A DNA stretch of 58,242 bases, taken from positions 1 through 58,242 of the IMG/VR virus record IMGVR_UViG_3300032303_000175. The stretch is one strand, 5' to 3'. Under the pieces are notes generated by a model. That model made no database searches. It was given only the letters and a program-made list of their open reading frames with translations, and was not told the DNA's origin. Shown one piece after another: positions 1 through 58,242 of this stretch. Origin of the DNA: a virus. Lineage: Duplodnaviria; Caudoviricetes. Numbering within the stretch: the first letter of the stretch is position 1; each line of letters begins with the position of its first letter. Position numbers and translations under genes: made by a program.

Positions 1-43
1 ATACTCTATACACATTTAATACTAAAAATATAAGGAAAATACG

Positions 44-967
44 ATGGACATTAATACACTCCGCGCTTCGCGCAATCAAGACTTTGGTGCAATTGCCAAG
101 GAATTCGAAAAAGTAGCAAACCCACAACAATCAAACTCATATGAAGATGACCGTTTCTGGAAGATGGAACGTGATAAAGCTGGTAATGCCACAGCAGTCA
201 TTCGCTTCCTACCACGTGTAGAAGGTGATGAACTTCCATGGGTTAAGATATTCTCTCATGGCTTCAAAGGACCAACGGGTAAATGGTACATTGAGAACTC
301 ACTCACTACACTAGGTCAGAACGATCCAGTCGGTGAACTCAATACAAAACTATGGAACTCTGGTTCAGATGCTAATAAAGAGATAGCACGTCTACAAAAA
401 CGTAGATTGCATTTCATCTCAAACGTTCTAGTTGTATCAGATCCTAAACATCCAGAAAATGAAGGCAAAGTAATGCTATTCAAGTATGGTAAAAAGATCT
501 TTGATATGATCATGAACAAGGCTCGTCCTACATTTGAAGATGAGAAACCAGTCAATGTATTTGATCTATGGGAAGGTGCAAACTTCAAGATCCGTATGCG
601 TACGGTTGAAGGTTATCCTAACTATGACCAATCAGCATTCGCTGAACCAACTCCAGTAGCACCAAGTGATGAAGCTATCTTAGCTGTTGCTAATAAGCAA
701 GTTAAACTAGCAGAGTTTCTTGAAGCTAAGAACTTTAAGAGCTATGACGAACTTAAAGCTAAGTTGGATTCAGTATTAAGTGGTGATGGTCAAGTTCCTA
801 CAGCAGAACAGCTTACTAATGAGCCGTTACCTGTAGCAGAACCTAGATCATTTGCTTCTGCTCCTCCACCTAATGTAGGTGGTATGACTATTACTAAAGC
901 TCCAGAGATCAACGAAGATGACGAAGATGTAATGTCATTCTTTCAAAAAATAGCTGACGAAGCTTAA
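44..967 (+). CDS. gp32: Single-stranded DNA-binding protein, T4 gp32 family
   Basis: DDRFWK, AVIRFLP, HGFKGPTGKWYIENSLTTLG, NYDQSAF motifs; acidic C-terminal tail; SD aagga upstream. Confidence 0.96.
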   Translation: MDINTLRASRNQDFGAIAKEFEKVANPQQSNSYEDDRFWKMERDKAGNATAVIRFLPRVEGDELPWVKIFSHGFKGPTGKWYIENSLTTLGQNDPVGELNTKLWNSGSDANKEIARLQKRRLHFISNVLVVSDPKHPENEGKVMLFKYGKKIFDMIMNKARPTFEDEKPVNVFDLWEGANFKIRMRTVEGYPNYDQSAFAEPTPVAPSDEAILAVANKQVKLAEFLEAKNFKSYDELKAKLDSVLSGDGQVPTAEQLTNEPLPVAEPRSFASAPPPNVGGMTITKAPEINEDDEDVMSFFQKIADEA

Positions 968-980
968 TTAGATGTAAAAG

Positions 981-1007
981 AAAAGGGACCGAAAGGTCCC
1001 TTTTTTT
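981..1007. terminator. Bidirectional rho-independent terminator
   Basis: aaaaGGGACC-gaaa-GGTCCCttttttt: GNRA-loop hairpin flanked by A and T tracts, between convergent genes. Confidence 0.92.
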
Positions 1008-2583
1008 ATGAGGCGAACCTAGACCTATAGTAGTTCTTTATAGTACTGTCTTGATTTCGTATGTTGACTTTCATCAGATTATTCTGTGTTTGTCTTGTGA
1101 TGGTAGTTGGTGCAGATACGATGTTAGTTGAAGGTGTTGCAAATGGATACATTGCAGCTTCTTGGTTATCACCAGACTGTTGATACACTGCATCTGCAGC
1201 TTCAGGAGCTGGAGTTATAACTTGATCAGGTTTAACTTCAATAGCTGGAGCTGTTACAGGCTGTGGAGGAGTTGCCTTTTGTGTTTCATTACTTGCAAAA
1301 CTTGCAAACGGTTTCCATGGACCAGCTTCAAACTTCTTACCAAACATTGAGAAGTTTATTCCTGGTATCTCAATCTTAGATAACCATTCAGTAACGTTTT
1401 CAATTAACTTCTTGACTGTATCTATAGGATGGAACACCATGTCAACAAAGTTTTTAAACATATCTTCGAATGAGAATGAATCAAGGAATTTAGATACAGC
1501 TTTTAGACCAATTGCATTTAATGCAAGTGAAATCCCGTCTTTAATTAGATCAAAGAATCCAAAGATGAAATTTCCTATTAAACCTTTAATAGCACCAGCT
1601 ATAGCTCCCATGATACCTTCTTTTTTATAGCCTTTAATGGCTCCAGTAATAGTATCAAATACCGCAAAAAATATACCTACTAGTTTGAATACTCTACCGA
1701 ATGCTCGCGCAGATTTTATAAAGACATTACCAATTTTACCTAATGATTCAAACGTTCTTGATATGCCACTAAATATTGACATAAATGATTCAGCTTTTAT
1801 AAAAGTTTTTACTATTCTATAAGCATTTTTAAACGTCTTATTGATATAATTAAAAGTGCCTTTAAACATTTCAAAGAAGTTGCCTACTTGTTTTCCAGCT
1901 AATTTAAAATCTTTTACCAAACCTTTAACCCATTTACTTTCAGCGATGTTCTTAAATACGTTAGATACTGGTTTAAAGAAATCACCTATTTGTTTTCCAG
2001 CCAGTTTTAAATCTTTTAATAAGCCTTTCCACCATTTTTCAAATGATTTATAAAGCATAGTTTTTAATTTGCTAGGTGTTAATGCACTAATTATATCTTT
2101 AACTAATTTAGCCCATGTCCTAAGAGCAGCGATAGCTGCAGCAGCAGCTACAGCCAATACTTTTAGCCATGAGAATCCCTCTTTCATTGTCTTCTCTTTA
2201 ACTAGTAAACCATCACGGATCTCTTCTAATAGGCGTAACTCTTTACTCTTAAAATCTTGATCTTCGATATCTTGTTGACTTAAGTCATTCTTAGATTGAG
2301 CCGGAGCTTGTTTCCTAGAACCTTTTATAAATCCAGATAGAATACTTGTACTATTCTCAATAGCCTTTGTCATCTTAACTATGTTCTTATTAAGACCAAT
2401 ATTTAAAGACGTATTAATCTTCTTAAGTTCTGATAAGATCTTATTCTCAGCAGGCAAAGGAGCATCAATAGGAGGTATATTACCTAACTGTGATCTTACA
2501 GTAGAGCTTAAGCCTGAAAGTTTCTCAGACTGTTGCTTCTGTAAGATATACTCTAATGATAGTGATGGATCTTTTTTAGCCAT
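1006..2583 (-). CDS. Probable tape measure / baseplate hub protein (gp29-like)
   Basis: 525 aa, amphipathic helical Lys/Phe/Gly-rich centre with an internal repeat; directly downstream of gp26/gp51. Confidence 0.6.
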   Translation of the reverse strand: MAKKDPSLSLEYILQKQQSEKLSGLSSTVRSQLGNIPPIDAPLPAENKILSELKKINTSLNIGLNKNIVKMTKAIENSTSILSGFIKGSRKQAPAQSKNDLSQQDIEDQDFKSKELRLLEEIRDGLLVKEKTMKEGFSWLKVLAVAAAAAIAALRTWAKLVKDIISALTPSKLKTMLYKSFEKWWKGLLKDLKLAGKQIGDFFKPVSNVFKNIAESKWVKGLVKDFKLAGKQVGNFFEMFKGTFNYINKTFKNAYRIVKTFIKAESFMSIFSGISRTFESLGKIGNVFIKSARAFGRVFKLVGIFFAVFDTITGAIKGYKKEGIMGAIAGAIKGLIGNFIFGFFDLIKDGISLALNAIGLKAVSKFLDSFSFEDMFKNFVDMVFHPIDTVKKLIENVTEWLSKIEIPGINFSMFGKKFEAGPWKPFASFASNETQKATPPQPVTAPAIEVKPDQVITPAPEAADAVYQQSGDNQEAAMYPFATPSTNIVSAPTTITRQTQNNLMKVNIRNQDSTIKNYYRSRFAS

Positions 2584-2723
2584 TATCGGTTATTTTCCTG
2601 TCTCTGTTTCTCTTCTTCTAAGTACTTAATTAACATAGCAACGTAGATATCTCTCTCAAATGGTATCATGTTCTCTAAGTCTTCTAAACTATAATGATGA
2701 TACTGCATTAAAGCGAAGTTCAT
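2583..2723 (-). CDS. gp51: Baseplate hub assembly protein gp51-like (46 aa; absent from ORF track)
   Basis: Manual translation MNFALMQYHHYSLEDLENMIPFERDIYVAMLIKYLEEEKQRQENNR; stop overlaps the next ATG (TAATG); frame stays open upstream to the end of gp26. Confidence 0.85.
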   Translation of the reverse strand: MNFALMQYHHYSLEDLENMIPFERDIYVAMLIKYLEEEKQRQENNR

Positions 2724-2761
2724 CTTATAGAAGTTATGCAAAGACTCATGAGAGAGATTAA

Positions 2762-3475
2762 TTAAAAAAAACTGTTTAAACCCTCTAATACTTTATGATG
2801 AGCCGTACCACATACTGGACAATTATAGTCTACAGCCTGTGACATCTTAGGCATAGTCTCAAAGAACTTCTGAACTTTTTGAAACTGCTCAGATGATAAG
2901 TTATTAACAAATTGTAATAGTTCTTCTCTACTTTGCTCTTTAGCATGATAAACTTGTGTAGAGTCATATATAGAGTCAATACATTCTATGATCACATTAA
3001 ATGCTTCATCAAGGTTTGTATTATCAAGGTTCTGTAGTTTATTGATGACATCGATGGTTGGGTATTTCATCAACACACCTACATCATTAAACAACTCGAT
3101 CTTATTAGTATGCTCTGGGTTCTTAGCGACTTGAACCTTTGTTAAGTCTACTTCTACCTTAGCTACTGCCTTTTCATCTGTACATGTATCGCATTTAATT
3201 AATAACTCTGCGATCTCACCTACAGACTTTGCCCTGATCTGTGTAAACACATACTCGATATCAAACGTAGCGAACGTCTCTACATCTGTGTTATCTTTAA
3301 GGCATGACTTAATCACACCTTTAAGAGATTCAACCATTACTTTAGGATCTTCTGATTGCTGAGCTAAGAGTAATGACTTCTCTTCTTTAATTAAAAACGG
3401 TCTATACTTAACTTCTTTACCATTTGACGGTAACACCAATGTATAGGTTGGTGTATTATTAATAGGTAATGTCAT
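2762..3475 (-). CDS. gp26: Baseplate hub assembly protein gp26-like
   Basis: YRPFLIKEEK, IRAKSVGE, KYPT, FFETMPK, two CxxC pairs, terminal EGLNSFF. Confidence 0.9.
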   Translation of the reverse strand: MTLPINNTPTYTLVLPSNGKEVKYRPFLIKEEKSLLLAQQSEDPKVMVESLKGVIKSCLKDNTDVETFATFDIEYVFTQIRAKSVGEIAELLIKCDTCTDEKAVAKVEVDLTKVQVAKNPEHTNKIELFNDVGVLMKYPTIDVINKLQNLDNTNLDEAFNVIIECIDSIYDSTQVYHAKEQSREELLQFVNNLSSEQFQKVQKFFETMPKMSQAVDYNCPVCGTAHHKVLEGLNSFF

Positions 3476-3476
3476 A

Positions 3477-3911
3477 CTATTCTCCTTTATTCATATCTTT
3501 AATCATCTTACTCAATTCACTTGTAGATCCCACAAATATTGCGTTGTTGTTAGTGACTTGTTTATTTGGTTGGCCTTCAGCGTTAGCTTTAGGTGCATCC
3601 AACTTCTGTTTACGTTCACTTAATGCTAACAGTTGTTCATTAGTATCAGCCAATTGTTTCATTAAGTTACCTACTACTTCAAATGCTCTTGGATGCTCAG
3701 ATTGTTTGGCTATCTCTAGCGCATGAAACAATGCATCTTGTCCTTGATGTAATAACTTATGCAGATTATTACGAGCTGAGTCGTAATCATAATTTACATT
3801 TTCTTCCACTTTATTAGAAGCTGGGACAATCTCTTGCCCCATGCTTGCGACTTCACCCTGCTTAAGTGGTTCTACATCAAATATCTTTGATAAATTCTCA
3901 TCAGACTTCAT
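3477..3911 (-). CDS. gp16: Terminase small subunit
   Basis: DYDSARNNL, SEHPRAFEV, NNAIFVGSTSEL motifs of T4-like gp16. Confidence 0.85.
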   Translation of the reverse strand: MKSDENLSKIFDVEPLKQGEVASMGQEIVPASNKVEENVNYDYDSARNNLHKLLHQGQDALFHALEIAKQSEHPRAFEVVGNLMKQLADTNEQLLALSERKQKLDAPKANAEGQPNKQVTNNNAIFVGSTSELSKMIKDMNKGE

Positions 3912-3926
3912 AATAATACCTTTATG

Positions 3927-4415
3927 TTACGTAATCTTACGTGTTGGTGTTGCTCTAGCTGGGGATTCTGGTTCACTATAATCCTCTACACTAGGCGGAG
4001 CAGGAGGAGTTGGTTCTGACCTAGGAGCTTGTGGTCTAAGTGCCATTGGTTGCATAGGTGGCGCCTCAGACTTTTTTGATGATGAGTATGCATTAGCACC
4101 AAAGAAAGCTGCAACTAAAGCTGAGATAGCAACAAAGTATGTAGGAGCAATATTACCAATAATAGTTGCTGCATCGTCGACGTCTAACCATGAAGCGATA
4201 ACGATAGTTACTGGATAGAGTAACATACCCCATAGAGCGAACCATGTCATCTTACGCATAGCATCTCGCTGAGCATCTTGATCTTCAAGCTCTCTACGTT
4301 TAAACTCTAGATACATTGATAGCTCTTGACTGCTTACATAACCATCGCCGTTTGTATCTGCTTCTTGTAAGTAAGGATAAGCATTATCACTTACACCTCT
4401 TTTTATATCTGCCAT
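3927..4415 (-). CDS. EF-hand-containing membrane protein with two TM helices
   Basis: DTNGDGYVSSQE loop, two hydrophobic segments, Pro-rich C-terminus. Confidence 0.65.
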   Translation of the reverse strand: MADIKRGVSDNAYPYLQEADTNGDGYVSSQELSMYLEFKRRELEDQDAQRDAMRKMTWFALWGMLLYPVTIVIASWLDVDDAATIIGNIAPTYFVAISALVAAFFGANAYSSSKKSEAPPMQPMALRPQAPRSEPTPPAPPSVEDYSEPESPARATPTRKIT

Positions 4416-4424
4416 TTTAATTCC

Positions 4425-5156
4425 TTAAATAAATTTGCTTCCACGTCCAGTTGAAGCTGTTTCTGATGAGAATAATGAAGCTCTTCCTTGCTCAAATGAG
4501 TTAAATCCAGTTTGGAAAGTATTAAAACTAGTAAAGTATGTATCTGGTATTATTTGTGAATCCGTAAAATAATCTCCAAATAAACCATTTGTAGTGTTTG
4601 TAACGGCATTCGGTTTAGTATTAACAGTAACAGAACTTGATATCCAATATTTATAATTCATGCTGACGGTCATCTTCATGACTTCTTTATCTGCATAATC
4701 CATTGTTATCGGATTTATGGTTTTAGGATAACATTGATATAATACTACTTGATATCTACTCTTATCGGCCACATCAAATACTTCAATAGTTATATTTGTA
4801 GTATAATCTTTATAATAATTAAATGATCTAGTTTGTGGATTTTGTATAGCACCCATCCAACTATCAAACATCTTCTTAACTTGCATAGAATTATCTACAT
4901 AGAAACTCATATTAACGTTATCAAATAGCTTATTAAAAGGCACCTCTCTATATTCACCAAAAGTCTTAGCTTGAGTGGTCTCAAGAGTCATTCCTGGTAA
5001 ATTAACATTGTCACAGTATAATAATATCTTTCTAAGATCTAATGCTGCGCCGGCACCTTGCATACTTCTTGGAGGACTAAAGGTGATTGCAAACCTTGAG
5101 TTACGCATCAAGCCTTCGCTCTTAATACTTGCTATGAATTGGTTTAATGTTGCCAT
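4425..5156 (-). CDS. gp54: Baseplate tail-tube initiator, gp54-like (tail-tube fold)
   Basis: CDNVNLPG, NMSFYVD, FDSWM, CYPKTI, YKYW motifs; synteny. Confidence 0.75.
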   Translation of the reverse strand: MATLNQFIASIKSEGLMRNSRFAITFSPPRSMQGAGAALDLRKILLYCDNVNLPGMTLETTQAKTFGEYREVPFNKLFDNVNMSFYVDNSMQVKKMFDSWMGAIQNPQTRSFNYYKDYTTNITIEVFDVADKSRYQVVLYQCYPKTINPITMDYADKEVMKMTVSMNYKYWISSSVTVNTKPNAVTNTTNGLFGDYFTDSQIIPDTYFTSFNTFQTGFNSFEQGRASLFSSETASTGRGSKFI

Positions 5157-5157
5157 C

Positions 5158-5742
5158 TTAGTATCCTAATGAATCTTGCCATACTTTATTTTTATTTGCA
5201 CCAACAAATTGTTCAACTGGTAATAACATAGCAGTGGTCCAATCAGGTGCATCTATCTTTCTAAATCCAGACTTTAAGTGTGAGTTTAAGTAGTGTTTAA
5301 CACATGGTTCTGCCCATTTAAACTTAGACACCCCAGATATTAAATTCCATGAATACTTAATACGAGTATTCTCAGTCATATTTTTATCTGTAGCAAACTC
5401 CATCAATCTCTGTAATAGGATTACTCTAGGCTGATATGGTAGATAGTGCATGTTTAATCCCATGAATCCACCAGATAACTTTTTATATGGGAATACCAAT
5501 GGAAACATATCATAATATGGTAGTTCATCTTTTGTCTTCGGATCATATAAAAACATATATAAACTTCCAGGCATGATCTGTCTACCCATCTTATGCGAGT
5601 CAGAATTTAATACCTTTTGAGCAGTAATGTTCTGTCTTTTAAGAAGGGCCGCCTGTTGTTGGAACCATGCCTTAGACCTAATCGCAGCTTTCTTTAAGTC
5701 GTATTGATTCTGTAAAAATATATCTTTAGGTGATTGAGCCAT
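5158..5742 (-). CDS. gp2: DNA end protector protein
   Basis: YDPKTKDELPYYDMFPLV, GLNMHYLP, CVKHYL, LPVEQF. Confidence 0.93.
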   Translation of the reverse strand: MAQSPKDIFLQNQYDLKKAAIRSKAWFQQQAALLKRQNITAQKVLNSDSHKMGRQIMPGSLYMFLYDPKTKDELPYYDMFPLVFPYKKLSGGFMGLNMHYLPYQPRVILLQRLMEFATDKNMTENTRIKYSWNLISGVSKFKWAEPCVKHYLNSHLKSGFRKIDAPDWTTAMLLPVEQFVGANKNKVWQDSLGY

Positions 5743-5746
5743 TAAC

Positions 5747-5754
5747 TATTTATA
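5747..5754 (-). promoter_or_regulatory. T4-type late promoter TATAAATA for gp2
   Basis: tatttata on + strand; 4 nt upstream of the ATG at 5742. Confidence 0.8.
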
Positions 5755-5756
5755 TG

Positions 5757-6194
5757 CTAATTCAAGCCTAATTCATTTTCAGTAATGATTACAAACTCAT
5801 ACCCTCGATCCTTACACCATTCAGTTGCTGCCTTCCATTTAGCTTGGTTTTTAATAAAAGTTAATGACTCTGTAAGATAGTACTTAGTCTTTCTTCCTGG
5901 ATATATTGGAGGTTGAGTCTGTTTGGCAGGTTTGACTTCAACCAGGTATGTCTTTGTCTGGTTATCTTTGGTCCTAACACGTATTTTAAAGTCAATAAAG
6001 TATCTATGAACGCGATTATCTGTAGGACACCTATATGGGACTATTGTCTCCTCAGAACACCATTTGATTATAGACGGGTTCTTATCGCACCATGAGGCAA
6101 AACGGGTCTCCCAACTTGATCTCATGATAATGTTGGTAGGGTCCCCTTCATACTTCTCAGGAAACATTGGTTTATATCTTCGTTTATGAAACAT
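5757..6194 (-). CDS. gp4: Head completion nuclease
   Basis: KYEGDPTNIIMRSSWE, HRYFIDF, EVKP, NQAKWKAA, ITENEL. Confidence 0.94.
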   Translation of the reverse strand: MFHKRRYKPMFPEKYEGDPTNIIMRSSWETRFASWCDKNPSIIKWCSEETIVPYRCPTDNRVHRYFIDFKIRVRTKDNQTKTYLVEVKPAKQTQPPIYPGRKTKYYLTESLTFIKNQAKWKAATEWCKDRGYEFVIITENELGLN

Positions 6195-6200
6195 CTTCTG

Positions 6201-6215
6201 TATTTATTATAAATA
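6201..6215. promoter_or_regulatory. Back-to-back late promoters
   Basis: TATTTATTATAAATA: TATAAATA on + (6208-6215) and AATAAATA on - (6208-6201) between divergent gp4 and gp48. Confidence 0.75.
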
Positions 6216-6240
6216 ATCAATAAACGTTTAGGAATGTAAT

Positions 6241-7368
6241 ATGGCCGAAATAGGACCAAATTGGAATAACAACTCTACTGTAGAAGATACTGCAAATGGT
6301 AAAAGTCTATATACTGCAAGGGGTGGGGCTGGTTCGTTTGATAATAATAAGTATTCAATAGACCAATTACAATATCCTTCTGACCTAATGGGTTCATTAG
6401 CTGAATATGGCAATAACTATGTTATATTCTATATCAACATAGCATCTGATTCAAAACTATTAAAAGAAGGTTCTGCTCAATCAGTCAATGACTCCACTCC
6501 AAGAGACTATGGTGATTTAACAGCCTTATCAAACAAGTATGGTGGCACTGCTGCGAATGCTGTAGGTGGAACTGCATTATCTGCTGGAGTTGGAGGATTG
6601 GTTGCACAAGCTGGTATAAAGTCATTCGCTACTATTGGTGGAGCTGCAATTGGTGCAGACCTTGCATTAAAGCAGGTTGGATCTACATTTTCTGGTCAAA
6701 AGAAAAGATTAAGCACTGCTATAGCTCTTCATGCTCCTAATACTATGCAGACAACATATAGCGTTAACTATGAAGAAGAAGACCTTGACATATATGCTAT
6801 GGGTCTTGCTGCAGCGGGTGGAGGTTCAGCGTTAGCTAAGGCTGCTATCAGTAAAGGCACTGCTAGTAATGTAATGTCTGATATATTAAGAAATTCAAAC
6901 GTTGTTGGTGGAGCAGTTGCTGCAGGGTTAAAAATTCCTGGTACGGGAGGCATATCAAGACTTACTGGCCTCGCACCTAATCCTAGAAAAGAACAATTAT
7001 TTAAGAACGTGCAGTTCAGAACATTTACGTTTGACTACCAATTCTATCCAAGAGATGCTTCAGAGGCCGCAAACGTAGAGAATATCATTTATCAATTCAA
7101 ATTACACATGCATCCTGAGTTTAAAGATGCGAATAATTTCCTATACGTGTATCCTTCAGAGTTTGATATATTCTATTATCACGGCATAGAAGAAAACTTA
7201 CATGTCAATAGACATACATCATGTGTACTTACAGATATGGTAGTTAATTATACACCAAATGGACAATTTACTTCATTCTCCAATGGTATGCCTACACAAA
7301 TCAACGTTACATTAACCTTTAAAGAGCTTGCTACTCTTACTAAAGAAAAGATACAGGATAAACTATAA
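6241..7368 (+). CDS. gp48: Baseplate tail-tube cap
   Basis: LQYP, NPRKEQLFKNVQFRTFTFDYQFYPR, CVLTDMVVNYTPNG, LTFKEL. Confidence 0.9.
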   Translation: MAEIGPNWNNNSTVEDTANGKSLYTARGGAGSFDNNKYSIDQLQYPSDLMGSLAEYGNNYVIFYINIASDSKLLKEGSAQSVNDSTPRDYGDLTALSNKYGGTAANAVGGTALSAGVGGLVAQAGIKSFATIGGAAIGADLALKQVGSTFSGQKKRLSTAIALHAPNTMQTTYSVNYEEEDLDIYAMGLAAAGGGSALAKAAISKGTASNVMSDILRNSNVVGGAVAAGLKIPGTGGISRLTGLAPNPRKEQLFKNVQFRTFTFDYQFYPRDASEAANVENIIYQFKLHMHPEFKDANNFLYVYPSEFDIFYYHGIEENLHVNRHTSCVLTDMVVNYTPNGQFTSFSNGMPTQINVTLTFKELATLTKEKIQDKL

Positions 7369-7856
7369 TGTATTTCGAAAACTTTCCTACATTTTTATAT
7401 GATTTTAAAATCAATGGTAAGACTGAATATAAGTTAGTCAAAGACATCTCACAGAACGTCCGGGTTCGTAAAGAGATATTATCTGGAGTAACGTTATATG
7501 ATGAGTATGATATCAGAGACGGTGAAACACCAGAGATCATATCAGAAAAGATATATGGCACTCCTCTATATCATTGGGTGGTCATGTTATGTAATGATAA
7601 GTATAACTATATTGATGATTTTCCATTGCCAAGTTTTGAATTACAAAAACATATTACCAATAAGTATGGTATTGGTCATGAATATGACATACATCATTAC
7701 GTAAATGCAAATGGATTTATAGTAGATTCTAGTCAAGGAACTTCTATATCTAACTATGATTATGAGGTTTCTGTAAATGAATCAAAACGTAGGATCAAGT
7801 TAATCTCTCCAACACTATTAAATACTATCATCAAAAACTTTAAAGATCTTATATAA
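7368..7856 (+). CDS. gp53: Baseplate wedge subunit
   Basis: MYFENFP, DGETPEIISEKIYG, HWVVML, NESKRRIKL. Confidence 0.92.
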   Translation: MYFENFPTFLYDFKINGKTEYKLVKDISQNVRVRKEILSGVTLYDEYDIRDGETPEIISEKIYGTPLYHWVVMLCNDKYNYIDDFPLPSFELQKHITNKYGIGHEYDIHHYVNANGFIVDSSQGTSISNYDYEVSVNESKRRIKLISPTLLNTIIKNFKDLI

Positions 7857-9148
7857 TGGCAGCTGATAATGAAGTAATACGGTTTGCGGGAGACGTCGCG
7901 ATCGATAAGATCGAGATCATATCTTCTAATGGCTTTGCCCAAGAAATAACAAACCAAGTAGTAGCCCTTGAGATATATGAAGACTTATGGTCCCCATTCA
8001 TATCAGGAGTGCTAGCATTAAAAGATTCATTAGATCTTACAAACTTATTCCCGTTTGTTGGCGAAGAGTACGTTAATATCAAGATCCATACTCCTTCTTT
8101 TGTTGATAAGACTAAGATAATAAGCGATCAGTATTACATCTATAAGATGACAAATCGTACAATGAGCGGAGACAGGAATGCTATATATGAACTACACTTT
8201 ATATCCAGAGAAGCTATAGTCGACCTAAATAAAGCTACTAGTAAAGCTTATTCAGGTAAATGCTCAGATATAGCACGATCTATAATTACCAGTACAGATG
8301 GATTAGAATCAAAAAAGAGTATTAACATAGAAGATACTCCAAACGGAGTTAAGTTTGTAGCAAACTATTGGCCTCCAGTAAAAAGTCTAAATTATACTGC
8401 AGAGACTTCTGCAAATAGAAATGGTGCTGCTAATTATCTATTCTTTGAAAATAGAACTGGCTTAAACTTTGTATCATTAGATTACTTATACAGTGCTGAT
8501 ACCATACAAGAATTTATATATGATAACTACATGAGAGATTTTACCTCAGATGGTAGAACATATAGAAATATTGAAAAAGAATATCAGCGTATCATAGAAA
8601 TAAACATGCCTGAAGTGTTTGATTACATGGATCGTATTAGATCTGGTATGTATGCAAATAAGATGACTAACTATGATCTAGTTACGAAGAAGTATGTAGT
8701 TAAAACATTTGATATGCTTGATGACTTTAGTAAGAATGTCCACTTAAATGAGTTTGCTCCAGCATCAAAGAAAGTCATAAGAAGATTTAATGCAATGGGA
8801 TTTACATATCCCAAGTATCATTCAAATTTTAATAACTTTGGTGATGTGACTAACTCTAAGACTATTCAAAAACGTATGTCGCAGCTAAGACAGGCTGAAT
8901 CCACTAAGATAGAGATAGTAGTTCCAGGTAGGACTGATTATACCGTTGGTAAAAAAGTAAAAGTTACACTCAATAAATTCAATCCTATAGACGGATCTGA
9001 TTCACAACAAGACACTGTTGATAATATGTTCTCAGGAAACTATATCATATCAGGTATCAATCATTTCATTGATAGAGAGAAACATCAATGCCATATGGAG
9101 TTGATGAAAGACTCATTCATAGTAGATTTAGATAAGGGTGGGAAGTAA
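7856..9148 (+). CDS. Baseplate hub protein (gp27-like)
   Basis: Lies between gp53 and gp5; IYEDL, YLFFEN, VPG..VG, SGNYIISGINH. Confidence 0.7.
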   Translation: MAADNEVIRFAGDVAIDKIEIISSNGFAQEITNQVVALEIYEDLWSPFISGVLALKDSLDLTNLFPFVGEEYVNIKIHTPSFVDKTKIISDQYYIYKMTNRTMSGDRNAIYELHFISREAIVDLNKATSKAYSGKCSDIARSIITSTDGLESKKSINIEDTPNGVKFVANYWPPVKSLNYTAETSANRNGAANYLFFENRTGLNFVSLDYLYSADTIQEFIYDNYMRDFTSDGRTYRNIEKEYQRIIEINMPEVFDYMDRIRSGMYANKMTNYDLVTKKYVVKTFDMLDDFSKNVHLNEFAPASKKVIRRFNAMGFTYPKYHSNFNNFGDVTNSKTIQKRMSQLRQAESTKIEIVVPGRTDYTVGKKVKVTLNKFNPIDGSDSQQDTVDNMFSGNYIISGINHFIDREKHQCHMELMKDSFIVDLDKGGK

Positions 9149-11562
9149 TGAAATTATATACAGGATGCGTAGAGAATAGGCAAGACCCACTTAAATTAGG
9201 TAGGTGTCAAGTTAGGGTTGTTGGTTTACATAATAGTGATAAGACTCAATTAAAGACTGAAGACTTACCATGGGCATACCCTATGCAACCTATTACGTCA
9301 GCTGGTATTTCAGGAGTTGGCCATACTCCATTAGGTCCAGTTGAAGGTTCGTGGGTAGTCATCATGTTTAGAGATGGGGATGAACAACAACCAATCATCT
9401 TAGGTTCTATCGGAGGCATCCCTCAAGCACAAGGAACTGTAGATTATGATAATGATCAGATGGTCCTTAAAGAAGACGGCATGCTTCCAGGATCAGATTC
9501 ACAAACTATCACAGATAATACTGGCGGTACTGTAAGTAATACTAGTTCTACAGCTGCACCAGAAGATACAGGGTTAAATCCAGCTAGTTCTTATAGCCCA
9601 TCTATCGCAGTTGTAAATTTAATTAAACAGTATGAAGGCTTACGATTAACAGCATATCAAGACTCTGCAAATGTATGGACCATAGGATACGGTACAACAT
9701 CTATTAATGGAGTCCCAGTATATGAAGGACAAACTATAACTGCAGCACAAGCTGATGAATATTTGTTATCACATCTTAAAATGGATGTATCTCCAATTAT
9801 TAGTTCAAAAGCAAAAGCTCCTATCACCCAATCGATGTATGATGCTTTATGTTGTTTTACTTATAACTTAGGATCCGGTACATTTAGCAATTCAACACTA
9901 TTAAAAGAGTTGAACACTACAAAATATCTGGATACTGCAACATCATTCTTAGACTATAACAAAGCTAATTCTATAGTATTACCTGGTTTAACTAAACGTA
10001 GATCAGCTGAAAAAGATCTATTCTTAAAAGACGGTATACCTAGCATTTCAGGAGATCTAACTCCAGTACAAGGAGTTAATGCACCAATTGATTCATCTAA
10101 TACCAGTTCTGGTCTTAATAATGGTGATACTGTTGTTATGGGATTCAAAGATCCTAAAGGCAAGTATCCATTATATCTAAATGAACCTGACACGAATAAG
10201 TTAGCAAGACATGAAGACATCAAAAAGACTATAGTCTATAAGAAAGAACTAGCAAGAGAGAAAGCTGTGTTAACCGCAGGCGGGAAGACTTGGAATCAAG
10301 CACACATACCTTACAATGCTTCTTATCCATATAATCATGTATTCATGACAGAGTCTGGCCATATTATGGAGTTTGATGATACCCAGCATTCTGAACGAGT
10401 CCATCTATATCATAAGAGTGGTACATTCACTGAGATCGATGCTAATGGCACCCAGGTAAACAGAATAGTTGGGGACAACTATGAGATACTTGAAAGAAAC
10501 GGCCATGTATATATTAAAGGTACTATGGACGTCACTATCGATGGTGATCATAATGTTAAAGTTAATAATGCATTAAATCTACAAGTAGTAGGTAACGTTA
10601 ACATGAATGTCACTGGAAATATGAATGTCGATGTTGCTGGAACCTATAATGTAAAAGCTGCAGGCATTAATTTAGAAACACACGCAAATCCTGTAAATAT
10701 CCTATCAGCTAATAGTGTTAACGTACAATCTGCAGCTGCACAAAACTTCAAAGCTGGAGCCACATTCAATGTAGATGCCGTCAGAGTAGACATGAATAGC
10801 GGTACTGCTGGAAATGCATCTGGTTCTGGATTAAGCACCCTTTCTACGGTCACTCCTACAATGCCAGAATTTTCTGAATTAGTAGTCATAACTAGAGGAG
10901 CAGAAGCGGCCGCATATTATGAAACCCCTGAAGAAGGCGATGCCACAGCTTATACTGCCAAACAAATCAATGATGGCACACTTAAAGCTGATGAAAAGGA
11001 TTCTGGCACTGCACAAGGATCAGCATCAACAAGTCCTAATAATGTAACTGCATTGCCACAGAGTTGTAACTTAATTAATGGTATGGATAAATTTACTGCA
11101 GACTTACAATTATCAACACACTTTACTCTTGGAGCATTGACTAAGAACGGTACACGTATGCCAGTTAATCAACAAGGTTTAACTACACAAGAGATCGTAT
11201 GTAACCTTAAAGGACTCGCCGAGAATTGTTTAGAACCTATTATTGGATTATATCCAAGTATGATCATTACTTCAGGATTTAGAAGACCTAGCGATGTAGC
11301 TGAGTCAAGTGCTACATCACAGCATTACCTTGGTCAAGCTGCAGACATCATAATCCCAGGATTTAGCAGACAGAAACATTATGAAGCTATCCAAGCTATA
11401 CAACAATTGATACCATATGACCAATTGATACTTGAGTATTCAGGTGCTACGACAGTTTGGATCCATGTGTCATTTAAATATACAGCAAATAGACAGATGG
11501 CATTCACTATGAGAGATCATAGCAAGTATGGTGATACAGGACAGTATACGCTGATAGCATAA
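9148..11562 (+). CDS. gp5: Baseplate spike gp5 with GH24 lysozyme and C-terminal M15 peptidase
   Basis: OB fold (DPLKLGRCQVRVVGLH, LPWA), lysozyme (YEGLRLTAYQDSANVWTIGYG), YPYNHV..ESGH and beta-helix, C-terminal SGFR..SQHYLGQAAD..WIHVS. Confidence 0.93.
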   Translation: MKLYTGCVENRQDPLKLGRCQVRVVGLHNSDKTQLKTEDLPWAYPMQPITSAGISGVGHTPLGPVEGSWVVIMFRDGDEQQPIILGSIGGIPQAQGTVDYDNDQMVLKEDGMLPGSDSQTITDNTGGTVSNTSSTAAPEDTGLNPASSYSPSIAVVNLIKQYEGLRLTAYQDSANVWTIGYGTTSINGVPVYEGQTITAAQADEYLLSHLKMDVSPIISSKAKAPITQSMYDALCCFTYNLGSGTFSNSTLLKELNTTKYLDTATSFLDYNKANSIVLPGLTKRRSAEKDLFLKDGIPSISGDLTPVQGVNAPIDSSNTSSGLNNGDTVVMGFKDPKGKYPLYLNEPDTNKLARHEDIKKTIVYKKELAREKAVLTAGGKTWNQAHIPYNASYPYNHVFMTESGHIMEFDDTQHSERVHLYHKSGTFTEIDANGTQVNRIVGDNYEILERNGHVYIKGTMDVTIDGDHNVKVNNALNLQVVGNVNMNVTGNMNVDVAGTYNVKAAGINLETHANPVNILSANSVNVQSAAAQNFKAGATFNVDAVRVDMNSGTAGNASGSGLSTLSTVTPTMPEFSELVVITRGAEAAAYYETPEEGDATAYTAKQINDGTLKADEKDSGTAQGSASTSPNNVTALPQSCNLINGMDKFTADLQLSTHFTLGALTKNGTRMPVNQQGLTTQEIVCNLKGLAENCLEPIIGLYPSMIITSGFRRPSDVAESSATSQHYLGQAADIIIPGFSRQKHYEAIQAIQQLIPYDQLILEYSGATTVWIHVSFKYTANRQMAFTMRDHSKYGDTGQYTLIA

Positions 11563-12107
11563 TGCCATTTAGCCCAGCTTCCACTACTTTAAATACCTTG
11601 AATGAATTCACTAACCTGAATCATACTATTACGTACACTGAAACTATTGGAGCGACGGGTTTAACTCCCGGAACTACAACTTCTTATCCGGTAACTATTA
11701 CTGCTATTACACCAAATGACACTGTTGTCGTTACTAGTAACACTATATCTGGTTATTACTCAGAAGCATTCGTTAATGATATAAAGTACAGGACTAAATC
11801 GGATACTTTTGTAAATGTACCTAAATTTAAAGATATTAATACTGAAACATTATCAGAAGTAATATACTATTATGCTGATACTACTACACGAAAAGTGTTT
11901 CAATATACAGCTACTGCTAACTCACAGACACAAACATATACTATCAATTTAGATAATGATTGGACTTCTGGTAGGGATGAATTATTAAAATATGCTAAGC
12001 CTTCTAAATACACTGCTATTTCTATAACGTGGATAAATAGTAGCAGTGGTTCTATTACATGGACAAATGGAGCATCAGAAACATTAACTTGGGTGAATAA
12101 CGTATGA
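11562..12107 (+). CDS. Hypothetical baseplate-associated protein
   Basis: Thr-rich ORF translationally coupled to gp5. Confidence 0.6.
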   Translation: MPFSPASTTLNTLNEFTNLNHTITYTETIGATGLTPGTTTSYPVTITAITPNDTVVVTSNTISGYYSEAFVNDIKYRTKSDTFVNVPKFKDINTETLSEVIYYYADTTTRKVFQYTATANSQTQTYTINLDNDWTSGRDELLKYAKPSKYTAISITWINSSSGSITWTNGASETLTWVNNV

Positions 12108-12946
12108 GTCTACTAATTCCTAAATCATTTTCAACAAAGACTGGATCAGTCCAATTAAGTGACTTAGATACTAACTTTACATATCTAACGAGTACTGTCA
12201 ATACGGCTTTAGATATAACTGGTACAGCTGTGACGGTATATGGCACACTAGGCGCTTCTGGTGCAGTAACACTAGCTAATACGCTAAATGTTGCAGGAGT
12301 TACCACTTTAACAAATAATTTAAATGTGGGTGGAACTGTAGGTGCTACGGGTGCTGTGACATTAGCTAGCACATTAGATGTTACTGGAGCGGCAACTCTA
12401 CGATCCGCATCTAGTACTATACCTACCGGAGGAAGATTATCTGGTACGGATGTAGGATCTATTAGGGCACCTGGAACAGTAGTCCAAACGGTTTATAAAA
12501 GGGTAGATACTAGAGATACCTATGCATTTGCGACAGCTGGATCTCTTGGTACATTCATTGCGTCTTTAGATACCACAATAACTCCTAAATTTTCTAACAG
12601 CTTAATTCATGTTCAGATGTGTTTAACATATGAAGTCCAGCATGATACTGTGTTTATATTGTATAGGGATGCTACACAAATAGGTGTAAATTCTCTTGAT
12701 GCAAACTATTGGTCAGGCACTTGGTTACCTGGATATGATGTAGATAGTAATTCAACTCCTAGAACAAATCACTTCTTTTATATGGACACTCCAGCAACTA
12801 CTGCAGCAACAACATATAGATTAATGATTCAATCTGGCGGAGTTGGTGCAACCACATTCTTTTTAAATAGAACAATAGGTTCAGCAGGTCAAGCAAGTTA
12901 CGAAGTTGCAATTAGTCAGATTATTCTACAGGAAATAGCACAATGA
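12104..12946 (+). CDS. Short tail-fibre-like protein
   Basis: N-terminal LSDLDTNF anchor motif, TLNV repeats, C-terminal domain GTVVQTV..ITPKFSNSLI..LQEIAQ. Confidence 0.6.
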   Translation: MSLLIPKSFSTKTGSVQLSDLDTNFTYLTSTVNTALDITGTAVTVYGTLGASGAVTLANTLNVAGVTTLTNNLNVGGTVGATGAVTLASTLDVTGAATLRSASSTIPTGGRLSGTDVGSIRAPGTVVQTVYKRVDTRDTYAFATAGSLGTFIASLDTTITPKFSNSLIHVQMCLTYEVQHDTVFILYRDATQIGVNSLDANYWSGTWLPGYDVDSNSTPRTNHFFYMDTPATTAATTYRLMIQSGGVGATTFFLNRTIGSAGQASYEVAISQIILQEIAQ

Positions 12947-13263
12947 TTTATAAACAACAGTATATAGTAACCTATGATATTACACACGCTCTTCAAACTT
13001 TAAAACCTGGCGCGATATGGTCCATATCTGGAATAGAATATAAAGATCTAAATTGGTTAGATGGAAATCAAACCAAACCATCAGAAGAAGAAGTTAATGC
13101 CGAAATTGAAAGACTTCAATCTGAATATGATGCTAAAGAGTATCAAAGACTAAGAGCTAAAGAATATCCATCATTTGCTGATCAATTTGACTTATTATAT
13201 CATGGTGGATATGATGCATGGAAAGATGCTATCCAACAAGTTAAAGATAAGTATCCTAAATAA
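12943..13263 (+). CDS. Fibre-associated small protein (XkdW-like)
   Basis: ALQTLKPGAIW..KPSEEEV..YQRLRAKEYPS..VKDKYPK. Confidence 0.6.
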   Translation: MIYKQQYIVTYDITHALQTLKPGAIWSISGIEYKDLNWLDGNQTKPSEEEVNAEIERLQSEYDAKEYQRLRAKEYPSFADQFDLLYHGGYDAWKDAIQQVKDKYPK

Positions 13264-13547
13264 TGGCTGCAGCTACTAGATTAGGAGATGTTTGTACAGG
13301 TCATGGATGTTTTCCACCTAGGCCTAATGATGAGGCATCTGATAATGTCTTCATCAATGGCATCGGAGCTCATAGAGAAGGTGACCATTGGGTGACTCAC
13401 TGCTGTACTATTGTATGTCATGATGCGGTGGCAGTAGAAGGTTCATCTACAGTATTCATTAATGGTAAAGCTGCTGTTAGGATCGGAGATATGTTGTCAT
13501 GTGGATCAGCTTCTGCGGAAGGCTCACCAAGTGTATTCTTTGGATAA
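13263..13547 (+). CDS. PAAR spike-tip protein (gp5.4-like)
   Basis: AATRLGD, TGHGCFPP, VFING, AVRIGD, GSPSVF. Confidence 0.93.
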   Translation: MAAATRLGDVCTGHGCFPPRPNDEASDNVFINGIGAHREGDHWVTHCCTIVCHDAVAVEGSSTVFINGKAAVRIGDMLSCGSASAEGSPSVFFG

Positions 13548-13552
13548 AGGCA

Positions 13553-13560
13553 TATAAATA
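13553..13560 (+). promoter_or_regulatory. Late promoter TATAAATA for gp25
   Basis: Exact consensus 4 nt before the ATG at 13565. Confidence 0.8.
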
Positions 13561-13564
13561 AGAC

Positions 13565-13957
13565 ATGGCACGAAATACTAGGACGTTCTCTGATTTAGAC
13601 CTCAATTTTACCAAACACCCGGTAACCTATGATATCGTCCGTAAGTTTGATGAAGAAGCTATCAAGGCATCAGTAAAAAACCTTGTCCTAACACAGAACT
13701 ATGAGAGACCTTTTCATTCAGAGATAGGTTCACAAATTAGAGGGTTGTTGTTTGAGCCAGCCACCCCGATGTTAAACATCATGCTCAAGAGAGCTATAAC
13801 TGACACCATAGTCAACTTTGAACCTAGAGTTAGGCTTGATGAGGTATTAGTTACCGTCTCTCCAGATAACAATGAAGTATATGTATCAATATACTTTACT
13901 ATCATAAACACTACTAAGCCATTGCAAGTGGATCTAGTATTAACGAGAACTCGATAA
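13565..13957 (+). CDS. gp25: Baseplate wedge subunit
   Basis: FSDLDLNF, AIKASVKNLVLT..ERPF, FEPRV. Confidence 0.94.
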   Translation: MARNTRTFSDLDLNFTKHPVTYDIVRKFDEEAIKASVKNLVLTQNYERPFHSEIGSQIRGLLFEPATPMLNIMLKRAITDTIVNFEPRVRLDEVLVTVSPDNNEVYVSIYFTIINTTKPLQVDLVLTRTR

Positions 13958-15804
13958 TGTCAACAGCTAATAAAATCATTAACACTACAGAGTTAGATTT
14001 TGATGCAATTAAGTCAAATTTAAAAACATTCTTAAAAGGGCAGTCAGCTTTTGCGGACTACGACTTTGAGGGTGCCGGCCTTTCGGTCCTTATTGACTTA
14101 CTTGCATACAATACCCATTACAATGCTCTATATACAAACTTAGCTATCAATGAATCTTTCTTAGATTCTGCTAGCAAACGATCAAGCGTCGTTTCAAGAG
14201 CTAAAGAAATTGGGTATGTACCTTACTCTTCATCTGCTGCTACTGCTACTGTTAACATAACTGTGTCATCTACTACTTCTACTCCAGCGACATTGACGTT
14301 GCCGGCTTATAGTTCTTTTAGTACGAGCATTGACGGCGAACAATACACATTCTATACTATAGAGAGTATAGTCGCTACTCGAGTAGGATCTACATATACA
14401 TTTACAAATGTGAATATTAAGGAAGGTACACCACTAACATTTAAGTATACAGTAGTTGATGGTACCCAATATATCATCCCTAATCAAAAAGTAGATATGT
14501 CTACATTGTCTGTCAGAGTACAAGATAGCGCTACGTCATCTAACTTTGCAACATGGATTAACCAAGAATTAATCATAAATTTAAACTCAACTTCTAAGGT
14601 ATACTTCATCAAAGAGATCGAAGGCCAATTTAATGAATTGGAATTTGGTAACGGAGTCATAGGTAAAGCTTTATCAAATGGAAATATAGTTAACCTTACA
14701 TACTTAGTAACTAATGAAGATGCTGGTAACGGAGCTAGGGTATTCACATACACTGGTTCAACACTATTAGGTGGTTCTGTTGCAGTTACTACAAGTACCC
14801 CAGCTGTGGGAGGAGCTGTTGCAGAGACTATCGATTCTATTAGATATAATGCTCCTAGAGCTTATTCAGCACAAAACAGAGCTGTGACAGTTGAAGACTA
14901 TAGGACTATGGTATTTAGGCTATATCCAGAAGCACAAACAATTAACGTATGGGGAGGTGAAAATAATGATCCTCCAGTTTATGGTAAAGTATTCTTATCT
15001 ATAAAGCCTACAACGACAGATGTATTGACTCAAAATCAAAAAGATTATATCAAAGATTCTATCTTAAAACAAAAGAACGTAGTGTCCATAACTCCTGAGA
15101 TTGTAGATCCAGAATATATTAATATCAAAATAGAAACATCGGTTTACTATAATCCTAGATTAACTGCTAAGTCTGAGAATACACTTAAATCATTAGTGGT
15201 TCAAACCATCAAAGACTATAATACTAATAATCTTAATTCATTTACTGGTGTATTTAGACACTCAAATCTTAGTGCATTAATAGATAACACTGAAGACTCT
15301 ATCATTAGTAATATTACTACTTTAAAACTACATAGAGAAGTAGACGTGCAATATAATACTAATGCTAATTATACTATTAATCTAGCAAATCCAATCTTTG
15401 GCTCAGGTGTTCCAGAACAATCAATCTTATCTACTGGATTTTATATAGCTGGTAATGATAATATTGTTTATATAGAAGATCTTCCGACTGATACAAATAC
15501 AGGTCAATTGCGCTTATGGTATTATAACGGCGGTATCAAGACTTACTTAAGAACATTTGGTTCAGTAGACTATCCTAAAGGTATCATTAAGTTAACTGAA
15601 CTTGAAATCACTGGAATTGATTTAACAGATAGTCCAGTATTAGAGCTGATGATTAAACCACAGTCAAATGATGTCGTTTCTATTAGAAACCAGCTAGTCA
15701 CCATCCCAGATACCAATATTACAGTCAATGTAGTATTAGATAAAGTTTCTGTAGGTGATCCTGGAGGCGGAACTAACTACATATTCACTTCAAGCAGAAA
15801 TTAA
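13957..15804 (+). CDS. gp6: Baseplate wedge subunit
   Basis: LDFDAIKSNL, DYDFEG, LAYNTHY, ESFLDSA, QNRAVTVEDY, VWGGE. Confidence 0.95.
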   Translation: MSTANKIINTTELDFDAIKSNLKTFLKGQSAFADYDFEGAGLSVLIDLLAYNTHYNALYTNLAINESFLDSASKRSSVVSRAKEIGYVPYSSSAATATVNITVSSTTSTPATLTLPAYSSFSTSIDGEQYTFYTIESIVATRVGSTYTFTNVNIKEGTPLTFKYTVVDGTQYIIPNQKVDMSTLSVRVQDSATSSNFATWINQELIINLNSTSKVYFIKEIEGQFNELEFGNGVIGKALSNGNIVNLTYLVTNEDAGNGARVFTYTGSTLLGGSVAVTTSTPAVGGAVAETIDSIRYNAPRAYSAQNRAVTVEDYRTMVFRLYPEAQTINVWGGENNDPPVYGKVFLSIKPTTTDVLTQNQKDYIKDSILKQKNVVSITPEIVDPEYINIKIETSVYYNPRLTAKSENTLKSLVVQTIKDYNTNNLNSFTGVFRHSNLSALIDNTEDSIISNITTLKLHREVDVQYNTNANYTINLANPIFGSGVPEQSILSTGFYIAGNDNIVYIEDLPTDTNTGQLRLWYYNGGIKTYLRTFGSVDYPKGIIKLTELEITGIDLTDSPVLELMIKPQSNDVVSIRNQLVTIPDTNITVNVVLDKVSVGDPGGGTNYIFTSSRN

Positions 15805-17636
15805 TGTCGGTCAATTTAAAGAGCGTAGTATCTAAACAGATACCTGAGTTTATCAGGTCTGACTATCCCCTTTTTGTTGAGTTCATAGAAGCGTACTATG
15901 AATACCTAAATACTAAATCTTTTACTAGTGCATCAAAGACATATCAAGGCGGGTATCAACAACGAAATATTGAACAACTGCGAGATCTAGATAGCACGCT
16001 AGATGAGTTCATCCAATACTTTAAGAATGAACTTGATGTATTCGGGGATAACTATGAATTCATTGACAGAGCTTTCTTCTTAAGAAAAGCCAAACAAGTA
16101 TTCACCGCAAAAGGTACAGAAGCATCCTATAAGTTCTTATTTAAGTTACTATATAATAAAGACTCTGAGATTACTTATCCATGGGATCAAGTATTAAAAG
16201 CTTCTGATGGTAAATGGCAACAAGAGATGTCTATATTTGTTGACATAGCTACAGGTAATGCTTTTAATTTAGTTGGTAATAGGATCAATTTAAAGGGTAC
16301 AAATCTTGCTATCAAAGTATTCGTCACTCGAGTAGAGCTCTACAGCGGGACCGTCTATCAACTATTCATAGATAAGAGTTATTATGGAACCATCCAAACT
16401 GGATACACTATTAACGATAGTGGAGTAACAGGTACTATCATACCGACTACAGTAAAGTATGAGATACTTAATAAAGGTATAGGCTTTAAAATTGGAACGT
16501 TTTTTGAATCAACGACTATCTCTGACGGTAAGACTATTACCCAAAAATTAAAAGTTACCAGTGTTGATGCTAATGGAGGTATCACTGGGTTAACTACTAT
16601 TCAATTTGGTGCTGGGTATTCTCTTGACTTCTATTCTACTAAGAATAACACTGATGTAATATCAGATTCTTCTTTAACTATCGATAAGAATAGTACTAGA
16701 CAGTTTTCTATCCCAAATGATACATTAATTGATAAGTACGTAGACTATGGCTACCTAATATCACCTATCTATTCTGACCTTGACTATTCTGATAATACTT
16801 ATGCTGGCGTACTACTTAATCAGTGGTATCAACAAACAGATGCCGGATTAAATGAAGTAACTAACTTTGCCATCATCAAGTTTACTATAGGAGCTGTAGC
16901 AAAATACCAAGGTCAATTCATTAACAATGATGGGTTCTTAGATGATGACATCTATATACAGGACAGTAAATACTATCAAAAGTACTCATATGTAGTAACT
17001 ATCAATCAGAATTTAAGTAAGTATAAATCTTTGATTAAGTCATATATACATCCAGCTGGTACAGCCTTATTCTCTAATTATCAGATTCAGAATACATTTG
17101 CACCTACTGTTGGAGCAACATTAGAATTAATAGAATCAATCTCTGGAGCTTCTGTAAATAACATAAATAGATCTATTAAGGATATGTACGTATATCCGGC
17201 TGATGCAGGTGGTGTAATTAGACTAGATGCTTATGACTTAGATTACGTTAAAGCTGATGACTTCTATAACCCTCCAAGATCATATAGGTTCTATGGAGAT
17301 GCAAGAAACGTCTTAAGAACATCTGTTACTGTAAGGGATTCAGGATCTGCTGCAGTTTCAATAGTATTTAATGCAGCCACATCAGTGAATGATGTCCTTG
17401 AAACTATTACATATGTAAATCATGGATTTGCTACACAAGATGCTGTAGTATATAGAACAAATGGTGGAACCGTAGTTGGTGGACTATCTGACTTAAATAC
17501 GTACTATATATATAAAGTAGATAACGATACTATTAAATTAGCAACTTCAGCATCAAATGCATTAGGCGCATTAACAATTAATTTAACAGATGGTGTAGGT
17601 TCTAATCATACACTAACAAAAACACAGAATTTTTAA
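15804..17636 (+). CDS. gp7: Baseplate wedge subunit gp7-like
   Basis: QIPEFI..YPLFVEFIEAYYEYL, KGTEASYKFLF, IQDSKYYQKYSY, HPAGT. Confidence 0.75.
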   Translation: MSVNLKSVVSKQIPEFIRSDYPLFVEFIEAYYEYLNTKSFTSASKTYQGGYQQRNIEQLRDLDSTLDEFIQYFKNELDVFGDNYEFIDRAFFLRKAKQVFTAKGTEASYKFLFKLLYNKDSEITYPWDQVLKASDGKWQQEMSIFVDIATGNAFNLVGNRINLKGTNLAIKVFVTRVELYSGTVYQLFIDKSYYGTIQTGYTINDSGVTGTIIPTTVKYEILNKGIGFKIGTFFESTTISDGKTITQKLKVTSVDANGGITGLTTIQFGAGYSLDFYSTKNNTDVISDSSLTIDKNSTRQFSIPNDTLIDKYVDYGYLISPIYSDLDYSDNTYAGVLLNQWYQQTDAGLNEVTNFAIIKFTIGAVAKYQGQFINNDGFLDDDIYIQDSKYYQKYSYVVTINQNLSKYKSLIKSYIHPAGTALFSNYQIQNTFAPTVGATLELIESISGASVNNINRSIKDMYVYPADAGGVIRLDAYDLDYVKADDFYNPPRSYRFYGDARNVLRTSVTVRDSGSAAVSIVFNAATSVNDVLETITYVNHGFATQDAVVYRTNGGTVVGGLSDLNTYYIYKVDNDTIKLATSASNALGALTINLTDGVGSNHTLTKTQNF

Positions 17637-17646
17637 GGAGTAGTAT

Positions 17647-18354
17647 ATGTTACATTCAAGCGTAAAACTTACAGGTAAGCTAGTCATCCAGAAATTTGAT
17701 GACTCTAATAAACTTGTATATGAAACAGAGGTAAAAAACTTAGTAGTAACTTCAGGTAAACAATTCATCGCATCTAGGATAGTAGAAAGTTCTTCTGCAG
17801 TCATGGGTTTTATGGCTATCGGAGACGATGCTTCAGTAGCATCTACAATACAGACAACTCTAGTCAATGAATTAGCTCGTGTAGCCGTAGACTCTAAGAC
17901 TGCTTCTGGAGTTAACTCAACATTCGTAGCTACATTCCCAGCTGGTACAGGCACAGGCAATATCGTTGAGGCTTCTATCACTAATACTTCTGGTGCTTCT
18001 GTTATATCTTTTGATGGAGACACTGCTGTAGATGATGCTGGTGACACTATTACTTACGTTGCCCATGGATTTTCTACTGGTGACTTAGTTACATACACTG
18101 ATGGTGGAAATACTGCAATAACTAACTTGACAGACGGAGCACAATACTATATCATTAGAAGTTCTGCAGATATAGTTAAGCTTGCATCTTCTTCAGCTAA
18201 TGCCAGTGCTGGTACTGCAATAAATATTACAGGAACATCAGGCTTAGGACATAAACTCTCAAAGGGTACTATGTTATGCAGAACAACATTCCCTGTGATC
18301 GCTAAGTCATCATCTGAAACTTTAGCTATTTCATGGGTAATTACTGTAGGATAA
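17647..18354 (+). CDS. Baseplate/tail structural protein with inserted beta-domain
   Basis: KNLVVTSG, MAIG, ATFPAGTGTG..EA, MLCRTTF..ISWVIT. Confidence 0.65.
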   Translation: MLHSSVKLTGKLVIQKFDDSNKLVYETEVKNLVVTSGKQFIASRIVESSSAVMGFMAIGDDASVASTIQTTLVNELARVAVDSKTASGVNSTFVATFPAGTGTGNIVEASITNTSGASVISFDGDTAVDDAGDTITYVAHGFSTGDLVTYTDGGNTAITNLTDGAQYYIIRSSADIVKLASSSANASAGTAINITGTSGLGHKLSKGTMLCRTTFPVIAKSSSETLAISWVITVG

Positions 18355-18360
18355 TAAAAT

Positions 18361-21315
18361 ATGGCAACATCGTATGAAATATTCACGTCTAGATTTAAAA
18401 AGACGATCATTGATTCCGTCTATCAAGAGATCGTCTCTAAGACCGCTACGTACTATCATTGGTTTGGTAAAGAAAACTTATGGACAGACTTCTTAAGTCC
18501 ATTCATCCCATCTGGTACTAGTGACACTCCAGGTGCACCATCTTATAATTTTAGATACGAGTTACACGTTAGACGCGATATATTGACTACGAAAAAGATT
18601 AAACCTGCCGATGTATCTTATGTCATACGCCGAATAGATTGGAAACCAAATACCGTATATGATATGTATGACGATGCTATTGAGTCATCAACTGGTGTAG
18701 GTTATGCACCGGCTCCGTCGGGTGCTACTAAATTAGAAGACGCAAATTTCTATGTATTAACATCACAGTATAATGTATATAAATGTATTTGGAATAATGG
18801 CGCAGCTGCATCTACAGTTATGCCTACTGGTACTACACATCAAATCTTTTCTACAACTGACGGATATAAATGGAAGTTTATGTATTCTCTTCCTATATCA
18901 TTAAGAAATAAGTTTTTATCTTCAACTTATATGCCTGTAACTACAGCGCTTAAAGCTCCATACTATTCAGGTGGATCTATCACGGCTATAAACATTGAAG
19001 CCGGAGGCTCAGGTTATAATGCAGGGACTACTACTGCTACTATTAGTGGTACTACTGGTTACAAAGAAGAAAATCCTTATATCATTAATTCTATAACTAT
19101 AGGTGATGCTGGAGATTCATATTCTACTACTCCTACTATTACTATAGATGAGCCATACTTTGCTAATGCTTGGGTATCTAGTGCTAGTATTATAGTTGGA
19201 TCTTATATCAAACATTTTAACTCAGCTACTCAACGTACTAATTACTACTATGTCATCTCCGGTACATTATTAGGTACTTCTGGCCCAACACATACTACAG
19301 GTACTGTGACTAATGGTAGTGCACAATTAAAATATGTAGGCACTCAAGCTAAAGCTTCTTGTGCATTAACTGGTACAGCAATATCTACAATAACTTTAGA
19401 TTATGCAGGTTATGGATATATTAGTACTCCATTAGTGACTACATCAGCTGGTAAAACTAAAGATAACGATTATGCTACAAATAATGCTTTTAGTACTGGC
19501 CAGATTATAAAATCCGGATTAAGATACTATACAGTTACTACGGGAGGTACAACTGGAACTACTGCTCCTACACATACTTCCGGTGCTGTAGCAAATGGAA
19601 CTACATTATTAACATACTTAGCAAGAGATGCAAATCTAACAGCAGCTACATCAAAGACAAACGCTGAGATATCATTAGAAATTAGTCCAAGAACTGATGC
19701 AGTATTTAGAGTAGCTATAACATCCGCAGGAACTAAATATAGCGAAGTGCCTACAATAACATTTACAGACCCTGCAACTCCAGGCGGAGTTACAGCCACA
19801 GGTACTGTTACAATTGCTTCTGGAGGAGTATCATATGTAACTATAAATGATCCGGGCAATGGTTACCTTACAACTCCAACATGTACTATAACAGCTCCAA
19901 AGATTACATTTAATGGTGCTACTTCGGTTGATGATACTGCAGAAACTATTACATATGCCACCCATAAATTTGTTACTGGTGACTCTGTAACTTATTATAA
20001 CGGTGGAGGAACATCTATTACCGGTTTAACTTCAGGTAACACTACAGCTGGTTCATTTGTAACGGCTGGAAGATATATCATTAGAACTTTAACTGGTACT
20101 ACGAATGCACAATGGAATACTGCTGCTGGTACTAGTGGAGTGACTTATGCTGTAGGTGATATATTCACTGCTGCAGCAGCTGGTGCTGGTACAGGTACCG
20201 CTCAAAGGGTATACTACGTTATTCGTACTGACGCTAATACTATTAAGCTTGCTACTACATCAGCTAATGCTACTGCTGGAACTGCAATTAACTTAACAGA
20301 CGGTATAGGAGCAGCTCATGCATTAACCCTTACAAATGGTGCCGCACTAGGTACAGTATACTTAGGTACTGGAGGAGAAGTAGTTGGTTATACTATAACT
20401 AATCCGGGAATAGGTTACACTACAGCAGATATTACAATAACTGATAGTTCTGGATCTGGTTCTGGAGCAAAATTGTCAGTAGACTTTGATATCGGTAACG
20501 TTAATACTTTACAATCAAACGTAGAACTCTTAGCAGTACCAGGATCCATAGAAGCTATTAAAGTAGAAAATGGTGGAACTGGATATGGTGCTGCTATAGT
20601 ATCTATTTTAGGAGACGGCCAAGGAGCTACAGCTACAGCTACAGTTAGCGGTGGTAAAATAATAGCCGTTAATGTCGTGAATAGCGGTTCTGGATATACG
20701 TGGACAGACGTAGTTATTTCTGGCGGGGGTGGTACAGGCGCTTTAGCAAGAGCTATCATGTCACCTTTAGGCGGACATGGTTTCAATGCTGTAGAAGAAC
20801 TATATGCAAGATCACTACAATTTTACACTGCAATGTCTAGAGACTTCAATCAGGGTATAGAAATCACGAATGATTATCGTAAAGCTGGTCTTATTAGAAA
20901 TCTTAAGAAATACGGTACTAATCAAAGGTTTACTGATGAGATAGGTTCTGGATGTGTATTAATTACAGGGCAATTTGATAAATTAAAACTATATCAAGAC
21001 ATGTTGTTACTTAAGAAAGAGGCTTCAGGTATAAACTATAAGAAGTATCGTATAGTTGACTTTAATGATACTCAGATCTTATTATCAGTATTTAATAACT
21101 TTAGTATTAATGTAGGTGATGTAATTGTGACCGATCCTACAAATGGAGGTCTTATTACTAACCCAACATTACCAGTATCTACTATCACAATAGAGAGTGT
21201 TTCAGAAAGAACCATTGACCAATTCTCTGGCGACTTTATGTTCTTTAGTGTTAGAGAACCATACGCCCCTGCAGATGATCAAATTATTACCATAAGAACC
21301 ACTTTAACCTTATAA
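18361..21315 (+). CDS. gp8: Baseplate wedge gp8, expanded by internal repeats
   Basis: VIRRIDW..YDMY, YNVYKCIWN, DGYKWKFMY, GxGY repeats, SPLGGHG. Confidence 0.85.
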   Translation: MATSYEIFTSRFKKTIIDSVYQEIVSKTATYYHWFGKENLWTDFLSPFIPSGTSDTPGAPSYNFRYELHVRRDILTTKKIKPADVSYVIRRIDWKPNTVYDMYDDAIESSTGVGYAPAPSGATKLEDANFYVLTSQYNVYKCIWNNGAAASTVMPTGTTHQIFSTTDGYKWKFMYSLPISLRNKFLSSTYMPVTTALKAPYYSGGSITAINIEAGGSGYNAGTTTATISGTTGYKEENPYIINSITIGDAGDSYSTTPTITIDEPYFANAWVSSASIIVGSYIKHFNSATQRTNYYYVISGTLLGTSGPTHTTGTVTNGSAQLKYVGTQAKASCALTGTAISTITLDYAGYGYISTPLVTTSAGKTKDNDYATNNAFSTGQIIKSGLRYYTVTTGGTTGTTAPTHTSGAVANGTTLLTYLARDANLTAATSKTNAEISLEISPRTDAVFRVAITSAGTKYSEVPTITFTDPATPGGVTATGTVTIASGGVSYVTINDPGNGYLTTPTCTITAPKITFNGATSVDDTAETITYATHKFVTGDSVTYYNGGGTSITGLTSGNTTAGSFVTAGRYIIRTLTGTTNAQWNTAAGTSGVTYAVGDIFTAAAAGAGTGTAQRVYYVIRTDANTIKLATTSANATAGTAINLTDGIGAAHALTLTNGAALGTVYLGTGGEVVGYTITNPGIGYTTADITITDSSGSGSGAKLSVDFDIGNVNTLQSNVELLAVPGSIEAIKVENGGTGYGAAIVSILGDGQGATATATVSGGKIIAVNVVNSGSGYTWTDVVISGGGGTGALARAIMSPLGGHGFNAVEELYARSLQFYTAMSRDFNQGIEITNDYRKAGLIRNLKKYGTNQRFTDEIGSGCVLITGQFDKLKLYQDMLLLKKEASGINYKKYRIVDFNDTQILLSVFNNFSINVGDVIVTDPTNGGLITNPTLPVSTITIESVSERTIDQFSGDFMFFSVREPYAPADDQIITIRTTLTL

Positions 21316-21318
21316 ATA
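21311..21318 (+). promoter_or_regulatory. Late promoter TATAAATA
   Basis: Exact consensus overlapping the gp8 stop, upstream of the 1793-aa gene. Confidence 0.75.
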
Positions 21319-21345
21319 TATAAAACATTGAAAGAGTAACCAGAT

Positions 21346-24300
21346 ATGTCACTTAACTTTAATATTAACCCCTACTATGATGACTTTGATGAGAAGAAAA
21401 ATTATCATCGAATCTTGTTCCGTCCCGGATATGCGGTCCAAGCTAGAGAGTTAACTCAACTCCAAACACAAATCCAAGACCAAATCAATAAGTTTGGTAA
21501 ACACGTATTTGTTAATGGATCTGTAGTCACTGGTGGTGGAAGATTATTTGAGAACGATGTCGTTTCTATTAAATTAGATTCTTCATTTGCTGGTGTATCT
21601 GTAGACTATGCAAAATTTCAGGGTACAATCATTACCGGCGGTACTTCTGGAACAAAGGCTATAGTTAAGTTAGCTATTGGTCCTATAGGTACTGATCCTA
21701 TCACTCTATTAGTTAAAGTTATATCAGGTACAACATTTAGTTCATCAGAGACTATAACCACAGATACTGTAGTAGCTTATTCAGCTAAAATACAAACGAC
21801 AGATCCATTTAATGATGCAATCGTATTCTCTGTAGATGCTGGTGTATATTTTATTGATGGTAAATTTGTATATGTGGAAGCACAAACTATTGCTGTAGAA
21901 AAATATACAAACATTACTTCTAAGAACATTGGCTTCTTAGTGACCGAGAGTGAAGTAAATTCAGATACTGATACCAGTTTATTAGATCGAGCTCAAGGTA
22001 CTACAAACTATGCAGCACCTGGAGCTAATAGATATGGCATTACATTAACACTATCATCAAAAACTTTAGTTTCATCAGTAGCTAACTTTATTGAAATAGC
22101 TAGGGTCGTAGGCGGAGCATTAGTAGTCAATAAAGATAAAACTATCTATTCAGAGATTGGCAAAGAGCTTGCTCGTAGAACATTCGATGAGTCTGGTGAC
22201 TACACAGTTAAAAAATGGCCGATACAAATATTAGATCATCAAGCAACATCTCCAGATTCAACCAAATTTTCAGTAGCTTTAGATCCTGGAAAAGGATATG
22301 TCAAAGGCTATGAATATGAAAGTATCAATCAAGAATTCTTAACATTAGATAGAGCTAGAGATACAGCTAGCGCACTAGGTGAAAATCTAAGTGTTAATTA
22401 TGGTAATTACTTATATGTTACAAGTGTATATGGTGCATTTAGGACCACATCTAGTACACTGACATCTCTTGAATTACATGGTACGACTAGGGCTTCATCT
22501 GTAACCGGTTCAATCACTACTACAGTATTAACAGTGACAGCTGTTGGTTCTGGAGTACTTGGAATTGGTACTATACTCTCAGGAACAGGTGTTACTTCTG
22601 GAACTTATATTACTGCGCAATTAACTTCAACTGAGACTGACGGATCATTAGGCGGCAAAGGAACATATACTGTAACTCCATCTCATGCTTCACCTACAGG
22701 TAGTGTTACAATTACTGGTGCTGCAGGAGCTAATTCAAAAATTGGTACCGCTAAAATTAGATTCATGAAATGGGCCTCTGGAACGGCTGGTACTGGTGCT
22801 AAGTATAAGATGTATATATTTAATATTACTATGGATTCTGGAAAATACTTTAAAGATGTTGAATCTTTAATATACAATTCTGGATCTGGTGCATATATTA
22901 CAGCTGGAGCAAACGTTGATCTATTAAGTAAAGTTGGCGGATCTTTATCTGGAAATGTATTCTTAAATGGCCAAGACGCTCCTGGTTTAGTATTCCCATT
23001 ATCAAATCAATATGTACAATCAATAACTACTACAGAGTATAGGACTCAAAGAGCTATAGCATTAACATTTACTGCAGGCATTGCTTACTCAACACTAAGT
23101 ACTAATGAACAATGGGTAGGAGCTGCTACAGTAAGTTCTGATGATAAAAATGCACACTATCATATAGTACTTAATGCTGCACCAAGTAATGCTGGAACTA
23201 CTGGATACACTCTAGGGTCTATCGTAGATATGACTTTGACAACAAGATCTATAGTCAAGAGTGGCACAGCAAATGTCAGTCAACAAATTACTGTAGATTT
23301 AAAAGATGCGGCATTCGCAGGTACCGCAATATTAATAGCAGATATTGATCTTACTGCACAACTCCCATCAATTAGGACTAAGGCGCTATCGGGTTACTCT
23401 ATTAAGATATTGGGTACTGGTTCTGCAGGCGGTTTAAATGTATCAGCTGGTGGTAAAGATTCATTAGCTATATCAGACATATACGATGTAGCAGGTGTCT
23501 ATAATACTGGTGCAGTAAACCCAACTGCTGTCACTATTAATTCGACTACAGGAGTCCTTACATGGGGTGCAGTAGCAAAAACAGATGTAACTACAAACTA
23601 TAGTGTTGACAATGGTCAACGTGCAGAATTTTATGATCATGGTAATATAGTACTCACTGGCACAGCTCCAACAGCAACACATTATCTATTAGTAGTATAT
23701 AGAAGTTTTGCTCATACAGGCTCTGGCTATTTGTCAAAGAATTCATACTCCGTTTCATATGCAGATATCCCTACATTTACCGACCCATCTACTGGTAAGA
23801 TATATCAACTAAGAGACTCTATAGACTTCAGACCTAAGCGTGATAATGGAGCTACTACCCTATCAAATAATCAAATTCCAGACCCAGATGCAACAATGGA
23901 AATGACATATGACTATTATTTGGGTAGATTTGATAAGATCATAGCTACTTCAGATAAACAGTTTATCGTTAAGAAAGGTGTTTCTGCGATATATCCAAAA
24001 GTTCCTTCTGATGAGTCTAATGGTATGTCATTGTACATCTTAGGTATACCTCCATATACAGCAAATGTTAAAGATGTACAAATTAAATATCTCGATAATA
24101 AGCGCTATACTATGCGTGATATAGGTAAATTAGAAAAAAGAATAAACACATTAGAGTATTATACTCAATTATCATTACTTGAAAAACAAGCTAAAGATAC
24201 TTCGATCCCGGATTCTACTAATCAGGAGAAGTTTAAGAACGGTTTTGCCGTAGATCCTTTCACATCTGCAGATATATTTGCAACTACAGCTGCTACATGG

Positions 24301-26727
24301 TCTCAGCGTCGTTGGGGTTGGTGGTCATCATGGTTCAATGGCTCTAATACATTTAGTGCTGCAGCATCAAATTATAATGATAATTCTATAGCACAAGCCG
24401 CAAATATAGACTTTAAAGCTGCCATAGATCCTATCAACCAAGAATTGAGAGCACCATTTACAGTTAATTTTAGTGGATTTGATACATCAACTAAGACTAA
24501 TACTGTTAAGACTGGGGATTTGGTAACATTAGGTTTTTCTGAAGCCATTGCTATACAACAATCATTAGCTACTACATACACAAATATAAATCCATTTAAC
24601 GTTGTTAGATTTATTGGTGCTATCACACTTGAGCCAGCCTTTGATCAATGGGTAGACACACAATACTTACCTGCAGTTAATAAATTAGTTGATGTACAGC
24701 TACAAGATGCAGCTGATATTAATCAAACAGTAGTTACAGGATACTTTAGTAAAGCTAAAGTCTGGGCAACTACTAACGTTACTACTACAACTACAACTAA
24801 TGTTGTTGGTTCTACAACATCTAATTTAGGCACAAATGTAGTAGATATTCAATACATCCCATTTATTAGAGCTAATACCGTTATTGGAGTAGGTAAATCA
24901 TTTAAACCTAAATCTAGACTTTGGCCATTTGTTGAGAATACAAGCATAAGTGCATACGTTAAACCATTAACTCTGATCACTATTCAAAATCATACTGGTA
25001 CATTATTCAATGACACACAAGGCGTATATGAATCATTAACTATCCATACAGGTAGTTCAGTGGGTACACAAACTGGTACTGCTAAGACCGCGCTATACTC
25101 ACAACCTACAACAACAGACTCTACTAAACGTCTATTGACAGTATTTAGCACTACAGGAACTATTGCTGTAGGCCAATATGTAGTTGGTAGCAGTGGTGGA
25201 TACGGAGTGATTACAGCTATCAGCACATATTCTTTAGGTGATAATTTAATCCCTGATGAGTATGGTTATATTGGATTTCAGTTTAATATTCCAGCTAATA
25301 CATTTAAAACTGGAGAAAGAACTGTTAGATTAATTGATAATTCAATCAATGATGTTCAAGCTCAAGAATCTATTGGTGAAGCTAAGTATACTGCTATTGG
25401 CACACTACAGACTAAACAAGAAACGCTCTTAACTACACGATCAGTGCAAAGACAAAAGACCACTGTGACTACAGGTTATTACTATGATCCTACAGCTCAA
25501 ACTTTCATGGTAGATGACAGAGCAAATCCACAAGGATTCCATGTATCATCTGTAGATGTATATTTTAAATCTAAGTCTTCTACTATTCCTGTTACTTTAG
25601 AACTACGTAGGACGGTTAATGGTTATCCAGAGTCAGTACGTACTATTCCATTTGCTGAAGTAGTATTAAACCCAGAAGACGTAAGTATCTCAGATGATGC
25701 ATCTGTCGCTACAACATTTAACTTTGCAAATCCAATCCATCTATCCCCAGACGAATATGCTCTTGTATTAGTATCTAATTCAAATGATTATCAAGTGTTC
25801 GTATCTGAAATTGGTGGCACAGTCATAGGTACTACAACTAAAGTTGATAAACAACCGTATATTGGTTCATTATTCAAGTCACAAAATGCTTCTACATGGG
25901 AAGCTGATCAAAATAAAGATCTTAAATTTACTATCCGCAGAGCGGACTTCGTCTCTTCTGGTACTGTTGAGTTTAATATTACTGACCCATATGCATTGCT
26001 AAATTATCATACACTCTTTATCAAAACGTCTACAGTATTGCCAACAGGCACCGTAGTAAATTGGGCTGCAAAAGCTTGGTATGGAGCAAGTGCATTTGAT
26101 ACAACATGGATTCCTATTAATATTAATCAAGATATTAATTATGATGAATTAAGACAATTGGCTGCAGCAGCAAGTACTGGTACTGGCGCTCCTAGCTTAA
26201 GATTACAGGCTATATTAACCACTGACAATACATCAGTATCTCCAGCAATCGATGCTGCAGCACTTTCAGTAGTTACAGCATTAAATAGTATTAACAATGA
26301 TACTACTGGAGAAGCTAGTGCAAAATCTGGTGGTAATGCTTCAGCTAAATATATAAGTAAACCTATTAGCTTAGCAGACGGGTTTGATGCTTCTAACTTA
26401 TGTGTAACCGTAGATGTTAATATGCCATCTGGTACATCGATAGCTGTTTACTATAAGACATTGCCTACAGAAAAGACTACTCCTATTGATGATGAAAGCT
26501 GGGCAATTATGAATCAAGAGAAGGTAGTTGCTGCATCAACTACAGCGTTTGACTTTAGAGAATATAGATTCTTCCCGGTTGGTGCAACTAATGTCTATGG
26601 AGTACCACAAGATAATCCTATCACTCCTAGGTTTAATGCATTTCAAATTAAGATAGTTATGTTGTCTTCTAGTCAAGCTCAAACACCAAGACTAAGAGAT
26701 CTTAGAATTATCGCATTGGATACTTAA
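21346..26727 (+). CDS. Large virion structural protein (DUF4815/VrlC-like)
   Basis: [70 protein letters not shown]. Confidence 0.85.
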
Positions 26728-26728
26728 T

Positions 26729-26935
26729 ATGAAGATACGAGTAGAGAATGAGAGTTTAGTTAGAGACACTACTACTAATGCTATATTAGAGGTAGACATT
26801 TCTAAGTTAAATCAACACAGAGCTATAAAACAGACTATTAAAGATAGAGAACAGAAGTTAGATTATTTGCTTGAAAAAATAAACAAATTAGAATCAATTA
26901 TAGAACGGATGAATAATGGCGACAATATTACTTAG
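26729..26935 (+). CDS. Small hypothetical coiled-coil protein
   Basis: LVRD..NAI motif; coupled to flanking genes. Confidence 0.65.
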   Translation: MKIRVENESLVRDTTTNAILEVDISKLNQHRAIKQTIKDREQKLDYLLEKINKLESIIERMNNGDNIT

Positions 26936-28094
26936 ACTAGGCGCAACAGGTGCGACGGGAGTTAAAAATTCCCCTCTTACTAATGCAGAAATAGATACTA
27001 ACTTTAGTAATCTTAATACTGACATAGGTACTAGATTATTATCCACTGATTATACTGCAGCTGATATTTTAACAAAGATTAAGACTGTAGACGGTACAGG
27101 TTCAGGATTAGACGCAGATCTATTAGATGGTCTAAACGCGGTATCCGGTGCTACTGGTGCTAGCATAGTATCTCGAGATGCTTCTGGTAACTTTTCAGCT
27201 GGTACTATTACTGCAACGTTTACTGGTAATGTAACAGGTAATACTGCTGGTGTACATACTGGTGCAGTAACAGGTAATGTAACAGGTAATACTGCTGGTG
27301 TACATACTGGTGCAGTAACAGGTAATGTAACAGGTAACTTAACTGGTAATGTAACTGGTAATACTACGGGAACTCAAAATGGCGCAGTAGGTAATATTAC
27401 TCCAAGTACTGGTGCATTTACTACACTAAGTGCATCTGGAACATTATCAGCCGGTGGAGCAGTAACTTTAGGTGGTACAGTAAGTGTAAATGGTTCTAAT
27501 GGTACAACTGGTCAATACTTAAAATCTAGAGGTTCTAGTTTAAATCCAATATGGGATACCGTATCAGTTAGTTTGATTTCTCAAGTTACAGACACACTAC
27601 CACCTGGAAACGGTGGTACAGGTTTAACTTCTCCTGGTACTACAGGAAATGTATTATTATCTAATGGTACATCGTGGGATAGTCAACCTATTAATATTAC
27701 TGTAACTGAATTAAATAATGATCCCACCGGATCATTCCCAACGGATGAGCAAATAGGAACAGCTCCAATATTTGCTGCTCGAGCATGGGCCCATTTTGAT
27801 GGTACAAAAGATACTTCTAATGCTACATCTACATCAAATACAAATAGATTAATTAAAGCTAGTGGAAACGTTACATCTATATTAAGAAATTCTATTGGTA
27901 ATTATACATTAACATTTAGAACGGCTTTACCTAGTGCTAACTTTGCAGCTATAGCTACAGGATTTTTAACTTCTGGTAATGCAGCTATAGTTACTACTGA
28001 TAATTATACAACAACTACATTAACATTAAATTGTGTAGATTCTAGTAACGCTGAAGCAGACTTTTCACATGTAAACGTTGTGATATTTGGATAA
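26916..28094 (+). CDS. Tail fibre-like protein
   Basis: PLTNAEIDTNF anchor, GSGLDADLLDG, TGNV repeats, ARAWAHFDG C-terminal domain. Confidence 0.75.
   Translation: MATILLRLGATGATGVKNSPLTNAEIDTNFSNLNTDIGTRLLSTDYTAADILTKIKTVDGTGSGLDADLLDGLNAVSGATGASIVSRDASGNFSAGTITATFTGNVTGNTAGVHTGAVTGNVTGNTAGVHTGAVTGNVTGNLTGNVTGNTTGTQNGAVGNITPSTGAFTTLSASGTLSAGGAVTLGGTVSVNGSNGTTGQYLKSRGSSLNPIWDTVSVSLISQVTDTLPPGNGGTGLTSPGTTGNVLLSNGTSWDSQPINITVTELNNDPTGSFPTDEQIGTAPIFAARAWAHFDGTKDTSNATSTSNTNRLIKASGNVTSILRNSIGNYTLTFRTALPSANFAAIATGFLTSGNAAIVTTDNYTTTTLTLNCVDSSNAEADFSHVNVVIFG
27225..27337 (+). repeat. 48-nt tandem duplication within TGNV repeats
   Basis: ggtaatgtaacaggtaatactgctggtgtacatactggtgcagtaaca twice plus a partial copy. 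Confidence 0.85.
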
Positions 28095-28103
28095 GGACAT
28101 TAA

Positions 28104-29204
28104 ATGGCAAGCTTAACACTACGAAGCATTAAGGGATCTCCTCTAACACTAGCAGAGGTAGATGCAAACTTTACTGCATTAAACACTGAACTTGGCGATA
28201 AAGTAGCTACTACATCATATACTGCGGCAGATGTACTTTCGAAACTATTAACTGTTGATGGAGCAAGCTCCGGTTTAGATGCTGACTTTGTTGACGGTTT
28301 AAATCCATCTGCAACAAATGTTGGTAATAGTTTAGTATCTAGGAATGCTTCAGGTAACTTTGCTGCAGGTACTATTACTGCAACATTAACTGGTAATGTA
28401 ACAGGCAACTTAACTGGAAATGTAACAGGCAACTTAACTGGAAATGTAACAGGCAATATTAGCGGTTCAGCTGGTACATTAGCTAATGTTAGAACTATCT
28501 CTATAACAGGAGATGGTTCATGGTCTGCATCTTACGATGGTTCTGCAAATACAACTGGTGCTTTTACATTAGCAACTAGTGGTGTAGTTGCTGGAACATA
28601 TACTAAGATTACTGTCGATGCTAAAGGCAGAGCTACTGTTGGTGCATCACTAAGCGGCACTGATGTTACTACAGCTTTAGGTTATACTCCATGGCATTCA
28701 GGTAATGATGGAACTGGATCTGGATTAGATGCAGACTTATTAGATGGATATAATTCAGCAACTACTGCTACAGCAAATACTATAGCGTTGCGAGATTCTT
28801 CTGGTGACTTAACAGCGAATGTATTTAAAGGCACAGCAACGTCTGCAAGATATGCTGACTTAGCAGAAAAATATACTACAGATAAAGAATACTCGATTGG
28901 CACTGTCATTGTCATCTCAGATAAAGAAGATTCTGAATGCTCAGCATCAGACTATATAGGACAACATGCTATAGGAGTTATATCAGAGAATCCAGCATTC
29001 TTAATGAATTCTGAATCATCTGGTCAAGCAGTTGCCATCAAAGGAAGAGTGCCTGTTAGAATAATTGGCCCAATTAGAAAAGGTGAATCTGTTTGTGCAG
29101 CTACAAATGGTCAAGCTACACTAGGTCAACTTAATGCGATCGCAGTTGCATTAAAGACAGATTTAACACATGAAGAAAAATTAGTGGAGTGCTTTATATT
29201 ATAA
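28104..29204 (+). CDS. Tail fibre-like protein with C-terminal autoproteolytic chaperone-like domain
   Basis: N-terminus paralogous to 26916; GLDAD twice; ARYADLAEKY..GVISENPAFLMN..GRVPV. Confidence 0.75.
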   Translation: MASLTLRSIKGSPLTLAEVDANFTALNTELGDKVATTSYTAADVLSKLLTVDGASSGLDADFVDGLNPSATNVGNSLVSRNASGNFAAGTITATLTGNVTGNLTGNVTGNLTGNVTGNISGSAGTLANVRTISITGDGSWSASYDGSANTTGAFTLATSGVVAGTYTKITVDAKGRATVGASLSGTDVTTALGYTPWHSGNDGTGSGLDADLLDGYNSATTATANTIALRDSSGDLTANVFKGTATSARYADLAEKYTTDKEYSIGTVIVISDKEDSECSASDYIGQHAIGVISENPAFLMNSESSGQAVAIKGRVPVRIIGPIRKGESVCAATNGQATLGQLNAIAVALKTDLTHEEKLVECFIL

Positions 29205-29704
29205 CACTTAATGAAGTTGTTGAATTTATTCACAACCCTTTGTCATACAAGCAAAATTTAGTTTCATTAATAAATGACAGGGGGATGCAAATCCCCCTTA
29301 ATCATTCTAGTGAACTATATGATGATGAGCCTAAAACTATTAAGATCGAAGGGATGGAACGCTATTCTAAAGCAATTTTAGATAAGTGTCGTGAGTTAGC
29401 TAATGAATATGATCATCATGGTCCTGTGACATGTCATGCATTCATTGCTCAAGAAAACTCTCCGTCATTTGATATTCATACTGATCCAGACGATGTCATC
29501 ATAGTCTGTTGTGAAGGTAAAAAAACCATGACGGTGGATGGCGCATATATAGTATTAGAAGCAGGAGAACATGTTCATATTCCAGCTAATACACCGCATC
29601 AAGCACTAAATGAACATGCAGCATTAACGTTAAGCTTTGGTTTAGAAAACTATTTGAAGGATAAATCTCATAATGAATTGGATGTTTTACCTAAAGACGA
29701 CTGA
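29189..29704 (+). CDS. JmjC/cupin-4 family oxygenase
   Basis: SFDIHTD..EGKK..IPANTPHQA (HxD...H triad). Confidence 0.8.
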   Translation: MLYIITLNEVVEFIHNPLSYKQNLVSLINDRGMQIPLNHSSELYDDEPKTIKIEGMERYSKAILDKCRELANEYDHHGPVTCHAFIAQENSPSFDIHTDPDDVIIVCCEGKKTMTVDGAYIVLEAGEHVHIPANTPHQALNEHAALTLSFGLENYLKDKSHNELDVLPKDD

Positions 29705-30716
29705 GACATGTAACTTAAACTGTCGCCATTGTTTTACTAACGGTATAAATGGCGCAAAGATATATTGGGATCATAATAAAGTAATAGATTGGATCCATAG
29801 GTTTTCAAAACACGCAGCAGATACTGATACAGCTCATTGTGAGTTTCATGGTGGAGAACCATTCTTAGTCCCAGTGTCTCAAATGTATGAGGTATGGGAC
29901 AAGTGTAAGACTGCATTTACTAATATGACGTGGGGTGCAACCACTAATTTAGTATTTAAGTTATATCAAGAACATATAGATTTAATAAAGGGTCCATTTG
30001 AAGGTCGCATTGGCACTTCATGGGATCCAAAAATAAGATTTGATAATAAGAAGCAAGTAGATCTTTGGCGAAGTAATGTAAAGACATTGCTGTCTGAAGG
30101 CATAACAATAAGATTGTTTATAAGTGTCACCAAAGATACTATAGCTATAGATCCAATAGTATTGTTGAGATGGATAAGAAGGTTAGGAGTTCAAGAAGTA
30201 TCATTTGAGAGATTAACTAATAATGGTAACGCTAAGAAATTCCCAGAGATATTCCCATCTAATATAGACCAAGATGCTTGGTTCCTTAAGATGCACGAAC
30301 AATCTGCACAATATGGAACAAGAGATTGGTTTGATAATGACTTCTTAGAAGTAGTATACTCTAAGTTTGAGACTGGATTCAATAAAGGTGGTACATTCTG
30401 TAGAGATTGTGAAGAGAAGATATTCACATTAAATGCTGATGGAACCATATCTGGATGCCCAAATTCTGCGCCAGAGTTTCAATTTGGACATATAGAAGAT
30501 CCTATAAAAGATCTTATAAATAGTCCAATAAGATTAGAAAACATGGCATGTGAAGCATCAAGGAACGAGATATGTTATTCGTGTGATGTATTTCAATACT
30601 GTGGTGGAGACTGTCACCAATTAGCCTGGGAAGGCGATTTATGTGGAGCTCCAAAGAGTTTAATGAGAGAACTTGCAAAGACTCAGAGAAAAGTATTCTC
30701 TATAATGCAAGTATAA
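29673..30716 (+). CDS. Radical SAM/SPASM-domain enzyme 1
   Basis: CNLNCRHC, FHGGEP; SPASM-type CRDC..GCPN..CYSC..CGGDC..C. Confidence 0.92.
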   Translation: MNWMFYLKTTETCNLNCRHCFTNGINGAKIYWDHNKVIDWIHRFSKHAADTDTAHCEFHGGEPFLVPVSQMYEVWDKCKTAFTNMTWGATTNLVFKLYQEHIDLIKGPFEGRIGTSWDPKIRFDNKKQVDLWRSNVKTLLSEGITIRLFISVTKDTIAIDPIVLLRWIRRLGVQEVSFERLTNNGNAKKFPEIFPSNIDQDAWFLKMHEQSAQYGTRDWFDNDFLEVVYSKFETGFNKGGTFCRDCEEKIFTLNADGTISGCPNSAPEFQFGHIEDPIKDLINSPIRLENMACEASRNEICYSCDVFQYCGGDCHQLAWEGDLCGAPKSLMRELAKTQRKVFSIMQV

Positions 30717-30719
30717 ATA
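30712..30719 (+). promoter_or_regulatory. Late promoter for the CHxS-tail protein
   Basis: Exact TATAAATA followed by SD aagga; second exact copy at 30515-30522. Confidence 0.75.
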
Positions 30720-30736
30720 GTATAAAGGAAGAATAG

Positions 30737-31309
30737 ATGGCAACTTTAAATAACCCAATTAACCCGCAGAATATAGTCGATAGATTTGCAGACTATGTGG
30801 TAGCTACAGCAAACTCTGGTATTGCATGGGGTACTGATGCTTATCCATTTGCAGAATGGACTTATGGTGCTGAATTCGGCGGTACAATTGCTGGTAAAGC
30901 TATCGGCATAACTGGACGTAATATTGATGCGGTAGGAAATGTTGTTAATGCAGCTAACATCTATAATACATTATTGACTGAGACTGCTACTTATACTAAT
31001 ATTAGAAACTTAAGAGCTTTATTATTTATAGATGGTGATGGAGGTAATACTGGTTCATACCCAAATCCAGGATATGTATATGATGCTACAGCCGCGGCAT
31101 ATTTTACTACTGCATATAGACAGACGATCGGAGCTGGAGCATCAGATGTGGTGTCAGGCAGTATTGCTACATTAGTGGGCTTAGAAACATTTTTTGATAA
31201 TTTAAGAACATCATATAATTCAGCTAGAGGAAACACAGTAACATTACAAGTAAACGTATGTCATGCTTCGTGTCATAGTAGTTGTCATGGTTCAAGAGGA
31301 AGAAGATAA
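30737..31309 (+). CDS. Probable virion protein / modification substrate with C-terminal (CHxS)3-RGRR tail
   Basis: Ala/Gly/Thr-rich 190 aa; all Cys and His lie in the terminal CHASCHSSCHGSRGRR. Confidence 0.7.
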   Translation: MATLNNPINPQNIVDRFADYVVATANSGIAWGTDAYPFAEWTYGAEFGGTIAGKAIGITGRNIDAVGNVVNAANIYNTLLTETATYTNIRNLRALLFIDGDGGNTGSYPNPGYVYDATAAAYFTTAYRQTIGAGASDVVSGSIATLVGLETFFDNLRTSYNSARGNTVTLQVNVCHASCHSSCHGSRGRR

Positions 31310-32028
31310 TGAATATTGTTGAAACTATTGCTCCTATTGCAATAGAAGATTTGAAGAAATACTTTGTTGATAAAAGCACTCTTTATATTATTGACTACAG
31401 TAAAAGCCAGATAAAAGAACAAAAGCTATTAACTTATCTAAGTAACTTAGAGATCCCGTGTGATATAGATCTAAGTAAATTAGATGCGTCAGAGATGTAT
31501 GAGCTACTTAAAGCATACATGGAAACTACAGTGATAGTAAATCTATTATCTTTAGAGCTATTAATTATAGATGTATTAAAAGAAGCTAAAGGATTAAATA
31601 AAAAAGAAGTTCATAAAGAATTTATATCCGCAAATAAAGAACTCATTGATAGTTGGATTAGTAAATTGGATAGCTTGACATTATATAATATGTATGCTAT
31701 TAATAATGATGAATTTCAGGCATTTGCTAAGCAATTTCCAGAAGATGTTGATAGAAGTTTAAACGGTATTAATTTCATCAGCTTATTAAAGAATCCACAT
31801 TTCTATGATTTTTATAAGAAGATCGAGACTGACAAATTAAAATTCTATACTAACTATTTTAATGACTATATGTTTAAAGGTAAAAACTTATATCACTATT
31901 GGGCTAATCAGAACAATCCGCTATTCTTATTAACGTATGGTATTGCAGAAGGTTTGGTATCTTCTGAAGATTATATCATAGCAAAAACGCAAGATATCCA
32001 GGAGTTATCAAATGTTTCATCTGTTTAA
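31309..32028 (+). CDS. Hypothetical protein of the radical SAM cluster
   Basis: ORF track starts at 31282; the ATG at 31309 overlapping the upstream stop (TAATG) is more likely. Confidence 0.7.
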   Translation: MNIVETIAPIAIEDLKKYFVDKSTLYIIDYSKSQIKEQKLLTYLSNLEIPCDIDLSKLDASEMYELLKAYMETTVIVNLLSLELLIIDVLKEAKGLNKKEVHKEFISANKELIDSWISKLDSLTLYNMYAINNDEFQAFAKQFPEDVDRSLNGINFISLLKNPHFYDFYKKIETDKLKFYTNYFNDYMFKGKNLYHYWANQNNPLFLLTYGIAEGLVSSEDYIIAKTQDIQELSNVSSV

Positions 32029-33193
32029 AAAAGTATACATAGATTTTGATGATAAAATCAATATGAGTTACGATAGGATCATTTGCTCTAATGAATTTGG
32101 CAAAAAAGCTGATGCTGCTGATTTATCGAGAGTATTCTATGGAGAACTTATAGCTACATCTAAATCTATAGATGATCTTATTGGAAGAAATAAATCATTC
32201 GAAACATTGATAGAATTATTTGAAGAATTAAATACTAGAGTTGATAATACTGATAGCCCAGTATATATTTACTGTGATAGAGAATCTTATATTAGATTTG
32301 TTGCTAAGTGGTTAAGAGTTTTGCTTCCATTCTGTGATGCTGTTCATGGCTGGAAGTTTTTAAAATCTCATATATTTAAAGAAAAAAACTTTGTAAATTC
32401 ACGATTATCTGCGTCAGAAAGCTTTTGTAAAGACATTAATAAATGGACAATGCTAGAAGTAGAATTTAAACATTATTGGGATCAAGAAGCACTAATTACT
32501 TCTGAAAGATTAAAGTACACTCCGTTTTTAGAGAAAGTTAAAACTAGCTTGAGAGTAGAATTTTTATTAGCTGGATACTTATATGATAAAAGATATGGAG
32601 ATATATTAGCACAATGCATTACTCCTCTAATTAAAAAAGATCTAGAAAAATTTTTAAATGAACATAAAGAAATTATATTAGTACATTTTCAAAGACCTAT
32701 ATTTCAGCAATTATTAGAAGTACAAAATGGACCATATACATTTGATAACTTTTATGATATGATGGATGATCCGGCCCCGCTTGTACAATTAATGTTTAAT
32801 CCTGAAATATGGGGTGAAGATAGAAGCTCTATGTTTGCGGAATCATCAAAAGGAAATATAAATTTTTCTGGATTTACTGATGAAGATATTGAAAATCTTA
32901 AAAAATATAGCGTAATAGTTGGTAAAATTTGGAGCGATGAAGAATGGTACATGACGCTTAGATCTGAAACTGATAAGTTTGAATTTATTAAGATGCTTAG
33001 AAATAAAGATTACTTTACTGTAGAAGATTTAGATGAAATTATAAACTATGAAATATTCCATCAACATCATGCAGCAGGATCGTTTTATGCTATAGATCTT
33101 AGGACTGTAAATACTTATTTTATTGATCATATTCTAATGAATCATGAGGATAAGTCTAAACTTAGACCTTATGTATTTGAAATGCCAACTTAA
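32012..33193 (+). CDS. Hypothetical protein of the radical SAM cluster
   Basis: 393-aa ORF overlapping its upstream neighbour; no recognised motif. Confidence 0.7.
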   Translation: MFHLFKKVYIDFDDKINMSYDRIICSNEFGKKADAADLSRVFYGELIATSKSIDDLIGRNKSFETLIELFEELNTRVDNTDSPVYIYCDRESYIRFVAKWLRVLLPFCDAVHGWKFLKSHIFKEKNFVNSRLSASESFCKDINKWTMLEVEFKHYWDQEALITSERLKYTPFLEKVKTSLRVEFLLAGYLYDKRYGDILAQCITPLIKKDLEKFLNEHKEIILVHFQRPIFQQLLEVQNGPYTFDNFYDMMDDPAPLVQLMFNPEIWGEDRSSMFAESSKGNINFSGFTDEDIENLKKYSVIVGKIWSDEEWYMTLRSETDKFEFIKMLRNKDYFTVEDLDEIINYEIFHQHHAAGSFYAIDLRTVNTYFIDHILMNHEDKSKLRPYVFEMPT

Positions 33194-33210
33194 ATTAATT
33201 ATTCTATATT

Positions 33211-34266
33211 ATGAAAACTATACCAATCATTCCAATTAAAAATGACACAGCGACATATGAAATAATTAAATCTAAAATAATTGATCATTCAGAAATAGTT
33301 GTCAATTTTTTTGATTATTGTAACATGAGCTGCGTGTTTTGTCCGCAAGATCATGATAATAAAACTGGTATAAGTAAAGATGAAATACTTTCTAAAATAC
33401 CATTTGTTTTAAATTATATCCACTCTAACGAGAAAACAACCACCTTTTTATTGCATCTAATGGGTGGAGAATTATTCCAAGATGATTTAATAGAATCCGG
33501 AATTTTAGATTATTATTCAGAATTTATTGATCAACTAGAAAAAAATAAAAAAGATAAAATTTTAAATTATAATTTTAGTACTAATTTAGTATTTTCTAAA
33601 ACTAAAGAAGTTTTAGAATTTTGTAAAAAACATAATTTAAAATTGTCAGTTAGTTACGATTGTGATGGTAGATTTAATAAATTGCAATTACAAAAATTTA
33701 AACAAAATATTAATATATTTTTACAGCATATTAAATTAATATCTGGTGTTTTAACTAAACCAAATATTAAAAAAATTATTGAAGGAGATAGTTATTTAGA
33801 TTATCTATATAGTCGATTCGATTGTTATTGGGATCATTTACTAATAAGTGATAAAAAATTAGAATACTTACTGCCAGCAGAATCTGACTTATTAAAATTT
33901 TATACTCATTTAATAGATCACTATCCAAATAGTATTAATGTACATCAATTTTTACATAATGATACAAAAACCACAAAAATGTCTTGTACTAGAGGAAACA
34001 GTTTTACTGTTTTATATAATAATTCTGTACCTAAAGGTTGTTCTAGTTCTGTTTTAATGAAAGGAAACTTAGAAAATAGTAAAACAAGTGACTTAGGTAC
34101 TACTAAAATTATAGAAAATTTTTTAATAGAAAATGAATGTTTATCATGCGAGTATTATCAACGGTGCAATTTATCATGTTTTGTTCATAATGATTATAAA
34201 AATCTAATTAAAGATGTAACAAAATGTGTATTTAAAGAAGTGTTTGAATATGCTGACACAAAATAA
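33211..34266 (+). CDS. Radical SAM enzyme 2 with Cys-rich SPASM-like C-terminus
   Basis: CNMSCVFC, MGGELF; SC..GC..CLSC..CNLSC..C. Confidence 0.88.
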   Translation: MKTIPIIPIKNDTATYEIIKSKIIDHSEIVVNFFDYCNMSCVFCPQDHDNKTGISKDEILSKIPFVLNYIHSNEKTTTFLLHLMGGELFQDDLIESGILDYYSEFIDQLEKNKKDKILNYNFSTNLVFSKTKEVLEFCKKHNLKLSVSYDCDGRFNKLQLQKFKQNINIFLQHIKLISGVLTKPNIKKIIEGDSYLDYLYSRFDCYWDHLLISDKKLEYLLPAESDLLKFYTHLIDHYPNSINVHQFLHNDTKTTKMSCTRGNSFTVLYNNSVPKGCSSSVLMKGNLENSKTSDLGTTKIIENFLIENECLSCEYYQRCNLSCFVHNDYKNLIKDVTKCVFKEVFEYADTK

Positions 34267-35998
34267 AATAACTTTACACTCTTTAAAAATTAAAAATATT
34301 AATGCTAGATTAAAAATTGCATTTATCAATCCACCACATGCTGATTGGTCATTAGCTAATAATGCAACGTTTTTAATGATGAAAAGTCATTATATAAGAA
34401 ATGGAAAATATTCTGATTTTGTTGAATGGATCCCACCGTTATATAAATGGAATGCATATAATAATTACGCTGAAATATATGATGAAGTCAAAGAGGCTGA
34501 TGTTATTATGTTTTCATCATATACATGGAATGCAATAATGATTGATGAAATATGTCAATACATTAAATTAAAAAATCCAAATATATTAACTATTATTGGA
34601 GGACCTCACATTGGAACCAACGAACCAGATTTATTAGAAAAAAGATACAAATTATATGATTATATCTGTCAACCGACAAAACCTGGGGAAACTTTTATTG
34701 AAGATTTTATAAATTCCTGGTTTGAAAATAATTATAAACCAATACATGCTGATATTTCTTGGGAAATAAGATCTGACATACAGCGTAATCATTATATAGA
34801 TAAAGAAAATTATTCTGTATATGAGGATAATCAAGAATATTTAGCTACGGCAATTAAATATGCTAAAGATAATAAAATGGAACCATTCGTTATTATAGAA
34901 ACCACTCGTGGGTGTCCATATAAATGTGTATTTTGCGAATGGGGCGGTGGAATTAATACCAAAATTATTAAAAAAGATATTGATATTGTTAAAAGAGATA
35001 TACTAGCTTTGATAAATGCCGGATATAAAGATACATATCTTACAGATGCTAATTTTGGAGTTTTTGAAGATAGAGATATAGAAATTTTTAGATTTGGATG
35101 GCAAAATAGATTATATTTAAGTGATATATCTACAGTTAAATCTAAAGATTTAAAAAGAAGAAAACGCTTGGTAGATAAATGGTTTGAGGTAGTTGGGCCC
35201 GGTCCAGATACATATAGAAAGTCTTTTAATAGTGCTGATATGTGGAAAGATACAGACTATGTATCCGTAGTTCCAACGGTAAGTATACAAAGTATAAGTG
35301 ATGAAGCTATGATAGTAGCTGATAGAATAGATTTATCATGTAAAGATAAATTAGAATTGAGTAAACATATTAATGCCCAATGTGCTAAATATGGATATCC
35401 TATACCACCATTAGAATTAATTTTAGCGATGCCAGGATCTACTATACAAGATTTTTATGATGAAATGGAATTAATATGGAATTTTAAAGCTTGGGGAAGT
35501 TTTCGACATGATTATATGTTTTTACCAGATTCCAAATTAAATTCATTAGAATATAAAGAAAAATATAAAATAGAAACTGTAGATGTCTATTCTAGTATTA
35601 TAGAAGAAGACGGAGTAGATAGTTGGAATAATTTATATAAAAATAATAAAAATTATTTTAAAACTATTAAGTCATGCTATTCATTTACATCAGAAGAAAT
35701 GAAAGAGATGTGGTTTATGAATATTGCTGCTAATTATTTGCTACAATATGTATATCCGCCTTATGAAAATTTAATAAAACCTGGAGAATTTGGAAAAATT
35801 TGCTATAAGATTATTAAACAATTGGATGGATTTGATCAAATACTACTAGCAGTTGATAATATATTTAATACATCAACTCCGCGAAGTTCTATAAGAGAAT
35901 TAAATGGCAGATTTAGAGTTGAAGTCATAGAAGAATTGTTAAAAGAAAATGAACTTATCATAAAAAATGAGGTAATGAGATCATGCATGAAATTTTAA
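34226..35998 (+). CDS. B12-binding-domain radical SAM enzyme
   Basis: N-terminal FSSYTWN..IIGGPH, then ETTRGCPYKCVFCEWG, DANFG; true start may be the ATG at 34250. Confidence 0.87.
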   Translation: MYLKKCLNMLTQNKITLHSLKIKNINARLKIAFINPPHADWSLANNATFLMMKSHYIRNGKYSDFVEWIPPLYKWNAYNNYAEIYDEVKEADVIMFSSYTWNAIMIDEICQYIKLKNPNILTIIGGPHIGTNEPDLLEKRYKLYDYICQPTKPGETFIEDFINSWFENNYKPIHADISWEIRSDIQRNHYIDKENYSVYEDNQEYLATAIKYAKDNKMEPFVIIETTRGCPYKCVFCEWGGGINTKIIKKDIDIVKRDILALINAGYKDTYLTDANFGVFEDRDIEIFRFGWQNRLYLSDISTVKSKDLKRRKRLVDKWFEVVGPGPDTYRKSFNSADMWKDTDYVSVVPTVSIQSISDEAMIVADRIDLSCKDKLELSKHINAQCAKYGYPIPPLELILAMPGSTIQDFYDEMELIWNFKAWGSFRHDYMFLPDSKLNSLEYKEKYKIETVDVYSSIIEEDGVDSWNNLYKNNKNYFKTIKSCYSFTSEEMKEMWFMNIAANYLLQYVYPPYENLIKPGEFGKICYKIIKQLDGFDQILLAVDNIFNTSTPRSSIRELNGRFRVEVIEELLKENELIIKNEVMRSCMKF

Positions 35999-36501
35999 AA
36001 AATGTATTAGAACATGGATATCACAAATTATTTGAACCAACCGGTTTGGAATTAATAGATATTAATAAATTTAAATTATTACATGTTGAAGAACGCGGTA
36101 GAGATAATGGCGTAGATGATGTACCTCTAGATTTGTCTAATAGGTTAAATTTGTTTGCGCAATATCTTAAAGAAAAATATATAAATCCACTTTGGCCGAA
36201 TTCAGTATATAATAAATTTATAGTTTGGGAAGGTACTGACAAAGATAATGAAGGATGGCATACCGATTTATTTGAAGGATATGATATTTTTATGTTGTAT
36301 TACTTTGATGATACTAAAGAATCTACTGGAGGAGCGATACAATTTAAATGGAAAGATGATCAAGTTTCATATCAACCAAAAGCCGGAGATCTATTTATAG
36401 TTAATAATTGTAGAGGATTTTGGCATAGAGCAACATCTACTACTATAACTCGAAGAGTAGCTTCATTTGATTTTAATGTAGGATTATATAATAATGATTG
36501 A
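35983..36501 (+). CDS. 2OG-Fe(II) oxygenase
   Basis: WHTD..GGAI..PKAGD..WHRA..RRVAS. Confidence 0.82.
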   Translation: MHEILKNVLEHGYHKLFEPTGLELIDINKFKLLHVEERGRDNGVDDVPLDLSNRLNLFAQYLKEKYINPLWPNSVYNKFIVWEGTDKDNEGWHTDLFEGYDIFMLYYFDDTKESTGGAIQFKWKDDQVSYQPKAGDLFIVNNCRGFWHRATSTTITRRVASFDFNVGLYNND

Positions 36502-36793
36502 TAAATTAGTAGAACAAAAAAACAAAATTGGTGATGAACGTGATTTGTGTGCTGAATTGTGTAATCTGTGGTTAACACATTTATATGAATTTCAAGATGA
36601 TCCAGAAAATTATAAAAAATATTTAAATTTAATATCTAATATGGAAGCTTATGGACAAGATTTAAAAGAGCAAATTAGAGCTATTAATAGACAAATTTGT
36701 AAAATTGAGGGGGTAGAATCCATAGGAGATACTAAGTATGTAAGAGAATGCAATAATAAACATGGATTAGATATGCCAAATGAAGACAAATGA
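36494..36793 (+). CDS. Hypothetical helical protein
   Basis: 99-aa ORF overlapping both neighbours. Confidence 0.6.
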   Translation: MIDKLVEQKNKIGDERDLCAELCNLWLTHLYEFQDDPENYKKYLNLISNMEAYGQDLKEQIRAINRQICKIEGVESIGDTKYVRECNNKHGLDMPNEDK

Positions 36794-37289
36794 TGTAAAT
36801 TCATTTTTTATTAATGGATATATGCATGGACACATTGATGAGATAGTATCTATAGACTTCGATAAGTACACCTTTATAGATTGTAATAATGAAAATTGTG
36901 AAAATATGGTATTTGATGCATCTTTAACTCCACTATTAAATAAGTTTTATAAAATACTTGAAGATAGATTTGTCAGCAAAATATTTAATTCATATACATT
37001 ATATCAATTAAATGCATGGAAAGGCGTTGATTCATATTCTAGCGAATGGCATAATGATTTTACTTCTACTTCAAATTTTAATTCAAATATATTGATCTAC
37101 TTAGATGATAGCTATGATAAAAATACTATTGAAATAAGAAATGGATCTCAAGAGTTTGTCATATATCCTAAGAAGGGTGACTTTGTTTGGTTAAATCAGT
37201 CACATAATTTTCAACACAGAGCCAAACATGTGATAGGAAATCGTCGTTTAATGAGCTTTGAAATGTATATAAATGATCTATGGACTTAA
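36780..37289 (+). CDS. 2OG-Fe(II) oxygenase (paralog of 35983)
   Basis: WHND..PKKGD..FQHRA..RRLMS. Confidence 0.8.
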   Translation: MKTNDVNSFFINGYMHGHIDEIVSIDFDKYTFIDCNNENCENMVFDASLTPLLNKFYKILEDRFVSKIFNSYTLYQLNAWKGVDSYSSEWHNDFTSTSNFNSNILIYLDDSYDKNTIEIRNGSQEFVIYPKKGDFVWLNQSHNFQHRAKHVIGNRRLMSFEMYINDLWT

Positions 37290-38353
37290 TAATCAAACCA
37301 ACGGAAAAGTGTAACTTTAAATGTACATTTTGTTCGAGCACACATATCACTGAAGATAAGACTGCAGAGTTAGATCATCAGCATATCTTTGACTTCTTAA
37401 AGAGGTTCCCAGAAACAAATACTATCATAGTCAATGGTGGAGATCCGTTGATGATGGATCCTGAGTATTATTGGAAAATCATAGAACACTTAGATGATAT
37501 AGGCTCTCATGCTAGCATATCATTCACTACAAACTTATGGCCGTTCTATAAGAACCCAAATAAGTGGAAAGAACTATTTAATCATCCAAGACTCGGAATA
37601 ACTACATCGTTCCAGTATGGTGGAGGTAGACTTAAAGGAGACTTGACAGTATTTAGTGAAGAAGACTTTTGGAAGTGTTCAGATGCTATGTTAGAACACT
37701 GCGGATATAGACCAGACTTCATAGCAGTCATCACTGAAGAGAATGAACATGATGCAATAAAAAACGTCGAGTTAGCTAAAAAGATGGGTGTAGAGTGTAA
37801 GCTTAACTATGCATTCTCATCTGGGCCGCCAGTAAAGTTTAAAAACATAATCATGGGTCAAGAAGGTAAGCCATACCTATTAGCAGACATATATGAGATA
37901 TATGTTGAGATATGGAAAAGGGGTTTGACTGAGTGGGAATATAATACTAAACAGATGGTTAAACGTTTGCGAGGTGAAGGTACTACATGTCCTCAAAATA
38001 GAGATTGTGATGACAGCATTAGGACACTACAGCCATCAGGTGACTACTATTCATGTGGTGCTTTTGGCGATGACCAACAACACCCAATAGACTTTAAAAA
38101 GGAAATGTCCGGTGAAAAGATATATCCTATTAAGTTTCAACCCGAACTACAGAGTTTAAAACAATCATGTTATACATGTCCTATGTTTCAAATATGTAAC
38201 GGATGCAAGAAGACTATAACAGACCTTAAGAACTATAACTTAGTTGAAGAGCATTGTTATAAGATGAAACAACTTGCACCAGATATAATCAAAGCTAATG
38301 GATTAAATTTAGAACCAACTCCATATGAGAGGGAATATGATTATATCAATTAA
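37280..38353 (+). CDS. Radical SAM/SPASM-domain enzyme 4
   Basis: IKPTEKCNFKCTFC, NGGDP; CPQNRDC..SCG..CYTC..CNGC..C. Confidence 0.92.
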   Translation: MDLIIKPTEKCNFKCTFCSSTHITEDKTAELDHQHIFDFLKRFPETNTIIVNGGDPLMMDPEYYWKIIEHLDDIGSHASISFTTNLWPFYKNPNKWKELFNHPRLGITTSFQYGGGRLKGDLTVFSEEDFWKCSDAMLEHCGYRPDFIAVITEENEHDAIKNVELAKKMGVECKLNYAFSSGPPVKFKNIIMGQEGKPYLLADIYEIYVEIWKRGLTEWEYNTKQMVKRLRGEGTTCPQNRDCDDSIRTLQPSGDYYSCGAFGDDQQHPIDFKKEMSGEKIYPIKFQPELQSLKQSCYTCPMFQICNGCKKTITDLKNYNLVEEHCYKMKQLAPDIIKANGLNLEPTPYEREYDYIN

Positions 38354-39275
38354 TCCATGGTACTATTGTAACTTTAAGTGTGATTTCTGTTATCTAACTA
38401 AAGAACAGTTGGATGATAAGACTCTATTAGATTTAAGAGTATTAGAAAAGAAACTTGATGAAATACTATTAGTTGAAGAGATCCATGGTATAGACTTATA
38501 TGGTGGAGAGATAGGCTTATTACCTGAAGATTATGTAGAAGAGTTATGTGATATAGTCAAATCAAGAGGCATTGATGACATAAACATAATCACTAATCTA
38601 AGTATGGTCAATAGAGTCATAACCAACCCAGATTTATATGTATCTGTTAGCTATGACTTTGAATGTAGGGAACAACATGATAGGGTATGGGACAACATGT
38701 TTGCTCTCAATAAACCGTTCTCTATATTAATCTTAGCCAGTAAAGATCTAATAAATAAAGATGTAGGTCAGATGATATCTCAACTAAACCTACTAAGTAA
38801 CTTAAGTTCTGTAGAGATAAAACCTTATAGTATCAACCAAGCAAATTGCCACTCTGTCAGTCATAAAGACTTTGAGTTATTTGTACAAAAATGGTTGGAT
38901 AGCGATATACAAATGAGGTTTGAGTTTGTCAATGAAAAGAACATCAAAAGTGTTTTGGATGGATCTCGTAATGCATTCAGTAATGACCATGTATACATCA
39001 CGCCAACTGGAGAATATGCGGTCCTTGAGTTTGACTTAAATGATAAAGAATACTTTAAGACCTTAGACTCAATACAAGAGTATAAAGATTGGGCGATTAA
39101 TGAGCCTAATAAGAATGTAAGTGATATATGTAAGTCTTGTGACTATTATGGTAAATGCTTAACAGAACACTATCGATATGTTAAAGACTTGGATAATGGA
39201 TGTAATGGATATAAAGGACTAATTGATTGGTATAAACATGGAAGACTGGAAGATAAGACAAGAGCTATATCATAG
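38325..39275 (+). CDS. Radical SAM enzyme 5 with partial SPASM-like domain
   Basis: CNFKCDFC, YGGE; CKSC..C..H..C; likely start ATG 38337. Confidence 0.88.
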   Translation: MRGNMIISINPWYYCNFKCDFCYLTKEQLDDKTLLDLRVLEKKLDEILLVEEIHGIDLYGGEIGLLPEDYVEELCDIVKSRGIDDINIITNLSMVNRVITNPDLYVSVSYDFECREQHDRVWDNMFALNKPFSILILASKDLINKDVGQMISQLNLLSNLSSVEIKPYSINQANCHSVSHKDFELFVQKWLDSDIQMRFEFVNEKNIKSVLDGSRNAFSNDHVYITPTGEYAVLEFDLNDKEYFKTLDSIQEYKDWAINEPNKNVSDICKSCDYYGKCLTEHYRYVKDLDNGCNGYKGLIDWYKHGRLEDKTRAIS

Positions 39276-39642
39276 ACTAAATACTGTACATGATGATGAC
39301 TTAAATGATAAAGATATAGTCATCACTGATAATATAGTGACAGATGCAGTCCGATACTTTAAGGAAGATAACTTAGGTTGGATATATCCATCTAAGAGCT
39401 ATATGGTTGCCATATGCTATGCTAGATGGTTATCAGAAGAGTTTGGTAGAAGTCCTATTGACTACTTAAATGATATAGATTTGCTATTTGGGAATGATCC
39501 TTATTTCTTAACATATGATGAAGATGATATTACATATAATCAAATATTAAGTTATATAGGTGGTTGGCAGTTTGATGAGACTAAAGGATATGTCCTTGAT
39601 GTCAAATCATATTTTTTAAAGGAGTTTATGATAAATGATTAA
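39223..39642 (+). CDS. Hypothetical protein of the radical SAM cluster
   Basis: Acidic ORF; likely start ATG 39238. Confidence 0.65.
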   Translation: MIGINMEDWKIRQELYHRLNTVHDDDLNDKDIVITDNIVTDAVRYFKEDNLGWIYPSKSYMVAICYARWLSEEFGRSPIDYLNDIDLLFGNDPYFLTYDEDDITYNQILSYIGGWQFDETKGYVLDVKSYFLKEFMIND

Positions 39643-40216
39643 ACAATTATGGTCTACTTCGCTATTGCATGATAGTATGCAAGAAGATATATATTCTCCT
39701 TTTTTACAAAAAATACTTACTGATCCACATGCAAATAATATTATAAACATCCCAGATGGAGAAAAATCTACAGATATATTAAATGATACATCTATTGAAG
39801 TTCAAAACTTTAAAAACAAGATTATATATCCAGCATTTGATAATTATTTAAAGTCTACATTAGATAGGAGTATCAGCGATTGGGGTGGATATAAATTTAA
39901 GTCGTGGTTAATCAAAGGGTCTAACTCATATAATGTTAATTATCATAACCATAGAGGTTCTCAAATAACATCTGTATTTTATCTACTAGTTGATGAATTA
40001 GGATCTGGCGGCAATGTTACTTTTACGGATCCAAGACAAAATTCTAACAGAGGATATGATTCAAGTTTTTTACCATGGTTTGATCCTTTAATCATAACCC
40101 CTAAAACTGGAGATTTTGTAATATTTCCAAGCTTTCTTTATCATTTTGTCTCTACGTATGGTGGTGGTATACGTATTGCAATGCCGGTAGATCTTTTTTT
40201 ATACACTAACTCATAA
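39635..40216 (+). CDS. Putative 2OG-Fe(II) oxygenase (TIGR02466-like)
   Basis: HNH..SVFYL..FTDPR..IFPSFLYHFV..RI. Confidence 0.8.
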   Translation: MIKQLWSTSLLHDSMQEDIYSPFLQKILTDPHANNIINIPDGEKSTDILNDTSIEVQNFKNKIIYPAFDNYLKSTLDRSISDWGGYKFKSWLIKGSNSYNVNYHNHRGSQITSVFYLLVDELGSGGNVTFTDPRQNSNRGYDSSFLPWFDPLIITPKTGDFVIFPSFLYHFVSTYGGGIRIAMPVDLFLYTNS

Positions 40217-40267
40217 ATCGCTCTTAATCTTATCATAAATATAGATATCTAAACTAGGACTACTAAT

Positions 40268-40864
40268 ATGATTAAATCATTATTTCCAAACAATATTTTA
40301 ATTAAAGATCATGATTTGAGTGATGAATGGAACTCAAATATAATATCTATAACCAAAGCCATTTTTACTAATGAACTAACAAAAACTAAAAATTATGGAG
40401 CTGCTGGAAATGATTCTGTTGAATTATTTACTGAAGATAATTTTAAAATCTGTCCAGAATTAATCCATCTCCAAGAAATATTTATAGATGGATTTTATGA
40501 ATTAGCATGCTCTTATTCTAATAATACTTTAACTAAAAAAAATATTACTGAGAAAGTAAAAAAATACTTTGGTAGAATACCATTTATGAAACATGGAGAT
40601 TATAAAATTATACACAAGCATGATATAGCTTCTGCTGTAGGTGTATTTTATCTGAATGATGTTGATAATATTAAACATGGCGGAGATCTAATATTACACG
40701 ATCCTGGATTTCATGGAGCTCATAATTTTCATGAAAAGTGTACATATAGTGTTAATACCAAAAAACATAGATTAGTGATATGTCCAGCTTATATTTGGCA
40801 TGAAGTTAGACTGTACACAGGACACGATGAGCGCATGGCCATAGTTATTAATTTGGATCTATAA
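40268..40864 (+). CDS. Putative 2OG-Fe(II) oxygenase (TIGR02466-like)
   Basis: HKH..GVFYL..GGDLILHDP..PAYIWHEV..RMAIVIN. Confidence 0.8.
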   Translation: MIKSLFPNNILIKDHDLSDEWNSNIISITKAIFTNELTKTKNYGAAGNDSVELFTEDNFKICPELIHLQEIFIDGFYELACSYSNNTLTKKNITEKVKKYFGRIPFMKHGDYKIIHKHDIASAVGVFYLNDVDNIKHGGDLILHDPGFHGAHNFHEKCTYSVNTKKHRLVICPAYIWHEVRLYTGHDERMAIVINLDL

Positions 40865-40885
40865 TATAACCTAACTCAATCTTAT

Positions 40886-40893
40886 TATAAATA
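40886..40893 (+). promoter_or_regulatory. Late promoter TATAAATA
   Basis: Exact consensus 6 nt before the ATG at 40900. Confidence 0.8.
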
Positions 40894-40899
40894 ATAGAT

Positions 40900-41244
40900 A
40901 TGGCAGCTATAACAAATTTTTACATAGACACTGGATCCACTTTTGGGGCAGTAATTACAGTCAAAGGATCTGATGGGTTGCCATTAAACTTGACCGGATT
41001 TTCAGTCTCCTCATTTATTAGAAAATCATACGCATCGAGGACTCATATTGACTTTAATGCACAGATATATTCTATATCTGGTGGACAAGTTCGAGTGTCT
41101 TTAACTGATGAGCAGACTACTGGTATAAAACCAGGTCGATACATGTATGATATAGAGATAGAGTCATCAATAGGTGAAAGATTAAGGGTATCTGAAGGTA
41201 TCATCATCTTTACTCCGTCAATAACAAAGCCGGATCCGGCATAA
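40900..41244 (+). CDS. Small virion adaptor protein (BppU-N-like)
   Basis: IDTGSTF..LNLTG..IRKSY..LTDEQT..GRYMYDIEI..RVSEG..TP. Confidence 0.7.
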   Translation: MAAITNFYIDTGSTFGAVITVKGSDGLPLNLTGFSVSSFIRKSYASRTHIDFNAQIYSISGGQVRVSLTDEQTTGIKPGRYMYDIEIESSIGERLRVSEGIIIFTPSITKPDPA

Positions 41245-41254
41245 AGGAATAAAA

Positions 41255-42136
41255 GTGGCAGATATTTTTGCAGAAGTCACCGCCGTCGGGATACAAGGTT
41301 TATCAAGTACAACCAATGGAGCTACAGGTATAGCTGGTGCCAGTGGAGTATCTGGTGCCTCAGGAATATCGGGTGCAACCGGTATTGCTGGTGCATCTGG
41401 ATCTGGAAATGCTGGAGCATCAGGTATTACCGGAGCTTCTGGTATTTCAGGTGCAACAGGTTCGGCCGGTGTCAATGGTGCTACTGGTTCTGCTGGCGTC
41501 AATGGTGCTACTGGCACAGCAGGAACTAATGGAGCAACTGGTATTGCTGGAGCTACTGGTGCTGGTCCAGGAACAACAATATTTACGACATCATCAACTG
41601 CAGAAGTTGTCGTTGAAACTATAAATGTATCAATATATAGAAGCGTAAAATATGAGATGCAAGCAACTTCAGGGTCTAATTATGCTGTAAGTGAATTAAG
41701 ATTATTAATCGATACACCAAACGTATTTTTAACTGAGTATGCTGGATTAGGAAATCCTTTAGGAAGTTTTGCATCATTTTATTCACCAGCATCTAATAAC
41801 TATAGTTCACCAGTTATTAATAATGGTGGGTTATCATTCTGGAATAATACGGGTTTAACGATTTATACGACTAATGCTAATGTTATAGAAGCATTACTTT
41901 CAGCTCCAGCAGGTACAGTAATTAGTTTAAATTCTGCGGCATTAAGCGCTACACTTGCATCAGCATTTGTAGAAGTAAATGCTGGGATATACACAGCAGC
42001 GACTACTACAAGTCGTTCACCTAATACATTAATAACAAATATAGCATGGACAGGTTCTGGTAACATAGAATTAAGGTTTACACCTGTCAATTCTATAACC
42101 ACATTAAAATATAAAAAAGTAAGCATTGAAATATAA
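41255..42136 (+). CDS. Collagen-like fibre protein 1
   Basis: GTG start; G-X-Y repeats (GAT/GAS); C-terminal YRSVKY..TEYA domain. Confidence 0.8.
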   Translation: MADIFAEVTAVGIQGLSSTTNGATGIAGASGVSGASGISGATGIAGASGSGNAGASGITGASGISGATGSAGVNGATGSAGVNGATGTAGTNGATGIAGATGAGPGTTIFTTSSTAEVVVETINVSIYRSVKYEMQATSGSNYAVSELRLLIDTPNVFLTEYAGLGNPLGSFASFYSPASNNYSSPVINNGGLSFWNNTGLTIYTTNANVIEALLSAPAGTVISLNSAALSATLASAFVEVNAGIYTAATTTSRSPNTLITNIAWTGSGNIELRFTPVNSITTLKYKKVSIEI

Positions 42137-42153
42137 TTATGAAGTATAACTAT

Positions 42154-42161
42154 TATAAATA
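42154..42161 (+). promoter_or_regulatory. Late promoter TATAAATA
   Basis: Exact consensus, intergenic; SD aaggag downstream. Confidence 0.8.
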
Positions 42162-42204
42162 ACTATAGCACATGCACTAACACCAAAATTTAAGGAGATT
42201 TCCC

Positions 42205-44511
42205 GTGGCAACAAATAATTCAAAATTCGTAGCAAAAAATGGTATAGCGGTAGGCAGTGGAGCCACCGGGCCAATAGATGTCATCTCGTCGGCAGGCGTA
42301 TGGTTAGGAACAGGTGCTTCAGGTGGAGCGACTGGTGCTAGCGGAGCCACAGGTTCTGCAGGTTCTAACGGTGCCACAGGTTCTGCAGGTTCTAACGGTG
42401 CCACAGGTTTTCAAGGAGCTTCAGGTGCTACTGGCGCTTCAGGTGTAACAGGTGCTTCAGGTGCTACGGGCATCTCAGGTTCAACTGGTTCACAAGGTAT
42501 TCAAGGAGCTTCGGGAGCTTCAGGTATTCAAGGTGCAAGTGGTGCAACTGGTTTAATAGGTGCTTCTGGTTTAACAGGTGCCTCAGGTTTAACAGGTTCT
42601 TCTGGTTTACAAGGCGCTTCAGGTGCCACAGGTAATGTTGGTGCAACTGGTGTTTCAGGTACAACTGGTGCTGCAGGTGCAGACGGTGACAAGTACAACA
42701 CAACATCTACAACAACATTCCAACTATCTTCAGATGGTGCAACTGGTATAGTTTATACACCGACATCAACTCTTGACTACTCAATCGGTCAAACAATTGT
42801 TTTAGCATTAGATATTAATACTTATCAGCTTGGTACTGTTATTACTTACACAGGTTCGACAGGTGCAACAGGTATCCTTACATTCAGAAAAGATTCATTC
42901 CGCGGTGCTTCAGGTGCTACAGGTTCTAATTGGTCTATTAACTTAGACGGTGCTGTAGGTGTACAAGGCGCATCAGGTACTAATGGTGCAACTGGTTCAC
43001 AAGGTTCATTTGGTGCTTCAGGTATCCAAGGTGCTTCAGGTACTCAAGGTATTACAGGCGCTTCAGGTGCTTCTGGTGTACAAGGTGCTTCTGGCTCTAC
43101 AGGTTTCCAAGGTGCTTCTGGTGCTACAGGTCTTGTAGGTTCCACTGGTGCATTCGGTGCAACAGGTAATGTTGGTGCTACAGGTTTAGTAGGTGCTAGC
43201 GGTGCAACTGGTATTACCGGTGCTTCTGGTATCCAAGGTGCAAGCGGCGCTTCAGGTATTCAAGGTGCTTCAGGCGCAACAGGTGCTTCAGGCGTTCAAG
43301 GAGCAACAGGTACCGTTGGTTCTAATGGTGCAACAGGTATCCAAGGTGCTTCAGGTGTAACAGGTTCACAAGGTATACAAGGTGCCTCAGGTTCAACAGG
43401 TGCTAGCGGTGTAGGTGGCGCGACAGGTATTGCTGGTGCAACTGGTTTCACAGGTGCGACCGGTGTTGCTGGTGCAACTGGTTTCACAGGCGCGTCAGGT
43501 CTTACAGGTTCTACCGGTTTTAATGGTGCGACAGGTATTGCTGGTACAACTGGTGCCGCGGGAACTAATGGTACTAATGGTGCAACTGGTATTACCGGTT
43601 CTACAGGTTTCACAGGTGCTACAGGTACTTCAGGTGCAGCTGGTGATACATATAACACAACATACACTGGTGGATTAACATTAGAAAATACTGGTGCAAC
43701 TGGTGTTGTCTATACTGCAGCAGGACTACTTGATTATTCTGTAGGTCAAAGTATTGTAATTGCTCTATCAACTAGTTTATTACAACGCGGTACTGTTATC
43801 AGTTATACTGGTGCTACAGGTGCAACCGGCGTTCTTACATTTAGAAAAGATTCATTTGCTGGTGCTTCAGGTGCAACTGGTGGTACATGGGCAGTTAACT
43901 TAGACGGTTCACAAGGTACGCAAGGTGCTTCAGGTATTACAGGAGCTTCAGGTTCTCAAGGTGCTTCTGGTTCTACCGGTCCAACAGGTGCTACAGGTAT
44001 CCAAGGTGCTACAGGTAATGTTGGTGCTTCAGGTTTACAAGGTGCTTCTGGTTCAACAGGTGCCGTAGGTGCTACGGGTGTAACTGGTTCAACTGGTGCA
44101 TTTGGTGCTACAGGTAATGTTGGTGCTTCAGGTGCTACAGGTACCACTGGTACACAGGGTGCTTCAGGTTCAACAGGTGCTGTAGGTGCTACAGGTACTG
44201 GTTTAACAGAAGGAGTCGCGACATTAACGACAACTACAGCTAACCAAACTATAGACACTTTTGCTTTATCTTCATATAGTACTGCTAAGTATATCATTCA
44301 AGCTAAGGACTCAGCAAACGTCCATTCTACAGAAGTTATAGTTACACATAATGGTACGGATGCAGTAGTCACAGAATATGCAACAATGTATTCAGCTTCA
44401 AGCTTGATTACAGTATCTGCTGAAATTTTATCAGGAAATCTTCTTGTTAAAGTTACCCCAGTTAATGTAAACACTACTGTTAAATTCTTAAGAGAAAGCG
44501 TCATTGCTTAA
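42205..44511 (+). CDS. Collagen-like fibre protein 2
   Basis: GTG start; long G-X-Y tracts interrupted by two homologous globular domains; C-terminal TAKY..TEYA domain. Confidence 0.88.
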
Positions 44512-44542
44512 TAACACACAACACGATCTAGGAGATTAAAGC

Positions 44543-47014
44543 GTGGCAACGAATAACGTAAAATTTAGAATAAAAAATGGTGTCGCGGTCGGTGGGGCGA
44601 GTGGCTCATCAGGATCTTATGGTGTTATTGACTCTAATGGTAATTGGATAGGTGCATCTGGCGCTGGAGAAAGCCCATATGGTGCAACCGGTTCGGTAGG
44701 TTTAACTGGTGCGACAGGTGTCAATGGAGCAACAGGTACTATAGGTATTAACGGTGCATCAGGTATTACAGGTAGTGCAGGTTCAGTTGGAACTCAAGGT
44801 GGTCAAGGTGCAACTGGTGCACAAGGTTCTACTGGAATACTAGGTGCAACAGGTTCTCAAGGTGTTAATGGTGCTCAAGGTTTACAAGGTGCTACAGGTT
44901 CTCAAGGTACTAGTGCAGACCAAGCAACTACTGGCAATCCACGCGGTATATGGTCACCTTCTGAAACATACAATACAAATGATATTGTAGTAGCTACAAA
45001 TAATAAATCATATAGAGCACTAGTAGATAATATTACATTTAGTGATCCTGTTACAAGTCCACCGGGAAGATGGCTTGAGACAGCATATGCTGGTGCTTCC
45101 GGTATCCCAGGTGCTTCAGGTTTCCAAGGTATTTTCGGAGCTACAGGTTCTCAAGGTGGTCAAGGTGCAACCGGTATATTAGGTGCAACTGGTCCTAGTG
45201 GCGACAACTATCATTCATCTTCAATCACATCACTTGCAATAAGCGCAGAGGGTGCTACTGGTTCTGTTACATTGACAAATAAGTCAATGGAATATTCAAC
45301 TGGTCAAAAAATACTTCTTGCTTATGATATTAATAATCGTCAATACGGTACTGTCATTAGTTATAATGCTGGAACTGGTGTATTAGTATTTTCAAAAGAT
45401 GAAGCTACTGGTTCTGGAACATATTCATCGTGGGAAGTTAACTTAGATGGATCAATTGGTCCAGCTGGTGCATCAGGCGCTACAGGCGCTGCTGGTGCAA
45501 CTGGTACAGTAGGAGCTACAGGTTTTCAAGGATTACAAGGTGCTTCAGGTGCTACAGGTAATCTTGGAACTCAAGGTGCTGCTGGCTTAAACGGAATTCT
45601 AGGATTACAAGGTGCAACAGGTATATTAGGTGCACAAGGTTCTACAGGTGCTTCAGGTCCTCAAGGTACACAAGGTGCAAGCGGTTCTCAAGGATCTACA
45701 GGCTCACAAGGTTTTCAAGGAAATCAAGGTACTGCCGGCATAGCTGGTGCATCAGGTTTACAAGGTGTATTTGGCACTGTTGGTACACAGGGCGGCCAAG
45801 GTGTAGTTGGTACCACAGGTCCAGCTGGATCAACTGGTGCTCAAGGTACTCAAGGTAATCAAGGAGCTTCAGGTGCAACAGGATTTTTAGGCAACATAGG
45901 TTTTCAAGGTGCTACAGGTAACGTTGGTTCTACAGGTAACGTAGGTGCTACGGGCGTAACTGGTTCAACTGGTACATTTGGTGCAACTGGCGCTATCGGT
46001 GGTGGTGGTTTAACTGGTGCTTCAGGAGCAGCTGGTGCTACAGGCCTCCAAGGTGCAACAGGGGCAACTGGTATTCATGGCTCTACAGGTTCTCAAGGTC
46101 AAACCGGTGCAACTGGAAATATAGGAGCGACTGGTAGCCATGGAGAAAGATACTTAACAGGTTCAACAACAACATTAACACTAAGTGCTTCAGGTGCAAC
46201 AGGAGTTCAAGTTGCTGCCGATGACATAGGTGGAGATTACGGATTTAATTTCTCAGTTGGCCAAGGAATCATCTTAGCTAATAGCATCAATAATTATCAA
46301 GAAGGTAAAGTAACTGCATATAATACCTCAACAGGTATATTAGCATTTGACAGAACTGGAGCTGTTGGTTCCGGAACATATTCATCATGGACAATTAACT
46401 TAGATGGTGCTGTTGGTCCTCTTGGAGCAAGTGGTGCTACAGGTAATACTGGTACACAAGGTGCAAGTGGTTCTACTGGTTTAACAGGTGCCACAGGTAT
46501 CACGGGAGCCACAGGTATCCAAGGTACTTCAGGTTTACAAGGTACAAATGGATTCTTTGGTACATTTGGTAGTCAAGGTGCACAAGGTTTAACAGGTGCT
46601 TCAGGTCCTCAAGGTACACAAGGTGCAAGCGGTTTACAAGGTATAACTGGCGCGTCAGGTGCGTCAGGTGCCTCAGGTATACTAGGTGCTACGGGTTTCA
46701 GTTTAGTAACAGGTGCAACCTCAGCGTCAGCTGGTTCTACTGGTGTAATAGATTCATTTGCAGCTAACGTTGTTGGTACCGCAAAATATCTATTACAAGC
46801 TAAAATGCCAGGAGCATCAGGAGTTCAAGCTACTCAAGTGATATTGAATCATACATCTTCTAATGTATATTTAACAGAATATGCTTCTGTTAATACGAAT
46901 GGTAAAATTATGGATGTTTCAGCTTCTACTAATGGAAGTACTGTTAGCTTAGAAGCATTAGCAACGTCAGGATCACCAACAATTAAATTTGTTAGACTAG
47001 ATGTAGACGCATAA
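44543..47014 (+). CDS. Collagen-like fibre protein 3
   Basis: GTG start; architecture paralogous to 42205 plus a short WSPSETYNTNDIV module. Confidence 0.88.
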   Translation: MATNNVKFRIKNGVAVGGASGSSGSYGVIDSNGNWIGASGAGESPYGATGSVGLTGATGVNGATGTIGINGASGITGSAGSVGTQGGQGATGAQGSTGILGATGSQGVNGAQGLQGATGSQGTSADQATTGNPRGIWSPSETYNTNDIVVATNNKSYRALVDNITFSDPVTSPPGRWLETAYAGASGIPGASGFQGIFGATGSQGGQGATGILGATGPSGDNYHSSSITSLAISAEGATGSVTLTNKSMEYSTGQKILLAYDINNRQYGTVISYNAGTGVLVFSKDEATGSGTYSSWEVNLDGSIGPAGASGATGAAGATGTVGATGFQGLQGASGATGNLGTQGAAGLNGILGLQGATGILGAQGSTGASGPQGTQGASGSQGSTGSQGFQGNQGTAGIAGASGLQGVFGTVGTQGGQGVVGTTGPAGSTGAQGTQGNQGASGATGFLGNIGFQGATGNVGSTGNVGATGVTGSTGTFGATGAIGGGGLTGASGAAGATGLQGATGATGIHGSTGSQGQTGATGNIGATGSHGERYLTGSTTTLTLSASGATGVQVAADDIGGDYGFNFSVGQGIILANSINNYQEGKVTAYNTSTGILAFDRTGAVGSGTYSSWTINLDGAVGPLGASGATGNTGTQGASGSTGLTGATGITGATGIQGTSGLQGTNGFFGTFGSQGAQGLTGASGPQGTQGASGLQGITGASGASGASGILGATGFSLVTGATSASAGSTGVIDSFAANVVGTAKYLLQAKMPGASGVQATQVILNHTSSNVYLTEYASVNTNGKIMDVSASTNGSTVSLEALATSGSPTIKFVRLDVDA

Positions 47015-47021
47015 ATAGATC

Positions 47022-47351
47022 ATGAGCACTAGAGGCGGCATAGGTCAAATAGGTGGAATAACGATAGATGATGATAATAGGTTAAATCCTATATCATCAT
47101 TTACTCATTTGGATAACACCACTATACCAGCAGGTAAAGCATTTGTATATCCCACTTCATGGTGGTATAACCAAATTAAATTTGAAGAACATATTGGCAA
47201 ACAGATAATGTTTGACACAGCAGGCATAGCTATACAAAACCCAGCATTTGGTGTAATCGAAAGTTGGGATGGAGCAACACTAATAGTTGCTATATTACAC
47301 GGAGATTTTAAGTCACGAAACGACTTTGGTAAAATCACACATTCATATTAA
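47022..47351 (+). CDS. Hypothetical protein
   Basis: 109-aa ORF preceded by CATAAATA (47010-47017). Confidence 0.6.
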   Translation: MSTRGGIGQIGGITIDDDNRLNPISSFTHLDNTTIPAGKAFVYPTSWWYNQIKFEEHIGKQIMFDTAGIAIQNPAFGVIESWDGATLIVAILHGDFKSRNDFGKITHSY

Positions 47352-47386
47352 ATAATTGATCAAAATGATCAAGGGGAAAATGAACC

Positions 47387-48805
47387 TTGGCTACAACAAA
47401 TAGTAAGTTCTTAGTAAAGAACGGCTTAGCCGTTGCCGGATCTACCGGAGCAATCGATGTAATCAACACTTCAGGACAATGGATAGGTGCCACTGGTTCG
47501 CTATCTGGGGCAACAGGCGCTCAAGGTGCATCAGGAATCTCAGGAGCTTCAGGTACTATTGGTGTCAATGGAGCTACTGGTGTAGCTGGTGCAACCGGTG
47601 CATTACAAAACTGGTCAGTTAAGACTACAACATACACTGCAGTAAATAAAGACTCTATTGTTGCAAACACTTCAGGTGGTGCATTTACTATTACACTACC
47701 AGTAACACCAACGACTGGTTCAAGCATAAGCTTAGCAGATGGCGCTGGAACATGGGCTACAAATAATTTAACAGTAGCACGAAATGGTTCTACTATCGAA
47801 GGATCAGCAACTGATTTAATATTAGACGTTAATAACACTACAGTAGATTTAGTATATGACGGTACTACATGGCAAGCATATGCTAATATAGGTCCTACAG
47901 GTAGTGCTGGTACTAATGGAGCTACTGGTACTGCAGGAACTAATGGTGCTAGTGGTGCAACTGGTGTTGGTGTTAATGGTGCTTCTGGTATAGGTACTAA
48001 CGGTGCTTCAGGTATTACTGGTTCAAGTGGTGCTACAGGAATTCAAGGTGCATCAGGTGTTGCTGGTGCAACTGGTACAGCAGGAACAAACGGAGCTACA
48101 GGAATTCAAGGTGCATCAGGTGTTGCTGGTGTTAATGGTGCCACTGGTGTTGGTGTCAATGGTGCAACTGGTATTAGCGGAGCCTCAGGCGTTGCAAGTG
48201 CAGCCGCTACCGGGGCCACTGGTTATTCAGGTGTATTCAATGCTTCTGTGTATATCTCTGCAGGATCTACTGGTGCCACAGGGTTTGTTGGTTCTACTGG
48301 TACTATAACTGCTCCTACTGCGTATTTTAATAGTATATTCCTTGGTGGTACTGCATTAAGTTCATCAGGCGGCGGTGCTACAATTACTGATGATACAACT
48401 ACTAATTCATCACACTACCCGACGATGTCTACTGCGACTTCAGGTACATACAGCGCAGCAAAAGTATCATCTACAAAATTATACTTTAACCCCTCCACTG
48501 GTACATTGAATGCTACTATATTCAATTCGCTGTCTGATGCTAACAAGAAACAAAACATAGCACCTATCCAAGATGCAGTGACTACTATTAATAAACTAAA
48601 CGGTGTATCATTCGAATGGAAAGACAATAGTCTACCATCATATGGTGTGATCGCTCAAGAGATCGAAGAAGTATTACCAGAATTGGTAAATACGGATAAA
48701 GACGGTGTCAAATCAGTAAACTATAATGGTATTATTGGGTTCTTGATTAATGCTATCAAAGAACAACAGAAGCACATCGATGAATTAAAGGATAAAATTA
48801 AATGA
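47387..48805 (+). CDS. Collagen-like fibre protein 4 with peptidase S74 intramolecular chaperone
   Basis: TTG start; G-X-Y tracts; SDANKKQNI..GVIAQEIEEVLPELV..VNYNGIIGFLINAIKE. Confidence 0.87.
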   Translation: MATTNSKFLVKNGLAVAGSTGAIDVINTSGQWIGATGSLSGATGAQGASGISGASGTIGVNGATGVAGATGALQNWSVKTTTYTAVNKDSIVANTSGGAFTITLPVTPTTGSSISLADGAGTWATNNLTVARNGSTIEGSATDLILDVNNTTVDLVYDGTTWQAYANIGPTGSAGTNGATGTAGTNGASGATGVGVNGASGIGTNGASGITGSSGATGIQGASGVAGATGTAGTNGATGIQGASGVAGVNGATGVGVNGATGISGASGVASAAATGATGYSGVFNASVYISAGSTGATGFVGSTGTITAPTAYFNSIFLGGTALSSSGGGATITDDTTTNSSHYPTMSTATSGTYSAAKVSSTKLYFNPSTGTLNATIFNSLSDANKKQNIAPIQDAVTTINKLNGVSFEWKDNSLPSYGVIAQEIEEVLPELVNTDKDGVKSVNYNGIIGFLINAIKEQQKHIDELKDKIK

Positions 48806-49944
48806 CACAATTAAGTAGTTTATTAACAGGTCAATATACTGGCGCAAATGGCGCATCAGGTGTTGCAGGTGCATCAGGTGTTGGTACTACACTCGGTGCA
48901 ACAAGCTTTGTAAACGTTGCTACTTTGACAGCGGGAACTGGAGCCACAGGTGCTACAGGTACTATCACTGCATCCGGTACAATTGTGTCAGCTTCGCATT
49001 CTCTAGGTGGCACTGGTGCTACAGGATTTGTTGGTGCGACTGGTACACTCTCAGCAACGACTGGTTACTTTGGTTCTGTATTAGTTAATGGAGTAGCACC
49101 AGGTGGTGGTCTTGGTGGTCAATATGTAACATTTAGTGGAACCGCATCAAGAGCAACAACAGTTATGACTGTATCAGCTGTAACCTCAGGAACTATACAA
49201 GTTGGTGACACTATTAAAACTGCTGATGGTGTAACTTCTTTTGGCACTGTCTCTTCATTTGGTACAGGTACTGGAGGAGCTGGTACATACAATATGTCTG
49301 CATCAGGTACGATTGCTTCTACATCTGTTTATACATCTGCTTCTACTTTTACTATTCCAACAGGTAAGACAGTTGTTAAGGTAACTGTAATTGCTGGAGG
49401 TGGCGGTAGTGGTTCTAATGTTAATGCAGGTTCGGGTGCGGGTGGTGGGTATTCTATTCACTATCTTACAGGATTAACACCTGGTAATACCTTAACAGTC
49501 ACTGTTGGAGCTGGAGGAATTGGAGGAAGCGGGGTTGGTGTAGGTGGAGGAACTGGAGGAACTTCATCAGTAGCATCGGGTACACAAACCATTACAACTG
49601 TATCAGCCACAGGTGGTGGAGGTGGAACAGGCGGTGGAAATGCAACATCAGGTGGAGGTACAGGAGGCTCAGGATCAGGAGGTTCTTTTAATGGAACAGG
49701 TGGATCTGGTGGTCCTGGTACAACAGTTGGTGGTGGATGCCCAACCGCCTATTATGGTATTATAGGTTTAGGAGGAGGTAGTTTATATGGAGGAAATACA
49801 TCTAACCCTACTGTAACTACCGGTGCTCAAATTAACCCTCAAGCTGGTATTGCTTATGGATCAGGAGGAGTAAGCGGCGGTGCAGGTGCTGGAACTTATA
49901 CTGGTGGCGTAGGTAAACAAGGCATTCTTATTTTTGAATACTAA
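48802..49944 (+). CDS. Glycine-rich fibre/adhesin-like protein
   Basis: FTIPTG..VTVIAGGGGSG..VTVGAGG..GILIFEY glycine-rich domain. Confidence 0.75.
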   Translation: MTQLSSLLTGQYTGANGASGVAGASGVGTTLGATSFVNVATLTAGTGATGATGTITASGTIVSASHSLGGTGATGFVGATGTLSATTGYFGSVLVNGVAPGGGLGGQYVTFSGTASRATTVMTVSAVTSGTIQVGDTIKTADGVTSFGTVSSFGTGTGGAGTYNMSASGTIASTSVYTSASTFTIPTGKTVVKVTVIAGGGGSGSNVNAGSGAGGGYSIHYLTGLTPGNTLTVTVGAGGIGGSGVGVGGGTGGTSSVASGTQTITTVSATGGGGGTGGGNATSGGGTGGSGSGGSFNGTGGSGGPGTTVGGGCPTAYYGIIGLGGGSLYGGNTSNPTVTTGAQINPQAGIAYGSGGVSGGAGAGTYTGGVGKQGILIFEY

Positions 49945-49946
49945 CC

Positions 49947-50297
49947 ATGGCCTACTCTAAAGCAACCGAACTAGCCCTAAAAGCCAAAAAAGTCTACTCA
50001 TCTATAGACTCACCTTGGCATTGTTATTACCATCATCTAAGTGGTGATGAACTAAAAGAACAGATTATGACTATTGCTCACAAGCCAACAGACGCTATGA
50101 TGAGTTTCTCATATAAAGATTTAACTACACCTTATAAGGAAAGAGAAGACCTAGGTTTAGTTGAGTTTGTAAGACACAATTATAAAGCAACAGATAATGA
50201 AATACCTGAATGTATCAACTGTATCAAAGAGTTTCTTGATGATGCTAAGATTGAATACACAGGACGACCATTCTTTAATAAGGAAATTACAATATGA
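49947..50297 (+). CDS. Hypothetical protein
   Basis: 116-aa ORF in the operon. Confidence 0.6.
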   Translation: MAYSKATELALKAKKVYSSIDSPWHCYYHHLSGDELKEQIMTIAHKPTDAMMSFSYKDLTTPYKEREDLGLVEFVRHNYKATDNEIPECINCIKEFLDDAKIEYTGRPFFNKEITI

Positions 50298-50536
50298 AAT
50301 ATGCTTTAGTATGTAAAAATGAACCAAGAGAACAAGGCTACAGAGTAGCTGAGATTGTGGATGCTATCCCTTTTGAACCAGCACCTGACCACATGTGGGT
50401 AGAGTGTGCTGATGATCTATTAGCAGATGCAAAGTGGTTTGATCCTTCAGATAATACATATAAGGATTTCCCACCACAAACTAATACACAATCATCTGGT
50501 GATCAACCAACAACAAGCGGCACACAAACAATATAA
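50294..50536 (+). CDS. Small hypothetical protein (possible fibre assembly factor)
   Basis: MKYALV..RVAEIV..WVEC; coupled to neighbours. Confidence 0.6.
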   Translation: MKYALVCKNEPREQGYRVAEIVDAIPFEPAPDHMWVECADDLLADAKWFDPSDNTYKDFPPQTNTQSSGDQPTTSGTQTI

Positions 50537-50814
50537 TGATAGGTATAGCACCACAACATACTTTTACTTATGATGGTGCACAAGTTAATGTGTATCATGC
50601 ATCAAAGGGCGAAGGACTACCTAGGCATTCTCACAACTATAGTCATGCTACTATTTGTCATAATGGTTCATGCATAGTAAGATTAGAAGGTAAAGAAAGA
50701 GTTATAAATAAGCATAGTGGTGCATTTAATCTTTCCGGCGGTGAATGGCACGAGATTGAAGCACTAGAAGACGAAACTGTATTCGTTAACGTATTCTCAG
50801 AAGGTAAGTATTAA
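50536..50814 (+). CDS. Cupin-domain protein
   Basis: LPRHSHNYSHAT..GSC..WHEIEALED. Confidence 0.75.
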   Translation: MIGIAPQHTFTYDGAQVNVYHASKGEGLPRHSHNYSHATICHNGSCIVRLEGKERVINKHSGAFNLSGGEWHEIEALEDETVFVNVFSEGKY

Positions 50815-50844
50815 TTGTACAATAAATAAGTAGTATTATATAAT
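50815..50844 (+). promoter_or_regulatory. Sigma70-like promoter ahead of the glycosyltransferase operon
   Basis: TTGTAC-N18-TATAAT, with a late-like AATAAATA in the spacer; SD gaggag at 50861. Confidence 0.5.
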
Positions 50845-50871
50845 AACTATATCATAACTTGAGGAGTAACT

Positions 50872-52473
50872 ATGTCAAGAGTGAAGTTTCACACCGTTGA
50901 CCAACCAGATTCAGATACAACAACATTCGTATTATCTTGCAATAGACTTGACGTCTTAGCCAAGACACTCCAATCATTCCATGATACACAAGACTACGTC
51001 ACTAAGATGGTGATCGTAGATGACTCTGCAGAACCTGGTGTATTTGAGAAGTTGGTCGAAGAGTATGGTGACTATTGCGATGTCATCTGTTTCCCACGAA
51101 ATCGTTCACAATGGTGGGCGATGGATTATATGGTGAGTTACTGTGATTCAGAATACATCTTTTACCTTGAAGACGATTGGGAATTCGTTAAATCAGGTTA
51201 CCTCAATCAATCAAAAGCAATCCTTAAAAAATATAGAGAAGTCGGTTGTGTCGATACATCATGGCGCACGTTTGAATTTCAAGGCATAGACTCATATCAT
51301 AAAGAGCTTATCGATGATATGTTCTATTGGAAGAGACCATGGAAGATCACAGACGGTCATGTAGCCTGGCATGCATGGGTTGGATCTCCTAACTTACGTC
51401 GTAGAGATGACCTCATCATGTTAGGTCGAGTAGAGAAGTGGCACAATGAATGGAACATCGACCGTAAATTTACAGCATTAGGTTTTAAGGGGGTATACCT
51501 AAATGGGGAATACTCTAGACACCTCGGAGATCACTGTTCACGTATGGAGGGTAAACGCCCAGATGATACTAAGATCCCATACGACTTCTATCCAAAAGAA
51601 GTACTAGAAAATCGTAGAGCTCCTTTCATTAACTATAGAGAGATGGACTGGATCTATGAGTATCCTGCAGATGTGACACTTGTTACCATGGCTGTTGATA
51701 TATCTCGTGGAGATCGTTCTTTCGAAGAACACTATATCAAAGGTCTAGATCATCTGTTATCTGTACGTAACCCGCTAATCGTCTATGCAGATCCAAAGTA
51801 TCATGACTATATTAAACAAAGGCGTAGAGAACTAAACGTAGCTACATCTAATAATAGGATTGAAGTAAGAGGTATTACACTACAAGACATCGAACACAGG
51901 ACACCATTTAAAAAGATCCAAGACGTGATATCAAGTGATAGATGGATCGATCAGTCTGGTTGGATCAGAGGATCTGCTTTAACTAATCCATACTATATAC
52001 CATTAACTCTTATTAAGAACGAATTACTTGCACAAGTCGCTAACTCAAATCCCATGGGATCTAAACGATTCTATTGGGTAGATTCAGGTATGTCAAGTAG
52101 TTTTAGCTTAACAGAACCTATAAAGACATGGAACTTCTTATTTTTACCTAAGGATAAGTTCTTCTTGACTTCATACCCATATAACACAGATTCTGAGATC
52201 CATGGGTGTAATATAAATACAATGACAGACATAGTAGGCACTAAGCCAGAATATGTTTGTCGTGCAACACTATTTGGTGGGTCTAAAGAACAGATCGCAG
52301 AGTTCAACGACAAATACTTTGATATAATTAAACAATGTCTAGAAAAAGGTACTATCGGTACGGAAGAAGCAATATTTACTATGGTAGAAATGATGAATCC
52401 TGATCTTGTAAATCGTTATGCAATGCCAAATGGCGATATTAAAAATTATTTGAACACTATAAGGAATAGATGA
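50872..52473 (+). CDS. Two-domain glycosyltransferase (GT2-like + HtrL/YibB-like)
   Basis: LSCNR..IVDD..YLEDDW; C-terminal VTLVT..YWVDSG..LFGG..GTEE. Confidence 0.78.
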   Translation: MSRVKFHTVDQPDSDTTTFVLSCNRLDVLAKTLQSFHDTQDYVTKMVIVDDSAEPGVFEKLVEEYGDYCDVICFPRNRSQWWAMDYMVSYCDSEYIFYLEDDWEFVKSGYLNQSKAILKKYREVGCVDTSWRTFEFQGIDSYHKELIDDMFYWKRPWKITDGHVAWHAWVGSPNLRRRDDLIMLGRVEKWHNEWNIDRKFTALGFKGVYLNGEYSRHLGDHCSRMEGKRPDDTKIPYDFYPKEVLENRRAPFINYREMDWIYEYPADVTLVTMAVDISRGDRSFEEHYIKGLDHLLSVRNPLIVYADPKYHDYIKQRRRELNVATSNNRIEVRGITLQDIEHRTPFKKIQDVISSDRWIDQSGWIRGSALTNPYYIPLTLIKNELLAQVANSNPMGSKRFYWVDSGMSSSFSLTEPIKTWNFLFLPKDKFFLTSYPYNTDSEIHGCNINTMTDIVGTKPEYVCRATLFGGSKEQIAEFNDKYFDIIKQCLEKGTIGTEEAIFTMVEMMNPDLVNRYAMPNGDIKNYLNTIRNR

Positions 52474-53111
52474 TGAGAGACGTTGAGTATGACCAGCAGA
52501 CCCATAAAGATAAGTTAGCGCATTCTAATTTTGCTATTGACCTGTTACAAAAATCTATTGGTATGCAAGATTTTTCAAGAGCAATCCATGTATGTCATTA
52601 TGTATTAGAAACCCAAGATTTACCAGGAGATATGGTAGAATTTGGTTGTTATAAAGGTGATACGTCTAAGTTGATGTCATTCTTATCTAACAAAACCTTA
52701 TATGTATTTGACAGCTTTGATGGGTTACCACAATCAGCAGAAAATGTTCCAGGTGAAATGAAGATGCCTATAAATGAATTTGCAGATAACTTTGTTGGGT
52801 CTGGCATAAGGATGCCATATATTAGACAAGGTTGGTTCAGAGATTTAAAACCCGAACACCTCCCAGAAAAAATATCATTTGCTCATTTAGACGGAGATCT
52901 TTATGACAGCACCTTAGATTCATTAAAATTAATATACGATAGATTAGTTCCAGACGCCATCATTTTAATTGACGATTATGGTCATGATAAATATTGGACG
53001 GGAGTAAAACAAGCTGCATTAGAATTCTTTGCAGATAAGCCCGAAAAGATAGTTGAGTTGAAAGGTATGCAAGGAACTTTAGCATATAAAGCATTAATTA
53101 AAAAATTATAA
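52470..53111 (+). CDS. TylF/MycF-family O-methyltransferase
   Basis: GDMVEFGCYKG, FDSFDGLP, GWF, HLDGDLYDST, IDDYG. Confidence 0.92.
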   Translation: MMRDVEYDQQTHKDKLAHSNFAIDLLQKSIGMQDFSRAIHVCHYVLETQDLPGDMVEFGCYKGDTSKLMSFLSNKTLYVFDSFDGLPQSAENVPGEMKMPINEFADNFVGSGIRMPYIRQGWFRDLKPEHLPEKISFAHLDGDLYDSTLDSLKLIYDRLVPDAIILIDDYGHDKYWTGVKQAALEFFADKPEKIVELKGMQGTLAYKALIKKL

Positions 53112-53129
53112 ATTGAAAGGTGAATTAAA

Positions 53130-54809
53130 TTGAGATTCCATATCCTAGGGTTGCCGCATACAGTATCAAGTAAAGAATACGTTGCTTGTGCATATACACA
53201 GAAAGTAGTTAAGTTTGCAAAGATGATGACTGATCGTGGTCATACAGTAATTCACTATGGTCATGAAGACTCTGACCTACAATGTACAGAGCATGTGCCA
53301 GTCACTACAAACAAAGACCTTGAGATCGCTTATGGCTCACATGATTGGAGAAAAAACTTCTTCAAGTTTGATACTGGCGATCATGCATATCAAACATTCT
53401 ATAAGAATGCTATCGTTGAAGTAGGTAAACGTAAACAAAAGAACGACTTCATCTTACCATTCTGGGGATCAGGTACTCGTCCAGTATGTGATGCTCATCC
53501 AGATCTAATCGTTGTTGAACCAGGTATCGGTTATGCTGGTGGCCATTGGGCTAAATTTAAGATCTTTGAATCATATGCTATCATGCATGCGTACTACGGT
53601 CTTGAAGCTGTTGGTATGTGTAAGAATAACTTCTATGATGTTGTCATCCCAAATTACTTTGATGTTGATGACTTCACTTACGCTCCTGAAACTAAAGAAG
53701 ACTATTGCTTATTCTTAGGTCGAGTCTATGAAGGTAAAGGTATTCACGTGGCTATCCAAGCTACTGAACGTGCTGGCATGAAGCTTAAAGTTGCTGGTCA
53801 AAATAACCTTGAAGCATGTGGATACAAAGAGATCCCATCACACGTTGAATTTATCGGCTATGCTGACGTAGAAAAACGTAGAGAACTTATGTCAAAGGCT
53901 AAGGTATCATTCGTAGCATCTATGTACGTTGAACCATTTGGTGGTGTACAGATCGAGAACTTATTCTCTGGTACTCCTACTATTACTACTGATTGGGGTT
54001 CATTTACCGAAAATAATATTCATGGTGTTACAGGATATCGTTGCCGTACTATGGAAGAGTTTGTATGGGCATTGAAAAACATTGATCGTATTAACCCACA
54101 AGATTGTAGAGATTGGGCATTGAGAAACTTTGCACTTGAAAAAGTAGCTAAGATGTATGAAGAATACTTCCAATCTGTACTCAATATCCATGGTGGCGCT
54201 GGTTGGTATACAGAGAATCCTGGTCGTTCAGACATGGACTATGCAGTCAAGCATTATCCAGGTCGTGCAGACCCGATCGACTATAACTACATCGAAGCTG
54301 AAGAGAGACCATGCGCTGCACGTATCGCAGAATGGATCAAAAAGAACTTAGATCCTAAATCATTACTTGATATTGGTTCAGGTCCAGGCATGTATGTAGA
54401 TGAGCTTATCAAAGCTGGAGTCCCATCATTTGGTATTGATATCGATGATCGTGTAGAAGGTAAAGACTACCTTGCAAAAGAAAGCATCTTTGATACTGAA
54501 CGCACTGCTGATACAGTCATCTGCTTTGAGGTATTAGAGCACATCGACCCAGCATATGCAGACCAAGAAGTAGAAGCATTATATAATGCTATCAAACCAG
54601 GTGGTACAATGATATTCACTGCAGCACAACCGGGTCAAGGAGGAGTAGCTCATATCAACTGTCGTAAGAAAGAGTATTGGCTCAAGAAGTTTACAGATAA
54701 GGGTTTGATCTATATGCCTGGATTGACTAATGAATTAATTGACTTTGAGAGACAAGGATGCCATATGGGTTGGTTCGTAAACAACGTTATGATATTTAAG
54801 AAGACATAG
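53130..54809 (+). CDS. GT4-family glycosyltransferase fused to a class I SAM methyltransferase
   Basis: [22 protein letters not shown]; C-terminal [16 protein letters not shown]. Confidence 0.88.
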
Positions 54810-54818
54810 TCATTTTCT

Positions 54819-54826
54819 TATAAATA
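54819..54826 (+). promoter_or_regulatory. Late promoter TATAAATA
   Basis: Exact consensus, intergenic; followed by a short hairpin taagaata-tca-tattctta. Confidence 0.78.
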
Positions 54827-54854
54827 ATAAGAATATCATATTCTTAGGTAACAC

Positions 54855-56693
54855 ATGGCTCAAGCAGCAAGATATATCCTACTAACCTCTGGTACAAGCT
54901 GGACGGTTCCATCTGATTGGAATACCGTCGGTAGTGTTATCCATCTTATTGGTGGAGGCGGTGGTGGATCTACCGGAGGCGGTGGCGGAGGCGGCGGAGC
55001 GTATGTTCAATTACGTCAAGTTAATGTTAATCCTGGAGATTCTGTAGCCTATACCATCGGTAGTGGTGGAACTAATTCGGGCACACCTACTGGAGGCGGT
55101 TTAACATCTATAGATGTTAATAGTGTAACATATAACGCTAATGGTGGAAATCCTGCGGCGGCTTCATCAGGCGGTCAGGGTGGTTCTGCTTTATTAGTAT
55201 TTGGATTATTAGTAACAATTAGTCATGCTGGAGGTAATGGTGCTAACACTGATGGTGGTGGCGGTGGTGCTGCTGGTCCGAATGGTCCTGGAAATTCTGG
55301 TTCTACTACTGTTGGTGGATCGGGCGGTGGCAATCCTGGTGCATTTGGTGGAGCTGGTGGGAATAATAGCAATGGTTATGCTGGAACTGAAATATGGCCA
55401 AATACTGCTGGATCAGGCGGCGGCGCAGGAAAAAATGCTAGCGGTGGATTATATGGCGGCGGAGGTGGTGGAGGTCCAAGTGCGAGTGGTACTGGCGGAC
55501 AAGGTGCCATCATCATTGTATACTACCCAAATCAATCAGGCTACATAAAACCAGATGATGTATTCGGATCTGTAGACCTCGACGACGAGTATATCACTGA
55601 AGCACAGTTAATCGACAAGTACGTGGGTAATGGGCTGTGGGCATGGGGACTAAACTTAAATGGTCAATTAGGCCAGTCAGACATAGTCTATAAATCAAGC
55701 CCTGTTCAAGTAGGATCATTAACTAACTGGAAGTTGGTGCAAGGTGGTCGCTATTATACACATGCTATTAAGACAGATGGTACTTTATGGACTCAAGGGC
55801 GTAATAGTAGTACTAACGGTGCTTTAGGATTAAATGACATTGTAGATCGATCTAGTCCTGTCCAGGTAGGATCATTGACTAATTGGAAACAGATATCATT
55901 AAAGAATCTTCATCCAGTTGCCATCACTACTAATGGTGGATTGTGGACATGGGGACTAAACCCTAATGGTCAATTAGGATTACTAGATATTGCCCATAGA
56001 TCAAGTCCAGTTCAAGTAGGATCATTGACTAATTGGAAACTTGCCGAGGCAGGTGGTTATCATACATCAGCAATTAAGACTGATGGTACACTATGGACAT
56101 GGGGAATAAACATCGATGGTCAACTAGGTCTAAATGACATAACCCATCGATCCAGTCCAGTCCAAGTAGGATCATTGACTAATTGGAAACAAGTGGCAAA
56201 TGGTTTCTATCACTCAGTTGCAATTAAGACTGATGGTACACTATGGACATGGGGACGAAACGATAATGGTCAATTAGGATTACTAGACATAACCCATCGA
56301 TCCAGTCCAGTCCAAGTAGGATCATTGACTAATTGGAAACAAGTGGCAAACACTGTAACTTCTACGGCTGCGATCAAGACTGATGGTACCTTATGGTATT
56401 GGGGATCTAATAGCAGCGGAGCAGGCGGTCTCGGTGACACAACACATAGATCAAGTCCAACTCAAGTAGGATCATTGACTAATTGGAAACAAGTGGCAGG
56501 GAATACTTTTATAGCAGCCGTCAAGACCGATGGTACATTATGGATGTGGGGACTTAATGGTCAAGGCCAACTAGGACAACAAGATAGAGTCCATAGATCA
56601 AGCCCTGTTCAAGTAGGATCATTAACTAACTGGAAGCAAGTGATGGCTGGTTACTCTTTCACAGCAGCAATCCCCTTCGCAGACATAACATAA
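54855..56693 (+). CDS. Glycine-rich domain + 7 RCC1-like repeats (beta-propeller), candidate receptor-binding protein
   Basis: Seven SSP[V/T]QVGSLTNWK units with KTDGTLWTWG..GQLG. Confidence 0.88.
   Translation: MAQAARYILLTSGTSWTVPSDWNTVGSVIHLIGGGGGGSTGGGGGGGGAYVQLRQVNVNPGDSVAYTIGSGGTNSGTPTGGGLTSIDVNSVTYNANGGNPAAASSGGQGGSALLVFGLLVTISHAGGNGANTDGGGGGAAGPNGPGNSGSTTVGGSGGGNPGAFGGAGGNNSNGYAGTEIWPNTAGSGGGAGKNASGGLYGGGGGGGPSASGTGGQGAIIIVYYPNQSGYIKPDDVFGSVDLDDEYITEAQLIDKYVGNGLWAWGLNLNGQLGQSDIVYKSSPVQVGSLTNWKLVQGGRYYTHAIKTDGTLWTQGRNSSTNGALGLNDIVDRSSPVQVGSLTNWKQISLKNLHPVAITTNGGLWTWGLNPNGQLGLLDIAHRSSPVQVGSLTNWKLAEAGGYHTSAIKTDGTLWTWGINIDGQLGLNDITHRSSPVQVGSLTNWKQVANGFYHSVAIKTDGTLWTWGRNDNGQLGLLDITHRSSPVQVGSLTNWKQVANTVTSTAAIKTDGTLWYWGSNSSGAGGLGDTTHRSSPTQVGSLTNWKQVAGNTFIAAVKTDGTLWMWGLNGQGQLGQQDRVHRSSPVQVGSLTNWKQVMAGYSFTAAIPFADIT
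55630..56650 (+). repeat. About 150-nt tandem repeats encoding RCC1 blades
   Basis: caagtaggatcatt(g/a)actaa(t/c)tggaa recurs seven times with at most minor variation. Confidence 0.88.
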
Positions 56694-56718
56694 ATAGAAT
56701 AAACATAGGAAGACACAC

Positions 56719-57357
56719 ATGGCATACCTCTTAGCAAAAGACAAACAACAAGTGATCCTCGGCCCGATGCCTTGGAAAGCACGCTATATCCAGTCAGAAC
56801 TCAATGACCTAGTAGATGCAGGAGAAAAAGCTACAGCTTTCACCATCTCACCGACAGAATCTGGCTATGTAGATTGTCTAGACGGTTACGAACTTATCCC
56901 TGTAGAATTTACCTTCGCAGACCATGATCCAGTATACCAGCACCTCGAGGGACCTTTCTATACTTACGAAGGCAACGCAGCGACGGGATACTACAACGTA
57001 TTAGACACAGACATCTCACTAGTCAAGCCAACACTAAAGAACAAAGCAAAGACAGAGAGACAACGTAAGCAGACACTAGGCACTACGGTGACTATCAACG
57101 GTAACGTATATCGTGTAGCTACAGATGATGCAGAACTACAGAAGTACATCGCGGCTAAAGAGTCTATCGGTGAAGCCTCTATCAACTGGAAGTTTGGTAA
57201 CACGTTCGAGACGATCGATGCTGCTGGACTACAGACAGTGATCGATGCTATCCGTGCATACGTACAAGCTCAGTTCGACTGGGAAAAAGGTATCTATGAC
57301 GCGATCGATGCAGCAACAGACATAGCAGCACTCAAAGCAATCAACATCTTAGGCTAA
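56719..57357 (+). CDS. DUF4376-like fibre assembly protein
   Basis: ILGPMPW; C-terminal INWK..AYVQAQFDWE..IDAA; CATAAATA upstream. Confidence 0.65.
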   Translation: MAYLLAKDKQQVILGPMPWKARYIQSELNDLVDAGEKATAFTISPTESGYVDCLDGYELIPVEFTFADHDPVYQHLEGPFYTYEGNAATGYYNVLDTDISLVKPTLKNKAKTERQRKQTLGTTVTINGNVYRVATDDAELQKYIAAKESIGEASINWKFGNTFETIDAAGLQTVIDAIRAYVQAQFDWEKGIYDAIDAATDIAALKAINILG

Positions 57358-57358
57358 C

Positions 57359-58242
57359 ATGGCATTAGTTTCATTAACAAAGTATATCTTACTGACTTCA
57401 GGTACGTCCTGGACAGTACCATCCGACTTTACCACTGGAACTGTCCATCTCATTGGTGGTGGAGGTGCAGGAAATTCCGCAGGAAATAAAACTGGTGGTG
57501 GTGGTGGTGGATATGGTGCAATTACTTCTTTTAGCCCTACTGCAGGTTCTTCGTTTACTTATGCTATTGGTGCAGCTGGTACTTCTAATGGTGCTGGTGG
57601 AAATACTACGTTTACTGTAGGTGCAACTACAGTGACAGCTGGTGGAGGAGGAGCAGGAACATCTGGAGCAGGCGGTACTGGTGGATCTTCAACTACATAT
57701 CTATATTCTGCTGGGTCGGTGTTTATACTTTCATCAGGTAGCAATAACGGAGGTTCAGGTAGTAGTTTAATATCTGGAGGCGGTGGTGGTGGCGCTGGTG
57801 GGACAATCACTAATGGGGTTTCTGGTGGCAGTGGATCTACTGGTGGTGCAGGTAATGGAGGAGCAGGTGGAGCTGCTGGTTTACCTGGAACAGAAATTGG
57901 TGGATTATACGGATCAGGTGGTGGAGCGAGTGCGGGTGGTACTGCTGGTCTATATGGAGGAGGAGGATGTGGAGGAGTTGTATCAGGCGCTGGAGCACAA
58001 GGTGCGATCATCATTCAGTATACTATATCGTTCGACACATCCACCACAGGATTCAAAACAAAAGACCCAAACACCAGTAACTCACAAGACCTCGGTCAAC
58101 GCTACATAACGAAAGACTACTTACTCGACGTATACCCAAACATCGTAGGACAGACAGGTAACAGGACATCACCTGGATTGTATGCATGGGGCGCTAATAA
58201 TAACGGTGCTCTAGGTCTTAGTGATATAACACATAGATCAAG
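57359..58242 (+). CDS. Second glycine-rich + RCC1-repeat protein, truncated by window end (absent from ORF track)
   Basis: MALVSLTKYILLTSGTSWTVPSD..HLIGGGG..GLYAWGANNNGALGLSDITHRS; paralog of 54855. Confidence 0.85.
   Translation, partial: MALVSLTKYILLTSGTSWTVPSDFTTGTVHLIGGGGAGNSAGNKTGGGGGGYGAITSFSPTAGSSFTYAIGAAGTSNGAGGNTTFTVGATTVTAGGGGAGTSGAGGTGGSSTTYLYSAGSVFILSSGSNNGGSGSSLISGGGGGGAGGTITNGVSGGSGSTGGAGNGGAGGAAGLPGTEIGGLYGSGGGASAGGTAGLYGGGGCGGVVSGAGAQGAIIIQYTISFDTSTTGFKTKDPNTSNSQDLGQRYITKDYLLDVYPNIVGQTGNRTSPGLYAWGANNNGALGLSDITHRS

What the first reader, a model, noticed from the sequence alone, without database searches (positions are those of the whole stretch)
30737..31309. Candidate substrate: late-expressed protein ending in C-H-A-S-C-H-S-S-C-H-G-S-R-G-R-R
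Seen: all three Cys and all three His of this 190-aa protein sit in a period-4 (CHxS)3 motif at 31259-31294, followed by RGRR-stop. The gene has its own exact late promoter (30712, second copy at 30515) and an SD, directly follows the first rSAM/SPASM gene, and has an Ala/Gly/Thr-rich, virion-like body. Known: His-Xaa-Ser repeat peptides are linked to rSAM enzymes (Hxs system, period 3), three-residue aromatic-x-x motifs are cross-linked by triceptide maturases, and Cys-rich cores are substrates for ranthipeptide/sactipeptide enzymes. Inference: a RiPP-like core is fused to a structural carrier, giving a cross-linked or metal-binding tip displayed on the virion, possibly mimicking a metallophore to engage a host uptake receptor.
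Basis: partly seen in the sequence, partly recalled or inferred. Interest (0 to 1): 0.88.

Follow-up and report, generated by a model that had tools for sequence, protein, structure and literature searches.

The report
Phage protein with invariant Cys-His tail
A small phage protein carries an almost unchanging Cys-His-rich end piece and always sits inside a block of radical-SAM enzyme genes next to tail-fibre genes, a block that phages share with predatory bacteria, so it is probably an enzyme-modified part of the attachment machinery that nobody has described.

Summary
ORF 30737-31309 encodes 190 aa. Its only three Cys and three His form (C-H-x-S)3 at 31259-31294, followed by R-G-R-R and a stop.

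It belongs to a large unnamed family: 836 clusters at 50% identity. The body is a confident alpha/beta fold with no PDB match and evolves fast. In the alignment only C, H and R of the tail are invariant.

The gene lies in a conserved cassette: JmjC-like cupin, rSAM/SPASM, tail protein, two unknown proteins, three more rSAM/SPASM paralogs, an optional B12-rSAM and 2OG oxygenases. The cassette sits within the tail-fibre module.

The same cassette occurs in jumbo phages RSF1, Atu_ph07, pPa_SNUABM_DT01 and Phosso. It also occurs in Bdellovibrionota chromosomes, in three genomes checked between housekeeping genes.

Best reading (about 0.5): the tail is the protein substrate of these enzymes, on a virion, fibre-associated protein. 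A plain metal-binding or docking tail is not excluded.

It is not a member of the Hxs, PapB, CXXX-repeat or anSME families. The metallophore-mimic idea has no support. No description turned up in the library searches I ran.

The parts
30712..30719 (+). T4-type late-promoter-like TATAAATA, 18 nt upstream of the ATG
   Evidence: 8 of the window's 15 copies lie 12-50 nt upstream of ORF starts; function inferred
30725..30731 (+). Shine-Dalgarno-like AAGGAAG
   Evidence: sequence read directly
30737..31309 (+). CDS of the Cys-His-tail protein (190 aa plus stop)
   Evidence: 830 homologs; 836 representative clusters
30737..31258 (+). variable alpha/beta body (residues 1-174), fold without PDB match
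   Evidence: AF2 pLDDT 87.7, pTM 0.81; Foldseek PDB none at E<=1e-3; VIA best Z 3.9; mean column identity 26%
31259..31294 (+). (C-H-x-S)x3 core, invariant Cys and His
31295..31306 (+). R-G-R-R C-terminus (R187, R189, R190 invariant in A1)
   Evidence: rare natural variants lack it
29189..29704 (+). cupin / JmjC-like Fe(II) oxygenase (HxD...H)
   Evidence: Pfam Cupin_2 1.3e-8, JmjC_2 31.8 bits against cut-off 22; conserved upstream partner
29673..30716 (+). rSAM/SPASM paralog 1, directly upstream
   Evidence: Pfam, PHROG phrog_1802, NCBIfam SPASM 33.4 bits against cut-off 27; rSAM1-like gene within 1.5 kb upstream in 90 of 139 tail genes
31309..32028 (+). p239 (phrog_20767), unknown fold; its start overlaps the tail gene's stop (TAATG)
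32012..33193 (+). p393, co-conserved unknown protein
   Evidence: no family
33211..34266 (+). rSAM paralog 2
34226..35998 (+). B12-binding rSAM (optional member)
   Evidence: Pfam B12-binding 35.8 bits; KedN5-type 3.6e-22; present in only part of the loci
35983..37289 (+). 2OG-Fe(II) oxygenase, 99-aa ORF, second oxygenase-like ORF
37280..38353 (+). rSAM/SPASM paralog 3, the most conserved gene (60-63% identity to jumbo phages)
38325..39275 (+). rSAM paralog 4
39223..39642 (+). p139 (phrog_20737), co-conserved unknown
39635..40864 (+). two 2OG-Fe(II) oxygenases (phrog_81)
28104..29204 (+). tail-fibre protein (fib366) that precedes the cassette in most loci
   Evidence: PHROG tail fibre; weak Peptidase_G2 IMC hit, 20 bits, below cut-off; synteny
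21346..28094 (+). 1793-aa structural protein (phrog_358), 68-aa ORF, 392-aa fibre: conserved upstream neighbours

Best explanation
ORF 30737-31309 encodes a member of a large, unnamed family found in phages and in Bdellovibrionota. Each member has a fast-evolving alpha/beta body of unknown fold that tolerates insertions. Each also has a flexible, almost invariant C-terminal tail, (C-H-x-S)3-R-G-R-R-COOH. The protein is the conserved non-enzyme centrepiece of a cassette of about ten genes placed in the tail-fibre module. The cassette holds a JmjC-like cupin, four anSME-sized rSAM/SPASM paralogs, an optional B12-rSAM, several 2OG oxygenases and three unknown proteins. Shown: the gene, the family, the invariance of the tail, and the two-way genomic linkage with the enzymes and with fibre genes. 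Inferred: the tail is the substrate of these enzymes. On this reading the rSAM/SPASM enzymes act on the three Cys, giving thioether cross-links or oxidation, and the Fe(II) oxygenases possibly act on His or Arg. The product would be a modified C-terminal peptide on a late-made, virion-associated and probably fibre-associated protein. Its variable body would face the prey or host.
For: Tail invariance is shown. Linkage from the tail side: an rSAM1-like gene lies within 1.5 kb upstream in 90 of 139 tail genes, and a p239 homolog lies within 1.5 kb downstream in 94 of 145. The full gene order is conserved. Linkage from the enzyme side: of 57 rSAM3 loci with at least 7 kb upstream, 46 carry the strict tail and 5 more carry variant CH-repeat tails. 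In cultured phages the same 15 records hold p239 and rSAM3. In 4 of 4 lineages read, the gene after cupin-rSAM ends in the tail. The Cys-rich segment lies next to SPASM enzymes that have no leader-binding extension, since CX3CX2C starts at residue 14. A precedent for SPASM enzymes cross-linking whole Cys-rich proteins is CrpA/CrpC (PMC13692751, abstract read). The tail has low pLDDT and so looks flexible. The tail gene has its own late-promoter-like box, whereas none lies before the enzyme ORFs from 29189 to 40216. Virion or fibre link: the cassette lies between baseplate genes and tail-fibre genes. Small tandem copies sit directly after the fibre gene. Two longer relatives carry a Gly_rich_2 domain that matches phrog_863 'tail fiber assembly'. 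The Atu_ph07 virion proteome paper places most virion proteins in clusters, one of which, CDS 170-215, starts at gp170, the tail protein (passages only). The composition resembles the structural proteins.
Against: No modification has been seen, and all chemistry is inferred. Every enzyme scores far below every curated family cut-off, for example PapB 44 bits against 340. No RRE was found. The tail has no Asp or Glu acceptor. Small tandem forms lie several kb from the rSAM genes (L102, L121). Six of 57 rSAM3 loci show no tail gene within 10 kb. A C-x3-C-x3-C / H-x3-H-x3-H ladder would also make a good metal site. Virion association rests on a cluster boundary, because Table S5 was not visible. 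Only 26 of 130 viral homolog genes have TATAAATA within 80 nt upstream.
Confidence: 0.5

Rival explanations
1. The tail is an unmodified metal-binding or Fe-S-binding module. If helical, three Cys and three His at i, i+4 spacing form chelating ladders, possibly shared between subunits. This would be comparable to the metal sites on the axis of T4 fibre proteins (recalled). The neighbouring enzymes would act on other substrates such as fibres or small molecules.
For: Only Cys, His and Arg are invariant. AF2 gives a short helix at residues 177-179. The cassette's fibre neighbours are candidate alternative substrates for the 2OG oxygenases.
Against: It does not explain the tight two-way linkage with four SPASM paralogs across phages and bacteria. 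Nor does it explain the strong preference for Ser at each fourth position, 80-89%.
Confidence: 0.2
2. The tail is a docking or assembly tag. It would be a conserved C-terminal peptide that plugs the variable body into a conserved site on the fibre or baseplate, or is held by the co-translated p239/p393 as chaperones, without covalent change.
For: The body is variable and the end is constant. The p239 start overlaps the tail gene's stop in 47 of 94 pairs. The gene sits after fibre genes.
Against: Attachment ends of fibre proteins are usually N-terminal (recalled). It gives no reason for invariant Cys and His, or for the enzymes. Rare variants lose RGRR but keep the CH repeats.
Confidence: 0.12
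3. The protein is not structural. The body would be a long leader and the 16-residue tail a RiPP core that is cut off and released as a small product or cofactor. Alternatively, the protein serves the enzymes as a carrier.
For: The rSAM + B12-rSAM + 2OG combination is typical of RiPP clusters (recalled). The C-terminal position of the core resembles mycofactocin and PQQ precursors (recalled).
Against: No protease or exporter was found among the cassette proteins scanned against Pfam or PHROGs. In RiPPs leaders are usually conserved and cores variable, the reverse of what is seen here. The body takes up tail-fibre-type domains. There is also the Atu_ph07 cluster hint.
Confidence: 0.08

Closest known systems
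CrpA/CrpC of Methanococcus voltae (protein-level ranthionine cross-links; PMC13692751, abstract read)
   Same: A SPASM rSAM enzyme is encoded beside a Cys-rich protein, not a short peptide, that it modifies.
   Different: There is no sequence relation. Here there are only three Cys, in a terminal period-4 motif with His, several rSAM paralogs plus oxygenases, and a phage or predator context.
PapA/PapB ranthipeptides (best NCBIfam hit of rSAM1)
   Same: Repeated Cys at a fixed period and a SPASM maturase of similar length.
   Different: PapB scores 44.4 bits against a cut-off of 340. The tail has no Asp or Glu acceptor. The substrate is a folded 190-aa protein.
His-Xaa-Ser (Hxs) system
   Same: H-x-S triplets next to rSAM genes.
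   Different: The period is 4, with an invariant Cys before each His, and there are three repeats only. HxsB scores 21 bits against 370 and HxsC 30 against 268.
CXXX-repeat peptide system (TIGR04115 maturase)
   Same: A Cys every fourth residue, with an rSAM maturase.
   Different: The scores are 20-23 bits against a cut-off of 350. The repeat lies at the end of a protein, with fixed His.
Anaerobic sulfatase-maturing enzyme and the C-x-P/A-x-R motif
   Same: The enzyme has no leader-binding domain and acts on a protein Cys. The last repeat, C-H-x-x-R, keeps the Cys-to-Arg spacing.
   Different: The +2 residue is Ala in 4 of 165 genes and never Pro. TIGR03942 scores 34-39 bits against 349. The body is not a sulfatase.
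gp38-type tail-fibre adhesin / assembly proteins (phrog_863)
   Same: A small late gene in the fibre module with a variable body. Two relatives carry the same kind of glycine-rich domain.
   Different: The window protein itself shows no sequence or fold match.
Bdellovibrio MAT fibres (PMC10769870, passages read)
   Same: They show that predatory bacteria use phage-like S74 fibres for prey recognition. S74-type proteins lie beside the cassette in 7 of 27 Bdellovibrionota loci.
   Different: MAT proteins are about 1000 aa long with signal peptides. The tail proteins have no signal peptide and are unrelated to them.

Membership tests
phrog_35144 (unknown function) | match to the PHROG profile | tested here: met
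   E 5e-8 over residues 102-190. RSF1 ORF071 scores 4.7e-129. The family has no function assigned.
Ranthipeptide / sactipeptide / QhpC-type rSAM-SPASM substrates | Cys-rich segment encoded beside an rSAM/SPASM gene | tested here: met
Ranthipeptide / sactipeptide / QhpC-type rSAM-SPASM substrates | maturase reaches the curated score of PapB, QhpD, or the sactipeptide (SkfB, StsB) and other SPASM maturase models listed | tested here: not met
   PapB 44.4 against 340, QhpD 22 against 453, SkfB 19.7 against 300
Ranthipeptide / sactipeptide / QhpC-type rSAM-SPASM substrates | Asp/Glu acceptor at fixed spacing from Cys (ranthipeptide, QhpC) | tested here: not met
   No Asp or Glu among the six commonest residues at any of the 16 tail positions except 2 Asp of 165 at position 8
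Ranthipeptide / sactipeptide / QhpC-type rSAM-SPASM substrates | RRE / PqqD-like recognition domain | tested here: inconclusive
   No Pfam hit in the rSAMs, p239, p393 or p139. The p239 model has no fold match.
Ranthipeptide / sactipeptide / QhpC-type rSAM-SPASM substrates | thioether cross-link in the product | not testable with these tools
   needs mass spectrometry
His-Xaa-Ser (Hxs) system | tandem H-x-S repeats of period 3 in a short peptide | tested here: not met
   Period 4, C-H-x-S, three repeats at the end of a 190-aa protein
His-Xaa-Ser (Hxs) system | HxsB and HxsC equivalogs | tested here: not met
   21.1 against 370 and 30 against 267.9 bits
CXXX-repeat peptide system | TIGR04115 maturase | tested here: not met
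   20.4 and 23.4 bits against a cut-off of 350
anSME / sulfatase formylglycine system | C/S-x-P/A-x-R motif in a sulfatase | tested here: not met
   The Cys-to-Arg spacing is kept in the last repeat. The +2 residue is G 75, S 43, T 23, N 10, A 4, C 4 of 165, and never Pro. There is no sulfatase domain.
anSME / sulfatase formylglycine system | TIGR03942 equivalog | tested here: not met
   34.3 and 39.3 bits against 349.45
gp38-type tail-fibre adhesin / assembly protein | sequence or fold likeness to known members | tested here: inconclusive
   The window protein shows none. Relatives P0126 and P0127 carry Gly_rich_2, which matches phrog_863.
gp38-type tail-fibre adhesin / assembly protein | presence in virions at the fibre tip | not testable with these tools
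   The only hint is the Atu_ph07 virion cluster 'CDS 170-215'. Table S5 is closed.

The most novel reading that the evidence does not exclude
The four SPASM paralogs, the JmjC-like cupin and the 2OG oxygenases together turn the invariant (C-H-x-S)3-RGRR tail into one defined, cross-linked, cofactor-like Cys/His structure. That structure is displayed on fibre-associated proteins. Phages and predatory Bdellovibrionota both use it to grip or breach the envelope of their prey. It would be a post-translational 'predation module' exchanged between viruses and bacterial predators.
Probability: 0.2. Interest if true: 0.95.

Novelty: new variant of a known kind. Interest (0 to 1): 0.8.

Why it matters
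Radical-SAM genes in large phages have so far only been listed, or loosely tied to DNA repair or host-metabolism boosting. This work gives them a concrete candidate substrate and shows the cassette is one unit. It also places that unit in the attachment module.

Its spread runs from uncultured T4-like phages through four jumbo-phage lineages to Bdellovibrionota chromosomes. That points to a shared, still unknown chemistry in bacterial predation.

The tail is short, terminal and invariant. A single mass-spectrometry experiment on a cultured phage or on a co-expression strain could therefore settle the question.

Tried and rejected
tblastn and megablast of the protein and of 26000-40000 against the phage collection found nothing. 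The jumbo-phage relatives were reached only through the neighbour p239.

Pfam and NCBIfam give no family for the tail protein. The ESM Atlas gave no usable hit for it or for p239.

Fold searches found no known fold:
- Body model: Foldseek PDB gave nothing at E<=1e-3. BFVD returned only uncharacterised relatives. VIA wide gave a best Z of 3.9.
- p239 model: Foldseek gave nothing. VIA gave a best Z of 4.8, on residues 1-58 only.

phmmer of rSAM1, rSAM3 and P0127 against PDB sequences found no hit.

Complex prediction of the tail protein with p239 returned 'no answer' with a score of 0.00. This is evidence neither for nor against binding.

The look-up of sequencing runs listed no RNA holder.

Literature searches:
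- The tail strings returned only noise in the 15 of 1,136 papers listed, and two strings had no occurrence in those 15.
- 'CXXX repeat', phage + RiPP + tail fiber, Bdellovibrio + radical SAM, and PF21722 found no description of this family.
- The jumbo-phage papers only list the rSAM, cupin and 2OG annotations.

Supplementary tables that may bear on the claim could not be seen. This applies above all to Table S5 of PMC6102473, the Atu_ph07 virion proteome. The RSL2/RSF1 paper (Virology 2016) was not read.

I considered and rejected two ideas. A C-terminal sorting signal is unlikely because there is no hydrophobic stretch. A c-type haem CX3CH site is unlikely because the protein is cytoplasmic and phage-encoded.

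Full report
**The observation**

The window is an IMG/VR virus contig of 58,242 bases, estimated 36% complete. ORF 30737..31309 (+) encodes 190 aa. Its only Cys (175, 179, 183) and His (176, 180, 184) form C-H-A-S-C-H-S-S-C-H-G-S (nt 31259-31294). R-G-R-R and TAA follow.

TATAAATA stands at 30712-30719 and at 30515-30522, and AAGGAAG lies before the ATG. The word TATAAATA is not enriched overall (15 found against 11.5 +/- 3.3 expected). However, 8 of the 15 copies lie 12-50 nt upstream of ORF starts, as T4-type late promoters would (the promoter type is recalled knowledge).

**The family**

A word-indexed search found 830 relatives of 104-333 aa. Of the 120 listed (58-87% identical), 119 end in CHxxCHxxCHxxRxRR, and one has N for the first His.

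A profile search of 1.84 billion representatives found 836 clusters at E<=1e-3, 545 of them at 1e-10. Of the best 150, 137 end in the strict motif. The other 13 are cut contigs or natural variants: an extra Gly before the Arg, a lost Cys, or a GDGPG-type ending.

In a 46-row alignment the mean column identity is 26%. The only invariant columns are the three Cys, the three His and R187, R189, R190. The fourth position of each repeat is Ser in 80-89% of 165 distinct genes. Synonymous codons vary freely, so the peptide is what selection holds.

The ORFs that end in the tail are 124 to 364 aa long. About two dozen loci hold two adjacent copies of 125-140 aa, and a few genes have four repeats.

**Structure**

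AlphaFold2 on the alignment gives a confident alpha/beta body (pLDDT 87.7, pTM 0.81). Confidence falls to 73 and then 53 over the last two blocks of ten residues, which contain the tail.
- Foldseek finds nothing in the PDB at E<=1e-3.
- VIA-align against 48,161 chains gives a best Z of 3.9.
- BFVD returns only uncharacterised relatives, among them the Atu_ph07 protein.

No Pfam or NCBIfam family matches. The only named family is phrog_35144, of unknown function.

**Context in the window**

Upstream lie baseplate wedge genes, a 1793-aa structural protein and two fibre genes. Downstream lie three tail-fibre genes. Between them runs a co-directional block, in this order:
- a cupin with a JmjC_2 hit (31.8 bits, cut-off 22) and an HxD...H pattern;
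- rSAM/SPASM 1;
- the tail protein;
- p239;
- p393;
- rSAM 2;
- a B12-binding rSAM;
- 2OG oxygenases;
- rSAM/SPASM 3;
- rSAM 4;
- p139;
- two more 2OG oxygenases.

The four rSAMs are paralogs (phrog_1802). They are anSME-sized, with CX3CX2C starting at residue 14, so they have no leader-binding extension. The stop of the tail gene overlaps the start of p239 (TAATG).

**Linkage**

The order fibre - cupin - rSAM1 - tail protein - p239 - p393 - rSAM2 ... rSAM3 - rSAM4 - p139 - 2OG recurs across most fetched loci.

From the tail side:
- 90 of 139 distinct tail genes with at least 1 kb upstream have an rSAM1-like gene within 1.5 kb.
- 94 of 145 with enough downstream sequence have p239 within 1.5 kb.
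- 47 of those 94 have overlapping stop and start codons.
- The exceptions are mostly the small tandem forms. These sit directly after the fibre gene, with the enzymes several kb away where the locus is long enough to show it (L102, L121).

From the enzyme side:
- Of 57 rSAM3 loci with at least 7 kb upstream, 46 hold the strict tail 2-8 kb upstream on the same strand.
- 5 more hold variant CH-repeat tails.
- 6 show none.

**Cultured phages**

p239 and rSAM3 each hit the same 15 records: the Ralstonia and Burkholderia Chiangmaivirus-like jumbo phages, Atu_ph07, Phosso and pPa_SNUABM_DT01. rSAM3 is 60-63% identical to the window's copy.

In all four lineages read, the gene after cupin-rSAM ends in the tail, while the bodies are hardly alignable. 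The papers on these phages only list the annotations.

The Atu_ph07 paper reports 131 virion proteins by MS, mostly encoded in three clusters. One cluster is 'CDS 170-215', and gp170 is the tail protein. The neighbours beyond it, gp169 (p239) and gp168 (rSAM), fall outside that cluster (passages only, Table S5 closed). This is a hint of virion association, not proof.

**Bacteria**

The motif scan of one genome per species gave 47 stretches.
- 4 have no in-frame terminal tail and 4 are low-complexity junk, leaving 39 genuine loci.
- 27 of the 39 are labelled Bdellovibrionota. These include Bdellovibrio, Bacteriovoracaceae, Halobacteriovoraceae and Pseudobdellovibrionaceae, some on contigs of 1.3-2.8 Mb. 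Most have rSAM1-4, p239 and p139 homologs within 8 kb.
- The other 12 loci (in MAGs and one isolate labelled Marinovum, Rickettsiales, Rhodobacteraceae, Methanobacteriota and others) partly look like phage contigs binned into MAGs. L163, for example, has the whole phage order. I did not check this further.

In three Bdellovibrionota genomes the flanks are housekeeping genes: PNPase, a DinG-like helicase, SMC, YchF, serine dehydratase and an ABC transporter. There the cassette is chromosomal and not a prophage.

In a sample of 301 genomes of that phylum, 10 have a hit, so the cassette is an accessory island. These tail proteins have no signal peptide.

The neighbours include a 2355-aa RCC1 + Big_2 protein. 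They also include a 413-aa protein with an S74 chaperone domain. With that protein's own locus, 7 of the 27 loci hold an S74-type protein. Bdellovibrio is known to use phage-like S74 fibres for prey recognition (PMC10769870, passages).

**Fused forms**

A search among longer proteins found two relatives, of 374 and 461 aa, that keep the tail. In them a Gly_rich_2 domain is inserted after the first helix or added at the N-terminus. That domain matches phrog_863 'tail fiber assembly' and other tail PHROGs.

Other relatives carry a beta-rich insert at the same site. The body thus behaves like a scaffold that displays variable modules.

**Interpretation**

Shown: a real gene; a large family; a tail held by selection on the peptide; and a two-way, cross-kingdom linkage with a fixed set of SPASM rSAM enzymes, Fe(II) oxygenases and fibre genes.

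Inferred: the tail is the enzymes' substrate. SPASM enzymes are known for Cys chemistry on peptides and, in CrpA/CrpC, on whole proteins (abstract). JmjC_2-type oxygenases hydroxylate protein Arg and His (recalled). This would account for the three invariant residue types.

The chemistry cannot be read from sequence. All enzyme scores are far below the curated cut-offs, and the tail lacks the acceptor residues of ranthipeptides. A plain metal site or a docking tag remain live rivals.

**Novelty**

No Pfam or NCBIfam model, paper or named PHROG function describes the family. As a kind it is closest to rSAM/SPASM-modified Cys-rich proteins, so I file it as a new variant of a known kind. If the product proves to be a new Cys/His structure, it would rank higher.

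Noticed in passing
window 37280-38353; L207-L212: rSAM paralog 3 is unusually conserved. It is 60-63% identical between this T4-like contig and phiKZ-like, Rak2-like and other jumbo phages. BLAST E-values to Bdellovibrionota chromosomes are 1e-132 to 1e-139. The tail protein's body, by contrast, is barely alignable. This suggests strong constraint or recent transfer of the enzyme.
   Followed up: partly
L035, L060, L069, L102, L121 and about 20 more loci: Small (125-140 aa) tail proteins occur as adjacent paralog pairs directly after a fibre gene. This hints at a hetero-oligomer.
   Followed up: partly
L209:10768-12006 (-) in genome G003: A 413-aa protein beside the cassette combines a prepilin-like hydrophobic N-terminus with a C-terminal Peptidase_S74 chaperone domain. 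BLAST relatives lie in 6 other Bdellovibrionota loci.
   Followed up: partly
window 54855-56693; L207:9869-16933 (-): RCC1-repeat proteins appear both in the window (612 aa) and as a 2355-aa RCC1 + Big_2 giant next to the cassette in a Bacteriovoracaceae genome.
   Followed up: no
L162, L163, L171, L181, L198, L200: Contigs filed under MAGs of Marinovum, Rickettsiales, Rhodobacteraceae and a Methanobacteriota archaeon carry the phage-type order: big structural protein, fibre, cupin, rSAM, tail protein. They are probably phage contigs binned by mistake.
   Followed up: no
L254, L272, L273, L277, L278; P0265, P0270: Natural tail variants exist: four CH repeats ending in a Gly/Pro-rich piece instead of RGRR, three repeats ending right after the last Ser, and forms that lost one Cys. 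They are ready-made tests of which part of the tail matters.
   Followed up: partly
window 26916-29204: The two fibre proteins share an N-terminal region and the GSGLDADLLDG motif, and carry runs of the heptad T-G-N-V-T-G-N/L. The second has a weak Peptidase_G2 IMC hit (20 bits, below cut-off).
   Followed up: no
window 30737-31306: The protein has a single Lys (0.5%) against 5.3% Arg.
   Followed up: no
L033 (RSF1) 10429-11718: In the Ralstonia jumbo phages an HNH endonuclease and two dihydrofolate reductase genes are inserted in the middle of the cassette.
   Followed up: no
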